Virus record (IMG/VR): IMGVR_UViG_3300035242_000035 | Location: 1 to 64,000 of that record | Source: a virus | Direction: 5' to 3' (one strand) | DNA: 64,000 bases | In this document: positions 1 through 64,000 of the stretch, piece after piece | Layout of the letters: every line of letters begins with the position of its first letter | Numbering within the stretch: position 1 is the first letter of the stretch | Made by a program: the position numbers and the translations under genes | Notes under the pieces: generated by a model | Told to the model about the DNA's origin: nothing | Database searches by the model: none | What the model saw: only the letters and a program-made list of their open reading frames with translations

Positions 1-314
1 AGTCCACCAGAGCAGCGGAGCTCTCAGGGCGGTCACGCCCGCCATACCATTGCCACCGGCGCAGCTCGGCGCTCATCGCCCAGGCCCACTGGTGCGCATC
101 GCAGAACTCCTGCCGGAGCGGCGTGGGCGCGCGGCAGACCGGGCACCGTGACCGACTCACCGTCCGTGCCTCGCGCCCACCTCCATCGACAGCCAGAGTA
201 GGCCGGACGCGAGCATCAGCGACGAGTTCTCCAGGTCACCCGCGAGCGTGAGGTACAAGCCCAGGATGGCGCTGCCGCCGGCGGGGATCAGCGCAAGGGC
301 CGAGCAGCCGCGCC

Positions 315-590
315 TCATCGCTGCCTGTCCATCAGAGCCAGGAGGTCGAGCGGGTGCCCGTCGTCATCCCGACCGTCCGGCGGATCCGCCTCCTCGACGG
401 CCCGCTCCGCCGCGTAGTTCGGCGACATCCTCCGCCGCGTCCCGGTTGACGTGGACCAGGAGCCCTCGTACGAGCGCCCGACGGGGAGATCTTCCATGAG
501 GTCGTCACCGGCCGGATTCTCCTCGGCGTCGGTGCCTTCCTCGAACTCGGACGTGGCTGGCCGCGGCTTCCTCGGGGTGTTCTTCTTCAT
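315..590 (-). CDS. small acidic hypothetical protein
   Basis: ORF preceded by the phage-typical SD GAAAGGAGAGG (~601-611, minus strand). Confidence 0.5.
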   Translation of the reverse strand: MKKNTPRKPRPATSEFEEGTDAEENPAGDDLMEDLPVGRSYEGSWSTSTGTRRRMSPNYAAERAVEEADPPDGRDDDGHPLDLLALMDRQR

Positions 591-747
591 GCGCTTGGAA
601 CCTCTCCTTTCGGGTGTGAGGTGTAGGCTTATGGCGCCCCGCGGTCAACCGCCGAGTCCTCATGTCGGATCCAGCACTTGCATCTCAGGCCGCTCGCGGA
701 CGAGACTGCCGCGCGTCAAGATGCGTAGTGGCTTGTGATACTCGGAG

Positions 748-1137
748 GTGGGCATGCGCTCGCTTGTGTGGTGGTCCGCGATGGTTCTGGGCGTGGTGAC
801 GGTCGGGGTGGCCGTGGCTGGTGGAGGCGTCGACCTTGGACGGTGGGTCGAGTACGGCACGGTGAGGTGTGGGCCCAAGCGCCAGGTGTTGCCGGCGCCT
901 CAGGGCAAGACGGATTCCCTCGGATCCGTCGACATCTGGAACCGCGGGGACGAGAAGATCTATGTCGGCGGTCCTGCTGTCGAGATCGGACAGGGCATCT
1001 TCATCGAGCCCGGCGGGCATGTGACGACCTCTACGCCGGCCGGCTCGAAGTATTGCGTGGCAGAGAAGCCGCAGACGCCGGGAGGTCAGACCGTTCTCCG
1101 TTACCTCGCCAAGTCTTTGCCGGAGGGCTCGAAATGA
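748..1137 (+). CDS. hypothetical protein with N-terminal hydrophobic/signal segment (virion- or envelope-associated?)
   Basis: GGAGG upstream, hydrophobic N-terminus, ATGA overlap with next gene. Confidence 0.6.
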   Translation: MGMRSLVWWSAMVLGVVTVGVAVAGGGVDLGRWVEYGTVRCGPKRQVLPAPQGKTDSLGSVDIWNRGDEKIYVGGPAVEIGQGIFIEPGGHVTTSTPAGSKYCVAEKPQTPGGQTVLRYLAKSLPEGSK

Positions 1138-1538
1138 AGAGGCGTTCGGTGATCGTCGCGCTGTTGGTCGTCACCATTGCTGGCTCTGGTACGTGGTGGG
1201 CTTCTGAGGCGCGGGCGTATTCCGCCAACCCCCAGGCGCAGTTCGGGCAGATCGCGTGCCTGACGACGGCGACCCTGGTCCCCGCCACGAGCCTGAACGG
1301 GCGTGAAGGGATTCAGCTTTGCAACGAGGGTTCAGCGGCCATTTACTTCGGGATCACCACTGCGTCCTCCTGCTCTGCCTCTGGGCTGACGACCGCCACC
1401 GGTACGCCGGTCAAAGCCGGCGCGTGTTGGTCGGGAGCGGTCTCTTACAACAAGGCCACCGGCACAGTGAAGGTCTGCTGCATCGCGGCCGCGAACCAGG
1501 TGGCGCCGGCAGACACCCGCTGGTTGGAGTTGGGCTAA
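1134..1538 (+). CDS. beta-rich hypothetical protein with signal-peptide-like N-terminus
   Basis: ATG at 1134 overlaps upstream stop (ATGA); MKRRSVIVALLVV...; TAATG overlap with next gene. Confidence 0.65.
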   Translation: MKRRSVIVALLVVTIAGSGTWWASEARAYSANPQAQFGQIACLTTATLVPATSLNGREGIQLCNEGSAAIYFGITTASSCSASGLTTATGTPVKAGACWSGAVSYNKATGTVKVCCIAAANQVAPADTRWLELG

Positions 1539-2284
1539 TGCGGCGGCGTCTTGCCTTCGCCGCAGCCGCTGCAGGCAGCATCGCAACGGCCGCCCTCCTG
1601 ATGGTTCTCGGCGCCACGCCGCCGCAGGTGTCCCCGTTCTCGATGACGGCGCCGCTGGGCTGCAGCGGCGATTGCACCTTCAACACGCTCGACGCAGGAA
1701 CGATCCGGGCAAACAGCATCACAGCGGGCATCATCGACGCTGGGACGCTCTATGTGGCGGGGACCGTCTGCCTGGATCCACCGACGTGCGCAGTGAGCAT
1801 CTCGAACATCGTGAATCAGATGGTGTTCCAGGCTCCGATCAATGGCGGACGTTTCGCAGGCGACCTCTACTGCGGGAACGTTTGCAAGATGGGCTCGAAC
1901 TTCGCCGACTATGTGGCGGTGACCGGAGGGAACAGCGGCGTAGGCACCACATGGACTGCGACCTCGAGCGGGTCCAATAGCGGGTTCAACTTTATCCCCA
2001 AGGGGAACGATGGTCTTAAGGTCAACTCGCTCAAGACGCTCGTCGTCCATGGTACAGGGACCGCGCAGCAGGCCATCGAGGCGGGGCTTACGACGACCGA
2101 CGGCGCGGGGTCGGCACCCGTGACATTCGGCACGGTTTTCGGTGACGCGCCATTTTGCGTCTGCTCGACCGCCAATGGATCCGGCGATGCCTGCGGACAT
2201 GGCGGCACCACCACGAGCGCAGTCACCCTTCTCTCCACGCCGGGCGCGAAGGAAATCAATTATATTTGCATCGGCGCGCGCTGA
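1538..2284 (+). CDS. putative tail fibre / receptor-binding protein
   Basis: Gly/Thr/Ser-rich; C-terminal 'PVTFGTVFGDAPFCVCS...INYICIG' resembles phage fibre tip domains; lies upstream of lysin. Confidence 0.55.
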   Translation: MRRRLAFAAAAAGSIATAALLMVLGATPPQVSPFSMTAPLGCSGDCTFNTLDAGTIRANSITAGIIDAGTLYVAGTVCLDPPTCAVSISNIVNQMVFQAPINGGRFAGDLYCGNVCKMGSNFADYVAVTGGNSGVGTTWTATSSGSNSGFNFIPKGNDGLKVNSLKTLVVHGTGTAQQAIEAGLTTTDGAGSAPVTFGTVFGDAPFCVCSTANGSGDACGHGGTTTSAVTLLSTPGAKEINYICIGAR

Positions 2285-2334
2285 GCACGCCGAGTAACCC
2301 GCGTAAACCAGCAGTAACCGGAGACTCGACGCCA

Positions 2335-2583
2335 GTGCAGAACCCAATAAGAGGAGACGTGGTGCTGTTCACCCAGGGAGCACCGTATTTCGACCCTCCG
2401 CAGGAGCTACCGGCAATTGTCCGGTCGCTCTCATACGATTCGCTCAAGCCGAATCTCGTGCTGCTCGGCGGGGCTCCAGAGGACACCACCATGATGAAGG
2501 AGTTCGACACATTCAGGGCCGCTGTCGAACACAACGCTGATGGAGGTGTGGGCACATGGCGCTGGCCGCACGAGGCGGATTAG
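2335..2583 (+). CDS. small hypothetical phage protein
   Basis: GTG start after GGAG; 'PIRGDVVLF...PAIV...NLVL...GTWRWP' small phage-protein pattern. Confidence 0.5.
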   Translation: MQNPIRGDVVLFTQGAPYFDPPQELPAIVRSLSYDSLKPNLVLLGGAPEDTTMMKEFDTFRAAVEHNADGGVGTWRWPHEAD

Positions 2584-2589
2584 CCGGCA

Positions 2590-3093
2590 ATGAACGTGGC
2601 CAACCTCCCCAGAGCGCTCGTCGAGTGGGCCACGCACTTCGCGGACGCCGGCCGGGCGCACGAGGTGGACCCGTTCCTGCTCGCGGCCATCTGCTGGCGC
2701 GAGAGCCGAGGCGGCAGCGTCCTGAAGCCACCTGGCCCGGCAGGGGTTGGCGACGGAGGGCACGGGCGCGGGCTGATGCAGATCGACAACCGCGCCTGGA
2801 AGGACTGGGTCTTCCAGACGCCACTCGATAAACCGCAATGGCAGGACCCCCGCTACAACATCCTGAAAGGCGCCGAGATCCTGTCCGGCTACGTAGGCGA
2901 GCTGGGCGCGGAGCTCCCCGGCGTGGCGGCCTACAATGCCGGGCCGGGGGCAGTGCGCGCGGTCCTCAAGAGATCGGCGAACGTCTCCGCCCACGTCCTC
3001 CTCCACCGCCTGGACCTCATCACCACCGGGAAGAACTACGTCAGCGACGTGCTGGCGACGCGCAGCAGGTTCACGCCGAAGTCGCGCGTTTAG
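2590..3093 (+). CDS. endolysin, GH23 lytic transglycosylase / goose-type lysozyme
   Basis: LLAAICWRESRGG (catalytic Glu), GHGRGLMQID, AAYNAG, NYVSDV motifs. Confidence 0.9.
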   Translation: MNVANLPRALVEWATHFADAGRAHEVDPFLLAAICWRESRGGSVLKPPGPAGVGDGGHGRGLMQIDNRAWKDWVFQTPLDKPQWQDPRYNILKGAEILSGYVGELGAELPGVAAYNAGPGAVRAVLKRSANVSAHVLLHRLDLITTGKNYVSDVLATRSRFTPKSRV

Positions 3094-3895
3094 GGTTGGC
3101 GGGGACGAGATCCTCCCATGTTGGGAACGGGAGCCCGGCTGGGAGCGCTCTTTTGACTGCGCGGTGCAGGCCCCAGACGTAGCGCAGGTTGCCGCCGTGC
3201 CTCAGCGGCCTGGCGATCCTCGCGAGCCATTCCGTCATCCAGGTCGCCACGTCCTCGCCGCGCGCTGGCGGTTTCGCCCCGAAGCGCGTCAGGGTGGAGA
3301 TGGCGTAGCGGGCCCCGGTCTCGCCAGCCCGGGCCTTCTGGATGGCCCTCGGAGAGAAGATGGTCCCGTCCGGCAGCAGCTGGTGGACCCGCGCCTTCGA
3401 GCGGCCCGTGTAGACCCCGTTGTGGGCGCGGTAGATGGTCCCGAGGTGCCCGGGCATGACCACCGAGCCGTCGACCCGCGTCCGGCGCACCGGGTCGGAG
3501 AACGAGACGACCCCCGCGAACCCCTGGCGCGCGAGCAGCTCGAAGCACCTCCCCAGGAACCACGTCTCTCCGTTCGCCGGCACGTCGTCGAGCAGCACCA
3601 GGCGCCCCAGGTCGAGGCATTCCGCGGGCGGCGCCGGGATGGCGGAGAGCGCCTCCGCCCGGGCTGGCACGGAGAAGATGGCCGCGCCGACCACCTGCCC
3701 CGCGCGGCACAGGCCGAACTGCCGACGCGCCGCCGGGACGGAACCAGAGCAGTGGTGGGCGAGCACGAAGTCCTTCACCGGCCCGCACTTGCGCGCGAAC
3801 TCCACCACCTCGTAGAGGCGGGTCTGGATTGGCTCGCCCGCCGGCCGGTAGTTGGCGCGCCCAGATCGCCAGCGCTGCGTGAAGTCCACGTTCAT
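3071..3895 (-). CDS. mom: Mom-family (GNAT-fold) adenine modification enzyme
   Basis: FVLAHH(C)SG, LDLGRLVLLDDVPANGETWFL, VVSFSDP, GHLGTIYRAHN.VYTG match Mom-like proteins. Confidence 0.8.
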   Translation of the reverse strand: MNVDFTQRWRSGRANYRPAGEPIQTRLYEVVEFARKCGPVKDFVLAHHCSGSVPAARRQFGLCRAGQVVGAAIFSVPARAEALSAIPAPPAECLDLGRLVLLDDVPANGETWFLGRCFELLARQGFAGVVSFSDPVRRTRVDGSVVMPGHLGTIYRAHNGVYTGRSKARVHQLLPDGTIFSPRAIQKARAGETGARYAISTLTRFGAKPPARGEDVATWMTEWLARIARPLRHGGNLRYVWGLHRAVKRALPAGLPFPTWEDLVPANPKRATSA

Positions 3896-3972
3896 CGGCC
3901 AGCTCCTCGCGGGAGGGTGACGCCCCTTGTCGCGTGCGAGCGGCCAGGGGCGCCCGTTCTCGCGACGATCAT
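3892..3972 (-). CDS. 26-aa mini-ORF bridging vWA and mom
   Basis: ATGA overlaps at both ends (vWA stop, mom start). Confidence 0.3.
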   Translation of the reverse strand: MIVARTGAPGRSHATRGVTLPRGAGR

Positions 3973-4766
3973 GGCGCTCCGAAGCCGCCGGCCGAGGCCG
4001 CCTGGAAGTTCACCGCCGCCTGGGAGGCGCGCACGGCGGACTGTGAGAAGACCTGGAACGCCTGCCGGATGGACGACGCGTCGTTGCTGGGCGTGAGGAT
4101 CCACTTGTCCTCGATGCCCATGGCGCTGAACACCTTCCGGAAGTCGGTCTGCCCGTCGGCGATCCCCATCGCCGCCACGATGTGCGTCTCGGCCCGCCGC
4201 ATGTCCGTGACGATCTTCGCCACGTCGCTGGCGCTGGCGCGCTTGGAGTGGAGGTCCGCGCCGTCGGTGATGATGAGCGTCACCGTGCGGCACACCACGC
4301 CGCTGTTGGAGAAGTCCTGGGCCTTGGCCAGCACCGTGCCCAGGAGGAGCACGGTCTGGTCGTAGAGCGGGGTGCCCCCGGCGGCCCAGTAGTTGGACCC
4401 CTGCTCCATCTTCGGCACCTTGTTGACCGGCTGGTAGGGGAACAACACCCGGCCGTTCAGCAGGCGGGTGTGCGCCAGGATGGCGTCGGCCTGCTTGCTG
4501 GCGCGGAGCGCGTCGAGGACGAGGTTGTGGCCGTCGCAGACCACCTGCTCGTTGTGGGCCTCGGAGATCGACCCCGAGTCGTCGGGGAGGATGGAGACCA
4601 GCACCACCTCGCTGGACTGCACGTCATCCACGGTGATGCCGAGCCCGGCCTGAATCTGGGCGCCGAGGTCGCCCACGGCGAGGACCTGGGCGGACTCGGG
4701 CGAGAGGATGCCATCGGACTGGGCGCCCTGGAAAAGCTGGTCGACTGCGGTATTGCTCGAAGACAT
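3969..4766 (-). CDS. vWA (TerY-like) domain protein
   Basis: MIDAS DDSGS, GGTPLYD, IITDG; AAGGAG SD. Confidence 0.85.
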   Translation of the reverse strand: MSSSNTAVDQLFQGAQSDGILSPESAQVLAVGDLGAQIQAGLGITVDDVQSSEVVLVSILPDDSGSISEAHNEQVVCDGHNLVLDALRASKQADAILAHTRLLNGRVLFPYQPVNKVPKMEQGSNYWAAGGTPLYDQTVLLLGTVLAKAQDFSNSGVVCRTVTLIITDGADLHSKRASASDVAKIVTDMRRAETHIVAAMGIADGQTDFRKVFSAMGIEDKWILTPSNDASSIRQAFQVFSQSAVRASQAAVNFQAASAGGFGAP

Positions 4767-4857
4767 TCGCGGTTCTCCTTGGGTTCTGCGGGTTCTCAGC
4801 TGGTTGAAGGCCGCCGCCGGCGACGTGCAGGCGGCGGGCGTGGCGAAACGGCCAAAC

Positions 4858-5919
4858 CTACATCCCCGGCCACGAGTCCATTGGCTGGGTGGACTTCACC
4901 AGGGTCATGCCGGCGGCGCCGAACCGCTGGAGCGCCTGCTCGGCGTCGGCCGTGTAGTCCGCGATGAACCCGCCCTTGCCGTCCGGCACGGTCACCGCCG
5001 ACATGCAGTCGGTCAGCACGTAGACCTTCTTCGCCAGCGCGGGGTCCTGGGTGGCGATCTCCGAGAGCAGGTCGTCGATGGAGCTCTTCACGCAGTGGCT
5101 GGCGGCCTGCCCGGCGATGACCACCGCGTCGGCGCCGAGGAGTGTCTTCAGGAAGGCCGTGTTCCGCTGGGCGAGCGGCTGACCGTCGTGGCGGGTGAGC
5201 ACCTCAGGGCGGAGGACGGAGTAGTTCTCGGTGAGCGGGTTCCCACCCTTCACCTCGCACCAAGACTGGGTGCCGCGGACGAAGGCGTGGAACAGCCGGG
5301 CCTCGTGGATGGTCCCGACGAGGGCGTGGCCGTCGCTGCCGAGCAGGCAGTGGGGCGGCCAGAGGTAGAGCCTGTACTTGCCGGCCTGCTCGAGCTGTTC
5401 GCAGTAGTGGCGGACCTGCCCCATCAGCCAGGTGTAGTTGCCGTTGCACAGCCACGGCGTCATGGCCGGGTTTGGCTTCACCTCGCCGGCCAGCACCTGC
5501 GCGGTGGAAATCTCCCGGAACGGGGCGGCCGGGCTCCCGTCGGCCTGCTGCCAGAACGAGGGGAAGAAGATTTGGTAGGCAAAGTGGGTGTCGAGCGTCG
5601 TCGTGATGCTGGTGATGCGCGGGAGGTTGCCGTAGATGAACTCGGCGATCCTGGCGCTGTCCTCAATGGCGCCGCGGCCGCTGCGGCCGCCGACGTAGAG
5701 CGTGCCCTGGGGCAGGCAGAAGTCCTTCTGCACGTCGATCAGCAGCAGGTGGGCGCGGAGCTTGTCCGTCGCCGCGGCGCGGACGTTGTGCGCCCGGCGG
5801 AAGTCGTCGGCGTGGGTGAGCAGAGTCTGCTGGTTGGGGGTGTAATCCCACGCGGCGGAGCGGTCGCGCGCGTAGAACGCTGGAGCTGGGGTCTGGGACG
5901 GCGAGGTGCTGGCTTTCAT
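4858..5919 (-). CDS. nicotinamidase / isochorismatase-family cysteine hydrolase
   Basis: LLIDVQKDF, TLDTH, WPPHC, VKG, AGQAASHCV (Asp-Lys-Cys triad plus metal ligands). Confidence 0.85.
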   Translation of the reverse strand: MKASTSPSQTPAPAFYARDRSAAWDYTPNQQTLLTHADDFRRAHNVRAAATDKLRAHLLLIDVQKDFCLPQGTLYVGGRSGRGAIEDSARIAEFIYGNLPRITSITTTLDTHFAYQIFFPSFWQQADGSPAAPFREISTAQVLAGEVKPNPAMTPWLCNGNYTWLMGQVRHYCEQLEQAGKYRLYLWPPHCLLGSDGHALVGTIHEARLFHAFVRGTQSWCEVKGGNPLTENYSVLRPEVLTRHDGQPLAQRNTAFLKTLLGADAVVIAGQAASHCVKSSIDDLLSEIATQDPALAKKVYVLTDCMSAVTVPDGKGGFIADYTADAEQALQRFGAAGMTLVKSTQPMDSWPGM

Positions 5920-5956
5920 GTGCGGCTCCTTGGGTGCTGCGGGTTGCGGTTGTGAA

Positions 5957-7828
5957 TCAGTGGAACGTCAGGGCGACGATCTTCTTGGGGCTCACAACGC
6001 AGAGCCCGCGCGCGGCGGCGATGAGAGAGCAGCTCGCGTCTACGAAGGGCTCGGCGTCCGAGAAGACGCGGGTCTCGGTCGGCGCGCCGTTCTGGAGCTC
6101 GACGCGGATCACGCCGTCGTCGGTGGGGCAGAGGAGCAAGTCCCCCGCGGCGCACCTGCCGTGGACGTTGGCGAGCCACGAGTTGGAGTTTGCCGGAGCC
6201 TCCAACTGGCCGAGGACGTCCCCGTTCCGACCGAGGACGACGCAGTAGTTGATGAGGCGGCCGCGGAGTTGGGTCGCCACGAAGAGCCAAGCGCGCCGCT
6301 CGTTGATCGCGCAGGCGGCGTCGAGGATCTGCCCTGGCATCGCCGGCAGCTTCACCGTGTCCCGCAGCCCGCGCTTCTCGGCGTCGAACGTGAATCCCAC
6401 GCTGACGGCACCGGCGCGGTAGAAGCCCACGCCGAACGTAGGGCCGACCCAGAAGCGAGTCTGTCCCTGCAGCACATCGCCGATGATCTCGGGCCCGAGC
6501 TGCGCGTCGCGGTGTAGGCGCCCGCCGTGCGCCCAGTAGATGTGCGCCGGGTTGCACCCGAAGACGGGGCGGCCCTGGCTGGTGTCAACCGAGTAGACCT
6601 GCGACGCAACCGTGGACGGGACGCGCACCACCTCCCCGCCGAGCGCGAGGTAGGTGTCGGGCCCGCGGATGGCGTAGGTCACCCCCGCCCGGAGCGGGCC
6701 ACCGTAGACCGCCTTGCCGTCTTCGCGGACGAACGAGCTGCCCTCCCAGGCCAGCCAGCGCACGTCCCCGCCGTCGAGGCAGGTGTGGACGACCTCGCCC
6801 CGGGTCTCGAAGACCGTGGTGGCGGATACGCGGCCGCGCGCGGCCACGACGCGCGTCGCGGTGGCCTGGGCGTGCGGCTGGCAGGTAGGGCAGGAGCCCC
6901 GCGCATGCTCCCTGCCGCAGGACGAGCACGTCTGGAAGTGCAGCTGCTCCAGCAGCGGACGCGGGAGCGCTGCGCGGGCGTCGCGCGCGAAGGTCTGGTC
7001 GAAGTGGTGGAGCAGGTCATGTGGAAGGCTCTCCGCCGGCATGGCGGGCTTCGGGTACTGCACCTCGGGGTGGAGCACCGTCACCCGGCGCAGCGGACGC
7101 GCCGCTGGCGGGATGCGCTTCATCGCGTCCTTGGGCCTGTGGATGCCGCCGAAGGGCCCGACGCAGAGGAGGCTCTGGAAAAGGAGCGCGTGGAAGGCGT
7201 ACCAGTCGGAGAGCTCGTTGTGGGGCTTCGTGAGCACCGGGGTGGGGGCGCTGGCCTCGCAGAGCAGGGGGTCCACGAACCGCTCGGTGAAGACCGAGCT
7301 GAGGTAGGACCGCGCGGCGGAGCGGAACTGGAAGCTGTCCGCGTCGACGATGGAGATGCCAGCGGTTTTCACCAGCACGTTCAGGTCGTTGAAATCGCCG
7401 ATCACCACGCCGTTCCGGTGGAGGGCGGCCACCGCCTCGTGCAGCTCCAGGAAGACCTTCACCACGCTCCCGCCGCCGACGGTCCGCCGGAAGGCGGGTT
7501 CGCCGTACCGCATGATGGGCTCGGCCCCGCGCACCAGCGACATCGTGTACCCGAGGACTACCTTCCCGGCCCGGTCGGTCGCCAGTTCCTGCGGCGCAAC
7601 CACCTGCCGGGGCAGTCCCTTCGGGAAGTCGCGGAGCTTCGTCTGGTGCTCGAGGATCCTTGTCCTGGCCGCCTGCTGCTGGTCCGGCATCCCGGTGAAG
7701 TCCGCGTGCTCCGGGGGCTTGTAGAGCTTCAGGGCCGTGCCGATGTCGTACACCTCCGCCTCGCCCCCGCGGCCGAGCAGCTGCGCGGGCGACACGCGGA
7801 CCAACTTCCCCGCGAGGTAGACGTTCAT
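5957..7828 (-). CDS. Ser/Thr protein kinase (TerY-P type) with Zn-ribbon and beta-rich C-terminal domain
   Basis: LGRGGEAEVY, ALKLY, IGDFNDLNVLV, VDADSFQ; CSSC...CPTC; ATG at 7828 overlaps PP2C stop. Confidence 0.85.
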   Translation of the reverse strand: MNVYLAGKLVRVSPAQLLGRGGEAEVYDIGTALKLYKPPEHADFTGMPDQQQAARTRILEHQTKLRDFPKGLPRQVVAPQELATDRAGKVVLGYTMSLVRGAEPIMRYGEPAFRRTVGGGSVVKVFLELHEAVAALHRNGVVIGDFNDLNVLVKTAGISIVDADSFQFRSAARSYLSSVFTERFVDPLLCEASAPTPVLTKPHNELSDWYAFHALLFQSLLCVGPFGGIHRPKDAMKRIPPAARPLRRVTVLHPEVQYPKPAMPAESLPHDLLHHFDQTFARDARAALPRPLLEQLHFQTCSSCGREHARGSCPTCQPHAQATATRVVAARGRVSATTVFETRGEVVHTCLDGGDVRWLAWEGSSFVREDGKAVYGGPLRAGVTYAIRGPDTYLALGGEVVRVPSTVASQVYSVDTSQGRPVFGCNPAHIYWAHGGRLHRDAQLGPEIIGDVLQGQTRFWVGPTFGVGFYRAGAVSVGFTFDAEKRGLRDTVKLPAMPGQILDAACAINERRAWLFVATQLRGRLINYCVVLGRNGDVLGQLEAPANSNSWLANVHGRCAAGDLLLCPTDDGVIRVELQNGAPTETRVFSDAEPFVDASCSLIAAARGLCVVSPKKIVALTFH

Positions 7829-8652
7829 GGCGCCACCTTCCGCGCGAGCACCAGCGTGGTGTCGTCCCGCAGTAGTCCGGGCTCGACCCGGTGGGCTCCG
7901 TTGGCGCTCACCACCTTGTCGCGGCCTATGCGCGCCAACCACCGCCGCAGGCCGTCCTGGTTCTCGAAGACGGCGGGCCGCTCGAGGAGCTGGTGCAGGG
8001 GCCCGATGCGCTCCGTCGTCCCTGGGATGAAGCGGTCGGCCGCGTCGGCGAGGTCCCCAGCGCCGTCCGTCCCGACGATGAGCGTGGCCACGTCATCCAC
8101 GAGACGCCGGTGGTGGGTCCTGATTGTCAGAAGGTCGTCCGGGATGGACGTGGGCCTGTTCTTCAGGACGCCGTAGGCCAGATACGGCGGCTCGTTCCCC
8201 GCCTGCGGCTTCAGCCGCAGGGTCTCCCCGTTCACTGCGAGCAGGCCGTCCCCGCATGAGAAGGTTCGGAGGACCCCGCCGCTCGCGATCGCCCCCACCA
8301 CCGTGAAGAGCAGGCTCTCCACGACGGCGAAGCCGTGCAGACCAGGCGGCGCCAGCATCTCGGCCATCGCGAGAAGACGGTGCCGGACGGCCAGGGTGAC
8401 AGCCACCGTCCAGGCGCCATCGTCGTGGACCCGCCCGCCCTCGGCCTCGCTCGCCACGGCGTACGCCACCATCCGCGCCCCGGCGATAGCCCCCACCTCG
8501 CTCCGCGGGCTGCCGCTGCATCCGTCGCAGACGACGGCTACGAACCCGCCGTCCGGCAGTCGCAGGGTGAACGCGGCGTCCTGATTATTCCTGCCGACGA
8601 GCTGGTGTGGCCGGCCCGGCATGCTGCCGACCGCGAGTTGGAAGGTCGTCAC
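7825..8652 (-). CDS. PP2C-like protein phosphatase
   Basis: G..H...RNNQDA, VVCDGCSG, CGDG, GTDG, DDTT; GTGA overlap with upstream gene. Confidence 0.85.
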   Translation of the reverse strand: MTTFQLAVGSMPGRPHQLVGRNNQDAAFTLRLPDGGFVAVVCDGCSGSPRSEVGAIAGARMVAYAVASEAEGGRVHDDGAWTVAVTLAVRHRLLAMAEMLAPPGLHGFAVVESLLFTVVGAIASGGVLRTFSCGDGLLAVNGETLRLKPQAGNEPPYLAYGVLKNRPTSIPDDLLTIRTHHRRLVDDVATLIVGTDGAGDLADAADRFIPGTTERIGPLHQLLERPAVFENQDGLRRWLARIGRDKVVSANGAHRVEPGLLRDDTTLVLARKVAP

Positions 8653-9293
8653 CGTCCGGCCCTCCAGCGGTTGAGGAACAGTTCGCGGGCGCGCCCCTCG
8701 CACGCGGGGAGCACGTCCTCCACCGTGAGCCCCCGGAGGGTCGGCGGCAGCCATGCGTCCGGCGAGTCGCCGAACGGTTGCACCATCACGAGCCGCTCCA
8801 CCGCCTCGCCCGCCCGCCAGCGTTCGCGCGCGGAGGGTGGCGCGGCGGCCACGAGCCACACGTCACCGGCGCTCGTCTCCACGACGACGGCGGCCCACGT
8901 CCTTTCGACCTCACGCGCGAACCTGGCGCCGATCACCTCAAAGATGCCCGCGGCCGTCGAAGCCTGGCGGTTGCGGCACCCGGCGCACACCAGACGGCCG
9001 TCGGGCCCGGACACCGCCTGGCTGATCGCCGCGTCGTCCAACTCGGCGGAGCACCCGTCGCAGTGCACGAGGTCTTCCACGACGAGCTCGCCCGGCTCGC
9101 CGTTCGGGGTCCTGTAGCCCAGGTAACGCCAGCCGTTGTCCGGGTCGTGGGTCCAGAACGACGCGCCGTCCGTCTGCTCGGCGCACCCGAGGTCCCCCAG
9201 CCTCACCTCGAAGACGCGCGCGCCTCCGCTCTCGGTCGGGCGGAAGGTGATTCGGTGGGTGGGTACGAACTTCACTGCGGCGTCTGGGTCCAC
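8649..9293 (-). CDS. hypothetical protein with central CxxC..CxxC
   Basis: GGAGG SD; stop overlaps the PP2C start. Confidence 0.55.
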   Translation of the reverse strand: MDPDAAVKFVPTHRITFRPTESGGARVFEVRLGDLGCAEQTDGASFWTHDPDNGWRYLGYRTPNGEPGELVVEDLVHCDGCSAELDDAAISQAVSGPDGRLVCAGCRNRQASTAAGIFEVIGARFAREVERTWAAVVVETSAGDVWLVAAAPPSARERWRAGEAVERLVMVQPFGDSPDAWLPPTLRGLTVEDVLPACEGRARELFLNRWRAGR

Positions 9294-9490
9294 GTCGGCC
9301 TCCCTGATTGCTCGCTCTTGGTGTTCGTGGTTGGACGGGCGAGCCTTCCTCCGCCCAACCCCGGCCGCGAGTTATCCTCGCGGCGGTGCGCAATAGGTCT
9401 TTGCTGGTGGAGCCTTCCGCCGCGTACCGCCAAGCCTGCGTCCACCACCGCGCGCTTCACGCGCTCGCGCGGGTATGCCTGGCCCGGCGG

Positions 9491-9772
9491 CTAGGCTGGT
9501 ATCTCCACTTCCCCGGCGAGGATGCGGCCGGCTTGCTCGGCCCACTCCGGCGCCTTATCCCGGTTCCATTCCTCTGCGCCGAAGACGGCGTTGTTGAAGA
9601 CGTATTGCAGTTCATGCCACCGCTGACCGATGCTCTCCGGGGCGGTGAACGCGACAGCCATCTTGAGTCGCTGGAGGTTCCGGCGCAGTTGGCTCCTATC
9701 CTGCGGCACATGTTGGAGCATCGCATCGATCACCTTCGCGATGTCGCGGGGCTTCCACTTGGGTGCTGGCAT
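9491..9772 (-). CDS. hypothetical protein
   Basis: GAGGA SD, protein-like composition. Confidence 0.55.
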   Translation of the reverse strand: MPAPKWKPRDIAKVIDAMLQHVPQDRSQLRRNLQRLKMAVAFTAPESIGQRWHELQYVFNNAVFGAEEWNRDKAPEWAEQAGRILAGEVEIPA

Positions 9773-10122
9773 CGGTCGTCCTCGTCGGCTTCGCGTTGAT
9801 CACCGCGACCTGCGGGTTGCAGCGCTGGAAGGTTGTTCCACCAATTCACGCCAGCGTCGGGAACCGAAGAGAACCCCCAAAACGTGTTGCCATCTTCGGT
9901 CGGCACAGCAGCCACGAGCCAACCGATGGTGTGGGCCGACCGTGAGTCGGGGCGTTCTCTCTTCTGGTCCTTCAAAGCGCACTTGGTGCAGAACAACGCG
10001 GTCGAGCGGGCGTAGGTCTGGTACTCGCGGTACAGGCGGACTCCAGAAGCCCCGCAACCACAGTGGTACTCGGCCGGAGCAGCCTTGTCTGTGTACTTGA
10101 ACGGCGAGGTCTTGACGGTCAT
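9730..10122 (-). CDS. hypothetical Cys-containing protein
   Basis: ORF track; CxC...CxxC, Trp-rich C-terminal part. Confidence 0.55.
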   Translation of the reverse strand: MTVKTSPFKYTDKAAPAEYHCGCGASGVRLYREYQTYARSTALFCTKCALKDQKRERPDSRSAHTIGWLVAAVPTEDGNTFWGFSSVPDAGVNWWNNLPALQPAGRGDQREADEDDRCQHPSGSPATSRR

Positions 10123-10128
10123 TTCAGT

Positions 10129-10638
10129 TTACCCGTCCCACGTGGTGCCGACATCGGTCCTCCTGGCCGGCTGCGCGCGGATCGCAGCGACGAGGGCGTG
10201 CCGGTACTGGTCGGCGCTCAGCGTCCGGCGCAGCGCCCAGAGAATTCGGAGCAGTTCGGCGCGGCGCTTTGTGCAGCGGTAGAGGCGTCTCCAGACGGGA
10301 TACATCCCCTGGAGCCCCAGTCCGGTGATCGCGAGCACCGGTAGCTTGTCGTCCAGCAGCGGGCGGAAGGCCGCGATCATCGAGCACAGGAACAGCAGGT
10401 TCATGTACTTGGCGAGCGCGCCGTAGCACGAGACCATCTTCGCGCGCGGGTCGGGCCCGAACTCGGCCACGCGGTCCGAGATGGACCAGCCGCGCGAGCC
10501 CAGGTAGCCGGCGACCACCGCGACGGCCGACAGATAGTCCACGCGCCCGGCGAGCACCTGCTCCACGGACCACGCCAGGCAGAGCAGGGCGTAGATGACG
10601 GCCGCCTCTAGGTGCCAGGTCTTCAGCTTGCTGTTCAC
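10129..10638 (-). CDS. hypothetical membrane protein
   Basis: GTG after GAGG; about four hydrophobic segments; GTGA overlap. Confidence 0.55.
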   Translation of the reverse strand: MNSKLKTWHLEAAVIYALLCLAWSVEQVLAGRVDYLSAVAVVAGYLGSRGWSISDRVAEFGPDPRAKMVSCYGALAKYMNLLFLCSMIAAFRPLLDDKLPVLAITGLGLQGMYPVWRRLYRCTKRRAELLRILWALRRTLSADQYRHALVAAIRAQPARRTDVGTTWDG

Positions 10639-11180
10639 GGTGCCTCTCCACAGAAGACGAGATCCTTCAGGCGCTCCGCCGGCTGGAGGCCCTGGTGCGC
10701 GGCGCAGATGGGCGCACCGGCCTCGTGCTCCTTCCCGAGTCGGACCTGGCCATCGACTACGGCTCCGACATGGAACGGGATAACCATCGTCCAGACCGCA
10801 TGGGCTCCACGGCATTCAGCGCACGGCTGGGTGCCGGAGGGGAAGCAGCGGAAGAGGCCAGCGAGCAGTTCCGGTAGATCGCCGGCGCCGATCATCCCAA
10901 CGGCCACCTGGTCGCAGGTCACGATGGCCTGGAGGCGCTCCACGACGTGGAGCGGGTGATCGGAGCAGACGACTGCGCCGGCTGGCAACTCGGCGCCGAG
11001 TTGGACGGAGAATGCCTGAAGGGTGCCGGCCTGGAACGGCACCAGCATCGTCCAACCCGACCTGATCTTCCTGCCGCACTGTTGGCACGGAGCGGAGGGC
11101 TTCAGCTTGACGAACCTGATGACCGCCGTCGTGCCTGGGTGGAAACCGGGGTTCTCGGCCGCCGGGTAGAAGCGCTTCAT
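10635..11180 (-). CDS. hypothetical protein with duplicated CxxC...CxxH module
   Basis: two copies of CxxC..WTM..PF..G..LG.E..AGA..C..H. Confidence 0.6.
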   Translation of the reverse strand: MKRFYPAAENPGFHPGTTAVIRFVKLKPSAPCQQCGRKIRSGWTMLVPFQAGTLQAFSVQLGAELPAGAVVCSDHPLHVVERLQAIVTCDQVAVGMIGAGDLPELLAGLFRCFPSGTQPCAECRGAHAVWTMVIPFHVGAVVDGQVRLGKEHEAGAPICAAHQGLQPAERLKDLVFCGEAP

Positions 11181-11304
11181 GACGCAGCCCCCGGAACGTC
11201 TGGATCGACGGTGACAGAGTAGGAAGCGGCGCTGTTCGCGGGGAACTGCATGGGGTGCCTCTCCTTTCCACTGCGCGCCCGGCCTTGCCCGCCAGACGAG
11301 GCGA

Positions 11305-11332
11305 ATAATACACGTTCGGAGTCCAGATGCAA
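11305..11332 (-). promoter_or_regulatory. sigma70-like promoter/operator, copy 1
   Basis: TTGCAT-N16-TATTAT with degenerate GGAnTCC core; same motif at 19658, 36990, 42683. Confidence 0.65.
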
Positions 11333-11394
11333 GGCATTGCGTTCTGGATGCGGAACGGTAGTAGCCTCGCGCCGTCGCCAACCCGGAGGACCAC

Positions 11395-11868
11395 ATGTTG
11401 AAACCGCTGAAGTGGTTGTTCTTCTTGGTGCTTGCCCTGCCGGGGCTCGCGCTCGCGCAGCAGGCCCGGCCGTTCGACCCCGGGCAGGTCGCCAGTGGCG
11501 GACCGATTGACGGCTCCGCGCTCGTCCTCCTGCTCGTCCGAGCCGTGCAGGATGGGCAGTGGCTGCTCGTGCTGAGCCTGGTGGTGATCGGCTCGGTGTG
11601 GTTCTCGCGCTCGTTCCTGGGGCCCTACGTGCCGTGGCTCGCGACCTCGCGCGGCGGCGCGGTGCTCTCGCTGGTGGGCGGTCAGGCGGCGGCCTTCGCC
11701 AACGCCGCCGTGACCGGCCAGATGGGCATGGAGACCCTTGTCCGCGGGCTGGTAGCGGCGTTCATCGCCTCCGGTGGGTGGAGCCTCATCAAGGCCATCC
11801 TGCCGGAGCCGAAGCGGGAGCATCTGGGCGAGGATCAGGGGCTGGGCACTGCAGCACGTGGCCCATAG
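11395..11868 (+). CDS. holin-like membrane protein
   Basis: GGAGG SD; several TM segments; 'PWLATSRGGAVL', 'AFIASGGWSLIK', charged C-tail. Confidence 0.55.
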   Translation: MLKPLKWLFFLVLALPGLALAQQARPFDPGQVASGGPIDGSALVLLLVRAVQDGQWLLVLSLVVIGSVWFSRSFLGPYVPWLATSRGGAVLSLVGGQAAAFANAAVTGQMGMETLVRGLVAAFIASGGWSLIKAILPEPKREHLGEDQGLGTAARGP

Positions 11869-11871
11869 GGC

Positions 11872-12150
11872 ATGTCCGACATGAACACGCCCAACTGCCC
11901 GCCGGGACACAATAAGATGTACCTGGAGATTCCATCGGTCGACGGTGAGAGGCTCGTGGTTAGCCACGAGGCTGTCGTGCTGCCCGGGACGAATTCGGAA
12001 GGGTGCTTCTGGGAGGGGTCCGTCGATCTCGTCCATGGCGAGAAGACTGTGATCTGCCTCACGTTTGATGAGGCGGTGAAGGTTCGAGACGCGCTGATCG
12101 CCTTCATTCGGGATCACCAGCCGGCAGCCGACACGCCTCAGCGGCAGTAG
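11872..12150 (+). CDS. hypothetical protein
   Basis: ORF directly after the holin-like gene. Confidence 0.4.
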   Translation: MSDMNTPNCPPGHNKMYLEIPSVDGERLVVSHEAVVLPGTNSEGCFWEGSVDLVHGEKTVICLTFDEAVKVRDALIAFIRDHQPAADTPQRQ

Positions 12151-12578
12151 GTCTTCAGCAGGTGGGCCCAGAAGTCGGCGGCCACGCCGAGCGCGCGCCG
12201 CGCCCTGGCCCAGTTCGGCGCGCACCACTTGCACGGGCAGGCGATCTTCCCGGTGTGGACGTCCTGGTCGAGCAGCTTGGGGACGCCGACCTCCTCAAGG
12301 ATCTCGTAGATTTTGAAGACCGAGCAGCAACACCTGAGCGTCAACTCGCCGAAGCCGCTGCCGTTCGGCACCCGGTTCTCCACGCGCCAGTCCCACGGCA
12401 GGATCTGCCAGTGCCAGTCGCAGGTGATCCGGCCCCGAGGGATGGTGGTGGGGCAGGGCTGGATGGGGCACGGCTTACCGTTGCGGACCTTGTGCGGTTG
12501 CACCGGCTGGCCATGCTCCTCGCGCAGCCGGGCCTTCTCGGCCGAGGCGCTCACCATCCTGCGCGGGTCCACGCTCAT
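12138..12578 (-). CDS. Cys-rich hypothetical protein
   Basis: ATGA overlap with upstream gene; several Cys pairs. Confidence 0.55.
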   Translation of the reverse strand: MSVDPRRMVSASAEKARLREEHGQPVQPHKVRNGKPCPIQPCPTTIPRGRITCDWHWQILPWDWRVENRVPNGSGFGELTLRCCCSVFKIYEILEEVGVPKLLDQDVHTGKIACPCKWCAPNWARARRALGVAADFWAHLLKTYCR

Positions 12579-12829
12579 AGTGGCCCACCGGCCAGGTGCC
12601 CGCGAGCCTTCTGGTCGCTCTTCATCGCCCGGAGCAGGCGCCTCACGTCGGGCTGGTCGAGCGCGTTGCAGAGCAGGGCGAGCTTGGCCACCGCCGCGGT
12701 CGCCTGCTCGCGGTCGGCGTTGTCGCTCCAGTCCACCGCGACGCGCGCGCCGTCCAACTCCAGCACCACGGCCGCGTCCCCGGTCTTGTACTCCTTGCCG
12801 ACGTTCATCCTCACGCGGCGCCCCCTCAA
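12575..12829 (-). CDS. hypothetical protein
   Basis: overlaps neighbours at both ends. Confidence 0.5.
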   Translation of the reverse strand: MRGRRVRMNVGKEYKTGDAAVVLELDGARVAVDWSDNADREQATAAVAKLALLCNALDQPDVRRLLRAMKSDQKARGHLAGGPL

Positions 12830-13386
12830 CTCGGGACTTCAGCGGTGACCAGCCATCGCCCGACGAAGTGCCCGGCCGGGTTGGGTGCCTCCGGGTCCTC
12901 GCTGGTGACCCTCACCTCCTCGCCGACCACGACGACGACCAGGTGCTGGCGGAGCCGCACGCCGAGCCTCAGCGCCTCGGCCAGCGCGTCCTCGACGGCC
13001 GGGTGGATGCCGGTGTCGAAGAGCAGCGACGACGACGCCACCTCCTTGAGGAAGGTCGGGGCCCGGAGGTGGCCGCAGGCGTTGTCCTCGTCGCAGTGGA
13101 AGAGCTTCTTCTTCTGGCCTTGGAAGTCGTCCGGGACCAGCGCGCCGACTGCCTCCAGATCCGCCAGCCAGGCGGGGATCACGTCCTCCGCCATGGCCTT
13201 TCGCATTGCCTCCGCGTCCGGCTTGGAGGCGAGGATCTGCTGAACGCGCGCGGCCAACTTTTGCATGGCGTCCCTGTAGACGTGCGCGTCCAGCCACACG
13301 TCCGGGGCGATGCAAACGGCGATTGACGTCCCGTCGGGCTCGTCATTGATCTCAGCGCGGATGGTCCTGCTGTTCTTGGTGTCCAC
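12826..13386 (-). CDS. hypothetical protein
   Basis: GTG start after GAGGA/AAGGA. Confidence 0.5.
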   Translation of the reverse strand: MDTKNSRTIRAEINDEPDGTSIAVCIAPDVWLDAHVYRDAMQKLAARVQQILASKPDAEAMRKAMAEDVIPAWLADLEAVGALVPDDFQGQKKKLFHCDEDNACGHLRAPTFLKEVASSSLLFDTGIHPAVEDALAEALRLGVRLRQHLVVVVVGEEVRVTSEDPEAPNPAGHFVGRWLVTAEVPS

Positions 13387-13446
13387 GTCCTTGTTCCTCC
13401 TCGAGCTAGTCGGCGCGTCATCACCAGGGAAGCGACTTCTCACGGG

Positions 13447-14385
13447 TCACCCCCGCTTGCAGATCCGGCGGAACGCGCAGCGCCGGCACTCGTCCAGGTC
13501 GTCCGTCATGGGGAAGTGCTCCATCGGCAGCGGCTCGTTCTTCGCGGGGTCCTTGAGAACCGCCCGCATGGCCGCGACGCTGGCCGCCATCCGCCCTCGG
13601 AAGGACTCCATCTCGGCCGGGCCCACGACGGACTCCCCCGTCTTCCCCTGCGTCAGGTAGACCAGCGAGACGCGGAGCGGCCCTGAGCCCGGCAGGACCC
13701 CGCCGTTGCGCGCCGCCAGCCCCGTGGCGTAGCCCGCCATCTGGTCTAGGTGCAGCTGCTTGGGTTTGCCGGTCTTCCAGTCCACCACCCACGCCGCCCC
13801 GTTGTCGTCGATGAACGCGAGGTCCGGCATGGTCCAGAGTTTCACCCCGTCCACCACCACCGAGGTCTTCTCCAGGTCCCCGTCGTCCACCGCCAACCAG
13901 CGGTCCTTGGGCAGCGTCCGGGTGCGCTCGAGCCAGCCGCTCTCTTTGAACCACCACATCAGCCCAGCCCGGGTGCGCTCCCAGACCATCGCCCACCGCG
14001 CCTGCTCCACTGGCTCCGAGTACTCGTGCTCCAGCAGGCCCCAGAAGCCGCGGCCGTTCTTGGCGTCGCGGCGGCCGTTTCTCGACGCGAGCCACTCGCG
14101 CCTGAAGACCTCGTGCGCCGCGCCCACCTTCTGGTCCGCCGACACGTCGAGCCCGGCCTTCGTCTCCAGCAGGGAGCGGGTGATCGTGTCGTGAGCGATG
14201 CCGCCGGCCCACGTCCAGCGGTCGTCGAGCTTCTTGAGTCGGTACGCCTCGCGTTGGATGCCGCTCGCGTCGCGCCGCCAACCACCCCAGCTCAGATAGT
14301 AGTTGTGAAAGTAGGCCCTCTTGCATTGCTCGAAGAGTTCGCGCCGCGAATGCGAATAGCTGAACTCGTTCACGAAGTCGCCCAT
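13447..14385 (-). CDS. PD-(D/E)XK nuclease (RecB/Cas4-like)
   Basis: SYS...QCKRAY, MPDLAF...VVDWKTG, QMAGY, C-terminal CRRCAFRRIC. Confidence 0.85.
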   Translation of the reverse strand: MGDFVNEFSYSHSRRELFEQCKRAYFHNYYLSWGGWRRDASGIQREAYRLKKLDDRWTWAGGIAHDTITRSLLETKAGLDVSADQKVGAAHEVFRREWLASRNGRRDAKNGRGFWGLLEHEYSEPVEQARWAMVWERTRAGLMWWFKESGWLERTRTLPKDRWLAVDDGDLEKTSVVVDGVKLWTMPDLAFIDDNGAAWVVDWKTGKPKQLHLDQMAGYATGLAARNGGVLPGSGPLRVSLVYLTQGKTGESVVGPAEMESFRGRMAASVAAMRAVLKDPAKNEPLPMEHFPMTDDLDECRRCAFRRICKRG

Positions 14386-14408
14386 CGCGCGCCCCCTGGT
14401 GATGCCGC

Positions 14409-16136
14409 CTACTTCTTCCTCTTGGCGCTCTTGCCCCGCGCCTTCCCCTTCTTCTCCGCCGGCTTGGCCTCGGTCCCCTTCTCTGCCTCCAACTGAGCGC
14501 GCACCCTGGCCTCCAGCGCCTTCACGTCCACGTCCAACTTCTTGCCCAGGGGGCGCAAGTCCTCGGAGTCCACCCCGGCCATGATGTCGATGAGGGCCAA
14601 CTCGAGGCCCCAGCCGGCGAGCTCGCGGATCGGCATCTTGCCGACCCGCTTCATCAACTCATCCAGGCCGCCCTCGATCCCGCGCCGTTCCGCGAGCGTC
14701 CGCCAGTTACCGACGTGCAGCTGCGACTCCACGATCACCCGCCAGCCCTCGGCGCCGAGCCCGCTCTTCTCTGTGCCGGAGACGGCCTCCTCGACGAACG
14801 CCTCCCGCGCGGCGCCGCGTACCTTCTCCTCGGCCTCGCGCTGCCCCTGTTCCTCGGGGGCGTCCTTGATCGACGGGCGGTTGTTCGCCTCGGCCCGCTG
14901 GGCTGTGAACCTGTGCCCCTCCTTCTTCAGAGCGGCCAGCGCCTCGGCCCGGTCGACCAACTCGTGGGGCCTCACGTCCATGTCCGGAACCGCCGTCACC
15001 GGCGGGATCGACTCGCCGAGCAGCTCCCGCCAGGTCCGCTTCCGCTTGTCCTCGTGGCAGGGGCCGTCCAGGTCCACGAACGGGGCGTTCATCGCCAGCT
15101 GGCCGTTGGGGAAGATCTCCTTGCCCTCCCTGATGCTCATCGCCTTGTGGCCCTTCTCCTTCGCCCGCTCTTGCTCGCGGGCCCACAGCGCGGCGACCTT
15201 CTCCTTGTAGCAGGCCGGCTTCAGGCAGTACGGCCTGGACCGGCTCTCGAAAAGGTCCCCAGGCTGCCGGTCGGAGTTGTGGGGGCAGGTGGTGCACGGG
15301 CCGGCGGCCATCACCAGCACGTCGTCCTTCCGGTCGAACGGCGCCCGGCCGAGATCCAGCATGTAGTTGTCCCGGATGTGCCGCGCCGCCTCCCTGCTCG
15401 GGAGCGGACGGCGGTCCTCCTCGCGCTCGGTCTTGGGGCGCATCGACACGAGCCAGGCCACGCACTTGGCCTGCTGGGCCGGGTCCGGGATGCGCGCGAC
15501 CTGCTGAGCCACCGTGGATTCGATCTGCTTCAGCTCGAGCGCACGCCGCCCCTCGGGGCAGAGATAGAACAGGGCGCGCAGGCTATAGACGTGGGCCTCC
15601 GAGCGCCGCATCTTCTCCGCCACCTCCTCGACTCGGCGGCCGAGCCCGCCCTCCTCCACCGGCAGGGTCATCCGGTAGTACTCTAGGCCCTCCTCGAGCG
15701 GGGTCAGGTCGTCGCGGTGGAGGTTCTCCGCCATCCGGGCGTCGAAGACCTGCTCGTCGGTCATCTGCCGGACGAGGGCCTGGGTCTCCTCCATCCCGGC
15801 CAGCATTGCCGCCCGGACGCGCCGATGCCCGGCGACCACCTGCAGTCGGCCGTCGTCGAGCAGCCGGAGCAGGGGAGGCTGGATGATCCCGTGCTGTCGG
15901 ATGGAGTCCGCGAGGTCGCGGAGCTTCACCTCGTCGAACGTCTTCCGAGGCTGCTCCCCGCCGACGAGCACATCCGCCAGGCGGACGCTGCGCAGGGCCG
16001 CGCCGTGCTTCAGCTGCGCCAGCAACTCGGACTCCTCGCGCTTGGAGCCGAGCACGGCCAGCGCCATCGTCGGCCCGGCGTGGCCCACAACAGCGGGGTG
16101 TGAGCTCTCGGTCACGGCTTCGGGTGTCGTTGCCAT
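14409..16136 (-). CDS. ParB/RepB/Spo0J family protein with long C-terminal extension
   Basis: QPRKTF, LADSIRQHGIIQP, VVAGHRRVRA, ENLHRDDLTPLEE, HTH; CTTC...C...C. Confidence 0.9.
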   Translation of the reverse strand: MATTPEAVTESSHPAVVGHAGPTMALAVLGSKREESELLAQLKHGAALRSVRLADVLVGGEQPRKTFDEVKLRDLADSIRQHGIIQPPLLRLLDDGRLQVVAGHRRVRAAMLAGMEETQALVRQMTDEQVFDARMAENLHRDDLTPLEEGLEYYRMTLPVEEGGLGRRVEEVAEKMRRSEAHVYSLRALFYLCPEGRRALELKQIESTVAQQVARIPDPAQQAKCVAWLVSMRPKTEREEDRRPLPSREAARHIRDNYMLDLGRAPFDRKDDVLVMAAGPCTTCPHNSDRQPGDLFESRSRPYCLKPACYKEKVAALWAREQERAKEKGHKAMSIREGKEIFPNGQLAMNAPFVDLDGPCHEDKRKRTWRELLGESIPPVTAVPDMDVRPHELVDRAEALAALKKEGHRFTAQRAEANNRPSIKDAPEEQGQREAEEKVRGAAREAFVEEAVSGTEKSGLGAEGWRVIVESQLHVGNWRTLAERRGIEGGLDELMKRVGKMPIRELAGWGLELALIDIMAGVDSEDLRPLGKKLDVDVKALEARVRAQLEAEKGTEAKPAEKKGKARGKSAKRKK

Positions 16137-16170
16137 CGGTTCCTCGTTCTAGTGGTGGTTGTGGTGTGGT

Positions 16171-16920
16171 CTACGGGTCCGCGCTCGGGCGGATGTCGTC
16201 GAGCCTCATGGCGCCAGACGCCAGCGGCGCGAGGTGGAACCCAGTGATGGGACGGGACCCGAAGAAGAAGGTCCCGAAGCCCTCCGGCTTGAGCTCAAGT
16301 CCGCCAGACTGCTCGCGCAGCCATCTCATCCCGCGGCCCCAGGCGGTCGCCTGGTCCTCCTCGGCGGCGTCTTCATTGTGCGGCGAGAAGGAGTCGCAGA
16401 CGCTGTAGGAAAGGACTACCGGGGCGTCCTCGCGCGCCCGTAGCCACGGGAGCAACTCCGCCCACCCCTGTTTGTGCCTGAACAGCCCGACTCGACAGCC
16501 GTGGTCGATGATATCCGCCAACCACGCTCGGTTGTGGCCGTCGACCCACGAGTGAATCTCGCACTGCCCATGGATTCGCGCGGCCAGGCACAGCGGACCT
16601 GGCCCGACCGCGATCGCCGTGTTGAGCGCGAGTGTGAACGGGTCCGCTGTCTCGTCCGTGCCCGGGAACGTCAGGTGCAGATCGTCAGAGACCGACAACG
16701 CCGCTTCGGCGCTCTTCGCGAAATGCTCTGGCGCGGTCGTCCGGAGGTAGTGCGACGCCGGCACCATCCGCCGAAGCCAGTGCGGCGACTCCTGGGTGTC
16801 CCGGATGGCCCCGATCGCGGCCATCAACACGTGGTTGCACAGGTTGCCGAAGTGGCGCCGCTCGGAGCCGCGTATCGCCTTCGTGCCCTCGTCCTTGGTG
16901 TGAAAGTAGATGGCGCTCAT
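16171..16920 (-). CDS. hypothetical protein
   Basis: ATG at 16920 overlapping upstream stop. Confidence 0.6.
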   Translation of the reverse strand: MSAIYFHTKDEGTKAIRGSERRHFGNLCNHVLMAAIGAIRDTQESPHWLRRMVPASHYLRTTAPEHFAKSAEAALSVSDDLHLTFPGTDETADPFTLALNTAIAVGPGPLCLAARIHGQCEIHSWVDGHNRAWLADIIDHGCRVGLFRHKQGWAELLPWLRAREDAPVVLSYSVCDSFSPHNEDAAEEDQATAWGRGMRWLREQSGGLELKPEGFGTFFFGSRPITGFHLAPLASGAMRLDDIRPSADP

Positions 16921-17255
16921 GAGCCGGACCCGCGCGTGGCGGCGGGCTTCCAGCCGACCGTCTTCTTCAGGATCACCAGGCAGGCGTCGCTGACCTTCCC
17001 GTCCCCGTACAACTTGGTGAGGTAGTCTTTGAACGCCGGCTCGCAGCGCACCTGGATCTTGGCGGACCTGGAGCCGTCTCGGACCTTGCCGGCCTTCTGC
17101 AGGTTGGGGGAGCGGCGCAGGGCGCGGGTGTAGTGCATCCGGCACAGCCTCCACGGCCCGCCGCCCTCATTCACGGGGCGCGGGTCCTGGTGGAAGCCTT
17201 CGCGGCCGCAGTACTTGCAGGTCCCCAGGCCAACCTCTCTCTTGGCTCTCGACAC
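16917..17255 (-). CDS. Zn-finger plus RHH-like small DNA-binding protein
   Basis: CKYC...CRMHY; 'KIQVRCEPAFKDYL...VSDAC'; GGAG SD. Confidence 0.5.
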   Translation of the reverse strand: MSRAKREVGLGTCKYCGREGFHQDPRPVNEGGGPWRLCRMHYTRALRRSPNLQKAGKVRDGSRSAKIQVRCEPAFKDYLTKLYGDGKVSDACLVILKKTVGWKPAATRGSGS

Positions 17256-17281
17256 GTTCTCTCCCTCCGATTGGCGACCGC

Positions 17282-17575
17282 TCAGATCGCCGACTTGATC
17301 GACTTCAGGTCCACGCCTTCCGACTCCAGCAGGGCCGCGAGCTGAGCGGCGGTGGCCTCTGCCGCGGCGGCGCGCTCGAGCGCCAACTCCAGGGCGTCGG
17401 CCGGCTCGTGGCCGCGCGTGGGCTGCGTCTTGCCCCAGACGCGCCAAGCCCGCCGCTGGGCCGCAGCCGCCCGCCGGTACTTGGCGACGGCCTGGATCAG
17501 CGGGTGCGTCGTCGGGAGCGTCAGGGCGTTGGCCGGGATGGTGATGTTCAGCTTCGGTTCGGTGCGGTCGGTCAT
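17282..17575 (-). CDS. hypothetical protein
   Basis: ORF packed in operon. Confidence 0.5.
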   Translation of the reverse strand: MTDRTEPKLNITIPANALTLPTTHPLIQAVAKYRRAAAAQRRAWRVWGKTQPTRGHEPADALELALERAAAAEATAAQLAALLESEGVDLKSIKSAI

Positions 17576-17578
17576 GGC

Positions 17579-19270
17579 TCAGTCCCAGCGGTCCAGCTGG
17601 TAGAACATCTCGCCAAGCTCACCGGTGACGCGGAGCGTGCAGTCCCACCCTTCCCCGTCCCGCCTGAGCAGCAGGCCGCAGGCGGTCGCCTCCTCCTTGC
17701 CAGCGATGGCCGCCTGCCGGCTGTAGGCCTCCAGCGTGGCGCGGACCTGGTGGAACTCGGACTTCAGCATCTCCGGGAAGAGCCCGCCTCCGCGCCCGGC
17801 GGCGTAGTTCAGGTCCCGCGCCCCCTCGAGCAGCAGGAAGACCCTCTGGCCGTGATGGGCGTGGCGGTCTTCGCCCGACCACATGTTGGGGCCCAGCGCG
17901 ACCGCAGCGACGGCCACCCACCCGCCGGGCCGGAGGTTCCACCGAGACGCGTGGGAGCCACTGGCATACACGTACCAGGAGAAGGGGTTGCGCTGCTCCG
18001 GGTTGTCCCACTGGAGGATCGGCGGTGCGCCGGAGTCGGCCGCGGTCAGGAGCGCGGCGTAGCTGCCAGCGAATGGCGCGAGCAGTTCGATCTTCTTCGC
18101 GTCGGGCAACACGGTTCGGCGAAACTTCTCCCAGGTGATCGGCGTGGGCGGCTGCCTGACGCTGGTGGCCACCGCTCCGCGCCCCTTCGCGGCCAGGTGG
18201 CCGAACACGCTGCCGGGATGGGGAGACTTGGGGGCATGGCCATGGCTCGGGCGCCAGAGCGCCTGGACCTCCTCGAGCTTCGCGAACCTGCGGCTGAGGG
18301 ACGGCGCGATCCCCATCTCGGCGACGAGTTTCTCCGCAGCGGCGATGTTACCGGCGCTCGGGGCAGCCTGGGGGCGTTGGTAGAGCAGCGGGTTCATCTT
18401 GGAGTAGAAGCGCTCCTTGATCACCTCGAACGGGAGCCCGGCCTTCACGTCCTCCAACAGGGCGCCGATCATCCCAGATCGGACGTGGCAGAAGCCGGTC
18501 GGGGCCTTCGCCACGGCCCGCCAGGTCAGGTTGGCCGCCCGGTCGCCGCCGTGCGCTGCACCTGGAACGCGCCCAGGGACGAACGTGAGCGTGGAACCTG
18601 GCACCAGCGCCCGCGCTTCGTGCAGGTCCAACAACCAACGGGCCATCCCCTCGCACTTCTCGCTCCTGTAGAGATTGCCGCTGACCAGGAGTTGAAGCGC
18701 GGCGCGCACGGTCTCGGCCGGGAACTCCGCAAGGCCGCGGCACAACATCCCGAACTCCTCGGACTTCTGGGCGGCCAGCTGGTCGGCGCGCTCGGCTGAG
18801 CCCACCAGGACAGATGTGACCGCGGACATGTGGCGCCAGGTTCCACGCTTACTCTCGTTCTGGGGCACACCCCAAGTGCGCTCACTGGTGAAGAAGACGC
18901 TGGAGATCGTCGCGCGCCGGACCATGCGCTGGAGCTCCTCCACCGCACGGTCTAGGCCGGCGCCGACGCCAGCCGGCGCCCAGAACAGCGGGACCAGGAG
19001 CCCGTCGTCGGCCACCGTGACCAGCCCGCCATAGCGCTCGACGAACCGGCGGCAGGCCCGGCAGTTGTAGTGCTGACGCTCCGGTTCGTCCAGGGCGCCC
19101 AGGAAAGCGTCAAACAGCCGTGGCGCCGCGTCGGTCTGGAACAGCGCGGCGCCGGCGCCCGTGGCTGCCAGCGCCCGCTCGCGAAGGGCTACCAGCAGCC
19201 GCCCGTACCCGTCCTCGTCGTGGTGGTGGGCCTTGACTCCTCCGGTCTCGCTCGAAATCGTCGTCTCCAC
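17579..19270 (-). CDS. conserved phage protein of unknown function
   Basis: RQHYNCRACRRF, LYRSEK, FCHVRSGMIG, YQRPQAAP; GTG after GAAAGGAGAGG. Confidence 0.75.
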   Translation of the reverse strand: METTISSETGGVKAHHHDEDGYGRLLVALRERALAATGAGAALFQTDAAPRLFDAFLGALDEPERQHYNCRACRRFVERYGGLVTVADDGLLVPLFWAPAGVGAGLDRAVEELQRMVRRATISSVFFTSERTWGVPQNESKRGTWRHMSAVTSVLVGSAERADQLAAQKSEEFGMLCRGLAEFPAETVRAALQLLVSGNLYRSEKCEGMARWLLDLHEARALVPGSTLTFVPGRVPGAAHGGDRAANLTWRAVAKAPTGFCHVRSGMIGALLEDVKAGLPFEVIKERFYSKMNPLLYQRPQAAPSAGNIAAAEKLVAEMGIAPSLSRRFAKLEEVQALWRPSHGHAPKSPHPGSVFGHLAAKGRGAVATSVRQPPTPITWEKFRRTVLPDAKKIELLAPFAGSYAALLTAADSGAPPILQWDNPEQRNPFSWYVYASGSHASRWNLRPGGWVAVAAVALGPNMWSGEDRHAHHGQRVFLLLEGARDLNYAAGRGGGLFPEMLKSEFHQVRATLEAYSRQAAIAGKEEATACGLLLRRDGEGWDCTLRVTGELGEMFYQLDRWD

Positions 19271-19420
19271 GTCCTCTCCTTTTCGGTGGTGCCGCGCCCG
19301 GAGGAACAAGCACCGCCGCCGGCCGGGGCCCCGGCGTCAGTCTGCGCCGAGGCGCCTTTATGCGGCCTCGTCGCCCTTACTTTCCGGTCAGGATCTTCAC
19401 TCCTGCACAGCCGTCGAAAC

Positions 19421-19603
19421 TCAGCTCTCGTTCCTCTTCCGCAGCGCGGCGGCACGCTCGCGGCGCTTCGTCACGATCGGCTCTTGGCTGTGCGGCATGT
19501 TCCGCCCGCCGAGTTTCCGGGTCTCCTCCTTCCCAAACCCCTCTTGTCTCGAGACTGCTCCGCACTTCGGACACGTCACCTTGCCGTCTGCCCGTGAGGA
19601 CAT
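19421..19603 (-). CDS. small Zn-ribbon basic protein
   Basis: strong SD, CPKC; first gene behind promoter copy 2. Confidence 0.55.
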   Translation of the reverse strand: MSSRADGKVTCPKCGAVSRQEGFGKEETRKLGGRNMPHSQEPIVTKRRERAAALRKRNES

Positions 19604-19657
19604 CGCCCCTCTCCTTTTTCTCGGCGGCCGGTGAGACCCGGTCGACCGATGGACCGA

Positions 19658-19685
19658 ACAATACGCACTCGGATTCCGATTGCAA
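19658..19685 (-). promoter_or_regulatory. sigma70-like promoter/operator, copy 2
   Basis: TTGCAA-TCGGAATCCGAGTGCG-TATTGT. Confidence 0.7.
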
Positions 19686-19696
19686 GCAGAAATGGA

Positions 19697-20281
19697 TCAG
19701 GACCCCGATGCGCCGCCCGGCAGCCCCGCGCGCGTCTTTACAAACTCTGCTCTCGCCTTGGCCTTCTCCGCCTCTGGCGCGAACCCCTCCTCTTGAAGCC
19801 ACCACGCGATGAAGCTCCACCAGAAGGCCGCGCTCGGTCGGTTGTTGGTGAATCCGATGTGGCACGCACGACACCAGGCGGCGCATGTGCGGACGGATTC
19901 CAGGAGACGACCGCGACCTCTTCCGAAGAGGTGAGACAATTCCGCTGGCGCGTTGTCGCACCGGCTGCCACCGCCCACCCCGAACCATAGCGGGCCCGGA
20001 CCTTCACATCGGCCATTGGCGCGCTCGAACACACCTATCCGGATGGCAGCGCGACGGTCGCGGGCGCTCGCCCTCCTGGTCTTCACGGAGGACACTCGTT
20101 CCGCTCGCGTCGGCTTCGGGAGCGTCGTTGTGACCCTGACGGCGACACGGCCGCGGCGGCCAGCGAGTTGGACCAGAGCCCCGGCCACCTCGCGCTCATC
20201 GCTCGCAGAAAGGCGCCCGCTCTCCTTGGCGATGCGGGCCGCCTCGGTGAGGGCGCCCAGCGCGCGCCGCGACAGCCTCAC
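19697..20281 (-). CDS. HNH-like nuclease
   Basis: VFERANGRCE...C...ELSHLFGRG...WCRACH; GTGA overlap with ERF stop. Confidence 0.6.
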   Translation of the reverse strand: MRLSRRALGALTEAARIAKESGRLSASDEREVAGALVQLAGRRGRVAVRVTTTLPKPTRAERVSSVKTRRASARDRRAAIRIGVFERANGRCEGPGPLWFGVGGGSRCDNAPAELSHLFGRGRGRLLESVRTCAAWCRACHIGFTNNRPSAAFWWSFIAWWLQEEGFAPEAEKAKARAEFVKTRAGLPGGASGS

Positions 20282-21168
20282 GAGCTCTTGCCCTGGCTCG
20301 CGGTGATCCGGCGCTCCACCTCGGCGCCGAGCACCTCCAGGCACCTGTTCACCGCCGGAACCCAATCCGCCTTGGGGCTGTCGGCGACGGCCTTCCGGCC
20401 CTCCTCGAGCGCCTCAGTGACCGCCTCGTCGCTGAGCTGGACGATGGGCTTGCCCTTGTGCTTCCCGAAGAGAACGGTGGTCGGTGGTTTCGGGACGGGG
20501 TTGGCGTCGGTCCCTTTCCGCGCGGCAGCCTGGGCGGCCTGCTCGCGGGCCCGCTCCAGGTTGCTCTGTCGGCGCTCACCGTCCCAGGCGTTGCCGTCGT
20601 CGTCCTCGTCGTCCCCAGCGGCGACGCCGACCATCGCCGACAGCGCGTACCTGCGTGCATAGGTGAACGCAGCACCGATCGCCTGGATCCAGGTCTGCTT
20701 GTTGCCCAACTTGCTGACCACCCTCTCCATGGGGACCGTCAGCACGTCGAGCACCCACTGCCCGCTCGAGTGGGTCAAGAGGGTCGTCACGGTGACGCGC
20801 CCCTCCACGTCCGAGAGGTAGGAGATCTCGTGGGCGCGCTGGATGACCGCCAGCCCGTTCTTCGAGAGCGGCTCCCGGCAGGCGTCGATCACGGACGCGA
20901 GCGTGGCGTAGCGGGACCGCAGCTGGTCATTCTCCCGGTCCTTGGCGGCGTGGCGCATCTCGCCCTGTGCGGCGGCGAGCGCGGCGGCGAGCTGGTCGAT
21001 CTCGACGGATTGGTGCTGAGCTCGCGCCTGCCCGTCCACGCGCTGCTGCTTGGCCCCCTCGGCGACGCGGGCGGCCGTCTCCTCCAGCAACTGCGCCACG
21101 TCGGGCAACCCGTAAAGACGCGCGCGCTTGGCGGCGTCAAGGAACTCCCTCGGTTCGATCTTGCTCAT
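20278..21168 (-). CDS. erf: ERF-family ssDNA annealing protein
   Basis: LAAALAAAQ, RYATLASVIDA, LTHSSGQW, IGAAFTYARRYAL, DDDGN. Confidence 0.9.
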   Translation of the reverse strand: MSKIEPREFLDAAKRARLYGLPDVAQLLEETAARVAEGAKQQRVDGQARAQHQSVEIDQLAAALAAAQGEMRHAAKDRENDQLRSRYATLASVIDACREPLSKNGLAVIQRAHEISYLSDVEGRVTVTTLLTHSSGQWVLDVLTVPMERVVSKLGNKQTWIQAIGAAFTYARRYALSAMVGVAAGDDEDDDGNAWDGERRQSNLERAREQAAQAAARKGTDANPVPKPPTTVLFGKHKGKPIVQLSDEAVTEALEEGRKAVADSPKADWVPAVNRCLEVLGAEVERRITASQGKSS

Positions 21169-21220
21169 GTGCCTCTCCTTTCCACTGCGTGAAATTCGTA
21201 GGACCGAAACATCTCCGGGG

Positions 21221-22336
21221 CTACGTCCCATCGGTCAGCACCTTTCGCGCCACGTCGGGCAGCGCCTCGGCGAGTTGGTCCTCCAGTTTCTCGCGGCTCC
21301 ACGGCTTGTGCAGGCGCCTGTGGCCCTTGGTGACCACCGTGTTCCCGTCCACCGCGGCACGGAAGACGCGCCCGGCCACGCCCATCTGCTCGTCCGTCGG
21401 CCCGTTCGGGCAGAGTGCGCCGAGCATCCCCTGCAGCACGTCGCGCGCCGCCTTCTCCCACTTCGTGTTCGTGCTGCCCCTGGTCCGCTTCCAGGTGACC
21501 ACCCCGCGCGCGGTCTCCAGCCCCTCGGCCTCGCCGATTGCGGAGGTGATGACGTTCTTCTCCTTGGCCACTTCCTCCTCCAAGCGCTTGCCGACCAGTT
21601 CCAGCATGCGCAGGCGCTCCACAGAGGCGGCGAGTTGGGGGTCCGCGACCTTGAGAATCGAGCCGGGCGTGTGCTCTGGGTAGTACGTCTTGAGGAAGTT
21701 GGCGTAAGAGGCGCTCGCGTCCGGCGGGGGCGGGCGGCGAGTCAGCACGTGGTCGGTCCAGAACCGCGCCCCGAGCTCCACCAGCGCGTTGAAGTACTGG
21801 TCGTCGAACGGCACCGTGTAGATCCAGAATACCGAGCGGTCGAACAGCACGGCCACGTCGCACAGCCCGACGCCGGACACGCCCATCTCCCAGGTGACCT
21901 GCGCGAGTTCGTCCTGCGGTAGGCCGGTCGGGTCTTCGTCCGGGTCTCGGTAGTGCTCCAGCAGGCGCCACGAATGGTTCTTCACCTGCAGGAGCCGCTC
22001 GATGCTGCCCCAGTCCTCCGTCTCCAGGCGCGGCTGCGGGCCGGAGTGGACGCAGCGGTCCGGAGTCGCCAGCGCGAAGGCGTGGCGTCCGCTCCGGATC
22101 GTCCCGGGGTTGGTCAGGTAGATGCGGCCGGTCCGGCGGGAGTACACCTCGGCGATGGGCGCCTCGAACAGGTCCCCCAGCTCCATCTGCAGGGTCTGCT
22201 CCTTCTCCCAGCCGAGCACCTTGCTCGCGTAAATGTGCGCGGGCGAGGTCCACCTGGACAGCCCCGCGATGGCCGCGATCTCGCTCGCGCCGATGCCGGA
22301 CCGCCTCAGCTCCAACTGCTCCCTGGTCAGCGGCAC
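21221..22336 (-). CDS. YqaJ / lambda-exonuclease family
   Basis: RRSGIGASEIAAIAG, LGDLFE, ATPDR, QVK, Q...MGV. Confidence 0.85.
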   Translation of the reverse strand: MPLTREQLELRRSGIGASEIAAIAGLSRWTSPAHIYASKVLGWEKEQTLQMELGDLFEAPIAEVYSRRTGRIYLTNPGTIRSGRHAFALATPDRCVHSGPQPRLETEDWGSIERLLQVKNHSWRLLEHYRDPDEDPTGLPQDELAQVTWEMGVSGVGLCDVAVLFDRSVFWIYTVPFDDQYFNALVELGARFWTDHVLTRRPPPPDASASYANFLKTYYPEHTPGSILKVADPQLAASVERLRMLELVGKRLEEEVAKEKNVITSAIGEAEGLETARGVVTWKRTRGSTNTKWEKAARDVLQGMLGALCPNGPTDEQMGVAGRVFRAAVDGNTVVTKGHRRLHKPWSREKLEDQLAEALPDVARKVLTDGT

Positions 22337-22665
22337 GTCGCCCTCCTCCCCGGTGCTGGCTCCACGCCGCACCCGGTGAGTCGGTCGACCTCCTCGGCGA
22401 GGATCCAGGCGTGGCAGGCGACCGCATCGGGCGGACACGCGCAGAGGAGCCGTTTGCCAGCCAGGCCGAAGAGGTGATCCGTGAACCACGGCCCCGTGCG
22501 CTCGATGCTGCGGCGTAGCCACTCTCGGTAGAGATCGAGGGCGCGCCAGCCGTACCGCTGCACGGTGTACGGGTTGCCCCAGGGGCCGGGCCGCGTGACG
22601 AGGACGTCCCGCTCTTCCGGTTCCCCTCGGCTGCGCAGACTGGCGACTTGGATTGGGGACATCAC
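22327..22665 (-). CDS. DUF4326 protein
   Basis: RPGPWGNPY...YREWL...LAGKRLLCAC.P..CHA. Confidence 0.8.
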   Translation of the reverse strand: MMSPIQVASLRSRGEPEERDVLVTRPGPWGNPYTVQRYGWRALDLYREWLRRSIERTGPWFTDHLFGLAGKRLLCACPPDAVACHAWILAEEVDRLTGCGVEPAPGRRATCR

Positions 22666-23003
22666 CGACCCTCGGTCTTGGCGATGGCGGCGCCTGCGAC
22701 GGTGAGGAGCTGTCTCCGCGTGAGCGCCGGCCTGCCGACGTTCGGATCGAGCCCGAGCCCGCGGTGAATGGTCCGCAGCGCCTTCAACGCCTGGGGCGCC
22801 GCATCTGCTCGGCGCACGACCTCCGGCGTGGCCTCGGCGAGGAGGGCGCGGGCCTGCTCGCAGTTAACGTAATGCCCCACCGCGCTCGCCTCTTCGGAAT
22901 ACCTCCGCCAGTAACACGGAGCCGCGGCGCCGTGTGTGGCACAGTTCCTCGTGTACAGCGCTTGCCGCGAACTCGCGCAACCGCTCGACGATGCCCTTGG
23001 TGC

Positions 23004-23231
23004 TCATGACCGCCTCCACCTGGAAATCTCCTCTGGCCACATGGTCAGAGCGTCTCTCCGCTCGAACCCCTCCACCCACACGACGTACATGCCGCTGTCG
23101 CGTAGGTACGAGACGATCACCCCCAACTTGCCGACGAGCGCTTGGGGGGTTCTCGACGCCGTCTCTGGCACCAACCGCAGCAAGTCGCCGTCGAAGCCGT
23201 CGCACCAGAACCGCTCGGGCGTGGCGTTCAT
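23004..23231 (-). CDS. hypothetical protein
   Basis: ATGA overlap with upstream gene. Confidence 0.45.
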   Translation of the reverse strand: MNATPERFWCDGFDGDLLRLVPETASRTPQALVGKLGVIVSYLRDSGMYVVWVEGFERRDALTMWPEEISRWRRS

Positions 23232-24088
23232 CCCCCAACTCCGGCGCCGGTCCCTGTCGCGCCCTCGGCGATCATTCGGTCTAGTAGGTCGAGCGCCGAC
23301 CGCTGGAGGCGCTCGACGGTGCCCGCGAGGGCTTGCTCGGCCGCGCTCCAGGCCGCGCTCTCGGCCGCGCTCTCGGCCGCGCTCCTGGCCGCGCTCTCGG
23401 CCGCGCTCCAGGCCGCGCTCTCGGCCGCGCTCTCGGCCGCGCTCCTGGCCGCGCTCTCGGCCGCGCTCCAGGCCGCGCTCTCGGCCGCGCTCCTGGCCGC
23501 GCTCTCGGCCGCGCTCCAGGCCGCGCTCTCGGCCGCGCTCTCGGCCGCGCTCCAGGCCGCGCTCTCGGCCGCGCTCCTGGCCGCGCTCTCGGCCGCGCTC
23601 CAGGCCGCGCTCCAGGCCGCGCTCTCGGCCGCGCTCTCGGCCGCGCTCAACGGGCCCTGAGCGTCCCCCGTGGTGGCGATGTCCACGATCTGCGCCAGCG
23701 AGCGGAGCGCGGCGGCCTCATTGTACAGATTCGCCAGCTCGAGCCAGGTGGGCGCGAAGGTGCGGACGTACCAGTCGATCGCGAGGTACGCCCGCCGCTT
23801 CTCGACCTCCGCCGGCGCTGCCGTGCCGACGAGCCGGAGCACGTACGGCTTGAGCCACTGGCGTCGCTCGTCGTCCAGGCTGTCGTTCCAGTCGCGCAGG
23901 AAGGCGCCAATGGACTCGCTCGCGCACCGCGGATGGTCGCTGTGCGGCTCGCGAGCGACGAAGGCCACCGCTTCCATCACGCAGCACCCGTCCTCTGGCG
24001 AACGGTGGGATCCGTGCGCGAGAGTGAGCCGCGCAAGGAACGTCTCTATCTCGGCCCGCCGCTCGGGGCCGACGTCTGGCGCGCTCAT
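23228..24088 (-). CDS. phage protein with SAA(E/W/R) tetrapeptide array
   Basis: GSH...GCCVMEAVAFVAREPHSDHPRCAS..I...WND N-domain, then Ala-rich array. Confidence 0.8.
   Translation of the reverse strand: MSAPDVGPERRAEIETFLARLTLAHGSHRSPEDGCCVMEAVAFVAREPHSDHPRCASESIGAFLRDWNDSLDDERRQWLKPYVLRLVGTAAPAEVEKRRAYLAIDWYVRTFAPTWLELANLYNEAAALRSLAQIVDIATTGDAQGPLSAAESAAESAAWSAAWSAAESAARSAAESAAWSAAESAAESAAWSAAESAARSAAESAAWSAAESAARSAAESAAESAAWSAAESAARSAAESAAESAAWSAAEQALAGTVERLQRSALDLLDRMIAEGATGTGAGVGG
23336..23647 (-). repeat. 26 x 12-bp coding tandem repeat AGCGCGGCC(GAG/TGG/AGG)
   Basis: read and counted directly. Confidence 0.95.
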
Positions 24089-24243
24089 CGCCCGCCTCGC
24101 GGCAGCCAGCCCGCGCCGGAGCCGATCATCTCGGTGAGCGCGCCGTCTGGGAGTTGGACGCTGGGGTTCCTGCGCCAGCGCGTACTGGGGACCACGGCGG
24201 AGAACGCCTCGAAGCCCACAGCCCTGGGCACGAGAATCAACAT
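24085..24243 (-). CDS. 52-aa hypothetical protein
   Basis: GAAAGGAGAGG SD, ATGA overlap with next gene. Confidence 0.45.
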   Translation of the reverse strand: MLILVPRAVGFEAFSAVVPSTRWRRNPSVQLPDGALTEMIGSGAGWLPRGGR

Positions 24244-24272
24244 GTTGGTTCCTCTCCTTTCGACAGCAGGAC

Positions 24273-24476
24273 TCAAGCGCTTGGAGACGTGCCCCGATCC
24301 CGCGCCTCCAACGCCTCTCCAAGGAGTACGCGCACAACGTCGGAGACCGTCGTCTTCATTCGCGGTCGGCTCTCCTTTTCCTTCCTCAACTCCGCGTCGA
24401 GCCGTATACGGATGTCGTCTGGCAACTTGACGGAGATGAGGTATCCGAATTCGCCGGTGAATTTCTTTTTCGCCAT
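24273..24476 (-). CDS. small ribbon-helix-helix-like regulator
   Basis: 'ISVKLPDDIRIRLDAE...TVSDVVRVLLGEAL'; sits at the strand switch. Confidence 0.65.
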   Translation of the reverse strand: MAKKKFTGEFGYLISVKLPDDIRIRLDAELRKEKESRPRMKTTVSDVVRVLLGEALEARDRGTSPSA

Positions 24477-24569
24477 GCGCTGGGTATCGCACGGGTCTGT
24501 CTCTGCTGTCAACGCCCGTATACCCGTCTTGACAGACGCCTGCCTGCCGTGTGAGACAGTGGGCAATCC
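24477..24569. promoter_or_regulatory. divergent promoter pair
   Basis: TTGACA on minus (24507-24512) and plus (24529-24534) strands between divergent genes. Confidence 0.6.
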
Positions 24570-25487
24570 ATGCCGACCCGCATGCTCCACGAGTCGCTGC
24601 TCACCTCGCCGTCCCTCAAGGTCTGCAGCGCGCGTGCTCAGGACGCCTTCCACCGCTTCATCCTGCTGGCGGACGATTTCGGCTGCTTCGAGGTTTCGCC
24701 GCGCCTGCTGATCGGGCGCGGCTGGCCCTACCGCAACGACGTCTCCGAGGAAGATGTTCTGGGGTGGTTGGAAGAGTATGGGCACGCGCGCTCGCCGGAA
24801 GATCCCGGCGCGGTGCCGATGGCCATCTTTTGGGTGGACGGAGGTAGGCGCTGGGGCCACCTAACCGGATGGTTCGGCCCGCACGGTCAGCGTAGGCGCG
24901 AGGAGTACAGCACCTCCAACCCGAAGGGGTCCAGACGCAAGACCCCGAGGCCTCCAGCTAACCTATTGGAACGACTTCCCGCGGATTTCCCGCGAGACGG
25001 CCCGCGGGAAACTACCGGGAAATTCGGTTTCCCGCCGCTGCAGTCGCAGTCGCAGTCGCAGTCGCAGTCGCAGTCGCAGTCGCAGTCGCAGTTAGAAGAT
25101 CTACGTCATGGTGTCCTCTTCCCCGAACTGCAACCCCCAAAGCGGGAGCGCAAGGAAAGCGAGGCCGAAGAGTGGTTTGAGGTGTGCGTTGAGGGCGAAA
25201 GGCGAGTGAAACTGCTCGAGGAAAACGGGGGGGACTTCGAAGTTGCGCCCCTACGTGCAGCCGAACGAGGTCTTACTGCGCCTTACATCAACGCCCAGGT
25301 GAAACGCCTCCGCGAGTGGGCGAAGCTGCCACTTTTTGGCGAAACCAAGGGACAGGTCGCCATGACTGCCGTCTGGTGTGCGTATCTTGACGACCCGGCG
25401 AACGCTGGGCGCGATCCGGCCTACAGCTTTCGTTACTTCTGCAGCGAGAACGTCTTCCAGAAGTACCTCGGGAGGGTGGCCGCATGA
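24570..25487 (+). CDS. phage replication initiator (lambda O-like organisation)
   Basis: N-terminal 'RFILLADDFG' domain, low-complexity linker, upstream of DnaB-like helicase. Confidence 0.7.
   Translation: MPTRMLHESLLTSPSLKVCSARAQDAFHRFILLADDFGCFEVSPRLLIGRGWPYRNDVSEEDVLGWLEEYGHARSPEDPGAVPMAIFWVDGGRRWGHLTGWFGPHGQRRREEYSTSNPKGSRRKTPRPPANLLERLPADFPRDGPRETTGKFGFPPLQSQSQSQSQSQSQSQSQLEDLRHGVLFPELQPPKRERKESEAEEWFEVCVEGERRVKLLEENGGDFEVAPLRAAERGLTAPYINAQVKRLREWAKLPLFGETKGQVAMTAVWCAYLDDPANAGRDPAYSFRYFCSENVFQKYLGRVAA
24975..25035. repeat. iteron-like cluster (5 x TTCCCG core, both orientations); putative origin
   Basis: copies at 24975, 24986, 25003(rc), 25015(rc), 25028. Confidence 0.5.
25041..25092 (+). 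repeat. (CAGTCG)8 microsatellite encoding poly-QS
   Basis: read directly. Confidence 0.95.
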
Positions 25488-26992
25488 CGCCAGCTGCTGC
25501 CGAGTGGTTGATCATCGGCGCGGTGCTCGACGCCGAAGCGATGAAGATCTCACCGCGCGAGTTGGTTGAGGCGTCCGGGCTCTGTGGTGCGGACTTTTCG
25601 GACCCGCGCACTCGGTCCACCTGGCTGTCGATCACCAGCCTCGCGGAGCACAAGCGGCCGGTGTCGGCGTCCACCGTCTTCATGGCGGCGCGCGCCGCCG
25701 GTCAGTTGGCCGAGCACGACCTGGCCACGCTGCAGACGCTGCAGGCGCGGAACGCCGTGACGCGAGAGCAGTTCAAACAGCTCGCAGAGACCTTCCGCCA
25801 CGCCGCGCGTGGACAGCAGGTCGCCCAGCGACTGCGCCAGATGGCCGATGACCTCGAGCAAAGGCGAGTCAGTCCGTCGACCATCTCAGGGAGCCTTGAG
25901 GGGCTCGCCGCCAACCTCACCTCGCAGTGGGCGCCCGATCACCGCGGTGACGAAGATCTCCACGAGGTGCTCGGTGAGTGGGACCACGCCGGACAACCAG
26001 GCGGCAGGCCGTTGGTCGTCCCGACCGGCATCGAAGCGCTAGACGCTGGAGATCTGAAGTTCAGGGGGTGGGCGCCGAACCTCAATTTGGTCATCGGCCA
26101 GCCGTCGGTTGGTAAGTCGGCCGTGGAGGCGGCCTGCATCATCGCGGCGCTCCGGGCGGGCCGGAGGCCGGGCATCTTTGGGATCGAGGACGGCACCAAG
26201 TGGCTCACTCGCCGGTTCATCGCGGCGGAGTTGGGGATCGCGGTGGCCGATGTCGGGACCGTGCCGTACACGGAGGAGCAGGCGGGCCGGATTCAAGGGA
26301 AGGGCCAAGAGTGGTCGGAGTTGCTACGAAACCTGATCACCTTCAAGTCGAGCCACGTCAACGCGGACGAGCTCATCCGCAGGTCCGTCCACTGGATTCG
26401 AAACGAGGGCGTGACGGAAATTTGGGTTGACCACCTCGGGCAGATTTCACACCGCCGCCAATACGGTGAGGACACCAGGCACGCGATCGGACGCACCCTG
26501 CTCAACATCCGCGCTGCTGGCGAGCGTTACCAGACGCCCATGATCGTCTTGGCCCACACGTCGCGACCAGACCCAAAGGACAGAGAGGAGCGGCCACCGC
26601 TCATGACGGAGATCGCCGAGTCCGCGATCGCTGAGCGGTCGGCATACAAGATCATCGGGCTGTGGCGAAAGAACGGCGAGATGCGAGCCACCATTTTGAA
26701 GAACAAGGACGGCAGGCGAGACGTCACGGTGGGCCTAAACGTGTTCCATGACGCGGCATTGGTGGACGCCGCGGGTGGCGAGGTCGTGGATCTTGGCAAG
26801 GAACGAGGCGCCGAGAGAGCCGCGCGGGAGGCGGAGCGCGAGGAGAGGCTCAAAAAGGTCCGGGCCCAGCGATTCGAGGAGACGCAGGAGCGAAAGCGCA
26901 AGGCGGCCCGTGAGCGCGCTCGCGAGGGTCGCCTCTTCGACGAAACGGAAGAGAAGAGCTCTGCGCCAGCCAAGACGGAGGCGAAGGCGTGA
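25484..26992 (+). CDS. DnaB-like replicative helicase
   Basis: AEWLIIGAVL N-domain, PTGIEALD, Walker A GQPSVGKS, WVDHL, ILKNKDG. Confidence 0.85.
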   Translation: MTPAAAEWLIIGAVLDAEAMKISPRELVEASGLCGADFSDPRTRSTWLSITSLAEHKRPVSASTVFMAARAAGQLAEHDLATLQTLQARNAVTREQFKQLAETFRHAARGQQVAQRLRQMADDLEQRRVSPSTISGSLEGLAANLTSQWAPDHRGDEDLHEVLGEWDHAGQPGGRPLVVPTGIEALDAGDLKFRGWAPNLNLVIGQPSVGKSAVEAACIIAALRAGRRPGIFGIEDGTKWLTRRFIAAELGIAVADVGTVPYTEEQAGRIQGKGQEWSELLRNLITFKSSHVNADELIRRSVHWIRNEGVTEIWVDHLGQISHRRQYGEDTRHAIGRTLLNIRAAGERYQTPMIVLAHTSRPDPKDREERPPLMTEIAESAIAERSAYKIIGLWRKNGEMRATILKNKDGRRDVTVGLNVFHDAALVDAAGGEVVDLGKERGAERAAREAEREERLKKVRAQRFEETQERKRKAARERAREGRLFDETEEKSSAPAKTEAKA

Positions 26993-27369
26993 CCACATCG
27001 ACGGTGCTCAGGAAAGCGCGGCGCCTGTTCGAGGCTGGGTGGAATGAATCGTCATGGGGGTCCTCTGGTATACGCACGTGGTCCGTCAAGGTGTCGATCG
27101 ATGCTTGCGCCACCGACCCAGGGCATCTCGCCGCAGCGTCCCGCCTGCTAGAGCACGTCGCCCTGCCAGACAAAGCCCCCTCCGATGCGGTAATCGCGGC
27201 CCACATCGAGGGGCGCGTGACGGACGAGAACGTTGCGAGCCCGACCGAAGTCCCAGGGGCCGGCTCGCGCTTGCGTGATTGGCTGGAGTCGCCGGACCGA
27301 AGGCTGACGGAAGTGATCGCGGTGTTCGACGCGGCGACCCTTCGAGCAAAAATGCTGGAGGGCGATTGA
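26989..27369 (+). CDS. hypothetical protein
   Basis: GTGA overlap with helicase. Confidence 0.55.
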   Translation: MTTSTVLRKARRLFEAGWNESSWGSSGIRTWSVKVSIDACATDPGHLAAASRLLEHVALPDKAPSDAVIAAHIEGRVTDENVASPTEVPGAGSRLRDWLESPDRRLTEVIAVFDAATLRAKMLEGD

Positions 27370-27513
27370 CGCCGCTCACCCTCGCGCGCCTACCGCACGC
27401 TGGGCTGATCCGCCGTCGCGGCGGCGCGCGCCGGCCGGAGGACATCGGCTGCTCGGTGCCGGAGGGCGAATAGGCAGCGGAGTGATTTTGCGGGATCGGA
27501 AAGGAGAAGTGGC

Positions 27514-28509
27514 ATGGGTAAGGATTCGAGCATCGAGTGGCTGGGCGAAGGCGGCATCACGTCGAGCCCGTGGGAGGGTTGCACGCACGCGCACGTCGGG
27601 TGCAAGGCGCCCGGCGTCGTGGCGAGTTGCTACGCTGAGGTGCTGAACCGGCGTTGGCGCGGCGGCGAGAACTGGGGCAAGGGCGCCCCGCGTCGCGTCG
27701 CGAAGGGCTTCTGGACCGAGGTGCCAAGGCACGCCCGCGCGCTCGCGAGGCAAGGCAAGCGCGGCTCGCTGTTCATGAGCATCTGCGACCCGCTCGATGC
27801 CGAGGTGTGGAATCTCGACCCGAAGGACAACCGCGACGGGCGCGCGGACCGCAACACCGCGCGCGACATGATCCAGATTATTAGAGAGTCAATCGAGAGG
27901 TGTGGTGACTGCGGACGCTCGCTACGAGCCGGCAACGAATCCTGCCAAGGCACCGCTTGTACGCCTCGCCTGCGCGGCGGGCTGACCCCGCTCCTGCTCA
28001 CCAAGCGCCCTGAGAACGCGCATCTTGTCCCCGAGGACGTGCGGCGTCATACCTGGCTCATCTACAGCGCCAGCGACCGGGCGAGCCTAAGGATGGGCAT
28101 CGACGCCCTGCTGCGCGCGGAGGGGTTCGCCGGCCTCGGATTGAGCCTGGAGCCGTTGCTCGGCCCGGTCGACATCCAATTGTTCCTGCATGCCGACTGG
28201 TGCAAACTGCAGGACGCTGGCTACTGCGACTGCGGGGGCCCCGAGCGGAGGCGGATAGATCGGGTCGGCTGGGTGATCATCGGCGGCGAGAGTGGTGCCG
28301 GCGCGCGCCCGTACGACCTCGCCTGGCCGCGCTCGATCATCGCGCAGTGCCGCACCGCTGGCGTGCCGGTGTTTCACAAGCAGGCCGGCGCGAACCCCCT
28401 CTTCGAATACGGCGAGCGGTACTTCGTCCAAGACGCGAAGGGCGGTGACCCGTCCGAGTGGCCACTGGACCTCAAGGTTCGTGAATTCCCGGAGGGGCTG
28501 CGCCGATGA
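27514..28509 (+). CDS. Gp37/Gp68 (DUF5131) family protein
   Basis: SSIEW, PWEGC...GC...CYAE, LLTKRPEN, SLEPLLG, WVIIGGESG, VFHKQ. Confidence 0.9.
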   Translation: MGKDSSIEWLGEGGITSSPWEGCTHAHVGCKAPGVVASCYAEVLNRRWRGGENWGKGAPRRVAKGFWTEVPRHARALARQGKRGSLFMSICDPLDAEVWNLDPKDNRDGRADRNTARDMIQIIRESIERCGDCGRSLRAGNESCQGTACTPRLRGGLTPLLLTKRPENAHLVPEDVRRHTWLIYSASDRASLRMGIDALLRAEGFAGLGLSLEPLLGPVDIQLFLHADWCKLQDAGYCDCGGPERRRIDRVGWVIIGGESGAGARPYDLAWPRSIIAQCRTAGVPVFHKQAGANPLFEYGERYFVQDAKGGDPSEWPLDLKVREFPEGLRR

Positions 28510-28825
28510 GCGCGCTCGTGATGGTCGGCCGCATGGCCGCGAACGCGAGGCGCGCCAAGCGCGACTGTCCGCGCCGGAAGGCGGTCGGGAGCAAGCGCTT
28601 CGGAGGCTCCTAGGTGCGCGGGACGTGTTTATGCGGGCGCGATGCAGAACAGCGCTGCACGCGCTGCGGTCGGCGGCTCTGCGTCCGGCACTACGCGCTC
28701 TCACTGGTTTCTCGTGACAGAGGCGCCGGAGCAGTCCCGGCCTGCATGCCCGTCTGTGACGCGGGCTTTTGGAGCGACCCCAGCTCCGTGATGGAGTGGA
28801 TGTCAGACAGCGAAAGGAGAGGCAC

Positions 28826-29452
28826 GTGAGCAACAGGACCAAGGCGGAGCAGGAGGAGCGCCGGCGCTGGTGGGAGCGGAAGCCGCTGCCGGTGGCGGTG
28901 CTGGGGGTGGATCCCGGGGAGCGCGCCGGAGCGGCACTGCACCTGCCAAAGGCGGGGGTGCTGTGGTCGCGGCAGGTGGAGACCAACACCCGACAGCTCG
29001 AGCAGGCGCTGGAGCAGGCGCTGCGCGACGCCTGGACGGCCGGATGCTCGCGACTCCTGATGGTGATCGAGGAGTGGGGCCGAGGCGGGAAGATGGGGAT
29101 CGACCAGTGGCTCGGCCTCGGGGCCGCGCTCGGGGCCTGGCGCCGCACCGCCGCTCTGCTGGTGGCGGAGTGCGGCGACCCGTGGGCGCAGCTGCTCACC
29201 AAGACGCGCTCCACCGTCAGGGTTCCGATGGTGACCTGGCGGTCCCATATGTTCGAGGTGTTCGGAGCATACGCTGGCGGCAAGTACCGGCCCTTCAAGT
29301 CGGCGGACTGGAAGGAGCAGGCGGTCCGGCGATGCGCCGAACTCTTCCCCGCCATGACGTTCGACGGCCCCGACGCCGCGGAGGCGGCGCTCATTGCCTA
29401 CTACGGCGCGCGATCAGACGAGGCCGGGAAGGTGGTCGGGGCGTCGTGGTGA
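28826..29452 (+). CDS. RuvC-like Holliday junction resolvase
   Basis: VLGVDPG, MVIEE, DAAEAALIA; strong SD. Confidence 0.7.
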   Translation: MSNRTKAEQEERRRWWERKPLPVAVLGVDPGERAGAALHLPKAGVLWSRQVETNTRQLEQALEQALRDAWTAGCSRLLMVIEEWGRGGKMGIDQWLGLGAALGAWRRTAALLVAECGDPWAQLLTKTRSTVRVPMVTWRSHMFEVFGAYAGGKYRPFKSADWKEQAVRRCAELFPAMTFDGPDAAEAALIAYYGARSDEAGKVVGASW

Positions 29453-30126
29453 CCAGACCGCGGGAGTGGGCGCGGATCTGCACCGACAAGGTGGCGCTCA
29501 ACATTCGTACCGGCGCCCAGCTGCAGGACCGCAGGCCACTGGCGATCCGCGTCGGCCGCGGCAAGGCGCCAGTGCCGCCTGATTGGGAGGTGTGGATCGA
29601 GGAGGGCGAGGTCCGCGCGCAGCCGCCCGGCGGCAAGGCGGTCCGCGTCGGGCCCGCTCCCAAAGTCGGCGAGCTGATCTGGGTGCGCGAGTGCTGGCGG
29701 ACCGAAGAGACCCCGGACGGGACCGATGGGATCCGCTTCCGCGCGGACGACGCCTTCCATCCAATCACAGCAACGAGAGAGTCGGCAGACCGCTGGATGG
29801 GCCTCCACCGGTGCGACGGCGAGACGACGGTCCGCCCATGGCGCCCGAGCATCCACATGCCGCGCTGGGCCTGCCGGACCGAACGGCGGATCGCCCGCGT
29901 GTGGGTCGAGCACGCGCAGGACATCTCGGAGGACGACGCGGCGGCCGAGGGCCTGGAGCCATGCCGGATCCAGCATGCCCGCGGTCTAGGGCTGTTCCGC
30001 GACGCCTTCGCCCACCTTCTGGACGAGCTCTACCCCGGATCATGGCCGAGAAACGACTGGCTCTTGGCCGTCGCTCTCGAGGTGGCACCCGAGCACGCGA
30101 AGGCCGAGGAAGGAAGACGGCGATGA
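29449..30126 (+). CDS. ASCH/PUA-like phage protein
   Basis: GELIWVRECW, WRPSIHMPRWACR, QDISEDDAAAEG. Confidence 0.75.
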   Translation: MTRPREWARICTDKVALNIRTGAQLQDRRPLAIRVGRGKAPVPPDWEVWIEEGEVRAQPPGGKAVRVGPAPKVGELIWVRECWRTEETPDGTDGIRFRADDAFHPITATRESADRWMGLHRCDGETTVRPWRPSIHMPRWACRTERRIARVWVEHAQDISEDDAAAEGLEPCRIQHARGLGLFRDAFAHLLDELYPGSWPRNDWLLAVALEVAPEHAKAEEGRRR

Positions 30127-30704
30127 CCCAACTGGATCTCATTGGCGCAGGGATGTCACGGCGTCCGCGACGCGTGACGGGCTTCCCGGAGTTCATCGGC
30201 TTTGGCCAGGACGAAGAGGGCCCGTATCGCTATCGCCTTTGGCGCATCTGGGACGCGACCCGTCTCCCGGTGTGCTTCGCAATGCTGAACCCGAGCACTG
30301 CCGACGACGTAGAGCCTGATCCAACCGTTCGCCGATGCCTGGATTTTGCCATCCGTTGGGGCGCTGGTGGACTCCTGGTGGTGAACGCTTTCGCCTGGCG
30401 CTCGACGGATCGAGAGGTTCTCTTCACGCTCAATGATCCCATCGGGCCGAGGAACATCGCCGCGCTAACGTGGGGCGCGCTGAACGCCTCCATGGTGGTC
30501 GCCGGATGGGGGACTGGCGGGGCGCTTCTCTCTGGTGGCGACCGCGCACTCCACCAGCTGACCTATCACGCCGACGTGTATGCGCTGCGCGAGACGAAGG
30601 GCGGCTTCCCTGAACACCCACTCTACGTTCCCAAGGTCACTGTCCCCATCCGATTCGCGCGCCGGCGACCCCGAGCGCCGCGCCGCGCCTGGGAGGCCAC
30701 GTGA
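30123..30704 (+). CDS. DUF1643 protein
   Basis: YRYRLWRIW, MLNPSTAD..DPTVRRC, NAFAWRST, VAGWG, PEHPLY. Confidence 0.9.
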   Translation: MTQLDLIGAGMSRRPRRVTGFPEFIGFGQDEEGPYRYRLWRIWDATRLPVCFAMLNPSTADDVEPDPTVRRCLDFAIRWGAGGLLVVNAFAWRSTDREVLFTLNDPIGPRNIAALTWGALNASMVVAGWGTGGALLSGGDRALHQLTYHADVYALRETKGGFPEHPLYVPKVTVPIRFARRRPRAPRRAWEAT

Positions 30705-30782
30705 CCCACTCGCGCCCCAGCGGCCGATTGCGCATCCTGCCCAGTCCGTGAGAAAGATGCTGCCCAGGAAAGGAGACCCCAG

Positions 30783-31486
30783 GTGAACGAGCATTCCAGG
30801 CGTATCGTCCACTCCAGCGAGGTGCAGAACTACGGGACGCCGCGTGACTTCTTCGCGTGGCTTCAGGCCGCCTTCGCGATGCAGGTGGACGCGTTCGCCG
30901 AGGACTGGAACGCCAAACTCCCGCGCTACTGGACCGTGAAGGACGACGGCTTCCGGATGCCGTGGGACGGGCTGAGGGTCTTCTACAACCCCGAGTACAA
31001 CTCCACGTTGGACGCCGTGAACAAGGCCCGCGACCAGGCGGAACGCTTCGGCACATTGTCCGTGGGGCTCGTCGCCGCGCGCACGTCGAGCCACTCCGGG
31101 CGCGGGAAGGGCGGCTTCTGGGACCGCGTGAAAGCCAACTCCGGCCCGATGCGGCGGAGCTATTACCACGCGACGCCAGGAGGGGCGGCGGACGTGCTGT
31201 GGATCTGCTGGCGCGGGCTGACCACGGGCATCTACTTCCACGATGACCGGCTTATCTTCGACCATCAGGCAAAGGACACCATCCAGGCGCCATGGTCATC
31301 TTCGCGCCGCCGGTCGGCGCGCCCATGCCGAAGCCACCGCCCACACGCGTGCCGCGGAAGCTCATCGTCCAGATGGACGCCGAGGGCAGGGGCTATAGCC
31401 AGCGGCCGCTCCTCTCTGACGGGCAGCCGTGGGGGCGTGGGCCGCAAATGCCGGCGAGGATTATCGGAGGTGCTGTCGCCGCCTAA
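30783..31486 (+). pseudogene. phage Dam-type N6-adenine MTase, apparently frameshifted near 31280
   Basis: YGTP..F, VDAFA, W...RVFYNPEY, LVAART, RLIF; the expected C-terminal 'AMVIF' strand is in another frame. Confidence 0.6.
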
Positions 31487-31647
31487 ATCTCAGGCGCGAT
31501 GGCCCGGAGGCGGCCCCGTGTTTTGGTCCTCGTCCGCGCACACGGACGAGGCACCTCTCCTTTCCCACGGGGCAGCCTCCTCTTTCAGAGCAGCACCGCG
31601 CCGGCATGACGCCGGTGCGGAACGAGCAGAACGGGAGGGTGAAGCAG

Positions 31648-31926
31648 ATGGCCAAGAGCCGAGGCAAGAGGCAGATGGAGATTCCCGGCACCGAGCAGAA
31701 GCAGATCAAAGAGGTGACCGACGCGGCCGAGGTCTACGAGGCGGTCCGGGACAAGCGAATGGCGCTCACCGAGAAGGAGACCGCGGCCATGGCGACGCTG
31801 GTCGAGGTGATGACCAAGCACAAGATCACCGCCTACAAGGACTCCAATGCCGTCCCGCCGCTGGTGGTGGTCGTGCAACCCGGCAAGGTGAAGGCCAAGG
31901 TCTCTAGGATCAAGGAAGACGAGTAG
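31648..31926 (+). CDS. hypothetical coiled-coil protein
   Basis: GGAGG SD; Lys/Glu-rich. Confidence 0.65.
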   Translation: MAKSRGKRQMEIPGTEQKQIKEVTDAAEVYEAVRDKRMALTEKETAAMATLVEVMTKHKITAYKDSNAVPPLVVVVQPGKVKAKVSRIKEDE

Positions 31927-32036
31927 GGCGGGGCTTGCCGGCCAGGCCTCCGGTCTGGCATCTTGGCGGCGTCGGAAAGGAGAGGTACCCAAACCATGAT
32001 GGTGTCCAGCCTCTGCGCACCCGCGAGGTGCGCTCG

Positions 32037-34223
32037 ATGAGTGATCACGTCTTCACCGCACTGTTCCCGTTCTGCGGCCTCGGAGCTGGCGCTCGCGGCT
32101 TCATCGAAGCGATGGCCCATCTCGGCACGGACTCGGCTCGGTTCCTCAACCTCGGCGGGATCGACGTCGACGCGGAGAGTTGCTCCGACTTCGAGAGGTT
32201 GGCCGGCGGCCCAGCGCTCCGGGCCGACCTGCACTCGCTCACGCCGGCCGAGCTCATCGCCTGGCTGGTGGCGCAGCACGGGAGGAAGATCGCGGAGAGA
32301 AGGCCCGACGCCGTATTTCTGTCTCCGCCATGCAAAGGCATGAGCAGATTGCTCGGGACGAAGGCGGCAAGGGCCGAGAAGTATCAGCGCCTCAACGGCC
32401 TCGTGTGCGAGGGGCTGTTCCTCGTCCTGGAGACGTGGCCGGACGCCAGGCCGCCGCTGATCGTGCTGGAGAACGTGCCGGGCATCGTCCAGCGCGGGGC
32501 CGAACTACTCGACCGCGCGCGGCGGATGCTGTCCGGGTACGGGTACGTCTTCAACGCGGCCACCCACGACTGCGGCGAGATCGGCGGGCTCGCCCAGCAC
32601 CGCAAGCGCTTCCTGTTGGTGGCGCGCGACCCGCGCCAGGTGCCGGCGTTCGTCTACCAACCGCCGAAGAAGCGGGTGCGCGGGTGTGGCGAGGTGCTCG
32701 GCGAGCTCGCGCTCCCCGGCGACCCGGAGGCCGGACCGCTCCACCGGCTCCCGCTGATCGATTGGGTGAATTGGGTGCGGCTGGCGCTGATCCCCCCGGG
32801 CGGAGACTGGCGGGACCTCCCCCGCACCGTCCAACTCGCTGCCGACAACCCTAACCGTCACGAGGCGAAGCTGCGGGTCGAGGACTTCTCCCAGCCCGCG
32901 CATGCGGTGACGGGCGCCACGCGGCCGAACTCCGGCGCGCCCTCTGTTGCGGACCCGAGGGTGCTGGGCTTGAACTTGAGCCCCAACGCCCACAACAACC
33001 TCTATGTCGTGGGCGCGTGGGAGGAACCAGCGAAGACGGTGATAGGCGCTACCCGCCCGGGCAGCGGCGCTGCCGCTGTCGCGGATCCCCACCTAGAGAA
33101 ACTCCAGCCGGGGCTCACGGCCACCAATGCGGGGACCTGGAAGGGTCGGCCGGGCTTCATGGGCGTGCTCGACTGGCGGGAGCCGTCTCGGACGGTGGTC
33201 GGTCGCTCCTCTGTCAGCGGGGGTCATGCCAGCGCGGCCGTCGCCGAGCCGTTCGGCCACGTGAACCTGGTGCTCGGATGGGACCAACCGTCTGGCACGG
33301 TCACCCACGCCCCAGCGCCCAGCTCGGGTGGCGGCGCCGTCGCTGACCCGCGTGTGCCCGGGCTGGAGATCTCCGACTCATCCCGTGGCGGCGCGCTGGG
33401 GGTGATTGGTTGGGCCGAACCGGCACCCACCATCACCGGGAGCATGGAGCCCGCGCGCAGCAACACGCCGGGCTCAGTGGCGGACCCACGCTTCCGCGGC
33501 AGCCTGGGCGTGACGGCCTGGCAGGCGCCTGCTCGAACCGTCACCGGCGAGAGCTACCCGAGCAATGGGGCCGCCTCGGTCGCTGACCCGCGTCTGGTCT
33601 CGCCTGTTCAGCCAGGCCAAGCCCGTCGCGAGGTGATCGGCCGGCACCGGGTGCTCGACTGGCGGCACCCGTCCCCGGTGGTCGCCGGCCCCGGCAGCAA
33701 CGGCGCGCAGAACATCGCCGACGTGAGGGCCGAGGCGCTCGTGCTCGGCTGCTCCCCGCGAGCCGGCGTGTACGGCGTGCTGTCCTGGGAGCAGGCCGCG
33801 GCCACGGTGATCGGCGAGGCCCGGGTGGACAACGGCCGGTACGCGGTCGCCGACCCTCGGCCCGGCGATCCCGGTTGGCGCCCGCCGGAGGGGGTAATCC
33901 CGGTCATCATCTCACCGTGGGGCTGCTGGCACCGGCCGCTGACGACGCTGGAGCTGGCGGCGCTGCAGGGGCTCCCGGCGACGCTCAACGGCAAGCCGCT
34001 GGAACTAGCTGGCCGGGCAGTGTCCAGGTGGCGCGAGCGCATCGGCAACGCCGTGCCGGTCCAGGCCGGGACCGCGATCGCCGTGAGCCTGCTGAAGGCG
34101 CTGCTCGCCTCCGCGGTCGGCCACTGGTCCATCCTCTTCGGGCCGGGCGGCGCCGCGGTGTGGGTCCGGGATGACGGGCGGGACGAGCACGAGGTGGGCC
34201 CTTCGGAGGGGGTGTCTCCATGA
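32037..34223 (+). CDS. DNA cytosine-C5 methyltransferase with internal repeat array
   Basis: FCGLGAG (I), SPPCKG (IV), ENVPG (VI), QHRKRF (VIII), ELAALQG, IGNAVP (X). Confidence 0.9.
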   Translation: MSDHVFTALFPFCGLGAGARGFIEAMAHLGTDSARFLNLGGIDVDAESCSDFERLAGGPALRADLHSLTPAELIAWLVAQHGRKIAERRPDAVFLSPPCKGMSRLLGTKAARAEKYQRLNGLVCEGLFLVLETWPDARPPLIVLENVPGIVQRGAELLDRARRMLSGYGYVFNAATHDCGEIGGLAQHRKRFLLVARDPRQVPAFVYQPPKKRVRGCGEVLGELALPGDPEAGPLHRLPLIDWVNWVRLALIPPGGDWRDLPRTVQLAADNPNRHEAKLRVEDFSQPAHAVTGATRPNSGAPSVADPRVLGLNLSPNAHNNLYVVGAWEEPAKTVIGATRPGSGAAAVADPHLEKLQPGLTATNAGTWKGRPGFMGVLDWREPSRTVVGRSSVSGGHASAAVAEPFGHVNLVLGWDQPSGTVTHAPAPSSGGGAVADPRVPGLEISDSSRGGALGVIGWAEPAPTITGSMEPARSNTPGSVADPRFRGSLGVTAWQAPARTVTGESYPSNGAASVADPRLVSPVQPGQARREVIGRHRVLDWRHPSPVVAGPGSNGAQNIADVRAEALVLGCSPRAGVYGVLSWEQAAATVIGEARVDNGRYAVADPRPGDPGWRPPEGVIPVIISPWGCWHRPLTTLELAALQGLPATLNGKPLELAGRAVSRWRERIGNAVPVQAGTAIAVSLLKALLASAVGHWSILFGPGGAAVWVRDDGRDEHEVGPSEGVSP

Positions 34224-36484
34224 CCGCGGGATACGAGGCGTTCCTGTCCGGAAAGGCCCCGGCCTTCAGGCCCTCCGGTTTTGAGCCCAAGGCGGTGAGT
34301 CGCATGCTCAAGGCCTGGCAGGCGTCCATCGTCCGCCGCGGGTGCCGCCTCGGGCGGATGGCCGCCTTCGCGGACTGTGGCCTCGGCAAGGGGCCGATCG
34401 CGCTGGAGTGGGCGCGCCAGGTGGAGGCGAGCGCCGGGGCGCCGGTGCTGATCCTCGCCCCGCTCGCGGTGGCCCAGCAGTTCGTCACCGAGGCCCAGAA
34501 ATTCGGGCTCCCCTGCAGTTACGCCAGGAACCAGGCGGAGGCGTCCGGCCCGGTGGTGGCGACCAACTACGAGCGTCTGGGCGAGTTCGACCCCGGCCGC
34601 TTCTCAGGGGTGGTGCTGGACGAGTCGAGCATCCTCAAGAACTACTCCGGCAAGACGAAGCGCGTCCTGGTCGAGGCCTTCCGCACGACGCCGCACCGCC
34701 TGGCGTGCACCGCGACCCCGGCCCCCAACGACGTGATCGAACTCGGGAACCACGCCGAGTTCCTCGGCGTGATGCCGAGCGCCGAGATGCTAGCCCGGTG
34801 GTTCATCAACGATACGATGGAGGCCGGCAAGTACCGCCTCAAGCGCCACGCCGAGCGGGACTTCTGGCTGTGGGTCGCCGGGTGGGCCGTCACCATGGGC
34901 ACGCCGGGGGACCTGCTGGACGAGGCCGGCCAGCCGTACCCGGACGACGGCTACCAGCTGCCGCCCCTCGAGGTGGTCCACCACGTCGCGGCGGCGCCCG
35001 ACCGGAAGGCCCCGCCCGGCTCCCTGTTCGAGCACGTCACGCTCCACGCCACCACGCTCCACGCCGCCCTGAGGGAAAGTACGCCGCAGCGGGCAGAGCT
35101 CGCCGCGGAACTCGTGAAGGCCGAGCCGGACGAGGCCTGGGTAGTGTGGGTCGCCACCAACTACGAGGAGGAGGCGATCACCGAGCGACTGCCGGACGCA
35201 GTGGCGGTGCGTGGCGACATGGACCAGGAGGAGAAGCGGCGGCGGCTCGTGGACTTCGGAGAGGGGCGGGTCCGCGTCCTGGTCACCAAGGCGGGGATCG
35301 CCGGGTACGGCCTGAATTGGCAGCACTGCGCGAGGCACGTTCACCTGGCCAGCTCGTTCAGCTTCGAGGACTGGTATCAGGAGGCCCGGCGCAGCTACAG
35401 GTACGGCCAGACGCGCGCCGTCCGCGCGCACGTCGTGTGCGCCAGCGGCGAGGAGCGCATCCCGGAGGTCATCGCCGCGAAGCAGGCGGCCCACGCGGAC
35501 CAGCGCCGCCGGGCGGTGGAGGCCCAGCGCAGCCTTCAGCTCGCGGAACTCGACGGCCCGCGCGCCGAGGTCGGACCCGCCTACGTCAAGTCGGAGTCCA
35601 GCGAGGGTTGGAAGCTCCACCTCGGGGACTGCGTGGAGGCGGCGCGGCGGGTTCAGGACTCGTCCGTCGGGCTGCACCTGTTCTCCCCGCCGTTCTCCAA
35701 CCTGTACGTGTACTCGGCGAGCCTGCGCGACATGGGGAACTGCCGAGACGACGCCGAGTTCTTCCGGCACTTCGGATACCTCCTGCCCGAACTGTTGCGC
35801 ACCCTGAAGCCCGGGCGGCTGTGCGTGATCCACTGCAAGGACCTGCCGCAGTACCGCGGCGAGGCCGGCGCCCTCGGGCTGCGCGACTTCCCGGGCGAGC
35901 TCACCCGCCGGATGCTAGAGGTCCGCGGCGCTGACGGGGAACGGTTCGCCTACCACTCCAAGGTCACCATCTGGAAGTCACCTGTCTTGGAGATGCAGAA
36001 AACCAAGAGCTACGGCCTGCTCTACAAGACCCTCCGCGAGAACGGGTCCTTCTCGCGCCAGGGGCTGCCGGACTACCTGGTGGTGTTTCGCAAGTCCGCG
36101 CCCGGCGACGGGTGCGACGACCCGGTGAAGCACACGCCGGAGGACTACCCGCTCGAGCTGTGGCAGCGCGTGGCCTCGCCGGTGTGGTCGGACATCCGGC
36201 AGACACGCGTCCTCAACGTCGAGGCGGCCAGGGCCGACGACGACGAGAAGCACCTGGCGCCGCTGCAGCTCGACGTGGTGGAGCGCTGCGTTCGCCTCTG
36301 GACGAACCCCGGGGACCTCGTGTTCTCGCCCTTCGCCGGCGTCGGCAGCGAGGGCGTCGGGGCGCTCAAGTTGGGCAGGCTGTTCGAGGGGGCGGAGATC
36401 AAGCCCGAGTACTTCGAGCGGGCCTGCCGGAACCTGCGGTCCGCCGGCGCGCAGCTAGACCTGCTGACCGAGGAGGCGTCGTGA
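34220..36484 (+). CDS. SF2/SNF2-like helicase fused to amino (N4/N6) methyltransferase
   Basis: DCGLGK, LDES, TATP, GLNWQ; then GDC, FSPPF, VFSPFAGVGS. Confidence 0.9.
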   Translation: MTAGYEAFLSGKAPAFRPSGFEPKAVSRMLKAWQASIVRRGCRLGRMAAFADCGLGKGPIALEWARQVEASAGAPVLILAPLAVAQQFVTEAQKFGLPCSYARNQAEASGPVVATNYERLGEFDPGRFSGVVLDESSILKNYSGKTKRVLVEAFRTTPHRLACTATPAPNDVIELGNHAEFLGVMPSAEMLARWFINDTMEAGKYRLKRHAERDFWLWVAGWAVTMGTPGDLLDEAGQPYPDDGYQLPPLEVVHHVAAAPDRKAPPGSLFEHVTLHATTLHAALRESTPQRAELAAELVKAEPDEAWVVWVATNYEEEAITERLPDAVAVRGDMDQEEKRRRLVDFGEGRVRVLVTKAGIAGYGLNWQHCARHVHLASSFSFEDWYQEARRSYRYGQTRAVRAHVVCASGEERIPEVIAAKQAAHADQRRRAVEAQRSLQLAELDGPRAEVGPAYVKSESSEGWKLHLGDCVEAARRVQDSSVGLHLFSPPFSNLYVYSASLRDMGNCRDDAEFFRHFGYLLPELLRTLKPGRLCVIHCKDLPQYRGEAGALGLRDFPGELTRRMLEVRGADGERFAYHSKVTIWKSPVLEMQKTKSYGLLYKTLRENGSFSRQGLPDYLVVFRKSAPGDGCDDPVKHTPEDYPLELWQRVASPVWSDIRQTRVLNVEAARADDDEKHLAPLQLDVVERCVRLWTNPGDLVFSPFAGVGSEGVGALKLGRLFEGAEIKPEYFERACRNLRSAGAQLDLLTEEAS

Positions 36485-36593
36485 AACGTCGGGGGGCGGC
36501 GCGGTCGCGGACAAGTCCGTCGAGTGGGCGGAGCGTCAGATCGGCTGGCCAGAGGCCGATCGCCAGCCCGGCAACACCGAGGCCACGCACCTG

Positions 36594-36986
36594 GTGCCGG
36601 ACTGGTTCTGGACCGGGTGGACGGGGGCGGAAGTCGGCCTGGACAACCTGATCGCCACATTCCTCCAGGCGCCGTCCGGGATGCCGGTCCCGGTCGTGAC
36701 GGACTGCCCGCGGTGCAAGCTGCGGCACGTTGACCGCGGCGCTTGGATGACCCGTCGCCACTCCACTCACATCTGCGACGGGTGCTACCTCCAGTGGAAG
36801 GTGGAGGGGCGCGGCAAGTTCACGGTCGGGGTCGCCGACTACTGCGCGGGCTCCGGCGTCCCGACCCGCAGGGCGGACGACGGCGTTGGGGGGTGCGTGA
36901 CGTGCGCCGCGATCTTCGCCCCGCTGGCTAACGGCGGCCCGGCGCCGGAGCACGTCGCCGGGCAGGGACTGACGCAGCCTCCGTAG
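36594..36986 (+). CDS. Cys/His-rich hypothetical protein
   Basis: CPRC..H...HSTHICDGC; start uncertain. Confidence 0.5.
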   Translation: MPDWFWTGWTGAEVGLDNLIATFLQAPSGMPVPVVTDCPRCKLRHVDRGAWMTRRHSTHICDGCYLQWKVEGRGKFTVGVADYCAGSGVPTRRADDGVGGCVTCAAIFAPLANGGPAPEHVAGQGLTQPP

Positions 36987-36989
36987 TTC

Positions 36990-37017
36990 TTGCAAACGGA
37001 GTCCGACTGCGTATACT
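36990..37017 (+). promoter_or_regulatory. sigma70-like promoter/operator, copy 3
   Basis: TTGCAA-ACGGAGTCCGACTGCG-TATACT then GAAAGGAGAGG. Confidence 0.7.
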
Positions 37018-37039
37018 TGACAGCGAAAGGAGAGGACCG

Positions 37040-37300
37040 ATGCCGCTCGACGCCACGAAGCAGGTCACCACCTCGTCTGTGGAGGTGCCGCCGAATTCGA
37101 TCTGGGTGAAGCTGGTGACCGTCAACGCCAAGGATCTTCACCGGGTGGAGGAGGCGATCAAGAACGCCGTGGGCGCCAGCGCCGAGGTGGACCGGGCCTG
37201 CCGCCGCAACATGAGCCCCAAGGCCGTGGGTGCGCGGCTGGCCATCGCCGACGCCGCCGCGCGCGGCTTGGTGAAGGTGCTGGCCGAGGTCCTGGCGTAG
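37040..37300 (+). CDS. hypothetical protein
   Basis: strong SD, first gene behind promoter copy 3. Confidence 0.65.
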   Translation: MPLDATKQVTTSSVEVPPNSIWVKLVTVNAKDLHRVEEAIKNAVGASAEVDRACRRNMSPKAVGARLAIADAAARGLVKVLAEVLA

Positions 37301-37303
37301 AAA

Positions 37304-37582
37304 ATGGGTCGCTCGAAACAGAAGGAGGCGTGGGCGATCCGCTACTGGCGCTGGCGTCCCGACGTGAATCGCGAGGACGGCACCGCGGATCTCGTCGATC
37401 AACAACAGGAGGTCTGGCGACGGTTTCCATCCGAGGCGATGGCGCGCGCCATGGGTCCGCGGATCGTCTCCCGAGACCCGGACGTGACGAGTCCGGGGCT
37501 GTTCGACTTGATGCGCGGAACGCCAGACCGGCATTCCATGGATGGCTGGGATTGGCAGATCACTGAGGAGGTGCGGCCGTGA
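37304..37582 (+). CDS. hypothetical protein
   Basis: operon packing. Confidence 0.55.
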   Translation: MGRSKQKEAWAIRYWRWRPDVNREDGTADLVDQQQEVWRRFPSEAMARAMGPRIVSRDPDVTSPGLFDLMRGTPDRHSMDGWDWQITEEVRP

Positions 37583-38124
37583 TGATGGGCGCTGACGACA
37601 GGAAGCAGGGCGAGGCCGCAGTTTTCGTGGACCACGCGGGCGTGGCAGAGCGCCTAGCTGAACTGCTGGAAACGGAGGCCGGCCCGCGCGCATCCGTGAT
37701 CCTCGGGGCCCTGCGCGCCAAACACACCCACCCCGCGCCCGTGGGGCTGGCGGCGAGGATGCGCTCGGCCCTGGCGGGCGTCCCTCTTATGAGGGGGCCC
37801 GCGTCTCAACTGGTTTGCCTGGGCTGTGGCGCGGTGGGTGACGCGGAGTGCGCTGTCAGATGTTGGGCTGACCGAGTTGATGCCGTCCTGACCGAGGACG
37901 CCACCCCCGCCGCCGTCGCCGTGCTGGACCGGGCGGCGGAGGAGAACAGGCGGCTACGGGAGGCGCTCAGCAAGGCCGTCGACGCACTGATGACGGTCGG
38001 CAACCAGCTCGATCTTGTTCCTTCGGCGACCGACGCCGTCGTAGCGGTTCGAGAGGCCGCGACGCGCTACTTTGAGTTGTGGTCCGAAGACGCTAAGGCC
38101 CTACTTTTCAGAGAGACGCCATGA
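37579..38124 (+). CDS. hypothetical protein
   Basis: GAGG SD, GTGA overlap. Confidence 0.55.
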   Translation: MMMGADDRKQGEAAVFVDHAGVAERLAELLETEAGPRASVILGALRAKHTHPAPVGLAARMRSALAGVPLMRGPASQLVCLGCGAVGDAECAVRCWADRVDAVLTEDATPAAVAVLDRAAEENRRLREALSKAVDALMTVGNQLDLVPSATDAVVAVREAATRYFELWSEDAKALLFRETP

Positions 38125-38224
38125 CCGAGGCCGAGGTGCTCGCCAAGGTGGACGCGCTGCTTCGGACGCGGGCGTCCCGTCCCTGAGCGTTACCTCGTAG
38201 TAGCATCGCAGTCCGAAAGGAGAG

Positions 38225-38653
38225 GTGCCCATGGACGACGTGAACGCAGGCCCCGCCGCAGGTGCAGACCCGGACGAGAAGGCCGACACCGCCATATACG
38301 TGGAGGTCCGAAACGAGCGGGTGAAGTTGACCCGCCAGCAGGAGGAAGTGCTGCGCCTGGTGGTCGCAGGCAAGGAGAACGCGGTGATCGCGCAGTTGTT
38401 GGGCGCGACCGCGAAGCGGAAGTCCATCGCAGGGGTGGTGAACAAGCTCTCCCACCTGCTCGGCGTGGAGACCCGCGTCGACCTGGCCAGCCGTGGGCGG
38501 GAGGTGCTGGGGCTGAGCGCGGCCGGCGAGCTCCGGCAGGCCGGAGAGGTGGCGAAGGCGGCGATCCGTCGCGGGACCGCTGAGGCCATGCAGACGGCGC
38601 TCAAGACGGTCGCCCATCTCGCCGACGACGCAGCCGCCAGGGGCGCGGAGTAG
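38225..38653 (+). CDS. LuxR/GerE-type HTH transcription regulator
   Basis: LTRQQEEVLRLVVAGKENAVIAQLLG...KLSHLLGVETRVDL. Confidence 0.75.
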   Translation: MPMDDVNAGPAAGADPDEKADTAIYVEVRNERVKLTRQQEEVLRLVVAGKENAVIAQLLGATAKRKSIAGVVNKLSHLLGVETRVDLASRGREVLGLSAAGELRQAGEVAKAAIRRGTAEAMQTALKTVAHLADDAAARGAE

Positions 38654-38699
38654 ACGAGCCGTGACCGCCGGGACCTCGGCAGCAGCATGGCCACGGCGC

Positions 38700-38755
38700 T
38701 CACAACTGGAGTACAGATGTCGCACCACCAACCTAAAATCGGACGGCGAAGATCA
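38700..38755 (+). repeat. 56-bp dispersed repeat, copy A
   Basis: 49/56 identical to 44881-44936 by manual ungapped alignment. Confidence 0.85.
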
Positions 38756-38908
38756 GGCGTTTACGCGGATGCGCCGCCTGCCAGTCAGTGCACACCGCCG
38801 ACGCCGAGCAGACGCGCCCGTAGTGGTGGCCACTCGCGGGGGAGCCGCCGATCTCCCGCTACCAGCGTAACGCCGGGTCCGCTCCGGCAGAAGAAGAGGC
38901 ACCACCCA

Positions 38909-39721
38909 ATGACCGAAGGAACCAGTGCAGCGCCTTTCCCCTCGACGATGATTGGCCGCGCCTACGCCCTTGCTCGCGCCCACGGGCACGAGTGGGCGAC
39001 CATCCTCACGGCTGAGGAGGTGGCCGCGTGCGGCACCGACGTCGGCAGGATCCTGACGTTGGTCCACCAGCGCCAGCGTGAGTTGGAGCACAGCTCCGAT
39101 GGCCCCGGCGGGATCGAGTGCCCCTTGGTCGGTCCGCAGGGCGTCGATCACGTCACCTGCACGGGGCGCACCTCGTGGGTCGTCCGGTGGGACGGGTCTG
39201 TTGAGGTGAAGCGGTTCGAGGAGGGGGAGGGAGCCTCCACTGAGCCGCTCGCGACGATGGGGGTGGAATCCTGGGGGCGTTACGCGCACGAGGGGCCGGG
39301 CGGCAAGCCCATGGCGAGGATCTCGATCCACTCCGCAGAGTGCAGTCAGGTCGACTTGGCCCGCCTGGTGGAGTGCGCCTCGGCGGTCGGCGCGGTTCCC
39401 CATCTGGACGGGTACTGGCACGACTGGCTCGGGCTGGTTCCCCCTCCCGGGATGCTCCCCGCCCTCGACTCGCTCGACGTCGCACAGCGAGAGCACGGGC
39501 CCGCTGGCAGTAAGCCTTTGCAGCCAGGAGAGAGGGTCCTGTCGACGGGCCGCGGCAGTATCCACGGGTGGTATCACCGCACGAGCGAGCCGTTCCTGGT
39601 GGACGGGAGCGCCACCGTCGTTAGGCTGGATGGCTGGGCGGACGCCCTCCTGGACACCGGCTTCACCGTGTCGCTGGACTCGGTCCGTCGCCCAGAGGCC
39701 ACCGCGGCCGAGGTGGCGTGA
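38909..39721 (+). CDS. hypothetical protein
   Basis: ATG after GAGG; GTGA overlap downstream. Confidence 0.55.
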   Translation: MTEGTSAAPFPSTMIGRAYALARAHGHEWATILTAEEVAACGTDVGRILTLVHQRQRELEHSSDGPGGIECPLVGPQGVDHVTCTGRTSWVVRWDGSVEVKRFEEGEGASTEPLATMGVESWGRYAHEGPGGKPMARISIHSAECSQVDLARLVECASAVGAVPHLDGYWHDWLGLVPPPGMLPALDSLDVAQREHGPAGSKPLQPGERVLSTGRGSIHGWYHRTSEPFLVDGSATVVRLDGWADALLDTGFTVSLDSVRRPEATAAEVA

Positions 39722-40059
39722 TGGCCGCCCACGAGTCCGGCGACCCAGCGGAGGAGGAGCGCTTCCTCCGCTTCTACGCCCTGCCCCCGAACCCGACCGA
39801 GGTTGACCTGGAGTCCTCACTCGTCGATTGGCGCAGGTTGGGGATGTCCGAGACCTTCGTGGAGTCGCTGGTCGCGAGGTTGGAGGTGGTTCGACTCCAG
39901 CGCCCCGTGGCCAGCCACATCGTCAGTACCGAGGCCCGGTACGTCGAGGCCGACGACGCGTGGGAGTACCGGCGCCGGTGCTCGTGCGGGAACCGCGGCG
40001 CTTGGCTCCGCGACCAGAAGAAGATCGCACCGTGCCCTCGCGCAGGAGGCGCGAGATGA
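39718..40059 (+). CDS. hypothetical protein
   Basis: coupled overlaps. Confidence 0.55.
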   Translation: MMAAHESGDPAEEERFLRFYALPPNPTEVDLESSLVDWRRLGMSETFVESLVARLEVVRLQRPVASHIVSTEARYVEADDAWEYRRRCSCGNRGAWLRDQKKIAPCPRAGGAR

Positions 40060-40334
40060 GCGCCATGGGGATTGAGAAGGGTTGGCGAGCGGTCTACACG
40101 GCGCAGCGCGGGTGGGCCTGGATTGAGGACGCGACCGGGCGCCGGGTCGCTGACTACGTGCCGGAGGACGTTGCCCCGGCGATAGAGTCCTTGCCGGACC
40201 TGCTGGAGGCGTTGCGCGATGCGGACACCGTGCTGATGATGGCCGACCGCTCGAATGCCTGGCGCTGCGAGAGGGACCGTTGCCGCGAGCGCATCGCCAC
40301 CGCCCTCGGCAAGGCGGAGAGGGTCCGTCCGTGA
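40056..40334 (+). CDS. hypothetical phage protein (PDLLEAL motif)
   Basis: AGGAGG SD, ATGA overlap. Confidence 0.55.
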   Translation: MSAMGIEKGWRAVYTAQRGWAWIEDATGRRVADYVPEDVAPAIESLPDLLEALRDADTVLMMADRSNAWRCERDRCRERIATALGKAERVRP

Positions 40335-40785
40335 CGATCATCTCCGCCCTTCAGGACACAGGCGAGATCCAACCAGCGCCGCTCCTCCCGCCCCACCGGA
40401 CTGCGGCCGTGTACGCCGCGATCTGGCGACTCCTCCACGAGGAGGCTGCGCAGTGGTCTCCGCTCGACGTCGCCGTCCGCCGCTTTCTCGGCTTGTCCCG
40501 CGACCCGGCTCAGACCCACGAGCCGAAGCGCCAGCGAGGAACCAGGTGACCGCGGACGTCTCAAGAGCGGCGCGCCTGGAGGCGGAGCGCCAAGCAGAGG
40601 TCGAGGTGCTGAGGGACGCCCTGGCCCGCCACCTCGCCGCGATCACGCGGGACCTGGCGCGCGGCGTCACCGTCATCCTCACGCCGACCTCGGGGCTCGG
40701 CCGCCTGCTGGTGGAGGCCTCCGACCGGCTGGCGGACCTGGGCGAGGAGTGACCTTCCACAACCAACGAAAAGGAGTGAGTACCC

Positions 40786-41526
40786 GTGAATCGCGTTCTC
40801 GCAATCGCCCTCGTCGTTCTGTCCGCTCTTCCGCCGGTGTCGCTGCCGCGCTTCGTCGACCCTCTGGGGTACGACCGGACGGGGCTGTTGGCCAAGCAGA
40901 TACAGAAGACGGAGGAGGAGATGTCGCGCCAGGCCCCAGAGCTCTACAGGCGCCTCGTCTCGTCGGAGAAGGACCGCCGGTGCTTTTGGTTGGCCTACGC
41001 CGTGCTCACCTCCGGCCGCATGGTGGATGTCGCCTACCGCGGCGTCGCTCGCGGGACGGCGCCGGAGGGAAGCATCAAGCTGGCCGAGGAGAACCGCACC
41101 AGGGTGGCGCTCGAGGCCGAACGGCTGGGCTGCACGGGCCCCAAGCTCCCAGACGGTGGTTACCCGGACTCCACGGGTTCGAAGACGCTGGACGATGCCC
41201 TCCGATATCTGGAGGACAGGATCGGGTCGAAGACCAGCGAGGGCTACCACCGCGCGCTGGATCCAGAGGAGCGCGCAATGGTGTCGGCCCACTTTCACGC
41301 ATGGCAGTCGTCGATCCCCGGGAGAGTCCAGGCCGGTATGTACGCAGCGAATGGGATAGGGCCTGCCGTGCCGCCCGGCACCGATATCCCGACCGAGCAC
41401 GCGGTGTTGGTCGCCGCGGCTACCGCAGCTGCGCTACTCGGGCCCGAGGCGGTCCCGCTCCTGCTGCGCCTCGTGGCCCCGGCCGCCGCGACTGCCCCGG
41501 CGATTCTCCAGGGCGCATCTCGCTGA
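40786..41526 (+). CDS. secreted/membrane hypothetical protein
   Basis: AAGGAG SD, signal-like N-terminus, hydrophobic C-terminus. Confidence 0.6.
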   Translation: MNRVLAIALVVLSALPPVSLPRFVDPLGYDRTGLLAKQIQKTEEEMSRQAPELYRRLVSSEKDRRCFWLAYAVLTSGRMVDVAYRGVARGTAPEGSIKLAEENRTRVALEAERLGCTGPKLPDGGYPDSTGSKTLDDALRYLEDRIGSKTSEGYHRALDPEERAMVSAHFHAWQSSIPGRVQAGMYAANGIGPAVPPGTDIPTEHAVLVAAATAAALLGPEAVPLLLRLVAPAAATAPAILQGASR

Positions 41527-41717
41527 CCACGGAGCCCTATTCGGTCGTGAACTCGCGCGCGGCGACAGAGCCCGCTGCGCGCCGAGACGTTCATGACCCA
41601 GCGACAGTCTTCACGGCGCGCGGGTGGTCCGGCTGCACGAAGGCGAGGTCCATCGGATCCGGCGGATAGAGCGGCAAAACCTCCACGCCGGAGCCGATGT
41701 TCACCCCCCTCGGGTAC

Positions 41718-42284
41718 TCAGCAGCGGCGCGCTCGGCGCCCTCGCGGCCGTAGGGGCCCAGGCAGTACGACACGGCCTCGCCGTACTCGACGGCGTGCAC
41801 GCGCACGACGTAGAGCGTCTCCTCGTTGGGGTCCATCCAGGCACCTCTCATTTCCGATCTCGATTGAACGCCCCCGTATCGCCGGGAGCCACGCGGGGGA
41901 TGATGGAGCTCGGCCCCATTCAGACAGCACCCACATGGAGTCCCGCGCGTGGTTGAGGTGTTCGCGAACCACGTCAAGCGCTCGTGCGCGGACGTCATGG
42001 CTCACGTCACCGACGCCGCCGATCAGTTGGCCGAGGTCCCAGTTCGCCCACGCGTCCGGGTGGTCGAAGAGGTAGTTTCGGGCTGATCGGACGACATCCG
42101 CCGGGCTCATGTTGCGGACGAGCCGGACGCTGAAGCGCCCGTCGCCAAGGTCGGTCTGGGCGGCGAAGGCGGTGTCCTGCGCCAGCCACCCCGCGGGCAG
42201 CGCCTGCCGCACGTCCTCCACCGTCGCCGAGGAGTCGAACAGCGCACGTGGACCGACGTCGGAGTTGAGGTCGATGTGAACCAT
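41718..42284 (-). CDS. hypothetical protein (3' end uncertain)
   Basis: follows 42287-42622 by 2 nt; C-terminus overlaps another candidate ORF (41591-41836). Confidence 0.45.
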   Translation of the reverse strand: MVHIDLNSDVGPRALFDSSATVEDVRQALPAGWLAQDTAFAAQTDLGDGRFSVRLVRNMSPADVVRSARNYLFDHPDAWANWDLGQLIGGVGDVSHDVRARALDVVREHLNHARDSMWVLSEWGRAPSSPAWLPAIRGRSIEIGNERCLDGPQRGDALRRARARRRVRRGRVVLPGPLRPRGRRARRC

Positions 42285-42286
42285 GA

Positions 42287-42622
42287 TCAGCGACCCTCAG
42301 CCTTAGCGCGAGCGTTCCGGGCCATCTCCACCAGCCGGTTCCAGGCCGGACTACCGATCTCGTCGTCGAAATCCACCAGCGCGACCGTCACATCGTAGGT
42401 GTCCGGTGCGGCGGCGATGAGGCGGGCGTTGGCCTCGCTATCGCGCTCGGCTCTGAGCCCGCACGCACCTGGCGCCTCCCTCCACGTCTGCGGACGACTC
42501 GCCGTGTTGGCGGGCCAGAGAATGGATTCGATCAGCGCGCCCGGCGCGACCGGATGCAAGGCCCTCAGCCTCTTCATGTCTGGATTCCAGCCCCACGGGC
42601 CTGGCGTGTGCTTCGCGTCCAC
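42287..42622 (-). CDS. phage protein of 'KHTPGPW...ANARLIAAAP' family
   Basis: characteristic motifs; strong SD; behind promoter copy 4. Confidence 0.75.
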   Translation of the reverse strand: MDAKHTPGPWGWNPDMKRLRALHPVAPGALIESILWPANTASRPQTWREAPGACGLRAERDSEANARLIAAAPDTYDVTVALVDFDDEIGSPAWNRLVEMARNARAKAEGR

Positions 42623-42682
42623 GTGCGAACCTCTCCTTTTCCTGCGGTCGACGCCAGAGCGACACCGGCCGAAGCGGGAGCA

Positions 42683-42710
42683 ATAATACGCAATCGGAGT
42701 CCGATTGCAA
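42683..42710 (-). promoter_or_regulatory. sigma70-like promoter/operator, copy 4 (perfect palindrome)
   Basis: TTGCAA-N16-TATTAT containing GCAATCGGA-N-TCCGATTGC. Confidence 0.75.
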
Positions 42711-42841
42711 GTCCAAACGCCTAGAGACGCGCACCGGGCGCGCCTCCGGGTATGCTGGGCCGACCATGCACAGCCAGCTCACCAACCGGCACGGCCACTT
42801 CGGGCCGAGCGCGGGAGATCGCCGTGGGTAATGGGACCAAG

Positions 42842-43294
42842 ATGGCTTCATTCTGGCGTGGATTCCTCAGCGCCTTCGACCTGCTCGGCAGCCTCTTCCG
42901 ACCGACGTGGTCCCTCAGGGCCCGCGCGATCCGGGCGATGCCCGACGCCCAGGCGCTTGCCTCCGATTGGCGCGCCATCGGCCGCGACTTCTCGGCGGTG
43001 ATGCCCAGGCCCGGCGACCTAGCGGTGGAGATCGACGATGGCCTCACGGCCAGGGTCTCACCGGAAATCGCCGGACCGGACCGGGTGAGATTCGCGCTGC
43101 CTTCCGTCGACCTGCTGCGCCCCGGCTTCTCGCACTTCCGCAGCGACGGCTGGCCCTACTGCCCGCGGTGCGACAAGGACGAGGTCTACACCCTCGCCGG
43201 TGCGGCGAAAGGTCGCGCGCCGATCCTCGACGACCTGGCGCAGGACGCCACCTGTAATGGATGCGGCTGGTGCCTCGCGGTGCACGATGGGTAG
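42842..43294 (+). CDS. hypothetical protein with C-terminal Zn ribbon
   Basis: CPRC...CNGCGW. Confidence 0.5.
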   Translation: MASFWRGFLSAFDLLGSLFRPTWSLRARAIRAMPDAQALASDWRAIGRDFSAVMPRPGDLAVEIDDGLTARVSPEIAGPDRVRFALPSVDLLRPGFSHFRSDGWPYCPRCDKDEVYTLAGAAKGRAPILDDLAQDATCNGCGWCLAVHDG

Positions 43295-43907
43295 AGGGCC
43301 GAGCGTCGAGTCCCTCGCCGCGAAGTTCACCGACGCGGCGTCGCGCCTGCGCGCGGCCGTGACCGCCTCCGAGTTTCGCCGGCACGTCAACGCCGTGTTG
43401 GGCACCGTACCCAAAAGCCCTAGAGGGGCCGAGCTTCGGCTGACGGCGGAGGTCCAGGAGGAGGTGTGCGACCTCATTCGCATGGGGTGCACCTGGGAGG
43501 AGGCGGCCGCGGGCGTCGGCCTGGACGATAAGACGCTCCTGCGCTGGCAGTCCCTCGGGAGGCGGGCAAGTGGCGGAATTTACCGCGATTTCTTCGATGC
43601 CGTGGCCCAGGCCAGGAAGGGGAAGAAGCCCTGGTGGCTCCAGCAACTCCTCAGGGCCGGGAAGACGGACCCGGCCACCCTGCGCTGGCTCGGGGAGCGC
43701 GTCCTCAGGGAGGAGTTGCGCCCACCTCGAGTGGACGTGGAGGTAAACCAGGAACTGGAGCGGTTCGTGGGGCGGCTCAAGCGGAAGCTGCCGCCGGAGG
43801 TCTTCGAACTCGTCCTGGTCGCAGCCACGGAGGACGACGAGCCGGAGTCCCGGGACGCCGACGGGCTGCCGTCGGTTGCGGTCGAACCCGAGAAGGTGGA
43901 AACGTAG
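43287..43907 (+). CDS. HTH protein, terminase-small-subunit-like
   Basis: LTAEVQEEVCDLIRMG..WEEAAAGVGL...TLLRW..G...YRDFFDAVAQA...WLGER. Confidence 0.6.
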   Translation: MGRGPSVESLAAKFTDAASRLRAAVTASEFRRHVNAVLGTVPKSPRGAELRLTAEVQEEVCDLIRMGCTWEEAAAGVGLDDKTLLRWQSLGRRASGGIYRDFFDAVAQARKGKKPWWLQQLLRAGKTDPATLRWLGERVLREELRPPRVDVEVNQELERFVGRLKRKLPPEVFELVLVAATEDDEPESRDADGLPSVAVEPEKVET

Positions 43908-43956
43908 GTCAAGACCCAGTAGCGGGCCCACGCGCTACCGCGAGGAGGTTTAGAGG

Positions 43957-44241
43957 ATGGCTCGGTTCATCGCATGGCTTCGATACGTAATTACTCCGCG
44001 CAGTTACCCAGACCGCTGGCAGGATCGGCTTTTCCGGGGCCACGTTCATTGGGGGCCCATCACCATCTACGGCGCCAACGCGATGCACTGGGCCGTGAAT
44101 GTGTGGTTCCGCGGCGCGTACTGGTGCTTCCATCCCACCACGCGGACGTTCGGTGGGAAGTGGCGGTGGTACTTCTACGTGAGCCCCGATGGAACGCCCG
44201 CCAGAGCGACCTTCGCCCTGGGAGACGCGAGGGGTTCTTGA
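43957..44241 (+). CDS. Trp-rich hypothetical protein
   Basis: AGGAGG/GAGG SD. Confidence 0.6.
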   Translation: MARFIAWLRYVITPRSYPDRWQDRLFRGHVHWGPITIYGANAMHWAVNVWFRGAYWCFHPTTRTFGGKWRWYFYVSPDGTPARATFALGDARGS

Positions 44242-44273
44242 GGCCCCATCGCGTTCACCGGGCGGCATGAGGG

Positions 44274-44825
44274 ATGGCCAGCCGGCTGTCAAAGCTGCTA
44301 GGCGACGAGCTCGCACGACTCCGCGCCGCGCGGGCTCAGGCGCCTGGAGTCGCCCTCGAGCCGGTAGCGGAGCTGACGGACGAGGTGGTGGCGAGGCTGG
44401 CAGCCATCGTCCGCACGGGGGCCCCGAGGGCCACGGCAGCCGCCGCGATTGGCCTGAGGCCAGATCTGCTGACGACGTGGCGCGCGACTGGGCGAGAGGA
44501 CGCGGCGGCTGGGCGGCACGACACCCCCCACGCCAGGCTCGTTCATGCGCTGACCGTCGCGGCGGCCGAGGCGAAGGTGCTGTACTGGCAGCAGCTGCAG
44601 CGGGGGGCGGCCACCGGGCGGGACGAGGACGTGAGGGCGGCCCGGCTGGCGTTGGCGGCGCTGAACCAGCGGCGAGCGCGGGATTACGCGGACCCGAGAG
44701 GGGTCGGGCAGGACGCGGGCAGCGCTGGCCAGGATGGGGACGACGAGTTGGTGGTCAAGGTGGTGTTGGAGGCCCGAGCGCAGCACTCGGACGGCGGTGA
44801 CAACACCCAGGGTGACAGCGAATGA
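44274..44825 (+). CDS. second HTH protein, terminase-small-subunit-like
   Basis: LTDEVVARLAAIVRTGA...AAAAIGL...TTWRATG...A.AEA. Confidence 0.55.
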   Translation: MASRLSKLLGDELARLRAARAQAPGVALEPVAELTDEVVARLAAIVRTGAPRATAAAAIGLRPDLLTTWRATGREDAAAGRHDTPHARLVHALTVAAAEAKVLYWQQLQRGAATGRDEDVRAARLALAALNQRRARDYADPRGVGQDAGSAGQDGDDELVVKVVLEARAQHSDGGDNTQGDSE

Positions 44826-44880
44826 GGATCGCTGTGGACTCGGAGTGCGTGTTTAGGCGGCAGGACGGCCTCCCAGGCAA

Positions 44881-44936
44881 TCACAAGTGGAGTACATATG
44901 TCGCACCCACCACCTAAAATAGGACGGCGAAAATCA
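44881..44936 (+). repeat. 56-bp dispersed repeat, copy B, running into IHF consensus AATCAAGTACTTG
   Basis: alignment with 38700-38755; WATCAANNNNTTR match at 44932-44944. Confidence 0.8.
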
Positions 44937-45020
44937 AGTACTTGCGCGGTGGCGTCCGAAGTCAGGACGAATCGTCTCGTGCAAGGCTGCGCAAGCTATC
45001 GATTTTGCTGGTGACGAAAG

Positions 45021-45036
45021 TGGCACGAGTGGTGCT
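45021..45036 (+). promoter_or_regulatory. putative sigma54 (-24/-12) promoter
   Basis: TGGCACGAGTGGTGCT, GG-N10-GC spacing, IHF-like sites upstream. Confidence 0.55.
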
Positions 45037-45062
45037 TTGTCTTTGGCTCGCAGAAGCCAATC

Positions 45063-45488
45063 ATGGAGGCCCCGATGACCCGCCAGGACGCAGCCCAGAG
45101 GATCACCGAGAAGCTGAACGCGGAGGGGTACGAGGCGAAGGCGTGGAACGGTGGCGCGAAGGTCCGCGTCTACGTCTCCTACGAGGGCAAAGAGCGCGGG
45201 TTCGTCGAGGTCGGCAGCGACCGGAAGTCCACCGAGAAGGGCTGCTCGACGATCCAGGGGGTCCAGGGCTCCGTGTCGCGGCACGTCTGCGGTCTGTTCG
45301 GCAAGTACGAGGAGTTCACCGACGCGCCCGCAGTTGAGCAGACCTTCCACGGCGTGCCGGCGTGGAAGCTGAAGAAACTTGCGCGCGAGGGTCTGATCTC
45401 GATCTCCGGCCTGACCGAGGACCAGATCGTCGAGGCCGTGCGCCTCGGGGTGATCTCCGAGTCCGACGCGATGAACCGCGACTGCTAG
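45063..45488 (+). CDS. hypothetical protein
   Basis: good coding pattern; true start may be ATG 45075 after GGAGG. Confidence 0.65.
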   Translation: MEAPMTRQDAAQRITEKLNAEGYEAKAWNGGAKVRVYVSYEGKERGFVEVGSDRKSTEKGCSTIQGVQGSVSRHVCGLFGKYEEFTDAPAVEQTFHGVPAWKLKKLAREGLISISGLTEDQIVEAVRLGVISESDAMNRDC

Positions 45489-45532
45489 CCGTGATGCCGA
45501 AAGGCGATCCTGCCGGAAAAGGAGCTTTAAAA

Positions 45533-46255
45533 ATGCTGCGACAGATCAAGAACGCCGATATGCAACCGGACGTGCCGCACCGCGGCTATCTGGAGACGTA
45601 CGCCTACTACCCGGGGATGATGCCGGGGCTCGACGAGGGCGAACTCCTCGCCTGCGTGTCGCCGGGATCGCCTTACGACGCGTCCGCCTGGCTTCGCGGT
45701 CCAGAGGAAGAGGTGCTCGCCGAGCTGGAGCGCCGCGTTTTCGACCAGTGGCCCCGGGATCAGGTTGGCGCCTCGTTCGCCAAGCGGCTCGTCAGAGACC
45801 TTCGCGAGTACCGGGTCGTCGCGATGGTGCTCCGCCGCCTCGGTTGGGTCGCGCTCGTCAGGTTGTACGAACCGGCGCAGCGCGAGACGGATCGTCTTGC
45901 CCGAGCGATGCTCCTTTCCTGGATCCGTGCGGAGTTGTTCGCCTTCGCGCCTGGGTGCGGCACACCCGACGTCAAGGAGAAACTGCTCAAGGGCGTGACG
46001 GTCGGGTACGCACCGGGACGCGCGCCCGCGAACGGCGCGGCCCTGGCTCATCTCGTGTACCGCGACGAGGGCGGGGCGTGGCGACTGAGCGCCAGCGAAG
46101 GGGGCGCGAGCTACCACGGCCCGGTCTTCCTCGAGGATGGGGAGGCGCGTCGGGAGGCGGCCCACCTCTACGGCGCCGGGATGGCACCGAACAGGTATCC
46201 GCGCGGCGCAACGGCGCCTCCGGAACGGGCCGCCCCGATCCTGATCGCCGGATGA
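45533..46255 (+). CDS. hypothetical protein
   Basis: AAGGAG SD before ATG 45533. Confidence 0.55.
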   Translation: MLRQIKNADMQPDVPHRGYLETYAYYPGMMPGLDEGELLACVSPGSPYDASAWLRGPEEEVLAELERRVFDQWPRDQVGASFAKRLVRDLREYRVVAMVLRRLGWVALVRLYEPAQRETDRLARAMLLSWIRAELFAFAPGCGTPDVKEKLLKGVTVGYAPGRAPANGAALAHLVYRDEGGAWRLSASEGGASYHGPVFLEDGEARREAAHLYGAGMAPNRYPRGATAPPERAAPILIAG

Positions 46256-46320
46256 CGCCGCCCTGTCCGTGAGCGGGAGGACTCAGTAACCACAAACCAA
46301 AAGAGAGGAGATTTCCGGAA

Positions 46321-46707
46321 ATGGGAACGAATCTGGTACCCGGGCGCTCGAGGGACCGCGAGGCCGTCCAGGCCGACCTCGAGAGGAAGAAGGGCGAGGT
46401 TGAGGCCGCTTACGCGGCGGTGAAGAGCGCGGAGGCGCTGCACGAGATGGTCCGACGCGAGGCCGCCACGCTGGGCGACGAGCTGCGCGCACTGGAGTTC
46501 GCTCCGAACGCGACCGTGACGCACGACGTGTTCGAGCCGTTCTCGATGAATGACGAGGAGGTCCACTACCGGCTCAGAAAAGGAGAACGGGTGCAGGCGT
46601 CGCGGTCTCCCCAGCGAGTCGCAGTGACGCGCGCCGACGGTCGGACCTTCGAGGTCTACTCTGGCTTCGTCGAATTCGACGCGGGAGACCAGGAGCCTGA
46701 CCGATGA
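46321..46707 (+). CDS. hypothetical protein
   Basis: GAGGAG SD; ATGA overlap. Confidence 0.6.
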   Translation: MGTNLVPGRSRDREAVQADLERKKGEVEAAYAAVKSAEALHEMVRREAATLGDELRALEFAPNATVTHDVFEPFSMNDEEVHYRLRKGERVQASRSPQRVAVTRADGRTFEVYSGFVEFDAGDQEPDR

Positions 46708-47126
46708 GCGCACACCTTGAGGACATCGGGACGGTCGTTCTCACCCCAGAAGAGCGGCGTCTGGACGACTTCGACTCGCCGGCCGCGCGCGAGGCCCGCT
46801 TCCGCTCGTTCTACGGCCTCCCTGGCGAACGACCGCTCACGGAGCACGACCTCGAGATCGCTCTCGGCGTGGCGCGTGGTGAGGAAGACGGCGCGGCCCG
46901 CGAACGGCTCGTCGCCGAGGTGGTGCAGCGCCTGGAGTTGATGCGGTCGTCCGGCCGCCTGGAGCGGTTGGCCTCGGACGCATCAGACCTCTGCGTCCTC
47001 ACCGCGGTCGCTGAGTTCGACCGGGACTGGAGCGAGGAGCAGCACCGCCGGGCCGTCGCGCTGGTGGGCCGGATCCAGACAACCCTCATGTTATTGGCGG
47101 GCCAGTTCGTGCGGGTGCCGCTATGA
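46704..47126 (+). CDS. hypothetical protein
   Basis: coupled overlaps. Confidence 0.6.
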   Translation: MSAHLEDIGTVVLTPEERRLDDFDSPAAREARFRSFYGLPGERPLTEHDLEIALGVARGEEDGAARERLVAEVVQRLELMRSSGRLERLASDASDLCVLTAVAEFDRDWSEEQHRRAVALVGRIQTTLMLLAGQFVRVPL

Positions 47127-47347
47127 GGGCTCCTAGTCCTTGGCGCACCACGCGCGCCCCCACGCCGAAGAAGTGGGCGGTCCGCGTCGACGGCAAGGTC
47201 GTGCAGGAGATCGAGGTGCTCGGCGCCAGCAACGCGGCGTCGGAGTACTTCCGGGCGGAAGCGAAGGCTGGTCGCTACCCGCCACGATGTAAGGTCGGCC
47301 AGATGGTGTTCCGCAACAGCCTCCACGCCGCCGCCGAGGGACGATGA
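47123..47347 (+). CDS. hypothetical protein
   Basis: coupled overlaps. Confidence 0.55.
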   Translation: MRAPSPWRTTRAPTPKKWAVRVDGKVVQEIEVLGASNAASEYFRAEAKAGRYPPRCKVGQMVFRNSLHAAAEGR

Positions 47348-47682
47348 TGCTGCGTGAGGCCCTCCGCCGGTTGTGGTGGCGCCTGACTGGTGCGGAGCGA
47401 GCGCCGGACGGGGATTCCTGCGAGGCCCTCGAGCTGTTCGCCGACGGAGAGTTGCCTCCGGAAGCCGCCGAGGACTTCCGAGGACACCTGGTGGCATGCG
47501 CGCGCTGTCAGCAGGGACTCCTGGACCACCTCCAACTCGAAGCCTTGGCGGAGCGCGCCACCCGCCTGTTGCGCGAGGTGGCGATGCCGGTGCACTGTGC
47601 TCAGTGCGGCGAGGCCGTGAAATGCGGGGGCTGCGGCACGCCGGTCTTCGTACAGGACGTGGCAGGGAAGAGGGCGTCTTGA
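47344..47682 (+). CDS. zf-HC2 (anti-sigma-like zinc finger) protein
   Basis: CEALELFADGELPPEAAEDFRGHLVACARC plus C-terminal CAQC..CGGC. Confidence 0.7.
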   Translation: MMLREALRRLWWRLTGAERAPDGDSCEALELFADGELPPEAAEDFRGHLVACARCQQGLLDHLQLEALAERATRLLREVAMPVHCAQCGEAVKCGGCGTPVFVQDVAGKRAS

Positions 47683-47925
47683 CCGCAGAGCACGAACAGC
47701 GCGAGGCCGAATGCTCGACGGCCATCGCCATCGTCCGCGCCCCGAACGGCGAGGCTGGCTCCTCGGACGATGCGGTCCAGACGTTGACCTCGGGGGAGAT
47801 GCCGCTGCGAGCAGCTCGAGCCTGGGCGCAGCGGGCCTGCGAGGCGCTCGGGGCGCGAGGTGCGACGTGGACTATCACCGAAATTCACGAGGTCGAGGCG
47901 CTGCGGGAGAGCGAGGGCCCGGCTC

Positions 47926-48489
47926 ATGGGTGACCAGGACAAGGAGGCGCGAAGACCCAAGGAGCGGCGGATCCGGGCAGTGGCCCGCGGAGCCGAATCG
48001 TCGGATCAGTCCTGTAAATCTCTGATTTCGCAGCACTCAGCCGCGGCGCCGAAACGTCAGGAGTCGGGGCGCGCGCGGACGGACGCGGGCAAACACAGCC
48101 CGGCCGACCCGGTGCCTCTCGACGTCCCGGAGCACGCTCAGAAGGCGTTGCTCCAGAATCCCGCCGCTGTCCGCCTCTTGGCGATGGCGCGCGCCGGCCG
48201 CCGGTTGGTCGTCCACACCCCGCGCAAGGACGGGGAGGCCGCGATGCTGCGCAGGCTGACCGCCGTCCTGACCCTGGAGAAGCTCGCCGCGGACCCCAAC
48301 GGAAGAGCGACCAGGAAACCGGACGTGGCCTGGCTGGTGGGCGTAACGGACCTCGGCGGGGTGGTGGTCTGCGGGCCCTCCCGAGCGCACGGCTGGTCCA
48401 GCGCGAAGCCGTGGGCGCTCAGGGCCGGGGCGGAGTTCTGGCTGGGCGTGATGGACGAGCTCTGCGGCGACGCGAAAGGAGAGGTGTGA
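47926..48489 (+). CDS. hypothetical protein
   Basis: operon packing. Confidence 0.5.
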   Translation: MGDQDKEARRPKERRIRAVARGAESSDQSCKSLISQHSAAAPKRQESGRARTDAGKHSPADPVPLDVPEHAQKALLQNPAAVRLLAMARAGRRLVVHTPRKDGEAAMLRRLTAVLTLEKLAADPNGRATRKPDVAWLVGVTDLGGVVVCGPSRAHGWSSAKPWALRAGAEFWLGVMDELCGDAKGEV

Positions 48490-48875
48490 TGCAGGACGAG
48501 AAGAACTCGACGGGGGTGGCGGGCCTGATCCTTCGATGCGTCCATGGCAGTGCGATCCGCGACGGCGCGGGCGAGGCCCTAGAACCTCCGTGCGGCTGTC
48601 GTGCTGATGGGTGGTTGACCGTCGCCAGACCACCAAAGAAGTCCGAGCGCCTATGTGGCGCTGATGTGCGCTGCCCTGTGGACCGGGGCCGGCTCGCAGA
48701 CGTAGCGCCCGATTACCAGTTCCTCCCGGACGACGCGACGCAGTACGACGATACCGGCGTCCACCTCCAGGCCCACTGCGAGAGGGGTTGCCTGCTCCAT
48801 ATCCACGTGACGCCGACAAGCTTTCGCGTCGAAGCGTGGGGCAAAGGTCTCGAGTTCGCCGGGCGGGGCGCATGA
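48489..48875 (+). CDS. Cys-rich hypothetical protein
   Basis: GAAAGGAGAGG SD. Confidence 0.5.
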   Translation: MQDEKNSTGVAGLILRCVHGSAIRDGAGEALEPPCGCRADGWLTVARPPKKSERLCGADVRCPVDRGRLADVAPDYQFLPDDATQYDDTGVHLQAHCERGCLLHIHVTPTSFRVEAWGKGLEFAGRGA

Positions 48876-49324
48876 GGCGACTCAAGACGGCGTCCGGACG
48901 GATCCGCGAGCGCGTGTGGCTGGAACATTTCGACGTAGAGGAGCCAGCGACGTCCCGATACCTCCTCCCATACGGCACCTACGTCTACGCCTGCGCGCAG
49001 TGGGAGGCGGAGTCGGTTCGCGTAGAGCAGCAGCGCTTCGATGCTTGGGCCCTGGAGAGGCTCGAGATGCTCTTGCTAGGGCCGCAGTGGGTGCTCGACC
49101 CGCCGCCGCGCGTGGAGACGTGGGACTACGCCCTGGTCGTCCTGGGCGGCGTATACCGACCCGTCCACCGGACGTTACTGAACGAGGCGCGGAACGCTGG
49201 TGCCAGGGTGGTGCTGCCGCCTGAACCGAGACCGACCATCCGGCAACTTCTGACGGAGAAGATCGCGACGCTCGAAGACGAATGGGGACTCCCGGCGGAG
49301 GTTGCTGGAAGTCGCCAGACGTAG
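48872..49324 (+). CDS. hypothetical protein
   Basis: ATGA overlap. Confidence 0.55.
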   Translation: MRRLKTASGRIRERVWLEHFDVEEPATSRYLLPYGTYVYACAQWEAESVRVEQQRFDAWALERLEMLLLGPQWVLDPPPRVETWDYALVVLGGVYRPVHRTLLNEARNAGARVVLPPEPRPTIRQLLTEKIATLEDEWGLPAEVAGSRQT

Positions 49325-49338
49325 GTAGGGTATCGGGC

Positions 49339-50115
49339 ATGAACCCCACCACGCCCGTTTCGATGCTCGCGCAGATGGTCCGCACCGGCGCCAAGCCCAC
49401 GCTCCCGGAGGCCGGAAGCTTCCTGGGCCGGACTGCGCGCGCCCCCGGCGTGTACCCGCTCGGGGACGGGAGATCGGAGATCGTCGGCGCGGACGGGAAG
49501 ACGGTAGGCGTGGTGAGCGACGAACAGATGTACGGCGACGAGGATACGGCCGCCGAGGCGCGGGACTTCATCGGCAACCGGCGAGCGCCGGGCGTCTACC
49601 AGGAGCGGTCGGGTGGGGTGGAGGTGGTGGGACAGGACGATGGTCCCTCGCTGTTCATGCCCGAGGAGGCGCTCTACGGAAAGGGCGATGAGGATGGTGA
49701 TGAGGGTGTCGATGCGGCGACCATGGCGCGGATGATGATTCGCGGCGGCGGAGGGTCGCCTGCTCGCGAGCAGCCGCAGGCCAGCATGGCCTCGCTCATC
49801 AGGGGAAAAGACGGTCCCGTGAATCTCGCCAGCGCTGGTGAACCGGGCCCCGCGGCGGCGAACCAGCGCCGCGCTCCAGGCGTTTACCCGCTCGGCGGCG
49901 GCATGTCTGAGGTGGTCGGCGCGGACGGGGTGGCGCGGATCATCTCCGACGAGCAGCTCTACGGCGGGCAGGAGCGGACAGGCGACACCTCCGACCAGGC
50001 GCGCCGGGCCATCGCCCTCGGCTGGGAGCAGCAGATGGTTCCCAAACCGGCCAACGTGTCGAACCCCGAGACGCTGGCCACGCTTATCCGCGGCATCCCC
50101 GGGCGCGGACGCTGA
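49339..50115 (+). CDS. hypothetical protein with three RAPGVY...E.VG.DG repeats
   Basis: internal repeats visible in translation. Confidence 0.65.
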   Translation: MNPTTPVSMLAQMVRTGAKPTLPEAGSFLGRTARAPGVYPLGDGRSEIVGADGKTVGVVSDEQMYGDEDTAAEARDFIGNRRAPGVYQERSGGVEVVGQDDGPSLFMPEEALYGKGDEDGDEGVDAATMARMMIRGGGGSPAREQPQASMASLIRGKDGPVNLASAGEPGPAAANQRRAPGVYPLGGGMSEVVGADGVARIISDEQLYGGQERTGDTSDQARRAIALGWEQQMVPKPANVSNPETLATLIRGIPGRGR

Positions 50116-50400
50116 AGCAGCGCGGAGTGTCCAATGACGCAGCCGACGAACGCCGCACCCAGGACGATCACGGTCCACGTCCACCCGAGCATGTGGACCG
50201 AGATCCTGAGCTGGCTAGGCCGCAAGCACGGCCTCGCCCGTGCCCCAGCGGACAATGAGGTGCTGGTCTGGCGGTGGCCCATCATCACCGTCCAGGCGGT
50301 ACCGATGATCAGGCCCCCGATCTGGGGAGTTACGTGAGCTCAAACAACGCCTTGTTGGCGCGGCTGAAGCGCGACTGACGCGAGCAGGACGAACGTCCTC

Positions 50401-51804
50401 GTGGAAGTCGTCCTCCCCAACCTCTTCGTCCCCCGCTGGTACCAGAGCCAGTTCATGGCCTGGTTCGATCATGGCGGTCGGCGGAGCATCGAGGTGTGGC
50501 ACCGACGCTCGGGCAAGGACTTCACCGCCATGCACCAGACCTGCAAGATGGCGCACCGCAGGCGCGGGCTGTACTGGCACATCTTCCCCACCGAGGCGCA
50601 GGGCCGGAAGGCCATCTGGCAGGGCTTCACCAAGGACGGGCAGCGGCTGATGGAGCTCGTCTTCCCGAAGGCGATCCGCCGCTCACCCCGGGAGTGGACG
50701 CCCAACGCCCAGATGGTGGTGGAGCTCAAGTGCGGCTCTATCTGGAGGCTCACGGGCTCGGACCGCATCGAGAACGTGGGAGCTGGCCCGGCCGGGGTGG
50801 TGTTCTCGGAGTTCGCGCTCGCGAAGCCGGGGGGCTGGGACTACATCCGCCCGATGCTCCGCGAGAGCGACGGCTGGGCCACCTTCCTCACGACGCCCCG
50901 CGGGAAGAACCACGCCTGGAGCCTGTGGGAGAAGGCCGGCGGGCTGGCGGACTGGCGGCGCCAGCTACTGGGGTTGCGCGACACCGGGGCCTACCCCTAC
51001 GAGGAGACCCTGGCAAAGGAGCGGGCCGAGGGTATGGCCGATGAACTCATCGACCAGGAGTACAACTGCTCCTGGACGGCGGCGCTGGTGGGCTCGTACT
51101 ACAGCTCGCTGCTCCGCGAGCTTGAGGAGCGCGGCGGACTGCGCGAGTTCCAGCACCCGAAGGACGAGATATTCACCACCTGGGACCTCGGGCACGGGGA
51201 CTCCACGGCGATCTGGTGGTGGCGGCTGGCCGAGCCGCGTGGGAGCGGGGTGGAGTTCATCGACCACTACGAGTCCCACTCGAAACCGATGTCCCACTAC
51301 TTCCAGAAGGTGCGCGAGCGACCGTGGATGGTGAAGAAGCACTGGCTGCCCCACGACGCGCGGGCGAAGACGCTTCAGACCGGGCGGAGCATCCTCGACA
51401 TGGCGCTGGCCGAGTGGGGTCCGCACGCGGTGGAGATTGTCCCAGAGATTGGCGTGCAGGACGGCATCCAAGCCCTGCGCAAGCTGCTCCAACAGAAGGG
51501 GACGAGGTTCCACCCGCGGTGCTCGAGGACGGAGGACCCGTCGGACTCCGACGGGGTGGAGTGCCTGCGCGCTTATCGCAAGAAGTGGGACGAGGTGCGG
51601 AAGTGCTTCTCGGCGGAGCCGATCCACGACTGGAGTTCTGATTCCGCCGACGGGGCCCGCTATACGGCGGTGGTCGAGCAGATCACCGATTCGATGACGA
51701 AGCCCGTGCCTCCCCGGCCGCCGCCGCGGCCCGCGTCCTCCGCCACGCTGGAGGAGTTGCACGGGGAACGCGAGCGGTGGGCGAAGGACCGCGGAAGGTT
51801 GTAG
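50401..51804 (+). CDS. terL: terminase large subunit
   Basis: PRWYQ, WHRRSGKD (Walker A), VVFSE, TTPRG, TWDLGHGDSTAIW, HDWSSDSADGARY. Confidence 0.95.
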   Translation: MEVVLPNLFVPRWYQSQFMAWFDHGGRRSIEVWHRRSGKDFTAMHQTCKMAHRRRGLYWHIFPTEAQGRKAIWQGFTKDGQRLMELVFPKAIRRSPREWTPNAQMVVELKCGSIWRLTGSDRIENVGAGPAGVVFSEFALAKPGGWDYIRPMLRESDGWATFLTTPRGKNHAWSLWEKAGGLADWRRQLLGLRDTGAYPYEETLAKERAEGMADELIDQEYNCSWTAALVGSYYSSLLRELEERGGLREFQHPKDEIFTTWDLGHGDSTAIWWWRLAEPRGSGVEFIDHYESHSKPMSHYFQKVRERPWMVKKHWLPHDARAKTLQTGRSILDMALAEWGPHAVEIVPEIGVQDGIQALRKLLQQKGTRFHPRCSRTEDPSDSDGVECLRAYRKKWDEVRKCFSAEPIHDWSSDSADGARYTAVVEQITDSMTKPVPPRPPPRPASSATLEELHGERERWAKDRGRL

Positions 51805-51991
51805 GAGTTGCGAAGTGGGCCGAGCGCTGGCAGTGTTGGTGATGCCGTACCGAAAAGGAGAGGGCTCGTGAACGTGTTGATGATGCAGGACGCGATGCGC
51901 AAGGCCGGCGACGTGGTGTCAGTCAGAGAAGCGCGCCGATTTATGCTGTCGGCCTCGGCCGCCGCTCCGACGAGCGCCCGTTCCGTTCGCG

Positions 51992-52066
51992 GCAAAGGTG
52001 GCGCCCAGTGGGTGGCGCACCGCGCTCTGAACGCGGGGGTTGTCGGTTCGATCCCGACCCTCGGAG
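51992..52066 (+). tRNA. degenerate tRNA-Gln(CTG)-like element
   Basis: anticodon arm CCGCG-CTCTGAA-CGCGG, T arm GTCGG-TTCGATC-CCGAC; acceptor stem poorly paired. Confidence 0.5.
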
Positions 52067-52074
52067 CTGAAGGT

Positions 52075-52141
52075 GGCCTGGCGATGGAAGACGCTGACCC
52101 CTTGAAGGTCGAGCGGTCGGGTTCGAGTCCCGGACGGGCCG
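52075..52141 (+). tRNA. degenerate tRNA-Gln(TTG)-like element
   Basis: TGACC-CCTTGAA-GGTCG, TCGGG-TTCGAGT-CCCGG, GGCCTG/CGGGCC acceptor; short D region, C at position 33. Confidence 0.45.
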
Positions 52142-52153
52142 AGAGGAGAAGTC

Positions 52154-52534
52154 ATGGTGGAAGTCACTCGTAGCGCAACGTGGACGTGTGGGAAGTGTGG
52201 CGCGAAGACGACGACCGGCCTCTCGGCCGCGAGCCAGGACGTCGCCATGCCGGTGACGCACAGCGGGCCAGTCAGTGGCGGTTCAGGCGACGCCCACCTG
52301 TGTCCGGAGTGCGCACCGGCGCTGGCCGAGTCGCTGCGCGTAGAGGAGATGAGCGCCGCCGCGGTGGACGTGCGAGGACTTCGAGATCGCGTCGACTGCG
52401 CGGAGGCAATCTGCGAGCAGCTGCGCGACCTGCTCGAAGCGGTCGAGGCGGGCGCGCGGGACGTCACCGAGAACCAGATGGGGCGACTCCGCACCCTCCT
52501 CAAGAATTTCCGGCCTCGGCCTCCGGGCCCATGA
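52154..52534 (+). CDS. Zn-ribbon hypothetical protein
   Basis: GAGGAG SD; CGKC...CPEC. Confidence 0.6.
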   Translation: MVEVTRSATWTCGKCGAKTTTGLSAASQDVAMPVTHSGPVSGGSGDAHLCPECAPALAESLRVEEMSAAAVDVRGLRDRVDCAEAICEQLRDLLEAVEAGARDVTENQMGRLRTLLKNFRPRPPGP

Positions 52535-52607
52535 TTACAGGCCAGGAGGCTTGAACGCGTGGCCCCGGCCAGACGGGGCAACAACCCAAGCCAGAGAGGT
52601 AATCGCA

Positions 52608-53027
52608 ATGAACAAGACGGAACACGACGGATCCATCGGCGGTATCGGAGCACCGCGGACGTTCAGGCTGGAGCGGACCGAGGACAAGACCGGCGTCAGC
52701 GGCAACGGCCTGGTGGCGGAGGGCTGCGTTTTCTCGGACGGGACCACCGTCATCCGCTGGCGGACGCAGTACCGCTCCACCACTGTGTACGCGTCGGCGA
52801 GGGAGGCGCAGGCCATCCACGGTCACGGCGGGGCGACGCTGATCAAGTACGACGGGTACGAGGGCGCGCTGGCGCTGGCCTGCTCGAACTGCGCGCACGC
52901 GATGGGTGACCACGTGGCGGACAACGCGGCAATCTGCATCGCCGGGGGCTGCTCGTGCTGCCTGATGGAGCACCCGGAATTCCACGCGGTGGCCGGGCCC
53001 GAGACGCAGCGGTCCCAGGCCGCCTGA
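52608..53027 (+). CDS. conserved phage hypothetical protein
   Basis: F.L.R.ED.TGVSG.G.VAEG..FSDG...IHGHGG.T pattern. Confidence 0.7.
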
Positions 53028-53082
53028 TGATGTCCGCGTGGCCCCGGCGACACGGGGCGTTCAACCCCAACAGGAGGAGAGC

Positions 53083-53382
53083 ATGAACATCAGACCACTG
53101 CAGGACCGGATCCTTGTTCGGAGGACCCCGGAGAAGACCTCATCGCCCGGGGGGATCATTATCCCCGATGTCGTGAAGGAGAAGCCGCTCGAGGGCAAGG
53201 TGGTCGCGGTGGGCAATGGCAAGGTCCTCGAGGACGGCAAGGTGCGGCCGCTGGACATCAAGGCGGGCGACACCGTGCTCTTCAGCAAGTACGCCGGCAC
53301 CGAGATCAAGATCGAGGGCGAGGACCACCTCATCCTCCGCGAGGAAGACGTCCTCGGCGTGATCGAGGGAGGTGCGGCATGA
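53083..53382 (+). CDS. groES: co-chaperonin GroES (Cpn10)
   Basis: [42 protein letters not shown]. Confidence 0.97.
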
Positions 53383-53909
53383 CGAACGAGCAGATCGCAA
53401 GGGTGTGCCACGAAGCCAATCGGGCCTACTGCGAGAGCATCGGCGACGCGAGCCAGAAGCCGTGGGACCAAGCCGAGGAGTGGCAGCGGAAGAGCGCGGT
53501 CGATGGCGTGGCCTTCGCCCGCGAGAACCCGAACGCGCCGGCCCGCGCCCAGCACGACTCCTGGATGGCGGACAAACTCAGGGACGGCTGGAAGTACGGG
53601 CCGGTGAAGGACCCCGCGAAGAAGGAGCACCCGTGCCTGGTGTCCTACGGTGATCTGCCCGAGGAGCAGCGGCGCAAGGACAGGCTCTTCCAATCCTTGG
53701 TGAGGGCGCTGGCCACCGAGTCCGCCGCGAGCCCGGTTGACAAGAAGCCCATCCCCATCACCGGCGCGTGGCTGCGCCGCCAGGGCGACAAGGCCGAGAT
53801 GCTCGTGGAGGTCGATGGGGAGTGGCGCCTCGTCGCCGTCGAGCCGCTCGACAGCCCGTTCAGCCACATCGCCGAGCCCTCGAACATCCTCAAGGCCCAG
53901 CGGGCGTGA
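53379..53909 (+). CDS. RyR-domain phage protein
   Basis: [44 protein letters not shown]. Confidence 0.85.
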
Positions 53910-53950
53910 CGGTGGCGCTATAGCGGGCGACTCAGCTACCGTCGCCCGCT

Positions 53951-55984
53951 ATGGCGGACCCCACGAGCGACACCGAGCAGCCGGACGACTTCGAGGACAC
54001 CCCGAGCGGGTGGGCGTCCCGTTGGAAGGCGGAGCTGGAGACCTCCGACAAGGAGCTCCAGTCCTGGCACAAGGCCGGCGAGGAAGTGGAGAAGCGATAC
54101 CGCTGCGAGGACGTGCTCCCGAAGGAGGACGAGCCAGCGCGATGGGAGCTCTTCACCGCCAACGTGGAGAACCAGCGCCGGCAACTCTACGCCCAGGTGC
54201 CGAAGGTGACCGTCTCGCGACGCTTCATGGACGCGGACGACGACGACGCGCGGGTGGCGGCGGTCATGATGGAGCGCCTGCTCAACACCGACATCGAGCG
54301 GGCCTCCGACACCTTCGCCCAGGCGCTTGGACACGCGGTGGACGACCGGCTGCTGCCTGGGCTGGGGGCCAAGCGCGTCCGGTACGAGACCGGGCCGATC
54401 CAGGTGCTGCCGGGGAAACCGGCGATGACGAGGGTGGACCCGGCGACGGGCGCGGTGGTGGAGATCGCCCCGGCCGTGCCGGACGTTGAGACCAAGCCGC
54501 TCGAGGACGCATGCGTCGACTACGTGCACTGGCGGGATTTCCGCTGGAGCCCGTGCCGCACCTGGGAGGAGGTGCGCTGGGTCGCCTTCGGGTGCGACAT
54601 GTCCAGGCGCCAGCTGGTGAAGCGGTTTGGCGAGGAGATCGGCCGCGCCGTGCCGCTGAAGAACCGCCGGCCGGGCTCGGAGGACGGGCCGACCGCCCAG
54701 CCGTGGGGCCGCGCGCGGGTGTGGGAGGTGTGGAGCAAGGAGGACGACCGGCAGGTGTTCTGGTGGGCGGAGGGCTACCCCACCATCCTGGACCGGAAGC
54801 AGGACCCGCTAGGGCTGGAGAACTTCTTCCCGTGCTGCCAGCCGCTGCTCTCGCTGGCCACCTCGAGCACGCTGGTGCCGCGGCCGCCGTACGTGCTGGC
54901 GCAGGACCTGTACCGGGAGATCAACAACCTGACCGGCCGCATCCGCGAGCTCCAGGAGAGCGTCGTCGTCCGCGGCGTCTACGACAAGGCGTTCCAGGAG
55001 CTCGGGACGTTGCTCAGCGGCGGGAAGTCGGGGGAGCTCATCCCCGTGGAGATGTGGGCGAAGTTCATGGAGCGCGGCGGCTTCGCGGGGGCGTTCCAGA
55101 TGCTCCCGCTGGCCGACATGGTGGCGGCGATGGACAAGCTCCGCGACCTCCGCTCCGAGGACGTGGCGATGCTGATGCAGGTGACCGGGGACTCGGACCT
55201 GGTGCGCGGGCAGCAGTTGGAGAACGGGACGCCAGGCGAGGCGGCGGTCAAGGCGCGCTTCGCGTCCCTGCGCGGACAGAGCCTGCAGGACAAGGTGGCG
55301 GAGTTCGCCGCCGGGACGCTGCGGCTCAGGGCGGAGATCATCTCGAAGCACTTCGACGTGGCCACCATCGTGGCGCGGTCCAACATCCTGATGACCACCG
55401 ACGCCCCGCGGGCAGAGCGCGCCGCCAGGCTCATCAAGGAGCGGCTGTTCTGGCTGCGCATCGAAGTGAAGCCCGAGGCCGTGGGGATGGCGGACTTCGC
55501 GGCCATCAAGAGCGAGCGCCTGGAGGTGGTGCAGGCCATCGGGGAGTTCGTCCAGGCCACGCTGCCCGTCGCCCAGACGATGCCTGGCTCGATGCCCTTC
55601 CTGCTGAAGGTTCTCCGGTGGGCGGTGGCCTCGCTCAAGGGTTCGCAGGAGATTGAGGGCGTCATCGACTCCGCGGTGGACGCCGCGACCGAGCAGGCGA
55701 AGCAGCCCCAGCAGGCGCAGGGCGGTCCTCCTCCCGACATGTCGAAACTCATGGCCGAGCAGGCCAAGCAGCGGACGGTGCAGGCGAAGTCCCAGGCCGA
55801 CCTGGCGAAGGTCGACGCGGAACTCCGGGCGGACTTGGCGCGGTCGCAGGCAGACGTCCAGGCCGAGGAAGCGAAGCAACGGGCCCAGACGGTGTGGAAC
55901 GCGGTGGAGGAGCGGAACAGGAAGTTGGCGGCGACGGAGGTGCCGGTGCGCCCGCCGCCCGCTGCGCCGTTCGGCGGGCTCTGA
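53951..55984 (+). CDS. portal protein
   Basis: 677 aa between TerL and scaffold/capsid; 'DYVHWRDF', 'VWEVW.K', 'DPLGLENFFPC', 'VTGDSDLVRG', Gln-rich helical tail. Confidence 0.85.
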   Translation: MADPTSDTEQPDDFEDTPSGWASRWKAELETSDKELQSWHKAGEEVEKRYRCEDVLPKEDEPARWELFTANVENQRRQLYAQVPKVTVSRRFMDADDDDARVAAVMMERLLNTDIERASDTFAQALGHAVDDRLLPGLGAKRVRYETGPIQVLPGKPAMTRVDPATGAVVEIAPAVPDVETKPLEDACVDYVHWRDFRWSPCRTWEEVRWVAFGCDMSRRQLVKRFGEEIGRAVPLKNRRPGSEDGPTAQPWGRARVWEVWSKEDDRQVFWWAEGYPTILDRKQDPLGLENFFPCCQPLLSLATSSTLVPRPPYVLAQDLYREINNLTGRIRELQESVVVRGVYDKAFQELGTLLSGGKSGELIPVEMWAKFMERGGFAGAFQMLPLADMVAAMDKLRDLRSEDVAMLMQVTGDSDLVRGQQLENGTPGEAAVKARFASLRGQSLQDKVAEFAAGTLRLRAEIISKHFDVATIVARSNILMTTDAPRAERAARLIKERLFWLRIEVKPEAVGMADFAAIKSERLEVVQAIGEFVQATLPVAQTMPGSMPFLLKVLRWAVASLKGSQEIEGVIDSAVDAATEQAKQPQQAQGGPPPDMSKLMAEQAKQRTVQAKSQADLAKVDAELRADLARSQADVQAEEAKQRAQTVWNAVEERNRKLAATEVPVRPPPAAPFGGL

Positions 55985-56087
55985 TCCACGCCGCAGCGGC
56001 TTGACGGCGCGGCGCACCCGTGGGCATCGTCGCCGGTGAAGCGCTGGCCGGCGACCTCACTCACGGCCTGGAAAGGAGAGGACGCCG

Positions 56088-56987
56088 ATGGCGACGCACG
56101 AGATTTCGGACTCGGACCTGCAGTCGTTGGTGGAGGTCCGGGACCTGGTGGAGCGGATCATCGGGAGCCGGGCTATGACTTCGGGAATGGGGTTGCCGGG
56201 CGGCGGTGACGTTGAGCGCCTGGGCGCCGCGGTCCAGAAGTTGGTCGAGTTGAAGCTGGCGATCTTGCCGAATCCATCACCGCCCTGCGCGTCCGCTTCA
56301 CCCCAGCCGATCCCGGACATCATGATCGAACGGCGCAGCAACCATCCCGTTCTGGCCCACATGACTACAGATCGGCCCGACGAGGACTTCATCGCCTCCG
56401 TGACCGCCACTCCGGTGGCGACCTACGGGGCGATCTACGAAACCGGCCGCAACGAGTACGAGGCGTTCGGCCGCCTCCTGATGCGCAGGATTCTGCAGGT
56501 CCGCGTATGCGCTCCAGGTGCCCCGACGTGCATCCTCGACGTGACGGCCGCGCACTCGCCGACCCCGCCCCGCGCTCCTGCGAGCCGTGAATCGATGTCT
56601 CGCGTGAGCGTGCCACTCACCTGCTCGCGGTGCAGTATCTTGATCACAGACTCTCTGACAGCCGCCTTTGTCAACGATGGCCAGATCACCGGCGTGGTCT
56701 GCAACAAGTGCCAGCCGTCCTCGATGCAGGCCGCTATCGATCGACTCAACCGTGCGGCCAACGCTCCACCGCCAGACAAGCGCCCGCTCAGCGAACGGTT
56801 TCGGGTCGGGTGGAACGTCCGCTTCACCAAGGAGACCGAGTTGTTCGAGGTGGGCGACGTTGTGGAGGTCCGCGGCCACGACGACGGTCTGGTGGTTGTG
56901 CCGCGGCCGGGCTACCTGGGTTCGACGACGACGGTCGAACCGGACTGCATCGAGATGATCCCGCTGCCGGCGAAGTCGGACGAGTAG
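56088..56987 (+). CDS. hypothetical protein (mosaic, lower GC)
   Basis: GAAAGGAGAGG SD. Confidence 0.55.
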   Translation: MATHEISDSDLQSLVEVRDLVERIIGSRAMTSGMGLPGGGDVERLGAAVQKLVELKLAILPNPSPPCASASPQPIPDIMIERRSNHPVLAHMTTDRPDEDFIASVTATPVATYGAIYETGRNEYEAFGRLLMRRILQVRVCAPGAPTCILDVTAAHSPTPPRAPASRESMSRVSVPLTCSRCSILITDSLTAAFVNDGQITGVVCNKCQPSSMQAAIDRLNRAANAPPPDKRPLSERFRVGWNVRFTKETELFEVGDVVEVRGHDDGLVVVPRPGYLGSTTTVEPDCIEMIPLPAKSDE

Positions 56988-56994
56988 CTGCTCC

Positions 56995-57207
56995 GTGGAG
57001 CTCACCCTCGCCCAACTCCGAGCCATCATGCCGCGCCTGCCCGAGGCGGCGGCTGCGGAGTACCTGCCGCACCTCGACGGGGCGATGCGGGAGTTCCAGA
57101 TCTCGCACGAGCCCACCAAGATCGCCCCGCCGAGGGTCTCGCTTGCGGTTGTGCGTCCCGCCTCTTCCCCGGGGCCAGCGACTCGCAAGCCTCCGTCCGC
57201 TTCTTGA
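56995..57207 (+). pseudogene. N-terminal remnant of a GH19 chitinase-like endolysin
   Basis: LTLAQLRAIMPRL...YLPHLDGAMREFQI resembles GH19 lysin N-termini; no catalytic 'FLAQ..HES' follows. Confidence 0.55.
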
Positions 57208-57287
57208 CGCGCGGTTTCCATGGCCGGTACGGTTCCGCCAGCCCAACAGCGGGCCAGGCCAACCTCCACCAGAAAGGGCCGCCACCC

Positions 57288-58430
57288 ATGAAGCGCATCC
57301 TCGCCTACTCCACCCTCCTCTTCGGCCTGGCCCTCGCTCCGCCCCTTCTCGCGGCGAGCGCCAACGGCAAGAGCGGATCCATCACCGTCCTCAACGCCAA
57401 CGTCTCCTCCGGTACCGCCACCACCGGCAGTTCGGTGGCCGTCGAGACCTACCTGTCCGCCGGGCAGAACATGTACACGGGCTCGGAGGCCCGGACCAAC
57501 GTGGTGGCGATCCAGGTGACCGGCACCTTCACCGCGACGCTGACCTTCCAGGCGTCCTATGACCTCGGCTCCACCTGGGTGAGCTTCCCGGTGGTGGTGG
57601 CGCCCATCCCCACCACCAACATCACCGGGACCGGGGTGACGACCACCACCGGTACCGGCAAGTGGTACGCGAACACGGCCGGGGCTACCAACTTCCGCGT
57701 CACCTGCACGGCCTACACGTCGGGCACCGCCACGGTGGTCCTAGAGAAGAGCACCGGCTCCCAACTCGTCACCATCCAGGGCATGCCGACGATCACCACT
57801 GCCGGCGGGGCCGCGGACGGTGCGGCGGTGTCCGGCAACCCGACGCTCATCGCGGGCCAGGATGGCACCCTCGCCCAGTCTCTGAAGACGGACAGCACCG
57901 GGCGACTGGAGGTGATCGGCGGCGCGGCGGACGACGCGGCCATCGCCGGCAATCCTGTGCCCGTGGGCGTGAAGGCCATCGCCGACGCAGCCCAGCCCTC
58001 GGCCGTCACCGCTGGCGACGTGGCCTACGCGGTCTCCACGCTCGAGCGCATCCCCATCGTCACCACGCGGCACCCCAACGCCTTCAACTGCCGGGTGGCT
58101 ACGAGCACCGCCACGACGCTCACGGCGGTGGGCGGTTCCTGTGCGGCCCCTGGTGCGGGGCTCAGCCTCTACATCTCCGACATCTCGTTCGCCTCGTCGG
58201 TCGACGGGGACGTGACGACGGCCGACGCCTACATGACGATCAAGTCCGGGACCGGCGGAACCTGCGGGAGCGGCACCGCCGTCCTCTGGGGGCTGGGTAG
58301 CCTCGCCAAGACCTCGGTGGCGCAGCAGTTCCGCCAGCCCATCAAAGTCGCCGCGAACAGCGAGATCTGCTGGATTCACAGCGTCGCTGGGAGCAAGACC
58401 CTGAACGTCCAAGGGTACATCGCCCCGTGA
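57288..58430 (+). CDS. Thr/Gly/Ala-rich beta-structured protein with signal-peptide-like N-terminus (putative structural)
   Basis: MKRILAYSTLLFGLALAP; 'QVTGTF.ATLTFQAS.D.G.TW', 'FRV.CTAYTSGTATV'. Confidence 0.7.
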   Translation: MKRILAYSTLLFGLALAPPLLAASANGKSGSITVLNANVSSGTATTGSSVAVETYLSAGQNMYTGSEARTNVVAIQVTGTFTATLTFQASYDLGSTWVSFPVVVAPIPTTNITGTGVTTTTGTGKWYANTAGATNFRVTCTAYTSGTATVVLEKSTGSQLVTIQGMPTITTAGGAADGAAVSGNPTLIAGQDGTLAQSLKTDSTGRLEVIGGAADDAAIAGNPVPVGVKAIADAAQPSAVTAGDVAYAVSTLERIPIVTTRHPNAFNCRVATSTATTLTAVGGSCAAPGAGLSLYISDISFASSVDGDVTTADAYMTIKSGTGGTCGSGTAVLWGLGSLAKTSVAQQFRQPIKVAANSEICWIHSVAGSKTLNVQGYIAP

Positions 58431-58942
58431 TCTGCATCCTGCTGATCGCCCTGCTTGCGGCCCCACCCACCGCGAGCGAGCCCTCCTGCCCGTCGCCGCA
58501 GATATATCGGTGTGACGCCGCAGGAGTCTGCCGGTGCTTCTACCCGGCGCCAGATGGTGGGCCGGCCTGTCGGCCGTCGGACGAGACGCGGTGCCAGCCG
58601 CCGCCGCCCGAGAAGCCGAGGTGCGCCACGTGCAAGCCGGGCGTCTCCGGGGCCGCCGGTGGTTGAGGAACTGCGACAGCTGGTCGCGAGCCTGGCGGGA
58701 TCTCTCCGCCGGGCCGCGCAGTACGATGAGCTGACGCTGATCGGCGGCGGTGACGCGCCGTGCCGGGACCAGGACCCCACCCATTGCGCCGGACACCGTG
58801 GACGGTCGCCTACGTGCGCGCAGAACATTGCCCTGCTCGAACTCGCCGACGAGGTGCTCCGCGACAGCGCCGGACCGGCGGCAGCGTCGCTGGATGAGGC
58901 ACTCGTTGCGCTGGCTGAGGCTCAAGGTGATGGCGGTGGCGC

Positions 58943-59215
58943 ATGATCGACGACGAGAACCAAGCAGCCCATCGTCGCATCTGGTTCGATGCCCTCCCTG
59001 ACGGAGCCCGGGCGCTGTACTGCGGCACGGTGTTGTTCCGCCGCACCCACGAGCCAGCGATAGAGGTGGCGAGGTCGCCGGCGGCCGAGTGGCGCGATCT
59101 GTCCCGAGCCGAGGCGCTGGACTTGTTCGAGATGGCGCTGCACGACCACGAGCGAGGCGGCCGGCATGTCGCGCCTTCTAAGATGGACTCATCGCAGCCC
59201 GCTGGATCACGATGA
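58943..59215 (+). CDS. hypothetical protein
   Basis: ATGA overlaps. Confidence 0.45.
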   Translation: MIDDENQAAHRRIWFDALPDGARALYCGTVLFRRTHEPAIEVARSPAAEWRDLSRAEALDLFEMALHDHERGGRHVAPSKMDSSQPAGSR

Positions 59216-59868
59216 CGCTCGAAGCCGCTGCTCGCATCCTGAGGTCGATCACGTTCGGCTGGCCCCTGAAGGCATGGGGGCTCTGGCTGCAGGTCGAGCC
59301 GCGCCCCACAGACGGGATGTTGATGGCGACGATTCACGCCCAGGTTCCGCACCGAGACACGGGCGTGCCAAACCTAAGCTTCACCCGAATCGTCCTCCAG
59401 GAGTTGGAACTGGTCTGCGCTCGCGATGACGCCGCGCTGGCAGCGTCGCTGGTCGAGCGGGTCCGCATGGCCGTCCGCAACTGGCTGACACACGAACTGG
59501 ATGAGTCGTTGCTCGTGTCCGGGCGCCGGGTATTCGACCCTCACCCGGCGCCCCGCCTGCCGCCGGCGAGCGCTCAATGGCGAGGCGCGGAGGTCCGTCC
59601 GATCGATGACCACGCTCTTCGTGGGCGAGCCGAGGCTGTCGGCCGAGCGTTCGCGGCAGTGCGCCGCGCGCGCGATTGCGGTGGAGGGGGTGTCGAGTTG
59701 GTAGTCGACCGACCCGGTCCCGGCGTGTCCTGGCATTTAGAGGTCGAGCCTTGGGCCGCCGAGGCGGCAGTGGAAACGATCCTGATTCGCCGTGGAGAGG
59801 ACCCGTGCGCTGCGGCCGCCCGCCTGCTCGCAGCCGAAGGACGAATTGGCCAGCCGTTCACGCGATAG
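59212..59868 (+). CDS. hypothetical protein ('HELDE.L...G.R.FDPH' motif)
   Basis: ATGA overlap; motif typical of small phage proteins. Confidence 0.55.
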   Translation: MTLEAAARILRSITFGWPLKAWGLWLQVEPRPTDGMLMATIHAQVPHRDTGVPNLSFTRIVLQELELVCARDDAALAASLVERVRMAVRNWLTHELDESLLVSGRRVFDPHPAPRLPPASAQWRGAEVRPIDDHALRGRAEAVGRAFAAVRRARDCGGGGVELVVDRPGPGVSWHLEVEPWAAEAAVETILIRRGEDPCAAAARLLAAEGRIGQPFTR

Positions 59869-59887
59869 ACCTTCGGGAGGACCGAGC

Positions 59888-60451
59888 ATGCCGGATGATT
59901 TCGACCTGGACCGAGACGCGGAGGCCGCAGCTCGCGAGGCGCTCACCGAGGCCTTGGGCTCGGCGCCCTCCGCTGCGGCACAGGCGGTAGGCATCGGGTC
60001 AGGCATCGGCGCCGCGCCGGCGGTGAGCGCGACCGATGTGAGTCTTCCCAAACGCTTGGGGCAGGGGACGGCCGATCCAGAGCAGCCGCAGTCGGGGCCA
60101 CGGCAGCGGGGCATCCGAAGGTGGGTCTACACCTCCGGCGGCCAGCCGCTTCCCGGGCCGGTGGAAGTCGCCGAGGACTGGGACGCCGTCGGGCGCGACG
60201 CCCCGCGCACCTCCGAGGAGGAGATCTACGGCCACCTCACGGCCACCGACGGCACCCCCTTGGACACGCGCCGTAAGCACCGGCAGTACATGGAGCGGCA
60301 CGGGCTCACCATGGAGTCCGACTTTAAGGAGACCTGGGCCAAGAAGGCGAATGAACGCGAGCGCGCGTTCACCGACAACAGGTACGACCGGGAGCGCCGG
60401 ATCGAGCACCTGAAGCGCGCGGTCGACCAGGCCGGGAAGCGGCGCCGATGA
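59888..60451 (+). CDS. conserved head-module-associated protein
   Basis: GGAGG SD; 'DGTPLDTRRKHRQYMERHGL...DF' motif seen between portal and scaffold genes. Confidence 0.65.
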   Translation: MPDDFDLDRDAEAAAREALTEALGSAPSAAAQAVGIGSGIGAAPAVSATDVSLPKRLGQGTADPEQPQSGPRQRGIRRWVYTSGGQPLPGPVEVAEDWDAVGRDAPRTSEEEIYGHLTATDGTPLDTRRKHRQYMERHGLTMESDFKETWAKKANERERAFTDNRYDRERRIEHLKRAVDQAGKRRR

Positions 60452-60858
60452 CCTTGGGCGATCCCACGGTCGATCCACCGCGGGCGTGGTGGCTGGCCAC
60501 GACCCGCCGCCAGGCGGCCATCAGATTCGCCGCGCAGTACCCATCGCCGATGTAACAGCGAAAGGTGGTTCCATGGCCGTGGTTCTGAGTGAAGAGCAGT
60601 GGCGGCGGTTCGACGATCTGGATCGGCGGTTGGTCCGTGCGGAGCGCTCGATTCAGCGAGGGCTGGACGAGCATATGTACGGGATGTCGGCAGAGCGTCG
60701 CGTGGCCAATCTCAGAGCCTCGGTTCTCGGAATCCAAAACCAGGAACCGAGCATCACCGGGTTGTCTGCATGGCTGCCGCCGGCAGGCAAGACCGTGTAG
60801 GATTCTAGACTCAGCACACCCCAGCGCCGCACACCAGGCACTGATGAAGGAGACCACG

Positions 60859-62133
60859 ATGCCGACCGAACAGCCCGCCTCGAAGGGCCCGTCGATCAGG
60901 GAGAGCCTGTCGAAGGTGGTGGATGCCGCCGGGCCCGCGCCCGAGCCGACGCCGACCCCAGCCAGTGCGACCCCCGGCGAGCCCGCCCGCCCCGAGGGCA
61001 AGGCCGGGCCCATCGTCGAGAAGAAGCCCGTCCTGAAGCCGGTGGACCGCGGCCCAGACGGGAAGTTCCTCCGGAAGGACGACGCCGCGCCGACAGGAGA
61101 GGTGCCGCAGCCCGACGCTGCCGCCGCCGCGCCAGGCGCTCCGGCGCAGCCCGCCCAGGCCCAGGGAGCACCTGCCGACGGGAAGCCCGCCACCGAGGGA
61201 GAGGTCAAGCCGAAGTCGCGGGCCCCGGCGAGTTGGCGCGCAGGCGCCAAGGAGGCGTGGGAGAAGGTGCCCCCAGAGGCCCAGGCGGAGATCCTCCGCC
61301 GGGAGGGGGAGGTCCGCGAGGCGCTCTCCAAGGCCGCGGCGACCGAGCGTCGGGCCCAGGAGACCGATGCCGCGCTGGACGAGCTCCGCCAGGCCGCGAA
61401 GCCGTACCAGGCGCTGCTCCAGGCCGAGGGCGGAAGCCTGGCCAAGGCGTTCGGTGGCTACCTCGGGACGGTCCACGCGCTCACCAATGGTACCCCGGCG
61501 ACCCGCGCGGCCATCGGGGCGGATATGATCCACCGATTCGGCATCAACGTGGAGCTGCTCGCCGATGCCCTGGAGGGGAAGGCGGCCCAACCCTCCCAGA
61601 CGCAACCGCAGCCCGCGCCCGCCGGCCAGCAGGCGCCCAACCCAGCGGACTTCCGCGACCCTCGGGTGGACGAGATACTGGCCCACGCCCAGCAGAACCG
61701 ACGCTCCCAGGTCGAGCAGTTGGCGGCGACTCAGGCCGCCGAGTGGAGTGCGTTCGAGAGCGACCCACAGAACGAGTTCCTCGAGCAGATCGAGCCGGGG
61801 CAGGGCGCGGCACCGGGCTCCGTGCGCTGGTACATGGCGGAGCTCATCGAGATGCACGATCGGGAGAATGCGGCCCGGGTGCGCCGCCGGCAGCCCCCCC
61901 TTGCGCTGTCCATGAAGGACATCTACTCTCGCGCCTGCCTGCTCAACCCGGAGGTCCGGGAGGCGCTCAGGCAGCGGGAGGAAGCCCAGCGAGCCGTGAC
62001 CGCGAACGCGGCCACACGACAAGCCCAGGCAGCTTCCTCGTCCGTGCGGACAGAGCCGACCAGCAGCCCCGCGCCGAAGCCGCAGGGCCTGAGGGCGCAG
62101 CTCCTGGCCGCCGCGAGCGCCCACGGCCTCTGA
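60859..62133 (+). CDS. capsid scaffolding protein
   Basis: AAGGAG SD; Pro/Ala-rich N-terminus, 'RGPDGKF', 'APASW...AKEAW', helical; upstream of MCP. Confidence 0.75.
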   Translation: MPTEQPASKGPSIRESLSKVVDAAGPAPEPTPTPASATPGEPARPEGKAGPIVEKKPVLKPVDRGPDGKFLRKDDAAPTGEVPQPDAAAAAPGAPAQPAQAQGAPADGKPATEGEVKPKSRAPASWRAGAKEAWEKVPPEAQAEILRREGEVREALSKAAATERRAQETDAALDELRQAAKPYQALLQAEGGSLAKAFGGYLGTVHALTNGTPATRAAIGADMIHRFGINVELLADALEGKAAQPSQTQPQPAPAGQQAPNPADFRDPRVDEILAHAQQNRRSQVEQLAATQAAEWSAFESDPQNEFLEQIEPGQGAAPGSVRWYMAELIEMHDRENAARVRRRQPPLALSMKDIYSRACLLNPEVREALRQREEAQRAVTANAATRQAQAASSSVRTEPTSSPAPKPQGLRAQLLAAASAHGL

Positions 62134-62244
62134 GCGTCGAGCGGACCCGGTGTAGGGCCGGGAGCGGCGAACGGCCATCCTCGGTCGTCCACGCGCTGAA
62201 AGCCCCAGCGCAGTGGACCCACGACCGAGAAGGAGCCGACGCCG

Positions 62245-63219
62245 ATGCCGGCCAACGCCAACTACAGCGAGATCCTCGCGACCACCATCGAGTCGCGCAG
62301 CGGAGAGCTCGCCGACAACACCACGAAGAACAACGTCCTCTTCTCCCGCCTCAACTCGAAGGGAAACATCAAGTCGTTCTCCGGCGGGCACAAAGTCACC
62401 GAGGAGCTCGACTGGCAGGAGAACCCGAACTTCCAGTGGTACAGCGGCGCCGAGACGCTCGCGATGGCCCAGGGGGACGTGCTCACCGCCGCCGAGTTCG
62501 CGATCAAGCAGTGCGCCATCGCGGTGGTGATGACTGGGCTCGAGGGGCTGCAGAACTCCGGGCGGGAGCAGATCATCGACCTGCTCGAGGGCCGGCTCGC
62601 CAACGCCGAGCGGACCATGATGAACCGCATGGCGCAGTCGGTGTATGGCGACGGCACCAGCTACGGCGGGCGCGAAATCACCGGCCTGGGCGCGGCGGTG
62701 GTGAGCGACCCCACCACGGGCACCTACGGCGGTATCGACCGCTCCGTCTCCGCCAACAGCTTCTGGCGCAACAAGACCACCGGGGCCATCGGCGTCCAGA
62801 CGGCGGCGACCATCCAGGGGGCCATGACCTCCCTGTATGTCGCCTGCAGCCGTGGCGCGGACAAGCCGGACCTCATCATCTTCGACAACACCCTCTACAC
62901 CGCCTTCGCCAACTCGCTGCAGGTGCTCCAGCGCTTCACGGAGACCCGACAGGCGGAGCTGGGGTTCGAGTCCATCAAGTTCATGGGCGCCGACGTGGTG
63001 CTGGATGGCGGGGTCGGCGGCTACCAGGCCTCCGGCGTGGGGCACTTCCTGACCACCAAGTACATCCGGCTGCGGCCGCACTCGCGGCGCAACATGGTGC
63101 CGCTCTCGCCCAACAAGCGGTGGGCGCTGAACCAGGACGTCGAGGCGCAGTTCATCGCCTGGGCCGGCAACCTGACCACCTCCATCAGCTTCGTGCAGGG
63201 CTACTTCAACGGCAACTAG
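62245..63219 (+). CDS. major capsid protein
   Basis: 324 aa; 'ATTIESRSGELADN', 'YSGAETL', 'YGDGT', 'GTYGGIDR', 'LGFESIKF', 'WAGNLT'. Confidence 0.9.
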   Translation: MPANANYSEILATTIESRSGELADNTTKNNVLFSRLNSKGNIKSFSGGHKVTEELDWQENPNFQWYSGAETLAMAQGDVLTAAEFAIKQCAIAVVMTGLEGLQNSGREQIIDLLEGRLANAERTMMNRMAQSVYGDGTSYGGREITGLGAAVVSDPTTGTYGGIDRSVSANSFWRNKTTGAIGVQTAATIQGAMTSLYVACSRGADKPDLIIFDNTLYTAFANSLQVLQRFTETRQAELGFESIKFMGADVVLDGGVGGYQASGVGHFLTTKYIRLRPHSRRNMVPLSPNKRWALNQDVEAQFIAWAGNLTTSISFVQGYFNGN

Positions 63220-63261
63220 GCCGGGCCTCGGGCACCGGAGAAAGAGAACGAGGGCACGACA

Positions 63262-63771
63262 ATGGCCTACACGACCAACTGGAAGATCACCTCGCCGCTG
63301 GCGGGAACCCAGCCCATCGACCAGACCTCCACCACCAAGAACCAGGTGCTCGGCACCCGCGTCCAGGGCGTGGAGCTCGGGAACGACAACGGCATCGGGG
63401 AGTTCATCTACCTCAAGGGGGTGGCCAACACCGCGGCCGGCTCCTGGGTCACCTACAACCAGGACGACCACACCACCGCGCTCCTGGCAGCGAACGCCAT
63501 CGGGCCGGTGGCCATCGCGATGTCGGCGAACGTGGCCAGCCAGTACGGCTGGTACCAGGTCTTCGGCAAGGCGGTGGGCAAGTGCCTCGCCGCCTTCGCT
63601 GACGACGGCAACGTCTACGCCACCGCCACCGACGGGAGCGTGGACGACGCCGTGGTGGCCGGGGACCGGGTGAAGAACGCGAAGGGGGCGAGCGCCATCG
63701 ATACGCCGGCCACCGGCCAGGCGGAGTTCGAGATCTCGTATCCCCTGATGGACGATGGGCTTTCGCAGTGA
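63262..63771 (+). CDS. putative capsid decoration/minor head protein
   Basis: directly after MCP; 'GEFIYLKG', 'GPVAIAM', 'QYGWYQ.G'. Confidence 0.7.
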   Translation: MAYTTNWKITSPLAGTQPIDQTSTTKNQVLGTRVQGVELGNDNGIGEFIYLKGVANTAAGSWVTYNQDDHTTALLAANAIGPVAIAMSANVASQYGWYQVFGKAVGKCLAAFADDGNVYATATDGSVDDAVVAGDRVKNAKGASAIDTPATGQAEFEISYPLMDDGLSQ

Positions 63772-63780
63772 TTCATGATT

Positions 63781-63830
63781 CTCCTTGGGTGGGGCGATGC
63801 GGTCTGGCACTCTCCGCTCCACCCAAGGAG
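63781..63830 (+). promoter_or_regulatory. hairpin sequestering the SD of the downstream HNH gene
   Basis: CTCCTTGGGTGG (63781-92) is the exact reverse complement of CCACCCAAGGAG (63819-30). Confidence 0.7.
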
Positions 63831-63837
63831 GTTGTGC

Positions 63838-64000
63838 ATGCGTCAACGCGGGTGTCTTGCTCGCGAACTTGCCGCGCAGCGATGTGTGGCACGAGCCGTC
63901 CCGTTTGAGCAGCGCCTGGTCAAGAACGAGGTCACCGGCTGTCTGGAATGGTCCGGGGCTCGTGACCGGGACGGATACGGCACCCTTCGCGCAGGGAGAC
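63838..64000 (+). CDS. HNH homing endonuclease, N-terminal part (truncated by window)
   Basis: own translation MRQRGCLARELAAQRCVARAVPFEQRLVKNEVTGCLEWSGARDRDGYGTLRAGR; 'GC.EW.G...GYG' motif. Confidence 0.75.
   Translation, partial: MRQRGCLARELAAQRCVARAVPFEQRLVKNEVTGCLEWSGARDRDGYGTLRAGR

What the first reader, a model, noticed from the sequence alone, without database searches (positions are those of the whole stretch)
3071..8652. Phage-borne PP2C - kinase - nicotinamidase - vWA - Mom operon: a TerY-P-like triad joined to NAD-precursor turnover and DNA modification
Seen: five co-directional genes with intact-looking catalytic motifs (PP2C DG/GDG/TDG/DD; kinase GxGG, GDxNxxN, DxDS; cysteine hydrolase D-K-C; vWA MIDAS; Mom core), joined by start/stop overlaps or gaps under 100 bp. 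Established: vWA + PP2C + Ser/Thr kinase is the TerY-phosphorylation triad, a bacterial stress/anti-phage module; Mom enzymes modify phage adenines against restriction; nicotinamide is released by NAD-consuming defence effectors such as SIR2, TIR and ADP-ribosyltransferases. Inference: a four-component phospho-switch whose input or output is the nicotinamidase, carried by a phage for superinfection exclusion/defence or counter-defence, co-expressed with Mom. I recall similar vWA/nicotinamidase/kinase/PP2C clusters in myxobacterial chromosomes but know of no functional description, nor of a phage copy linked to Mom.
Basis: partly seen in the sequence, partly recalled or inferred. Interest (0 to 1): 0.88.

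Follow-up and report, generated by a model that had tools for sequence, protein, structure and literature searches.

The report
Kinase-gated nicotinamidase cassette on a myxophage
An 81-kb phage of soil myxobacteria carries its own copy of a four-gene unit (phosphatase, protein kinase, nicotinamidase, metal-binding vWA protein) that its hosts keep under the NAD+ repressor NrtR, but without the repressor's binding sites, so it probably keeps vitamin-B3-to-NAD+ recycling running during infection; the neighbouring Mom DNA-modification gene is an unrelated passenger.

Summary
The five minus-strand genes are real and look catalytically intact: PP2C, a Ser/Thr kinase with Zn ribbon and beta-propeller, a long-form PncA-like nicotinamidase, a vWA/MIDAS protein, and Mom.

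- **Conserved unit.** PP2C, kinase, PncA and vWA are a fixed cassette. It stands in the same order in 59 of 63 bacterial loci with enough flank and in all 8 other viral contigs found. It is single-copy in 67 of 201 sampled Myxococcota genomes.
- **Mom is not part of it.** Mom is absent from all 88 cassette loci, and the cassette is absent from all 15 other Mom loci.
- **Host wiring.** In hosts the cassette belongs to the NAD+ salvage regulon. nrtR lies directly upstream in 32 of 80 loci and pncB is adjacent in 14. Tandem GTGT-N7-ACAC boxes (the NrtR core GT-N7-AC) precede PP2C, nrtR or pncA.
- **Phage copy.** The phage is a distant Mx8/Mx9 relative. It has no such box, no nrtR, and no pncB, nadD or nadE.

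Best reading: an operator-free phage copy of a TerY-P-like phospho-switched nicotinamidase that feeds host NAD+ salvage. A defence or exclusion role is less likely.

I found no paper that describes the cassette. This scan has noted it before on other DNA (103 earlier notes). New here are the myxophage setting, the loss of operators and the exclusion of Mom.

The parts
8649..9293 (-). ORFan gene (214 aa) with a CxxC...CxxC stretch. Its TGA stop overlaps the GTG start of PP2C, so it is probably co-translated with the cassette. Phage-specific.
   Evidence: sequence; only itself among 5.8 billion proteins; no family hit.
7825..8652 (-). PP2C-type Ser/Thr phosphatase (275 aa)
   Evidence: Pfam PP2C_2 E=2.6e-11, above cut-off. 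Metal-binding Asp D43, D135, D196, D263 and D264 are invariant in 18 sequences.
6944..7828 (-). Protein kinase domain of the 623-aa kinase (aa 1-295)
   Evidence: G-loop, K34, D145/N150 and D162/D164 are invariant. AF2 pLDDT 90.6. Foldseek matches LRRK2, GRK2, CaMKII, PhK and ULK1. Weak Pkinase and LanL/LanKC kinase hits.
6878..6937 (-). Cys4 zinc ribbon following the kinase domain (C301, C304, C313, C316)
   Evidence: All four Cys are invariant in 24 sequences.
5963..6847 (-). C-terminal all-beta domain of the kinase (aa 328-622), beta-propeller-like; the likely sensor or docking domain
   Evidence: AF2 secondary structure is all strands. Foldseek hits include the LRRK2 WD40 region, BamB and the Keap1 kelch domain.
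4858..5919 (-). Long-form PncA-like nicotinamidase (353 aa; cysteine hydrolase)
   Evidence: D62/K224/C276 and the metal ligands D110xH112 and H190 are invariant in 30 sequences. Weak hits to M. tuberculosis PncA 3pl1, Pfam Isochorismatase and NCBIfam nicotinamidase/pyrazinamidase. Adjacent to pncB and nrtR in bacteria.
3969..4766 (-). vWA protein with a complete MIDAS site and a conserved three-helix N-terminal extension (265 aa)
   Evidence: Alignment. AF2 pLDDT 89.3. Foldseek probability 1.0 to integrin I-domains, CMG2, complement C2a and others.
3071..3895 (-). Mom-like DNA modification protein (274 aa). Co-directional neighbour, not part of the conserved cassette.
   Evidence: Pfam Mom 68.1 bits against a 27.1 cut-off. 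PHROG 1384, 'Mom-like DNA modification protein', E=7.7e-22. Never next to the cassette elsewhere.

Best explanation
The phage carries a diverged, operator-free copy of a myxobacterial four-gene module. In this module a long-form nicotinamidase (nicotinamide to nicotinate plus ammonia) travels with a TerY-P-like switch: a MIDAS-vWA protein, a Ser/Thr kinase (kinase, Zn ribbon, beta-propeller) and a PP2C phosphatase. In the hosts the module is part of the NrtR regulon. NrtR is the ADP-ribose-sensing repressor, so NAD+ breakdown derepresses the module, and the nicotinate it makes enters NAD+ synthesis through PncB. The phage copy has lost nrtR and the operators and sits in a phage transcription unit, so it is expressed on the phage's schedule. 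Its likely job is to raise flux from nicotinamide into the host Preiss-Handler route when NAD+ is being consumed or destroyed during infection, for example by NADase defences. Shown: gene identities, intact catalytic residues, fixed four-gene synteny, host NrtR/pncB/operator context, and absence of operators and other NAD genes in the phage. Inferred: that the substrate is nicotinamide, that the kinase and phosphatase act on PncA or the vWA protein, and that the benefit to the phage is NAD+ maintenance or counter-defence. Mom and the upstream ORFan are phage neighbours in the same gene row, not parts of the module.
For: Synteny: PP2C, kinase, PncA, vWA stand in the same order in 59 of 63 genome loci with enough flank and in all 8 distinct IMG/VR contigs. 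These four are the only genes the phage shares with those loci. NAD context: nrtR (NUDIX + NrtR_WHD) lies directly upstream in 32 of 80 loci and NAPRTase/pncB is adjacent in 14. Three loci have the long PncA alone next to nrtR or pncB. One huge viral contig interleaves NadE and PncB with the cassette. Operators: GTGT-N7-ACAC occurs 148 times against 11.6 expected in 1.34 Mb. It is found mostly as tandem pairs 22-23 bp apart, and almost all copies lie just upstream of PP2C, of nrtR, or of pncA where insertions split the operon. This matches the published NrtR core GT-N7-AC (PMC2330246). Phage copy: no box in 81 kb, not even with one mismatch near the cassette. No NrtR_WHD, NAPRTase, NadD/NMNAT-type or NAD synthase domain. 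Host: the portal is 46% identical to Myxococcus phages Mx8 and Mx9 and the source is a rhizosphere metagenome. The kinase is single-copy in 67 of 201 sampled genomes of the phylum, one of them the unpublished G166. Selection: the phage proteins are only 41-71% identical to any homologue found, yet keep every catalytic residue. Precedent: phages restore NAD+ with NARP1, NARP2 and NARP3 against NAD+-depleting defences (10.1101/2024.02.11.579819 and PMC13464706).
Against: No enzymology exists for this long PncA subfamily. Its Pfam and NCBIfam scores are below the curated cut-offs, so the substrate is inferred from motifs and neighbours. A nicotinamidase alone does not make NAD+: the phage depends on host PncB, NadD and NadE. 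Removing nicotinamide could also relieve product inhibition of host NADases, which would hurt the phage. Nothing shows that the kinase or phosphatase targets PncA or the vWA protein. The complex predictor was unavailable, and no expression data exist. The host already has its own copy, so the gain from a second copy is an assumption.
Confidence: 0.55

Rival explanations
1. The cassette is a TerY-P-type anti-phage or superinfection-exclusion system that the phage carries to protect its infected or lysogenised host from competing phages. The nicotinamidase would be the effector or signal modulator.
For: The triad architecture (vWA + PP2C + Ser/Thr kinase with Zn ribbon) is that of TerY-P, and TerY-P-like modules defend against phages (PMC11090510). 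In Archangiaceae the site between kinase and pncA attracts conflict genes: ThsB-type TIR + MazG_C, a Tox-PAAR-like protein, and a response regulator fused to Mrr_cat. The phage region also holds Mom.
Against: No PADLOC TerY-P model matches any of the proteins. In hosts the cassette is single-copy, its PncA tree follows taxonomy, and it sits under NrtR operators with nrtR and pncB. That is the pattern of a metabolic regulon, not a mobile defence island. No integrase or resolvase was found, so lysogeny is not evident. No toxic effector domain is present.
Confidence: 0.15
2. The enzyme's purpose is to remove nicotinamide, or another amide, rather than to make NAD+. It might relieve nicotinamide inhibition of an NAD+-consuming enzyme, blunt a nicotinamide-dependent host signal, or act on a different pyridine or nucleotide amide.
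For: Scores to PncA models are weak. The protein is nearly twice the length of canonical PncA, with a roughly 78-residue insert between the metal ligands and a 55-residue N-terminal extension. The phage lacks every downstream salvage enzyme.
Against: No ADP-ribosyltransferase-toxin, SIR2 or TIR domain was found in the phage. The full PncA catalytic and metal-binding set is invariant. pncB adjacency and NrtR control in bacteria argue for the Preiss-Handler role.
Confidence: 0.15
3. The cassette is passenger DNA picked up from a host chromosome and has no function for the phage.
For: All four genes have chromosomal homologues in the presumed host phylum. Close phage relatives with which presence or absence could be compared were not found.
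Against: Identity to the nearest homologue is only 41-71%, with long branches in all three trees. No sampled donor lineage was found, yet all catalytic residues are intact and the reading frames are open. Operators and nrtR have been removed cleanly, and the genes are tightly packed with phage genes. The same cassette recurs on 8 other viral contigs.
Confidence: 0.1

Closest known systems
TerY-P triad (Anantharaman, Iyer and Aravind 2012, as summarised in PMC11090510) and E. coli yegL-pphC-yegI (bioRxiv 10.1101/819920, 10.1101/303594)
   Same: vWA/MIDAS protein, PP2C phosphatase and Ser/Thr kinase in one operon. The kinase is followed by a Zn ribbon. PP2C and kinase genes overlap by ATGA, as pphC-yegI do.
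   Different: A nicotinamidase is a fixed fourth member here. The kinase carries an extra beta-propeller and, unlike YegI, is not described as a membrane protein. The host copies sit in an NrtR/NAD+ salvage context rather than Ter, McrBC/CoCoNuT or DNA-processing contexts. No PADLOC TerY-P HMM matches. The substrates of all these triads are unknown.
NrtR regulons of nicotinamide salvage, e.g. nrtR<>pncA-pncB (Rodionov et al. 2008, PMC2330246)
   Same: In hosts: the nrtR gene, GT-N7-AC palindromic operators, and pncA with or without pncB as targets.
   Different: The paper lists no kinase, PP2C or vWA genes and no Myxococcota. The phage copy has neither nrtR nor operators.
Phage NAD+ reconstitution pathways NARP1, NARP2 and NARP3 (10.1101/2024.02.11.579819; PMC13464706)
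   Same: Phage-borne NAD+ precursor-recycling genes, proposed here to serve the same end of sustaining NAD+ during infection.
   Different: The enzymes differ: Adps/Namat, Nampt/Nmnat and PnuC/NadR-like, against a nicotinamidase here. This cassette is not a complete pathway, depends on host PncB/NadD/NadE, and carries a signalling triad. Its function is untested.
Canonical PncA nicotinamidase/pyrazinamidase (e.g. M. tuberculosis PncA, PDB 3pl1)
   Same: Asp-Lys-Cys triad and Asp/His/His metal site at equivalent positions; WPxH motif.
   Different: 353 aa against about 186 aa. There are large insertions, and scores are below the family cut-offs.
Mom of phage Mu (Pfam PF25680, PHROG 1384)
   Same: The 3071-3895 gene is a clear family member.
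   Different: It has no conserved link with the cassette.

Membership tests
TerY-P triad | vWA domain protein with a MIDAS site | tested here: met
   AF2 model plus Foldseek vWA hits; DxSxS, T and D conserved.
TerY-P triad | PP2C-like phosphatase in the same operon | tested here: met
   Pfam PP2C_2 above cut-off; catalytic Asp residues invariant.
TerY-P triad | Ser/Thr kinase fused C-terminally to a zinc ribbon | tested here: met
   Kinase motifs and a Cys4 ribbon are invariant; kinase fold. An additional beta-propeller follows the ribbon.
TerY-P triad | Recognised by the defence-system HMMs for TerY-P (PADLOC) | tested here: not met
   No TerY-P model hit at E<=0.01; only weak PD-T4-6 and MkoA kinase-domain hits.
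TerY-P triad | vWA specifically of the TerY subfamily | tested here: inconclusive
   No Pfam, NCBIfam, PDB-sequence or PADLOC hit for the vWA protein; only the general vWA fold is shown.
PncA nicotinamidase | Catalytic Asp-Lys-Cys triad | tested here: met
   D62, K224 and C276 invariant in 30 sequences; aligned to the 3pl1 motifs.
PncA nicotinamidase | Metal site (Asp, His, His) | tested here: met
   D110, H112 and H190 invariant.
PncA nicotinamidase | Score above curated family cut-off | tested here: not met
   Pfam Isochorismatase 22.9 bits against 27; NCBIfam PRK11609 26.4 bits against 174.
PncA nicotinamidase | Nicotinamide deamidase activity | not testable with these tools
   Needs an enzyme assay.
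NrtR regulon | nrtR gene and GT-N7-AC operators at the locus | tested here: not met
   Met in the bacterial homologous loci. Not met in the phage: no NrtR_WHD domain and no box.
Mom family | Pfam Mom above gathering score | tested here: met
   68.1 bits against 27.1; PHROG 1384.
NARP1/2/3 phage NAD+ reconstitution | The defining enzymes (Adps+Namat; Nampt+Nmnat; PnuC+NadR-like) | tested here: not met
   No CTP_transf_like (NMNAT/NadR-type) or NAPRTase-family domain in the 81-kb genome. Adps, Namat and PnuC were not searched specifically.

The most novel reading that the evidence does not exclude
The cassette is a fourth, undescribed kind of phage NAD+ counter-defence. A sensor kinase (beta-propeller), a PP2C and a vWA protein switch on a nicotinamidase when host NADase defences release nicotinamide and ADP-ribose. 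This channels the breakdown product back into NAD+ through the host Preiss-Handler enzymes. The host version is the cell's own, NrtR-controlled form of the same switch, which would give TerY-P-type triads their first defined metabolic target.
Probability: 0.3. Interest if true: 0.85.

Novelty: new variant of a known kind. Interest (0 to 1): 0.64.

Why it matters
TerY-P-type triads (vWA, PP2C, Ser/Thr kinase) are widespread, and E. coli has one, but no substrate or physiological output is known for any of them. Here the triad has a constant enzymatic partner and, in hosts, a known regulator and pathway. That makes its function directly testable with NAD+ and nicotinate measurements, phosphoproteomics and NrtR gel shifts.

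For phage biology, it would add a Preiss-Handler-based route to the known ways in which phages keep NAD+ up against NAD+-depleting immunity. It also shows a phage stripping host repressor control from a captured regulon. If the enzyme turns out not to act on nicotinamide, the module is still a conserved, unstudied signalling unit of large-genome myxobacteria and several other phyla.

Tried and rejected
- **Mom as part of the system:** rejected. Mom is absent from all 88 cassette loci and the cassette is absent from all 15 Mom loci. An apparent N-terminal extension of Mom over the vWA stop is low-complexity noise; the match in L094 contains a stop.
- **PADLOC defence models:** no TerY-P hit.
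- **Close relatives of the phage:** nothing by DNA in GenBank phages. The portal-based IMG/VR scan found none, so I could not test whether the cassette is variable within the phage lineage.
- **Kinase homologues in 50,697 GenBank phage records:** one weak hit only.
- **Upstream ORFan 8649-9293:** no homologue at all.
- **Promoter and terminator consensus scan of 2400-11600:** nothing above chance.
- **Donor lineage:** the trees place the phage copy among Myxococcota-type sequences on a long branch. It is a weak sister of a Polyangia MAG for PncA, and sits inside a Myxococcia-rich clade for vWA. No donor can be named, and the careful PncA tree did not finish.
- **Expression:** no RNA holder listed. 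Only two rhizosphere DNA runs hold the stretch, and one may be the source.
- **Anantharaman 2012 paper:** not held, so TerY-P features are taken from PMC11090510.
- **Literature searches for nicotinamidase with TerY, vWA, PP2C or NrtR:** found no description of the cassette.

Full report
**What is there.** The window is the first 64 kb of an 81,072-bp IMG/VR virus record with terminal repeats, rated complete, at about 69% G+C.
- Phage identity is clear. It has a portal, a large terminase, Erf- and RecE-like recombination genes, a ParB-like protein and methyltransferase/helicase genes.
- The portal is 46% identical to those of Myxococcus phages Mx8 and Mx9, and the DNA occurs in rhizosphere metagenomes. 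The host is therefore very probably a myxobacterium.
- No tyrosine integrase or resolvase domain was found.

Third-position G+C picks the minus-strand frames. The gene row is:
- ORFan 8649-9293
- PP2C 7825-8652
- kinase 5957-7828
- PncA-like 4858-5919
- vWA 3969-4766
- Mom 3071-3895

The ORFan stop overlaps the PP2C start (GTGA), and the PP2C stop overlaps the kinase start (ATGA). The other gaps are 37, 91 and 73 bp.

**Gene identities.**
- *PP2C and Mom.* Both pass the Pfam cut-offs. Mom also matches PHROG 1384. The PP2C metal-binding aspartates are invariant.
- *Kinase.* It has only weak HMM hits, but all catalytic motifs are invariant in 24 sequences, as are four cysteines of a Zn ribbon. 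Its AlphaFold2 model (pLDDT 90.6) is a protein-kinase fold followed by an all-beta propeller-like domain. Foldseek returns LRRK2, GRK2, CaMKII and PhK, plus BamB and Keap1 kelch.
- *PncA-like protein.* It scores below family cut-offs. It nevertheless aligns to M. tuberculosis PncA at the D8 and WPPHC motifs. It keeps D62, K224, C276 and the metal ligands D110, H112 and H190 in all 30 sequences.
- *vWA protein.* It has no sequence-family hit, but its model (pLDDT 89.3) matches solved vWA domains at probability 1.0. The MIDAS residues are conserved.

**What is conserved and what is not.**
- A kinase-based scan of IMG/VR found 9 loci (8 distinct contigs, 42-545 kb). All carry PP2C, kinase, PncA and vWA together.
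- Of the best 80, 63 have enough flank. Of those, 59 carry all four genes in the order PP2C, kinase, PncA, vWA. Three have the long PncA alone, and one has only vWA within reach.
- Clustering all flanking ORFs showed that these four are the only broadly shared genes, and the only ones shared with the phage.
- Mom was in none of these loci. Fifteen other viral contigs with a Mom homologue lack the cassette within 8 kb. Mom is therefore an independent accessory gene that happens to sit downstream here.

**Host context.**
- The gene directly upstream of PP2C in 32 of 80 loci encodes NUDIX + NrtR_WHD, that is NrtR. A NAPRTase (pncB) is adjacent in 14.
- I searched the nrtR-PP2C spacers and nrtR upstream regions for palindromes without prior assumption. 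GTGT-N7-ACAC appeared in 30 of the 55 regions searched, usually as two boxes 22-23 bp apart with flanking consensus GAC(A/T)T...TAAG.
- Across all 80 loci there are 148 boxes against 11.6 expected from shuffles. Nearly all lie just upstream of PP2C, including Kofleriaceae and Haliangiales loci that have no adjacent nrtR, or upstream of nrtR.
- In Archangiaceae, insertions separate kinase from pncA, and there a second pair lies just upstream of pncA.
- This is the published NrtR core: a 21-bp palindrome with GT-N7-AC, whose binding is released by ADP-ribose (PMC2330246).
- The PncA tree follows myxobacterial families. The kinase is single-copy in 67 of 201 evenly sampled genomes of the phylum, and the matching genomes are the larger ones in the listing. 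That tally includes one unpublished genome, G166.
- In its hosts, then, the cassette is a vertically inherited part of the nicotinamide-salvage regulon, not a mobile defence island.

**The phage copy.**
- The whole 81-kb genome has no GTGT-N7-ACAC box, none with one mismatch near the cassette, and no tandem pair.
- It has no NrtR_WHD, NAPRTase, NadD/NMNAT-type or NAD synthase domain.
- It also has no ADP-ribosyltransferase-toxin, SIR2 or TIR domain.
- The phage proteins are 41% (PP2C), 50% (kinase), 71% (PncA) and 67% (vWA) identical to the best homologues. They sit on long branches among Myxococcota-type sequences with no identifiable donor.
- Every catalytic residue is intact. That argues for long residence under purifying selection rather than a recent accidental pick-up.

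**Mechanism.** The best-supported reading is a phospho-switched nicotinamidase. The enzyme converts nicotinamide, the product of NAD+ glycohydrolysis and of ADP-ribosyl transfer, to nicotinate for PncB. The kinase, PP2C and MIDAS-vWA protein control it or scaffold it.
- In hosts, transcription responds to ADP-ribose through NrtR.
- The phage copy escapes that control and is co-transcribed with phage genes.
- The steps from 'nicotinamidase-like' to 'nicotinamidase', and from 'co-inherited' to 'phosphorylation target', are inferences.
- The benefit to the phage is also inferred, by analogy with NARP1-3, which restore NAD+ against Sir2, TIR or DSR-type depletion.
- Those pathways use other enzymes and are complete. 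This cassette is only the first step and needs host PncB, NadD and NadE.

**Comparison with known systems.**
- Architecturally the triad meets the TerY-P definition: vWA, PP2C, and a Ser/Thr kinase with C-terminal Zn ribbon (PMC11090510). It resembles E. coli yegL-pphC-yegI, whose substrates are also unknown.
- It is not recognised by the PADLOC TerY-P models. It differs from the Gao-type defence variant, whose kinase is fused to an OB fold rather than a propeller.
- I found no paper that links a nicotinamidase to such a triad. The NrtR paper lists neither these genes nor Myxococcota.

**Relation to earlier notes of this scan.** After I had reached the NrtR/pncB context, I looked up earlier notes. 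The same four-gene cassette has been reported 103 times on other DNA, including CPR bacteria, cyanobacteria, myxobacteria and huge phages, with the same closest-known systems. My results agree with them.

New here:
- the Mx8-like, mid-sized phage setting
- the de novo operator in Myxococcota and its absence from the phage
- the absence of any other NAD gene in the phage
- the explicit exclusion of Mom

**Verdict.** The finding is a new variant of a known kind: a TerY-P-like triad with a fixed nicotinamidase partner, here in an operator-free phage copy. Its function is plausible but untested.

Noticed in passing
L028:5175-7602; L024:5322-6452; L025:7062-8183 (Archangiaceae chromosomal loci): The spacer between kinase and pncA is an insertion hot spot of 1-5.6 kb. 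It carries conflict-type genes: ThsB-type TIR plus a MazG_C protein, a Tox-PAAR-like protein, and a response regulator fused to Mrr_cat. Where the operon is split, pncA-vWA has its own tandem GTGT-N7-ACAC pair.
   Followed up: partly
L004:354-12613 (IMG/VR contig of 253 kb, 33% G+C): A huge viral contig interleaves the cassette with a full salvage set: PP2C, an unknown gene, NadE, a GIY-YIG protein, PncB, kinase, PncA and then vWA about 3 kb further on.
   Followed up: partly
L049:5165-6247 and 13 other Myxococcaceae/Archangiaceae loci: A DAGK_cat-domain protein (lipid kinase or NAD kinase-like superfamily) is conserved just upstream of nrtR in 14 loci.
   Followed up: no
window 8649-9293 (-): An ORFan of 214 aa with two CxxC pairs is translationally coupled to PP2C. 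It has no homologue among 5.8 billion proteins.
   Followed up: partly
window 3071-10815 (-) between 2590-3093 (+) and 11365-12150 (+): The cassette lies in a roughly 8-kb minus-strand block set between plus-strand genes. The SLT lytic transglycosylase gene converges on Mom with a 23-bp overlap.
   Followed up: partly
window 31908-36484 (+): Two large adjacent genes (771 and 769 aa) carry DNA methyltransferase and helicase domains, a DarB-like anti-restriction layout. Together with Mom this suggests heavy investment in evading restriction.
   Followed up: no
window 52966-53382 (+) and L087:84-386: A small phage gene just upstream of the portal has a 56%-identical homologue on a Thermodesulfobacteriota MAG contig that also carries a stand-alone long PncA.
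   Followed up: no
L014, L015, L022 (MAGs labelled Elusimicrobia, about 69% G+C in name): The PncA of these three MAG contigs nests inside the Myxococcia clade with strong support, and they also carry pncB and nrtR. This suggests either misbinning or horizontal transfer of the whole block.
   Followed up: no
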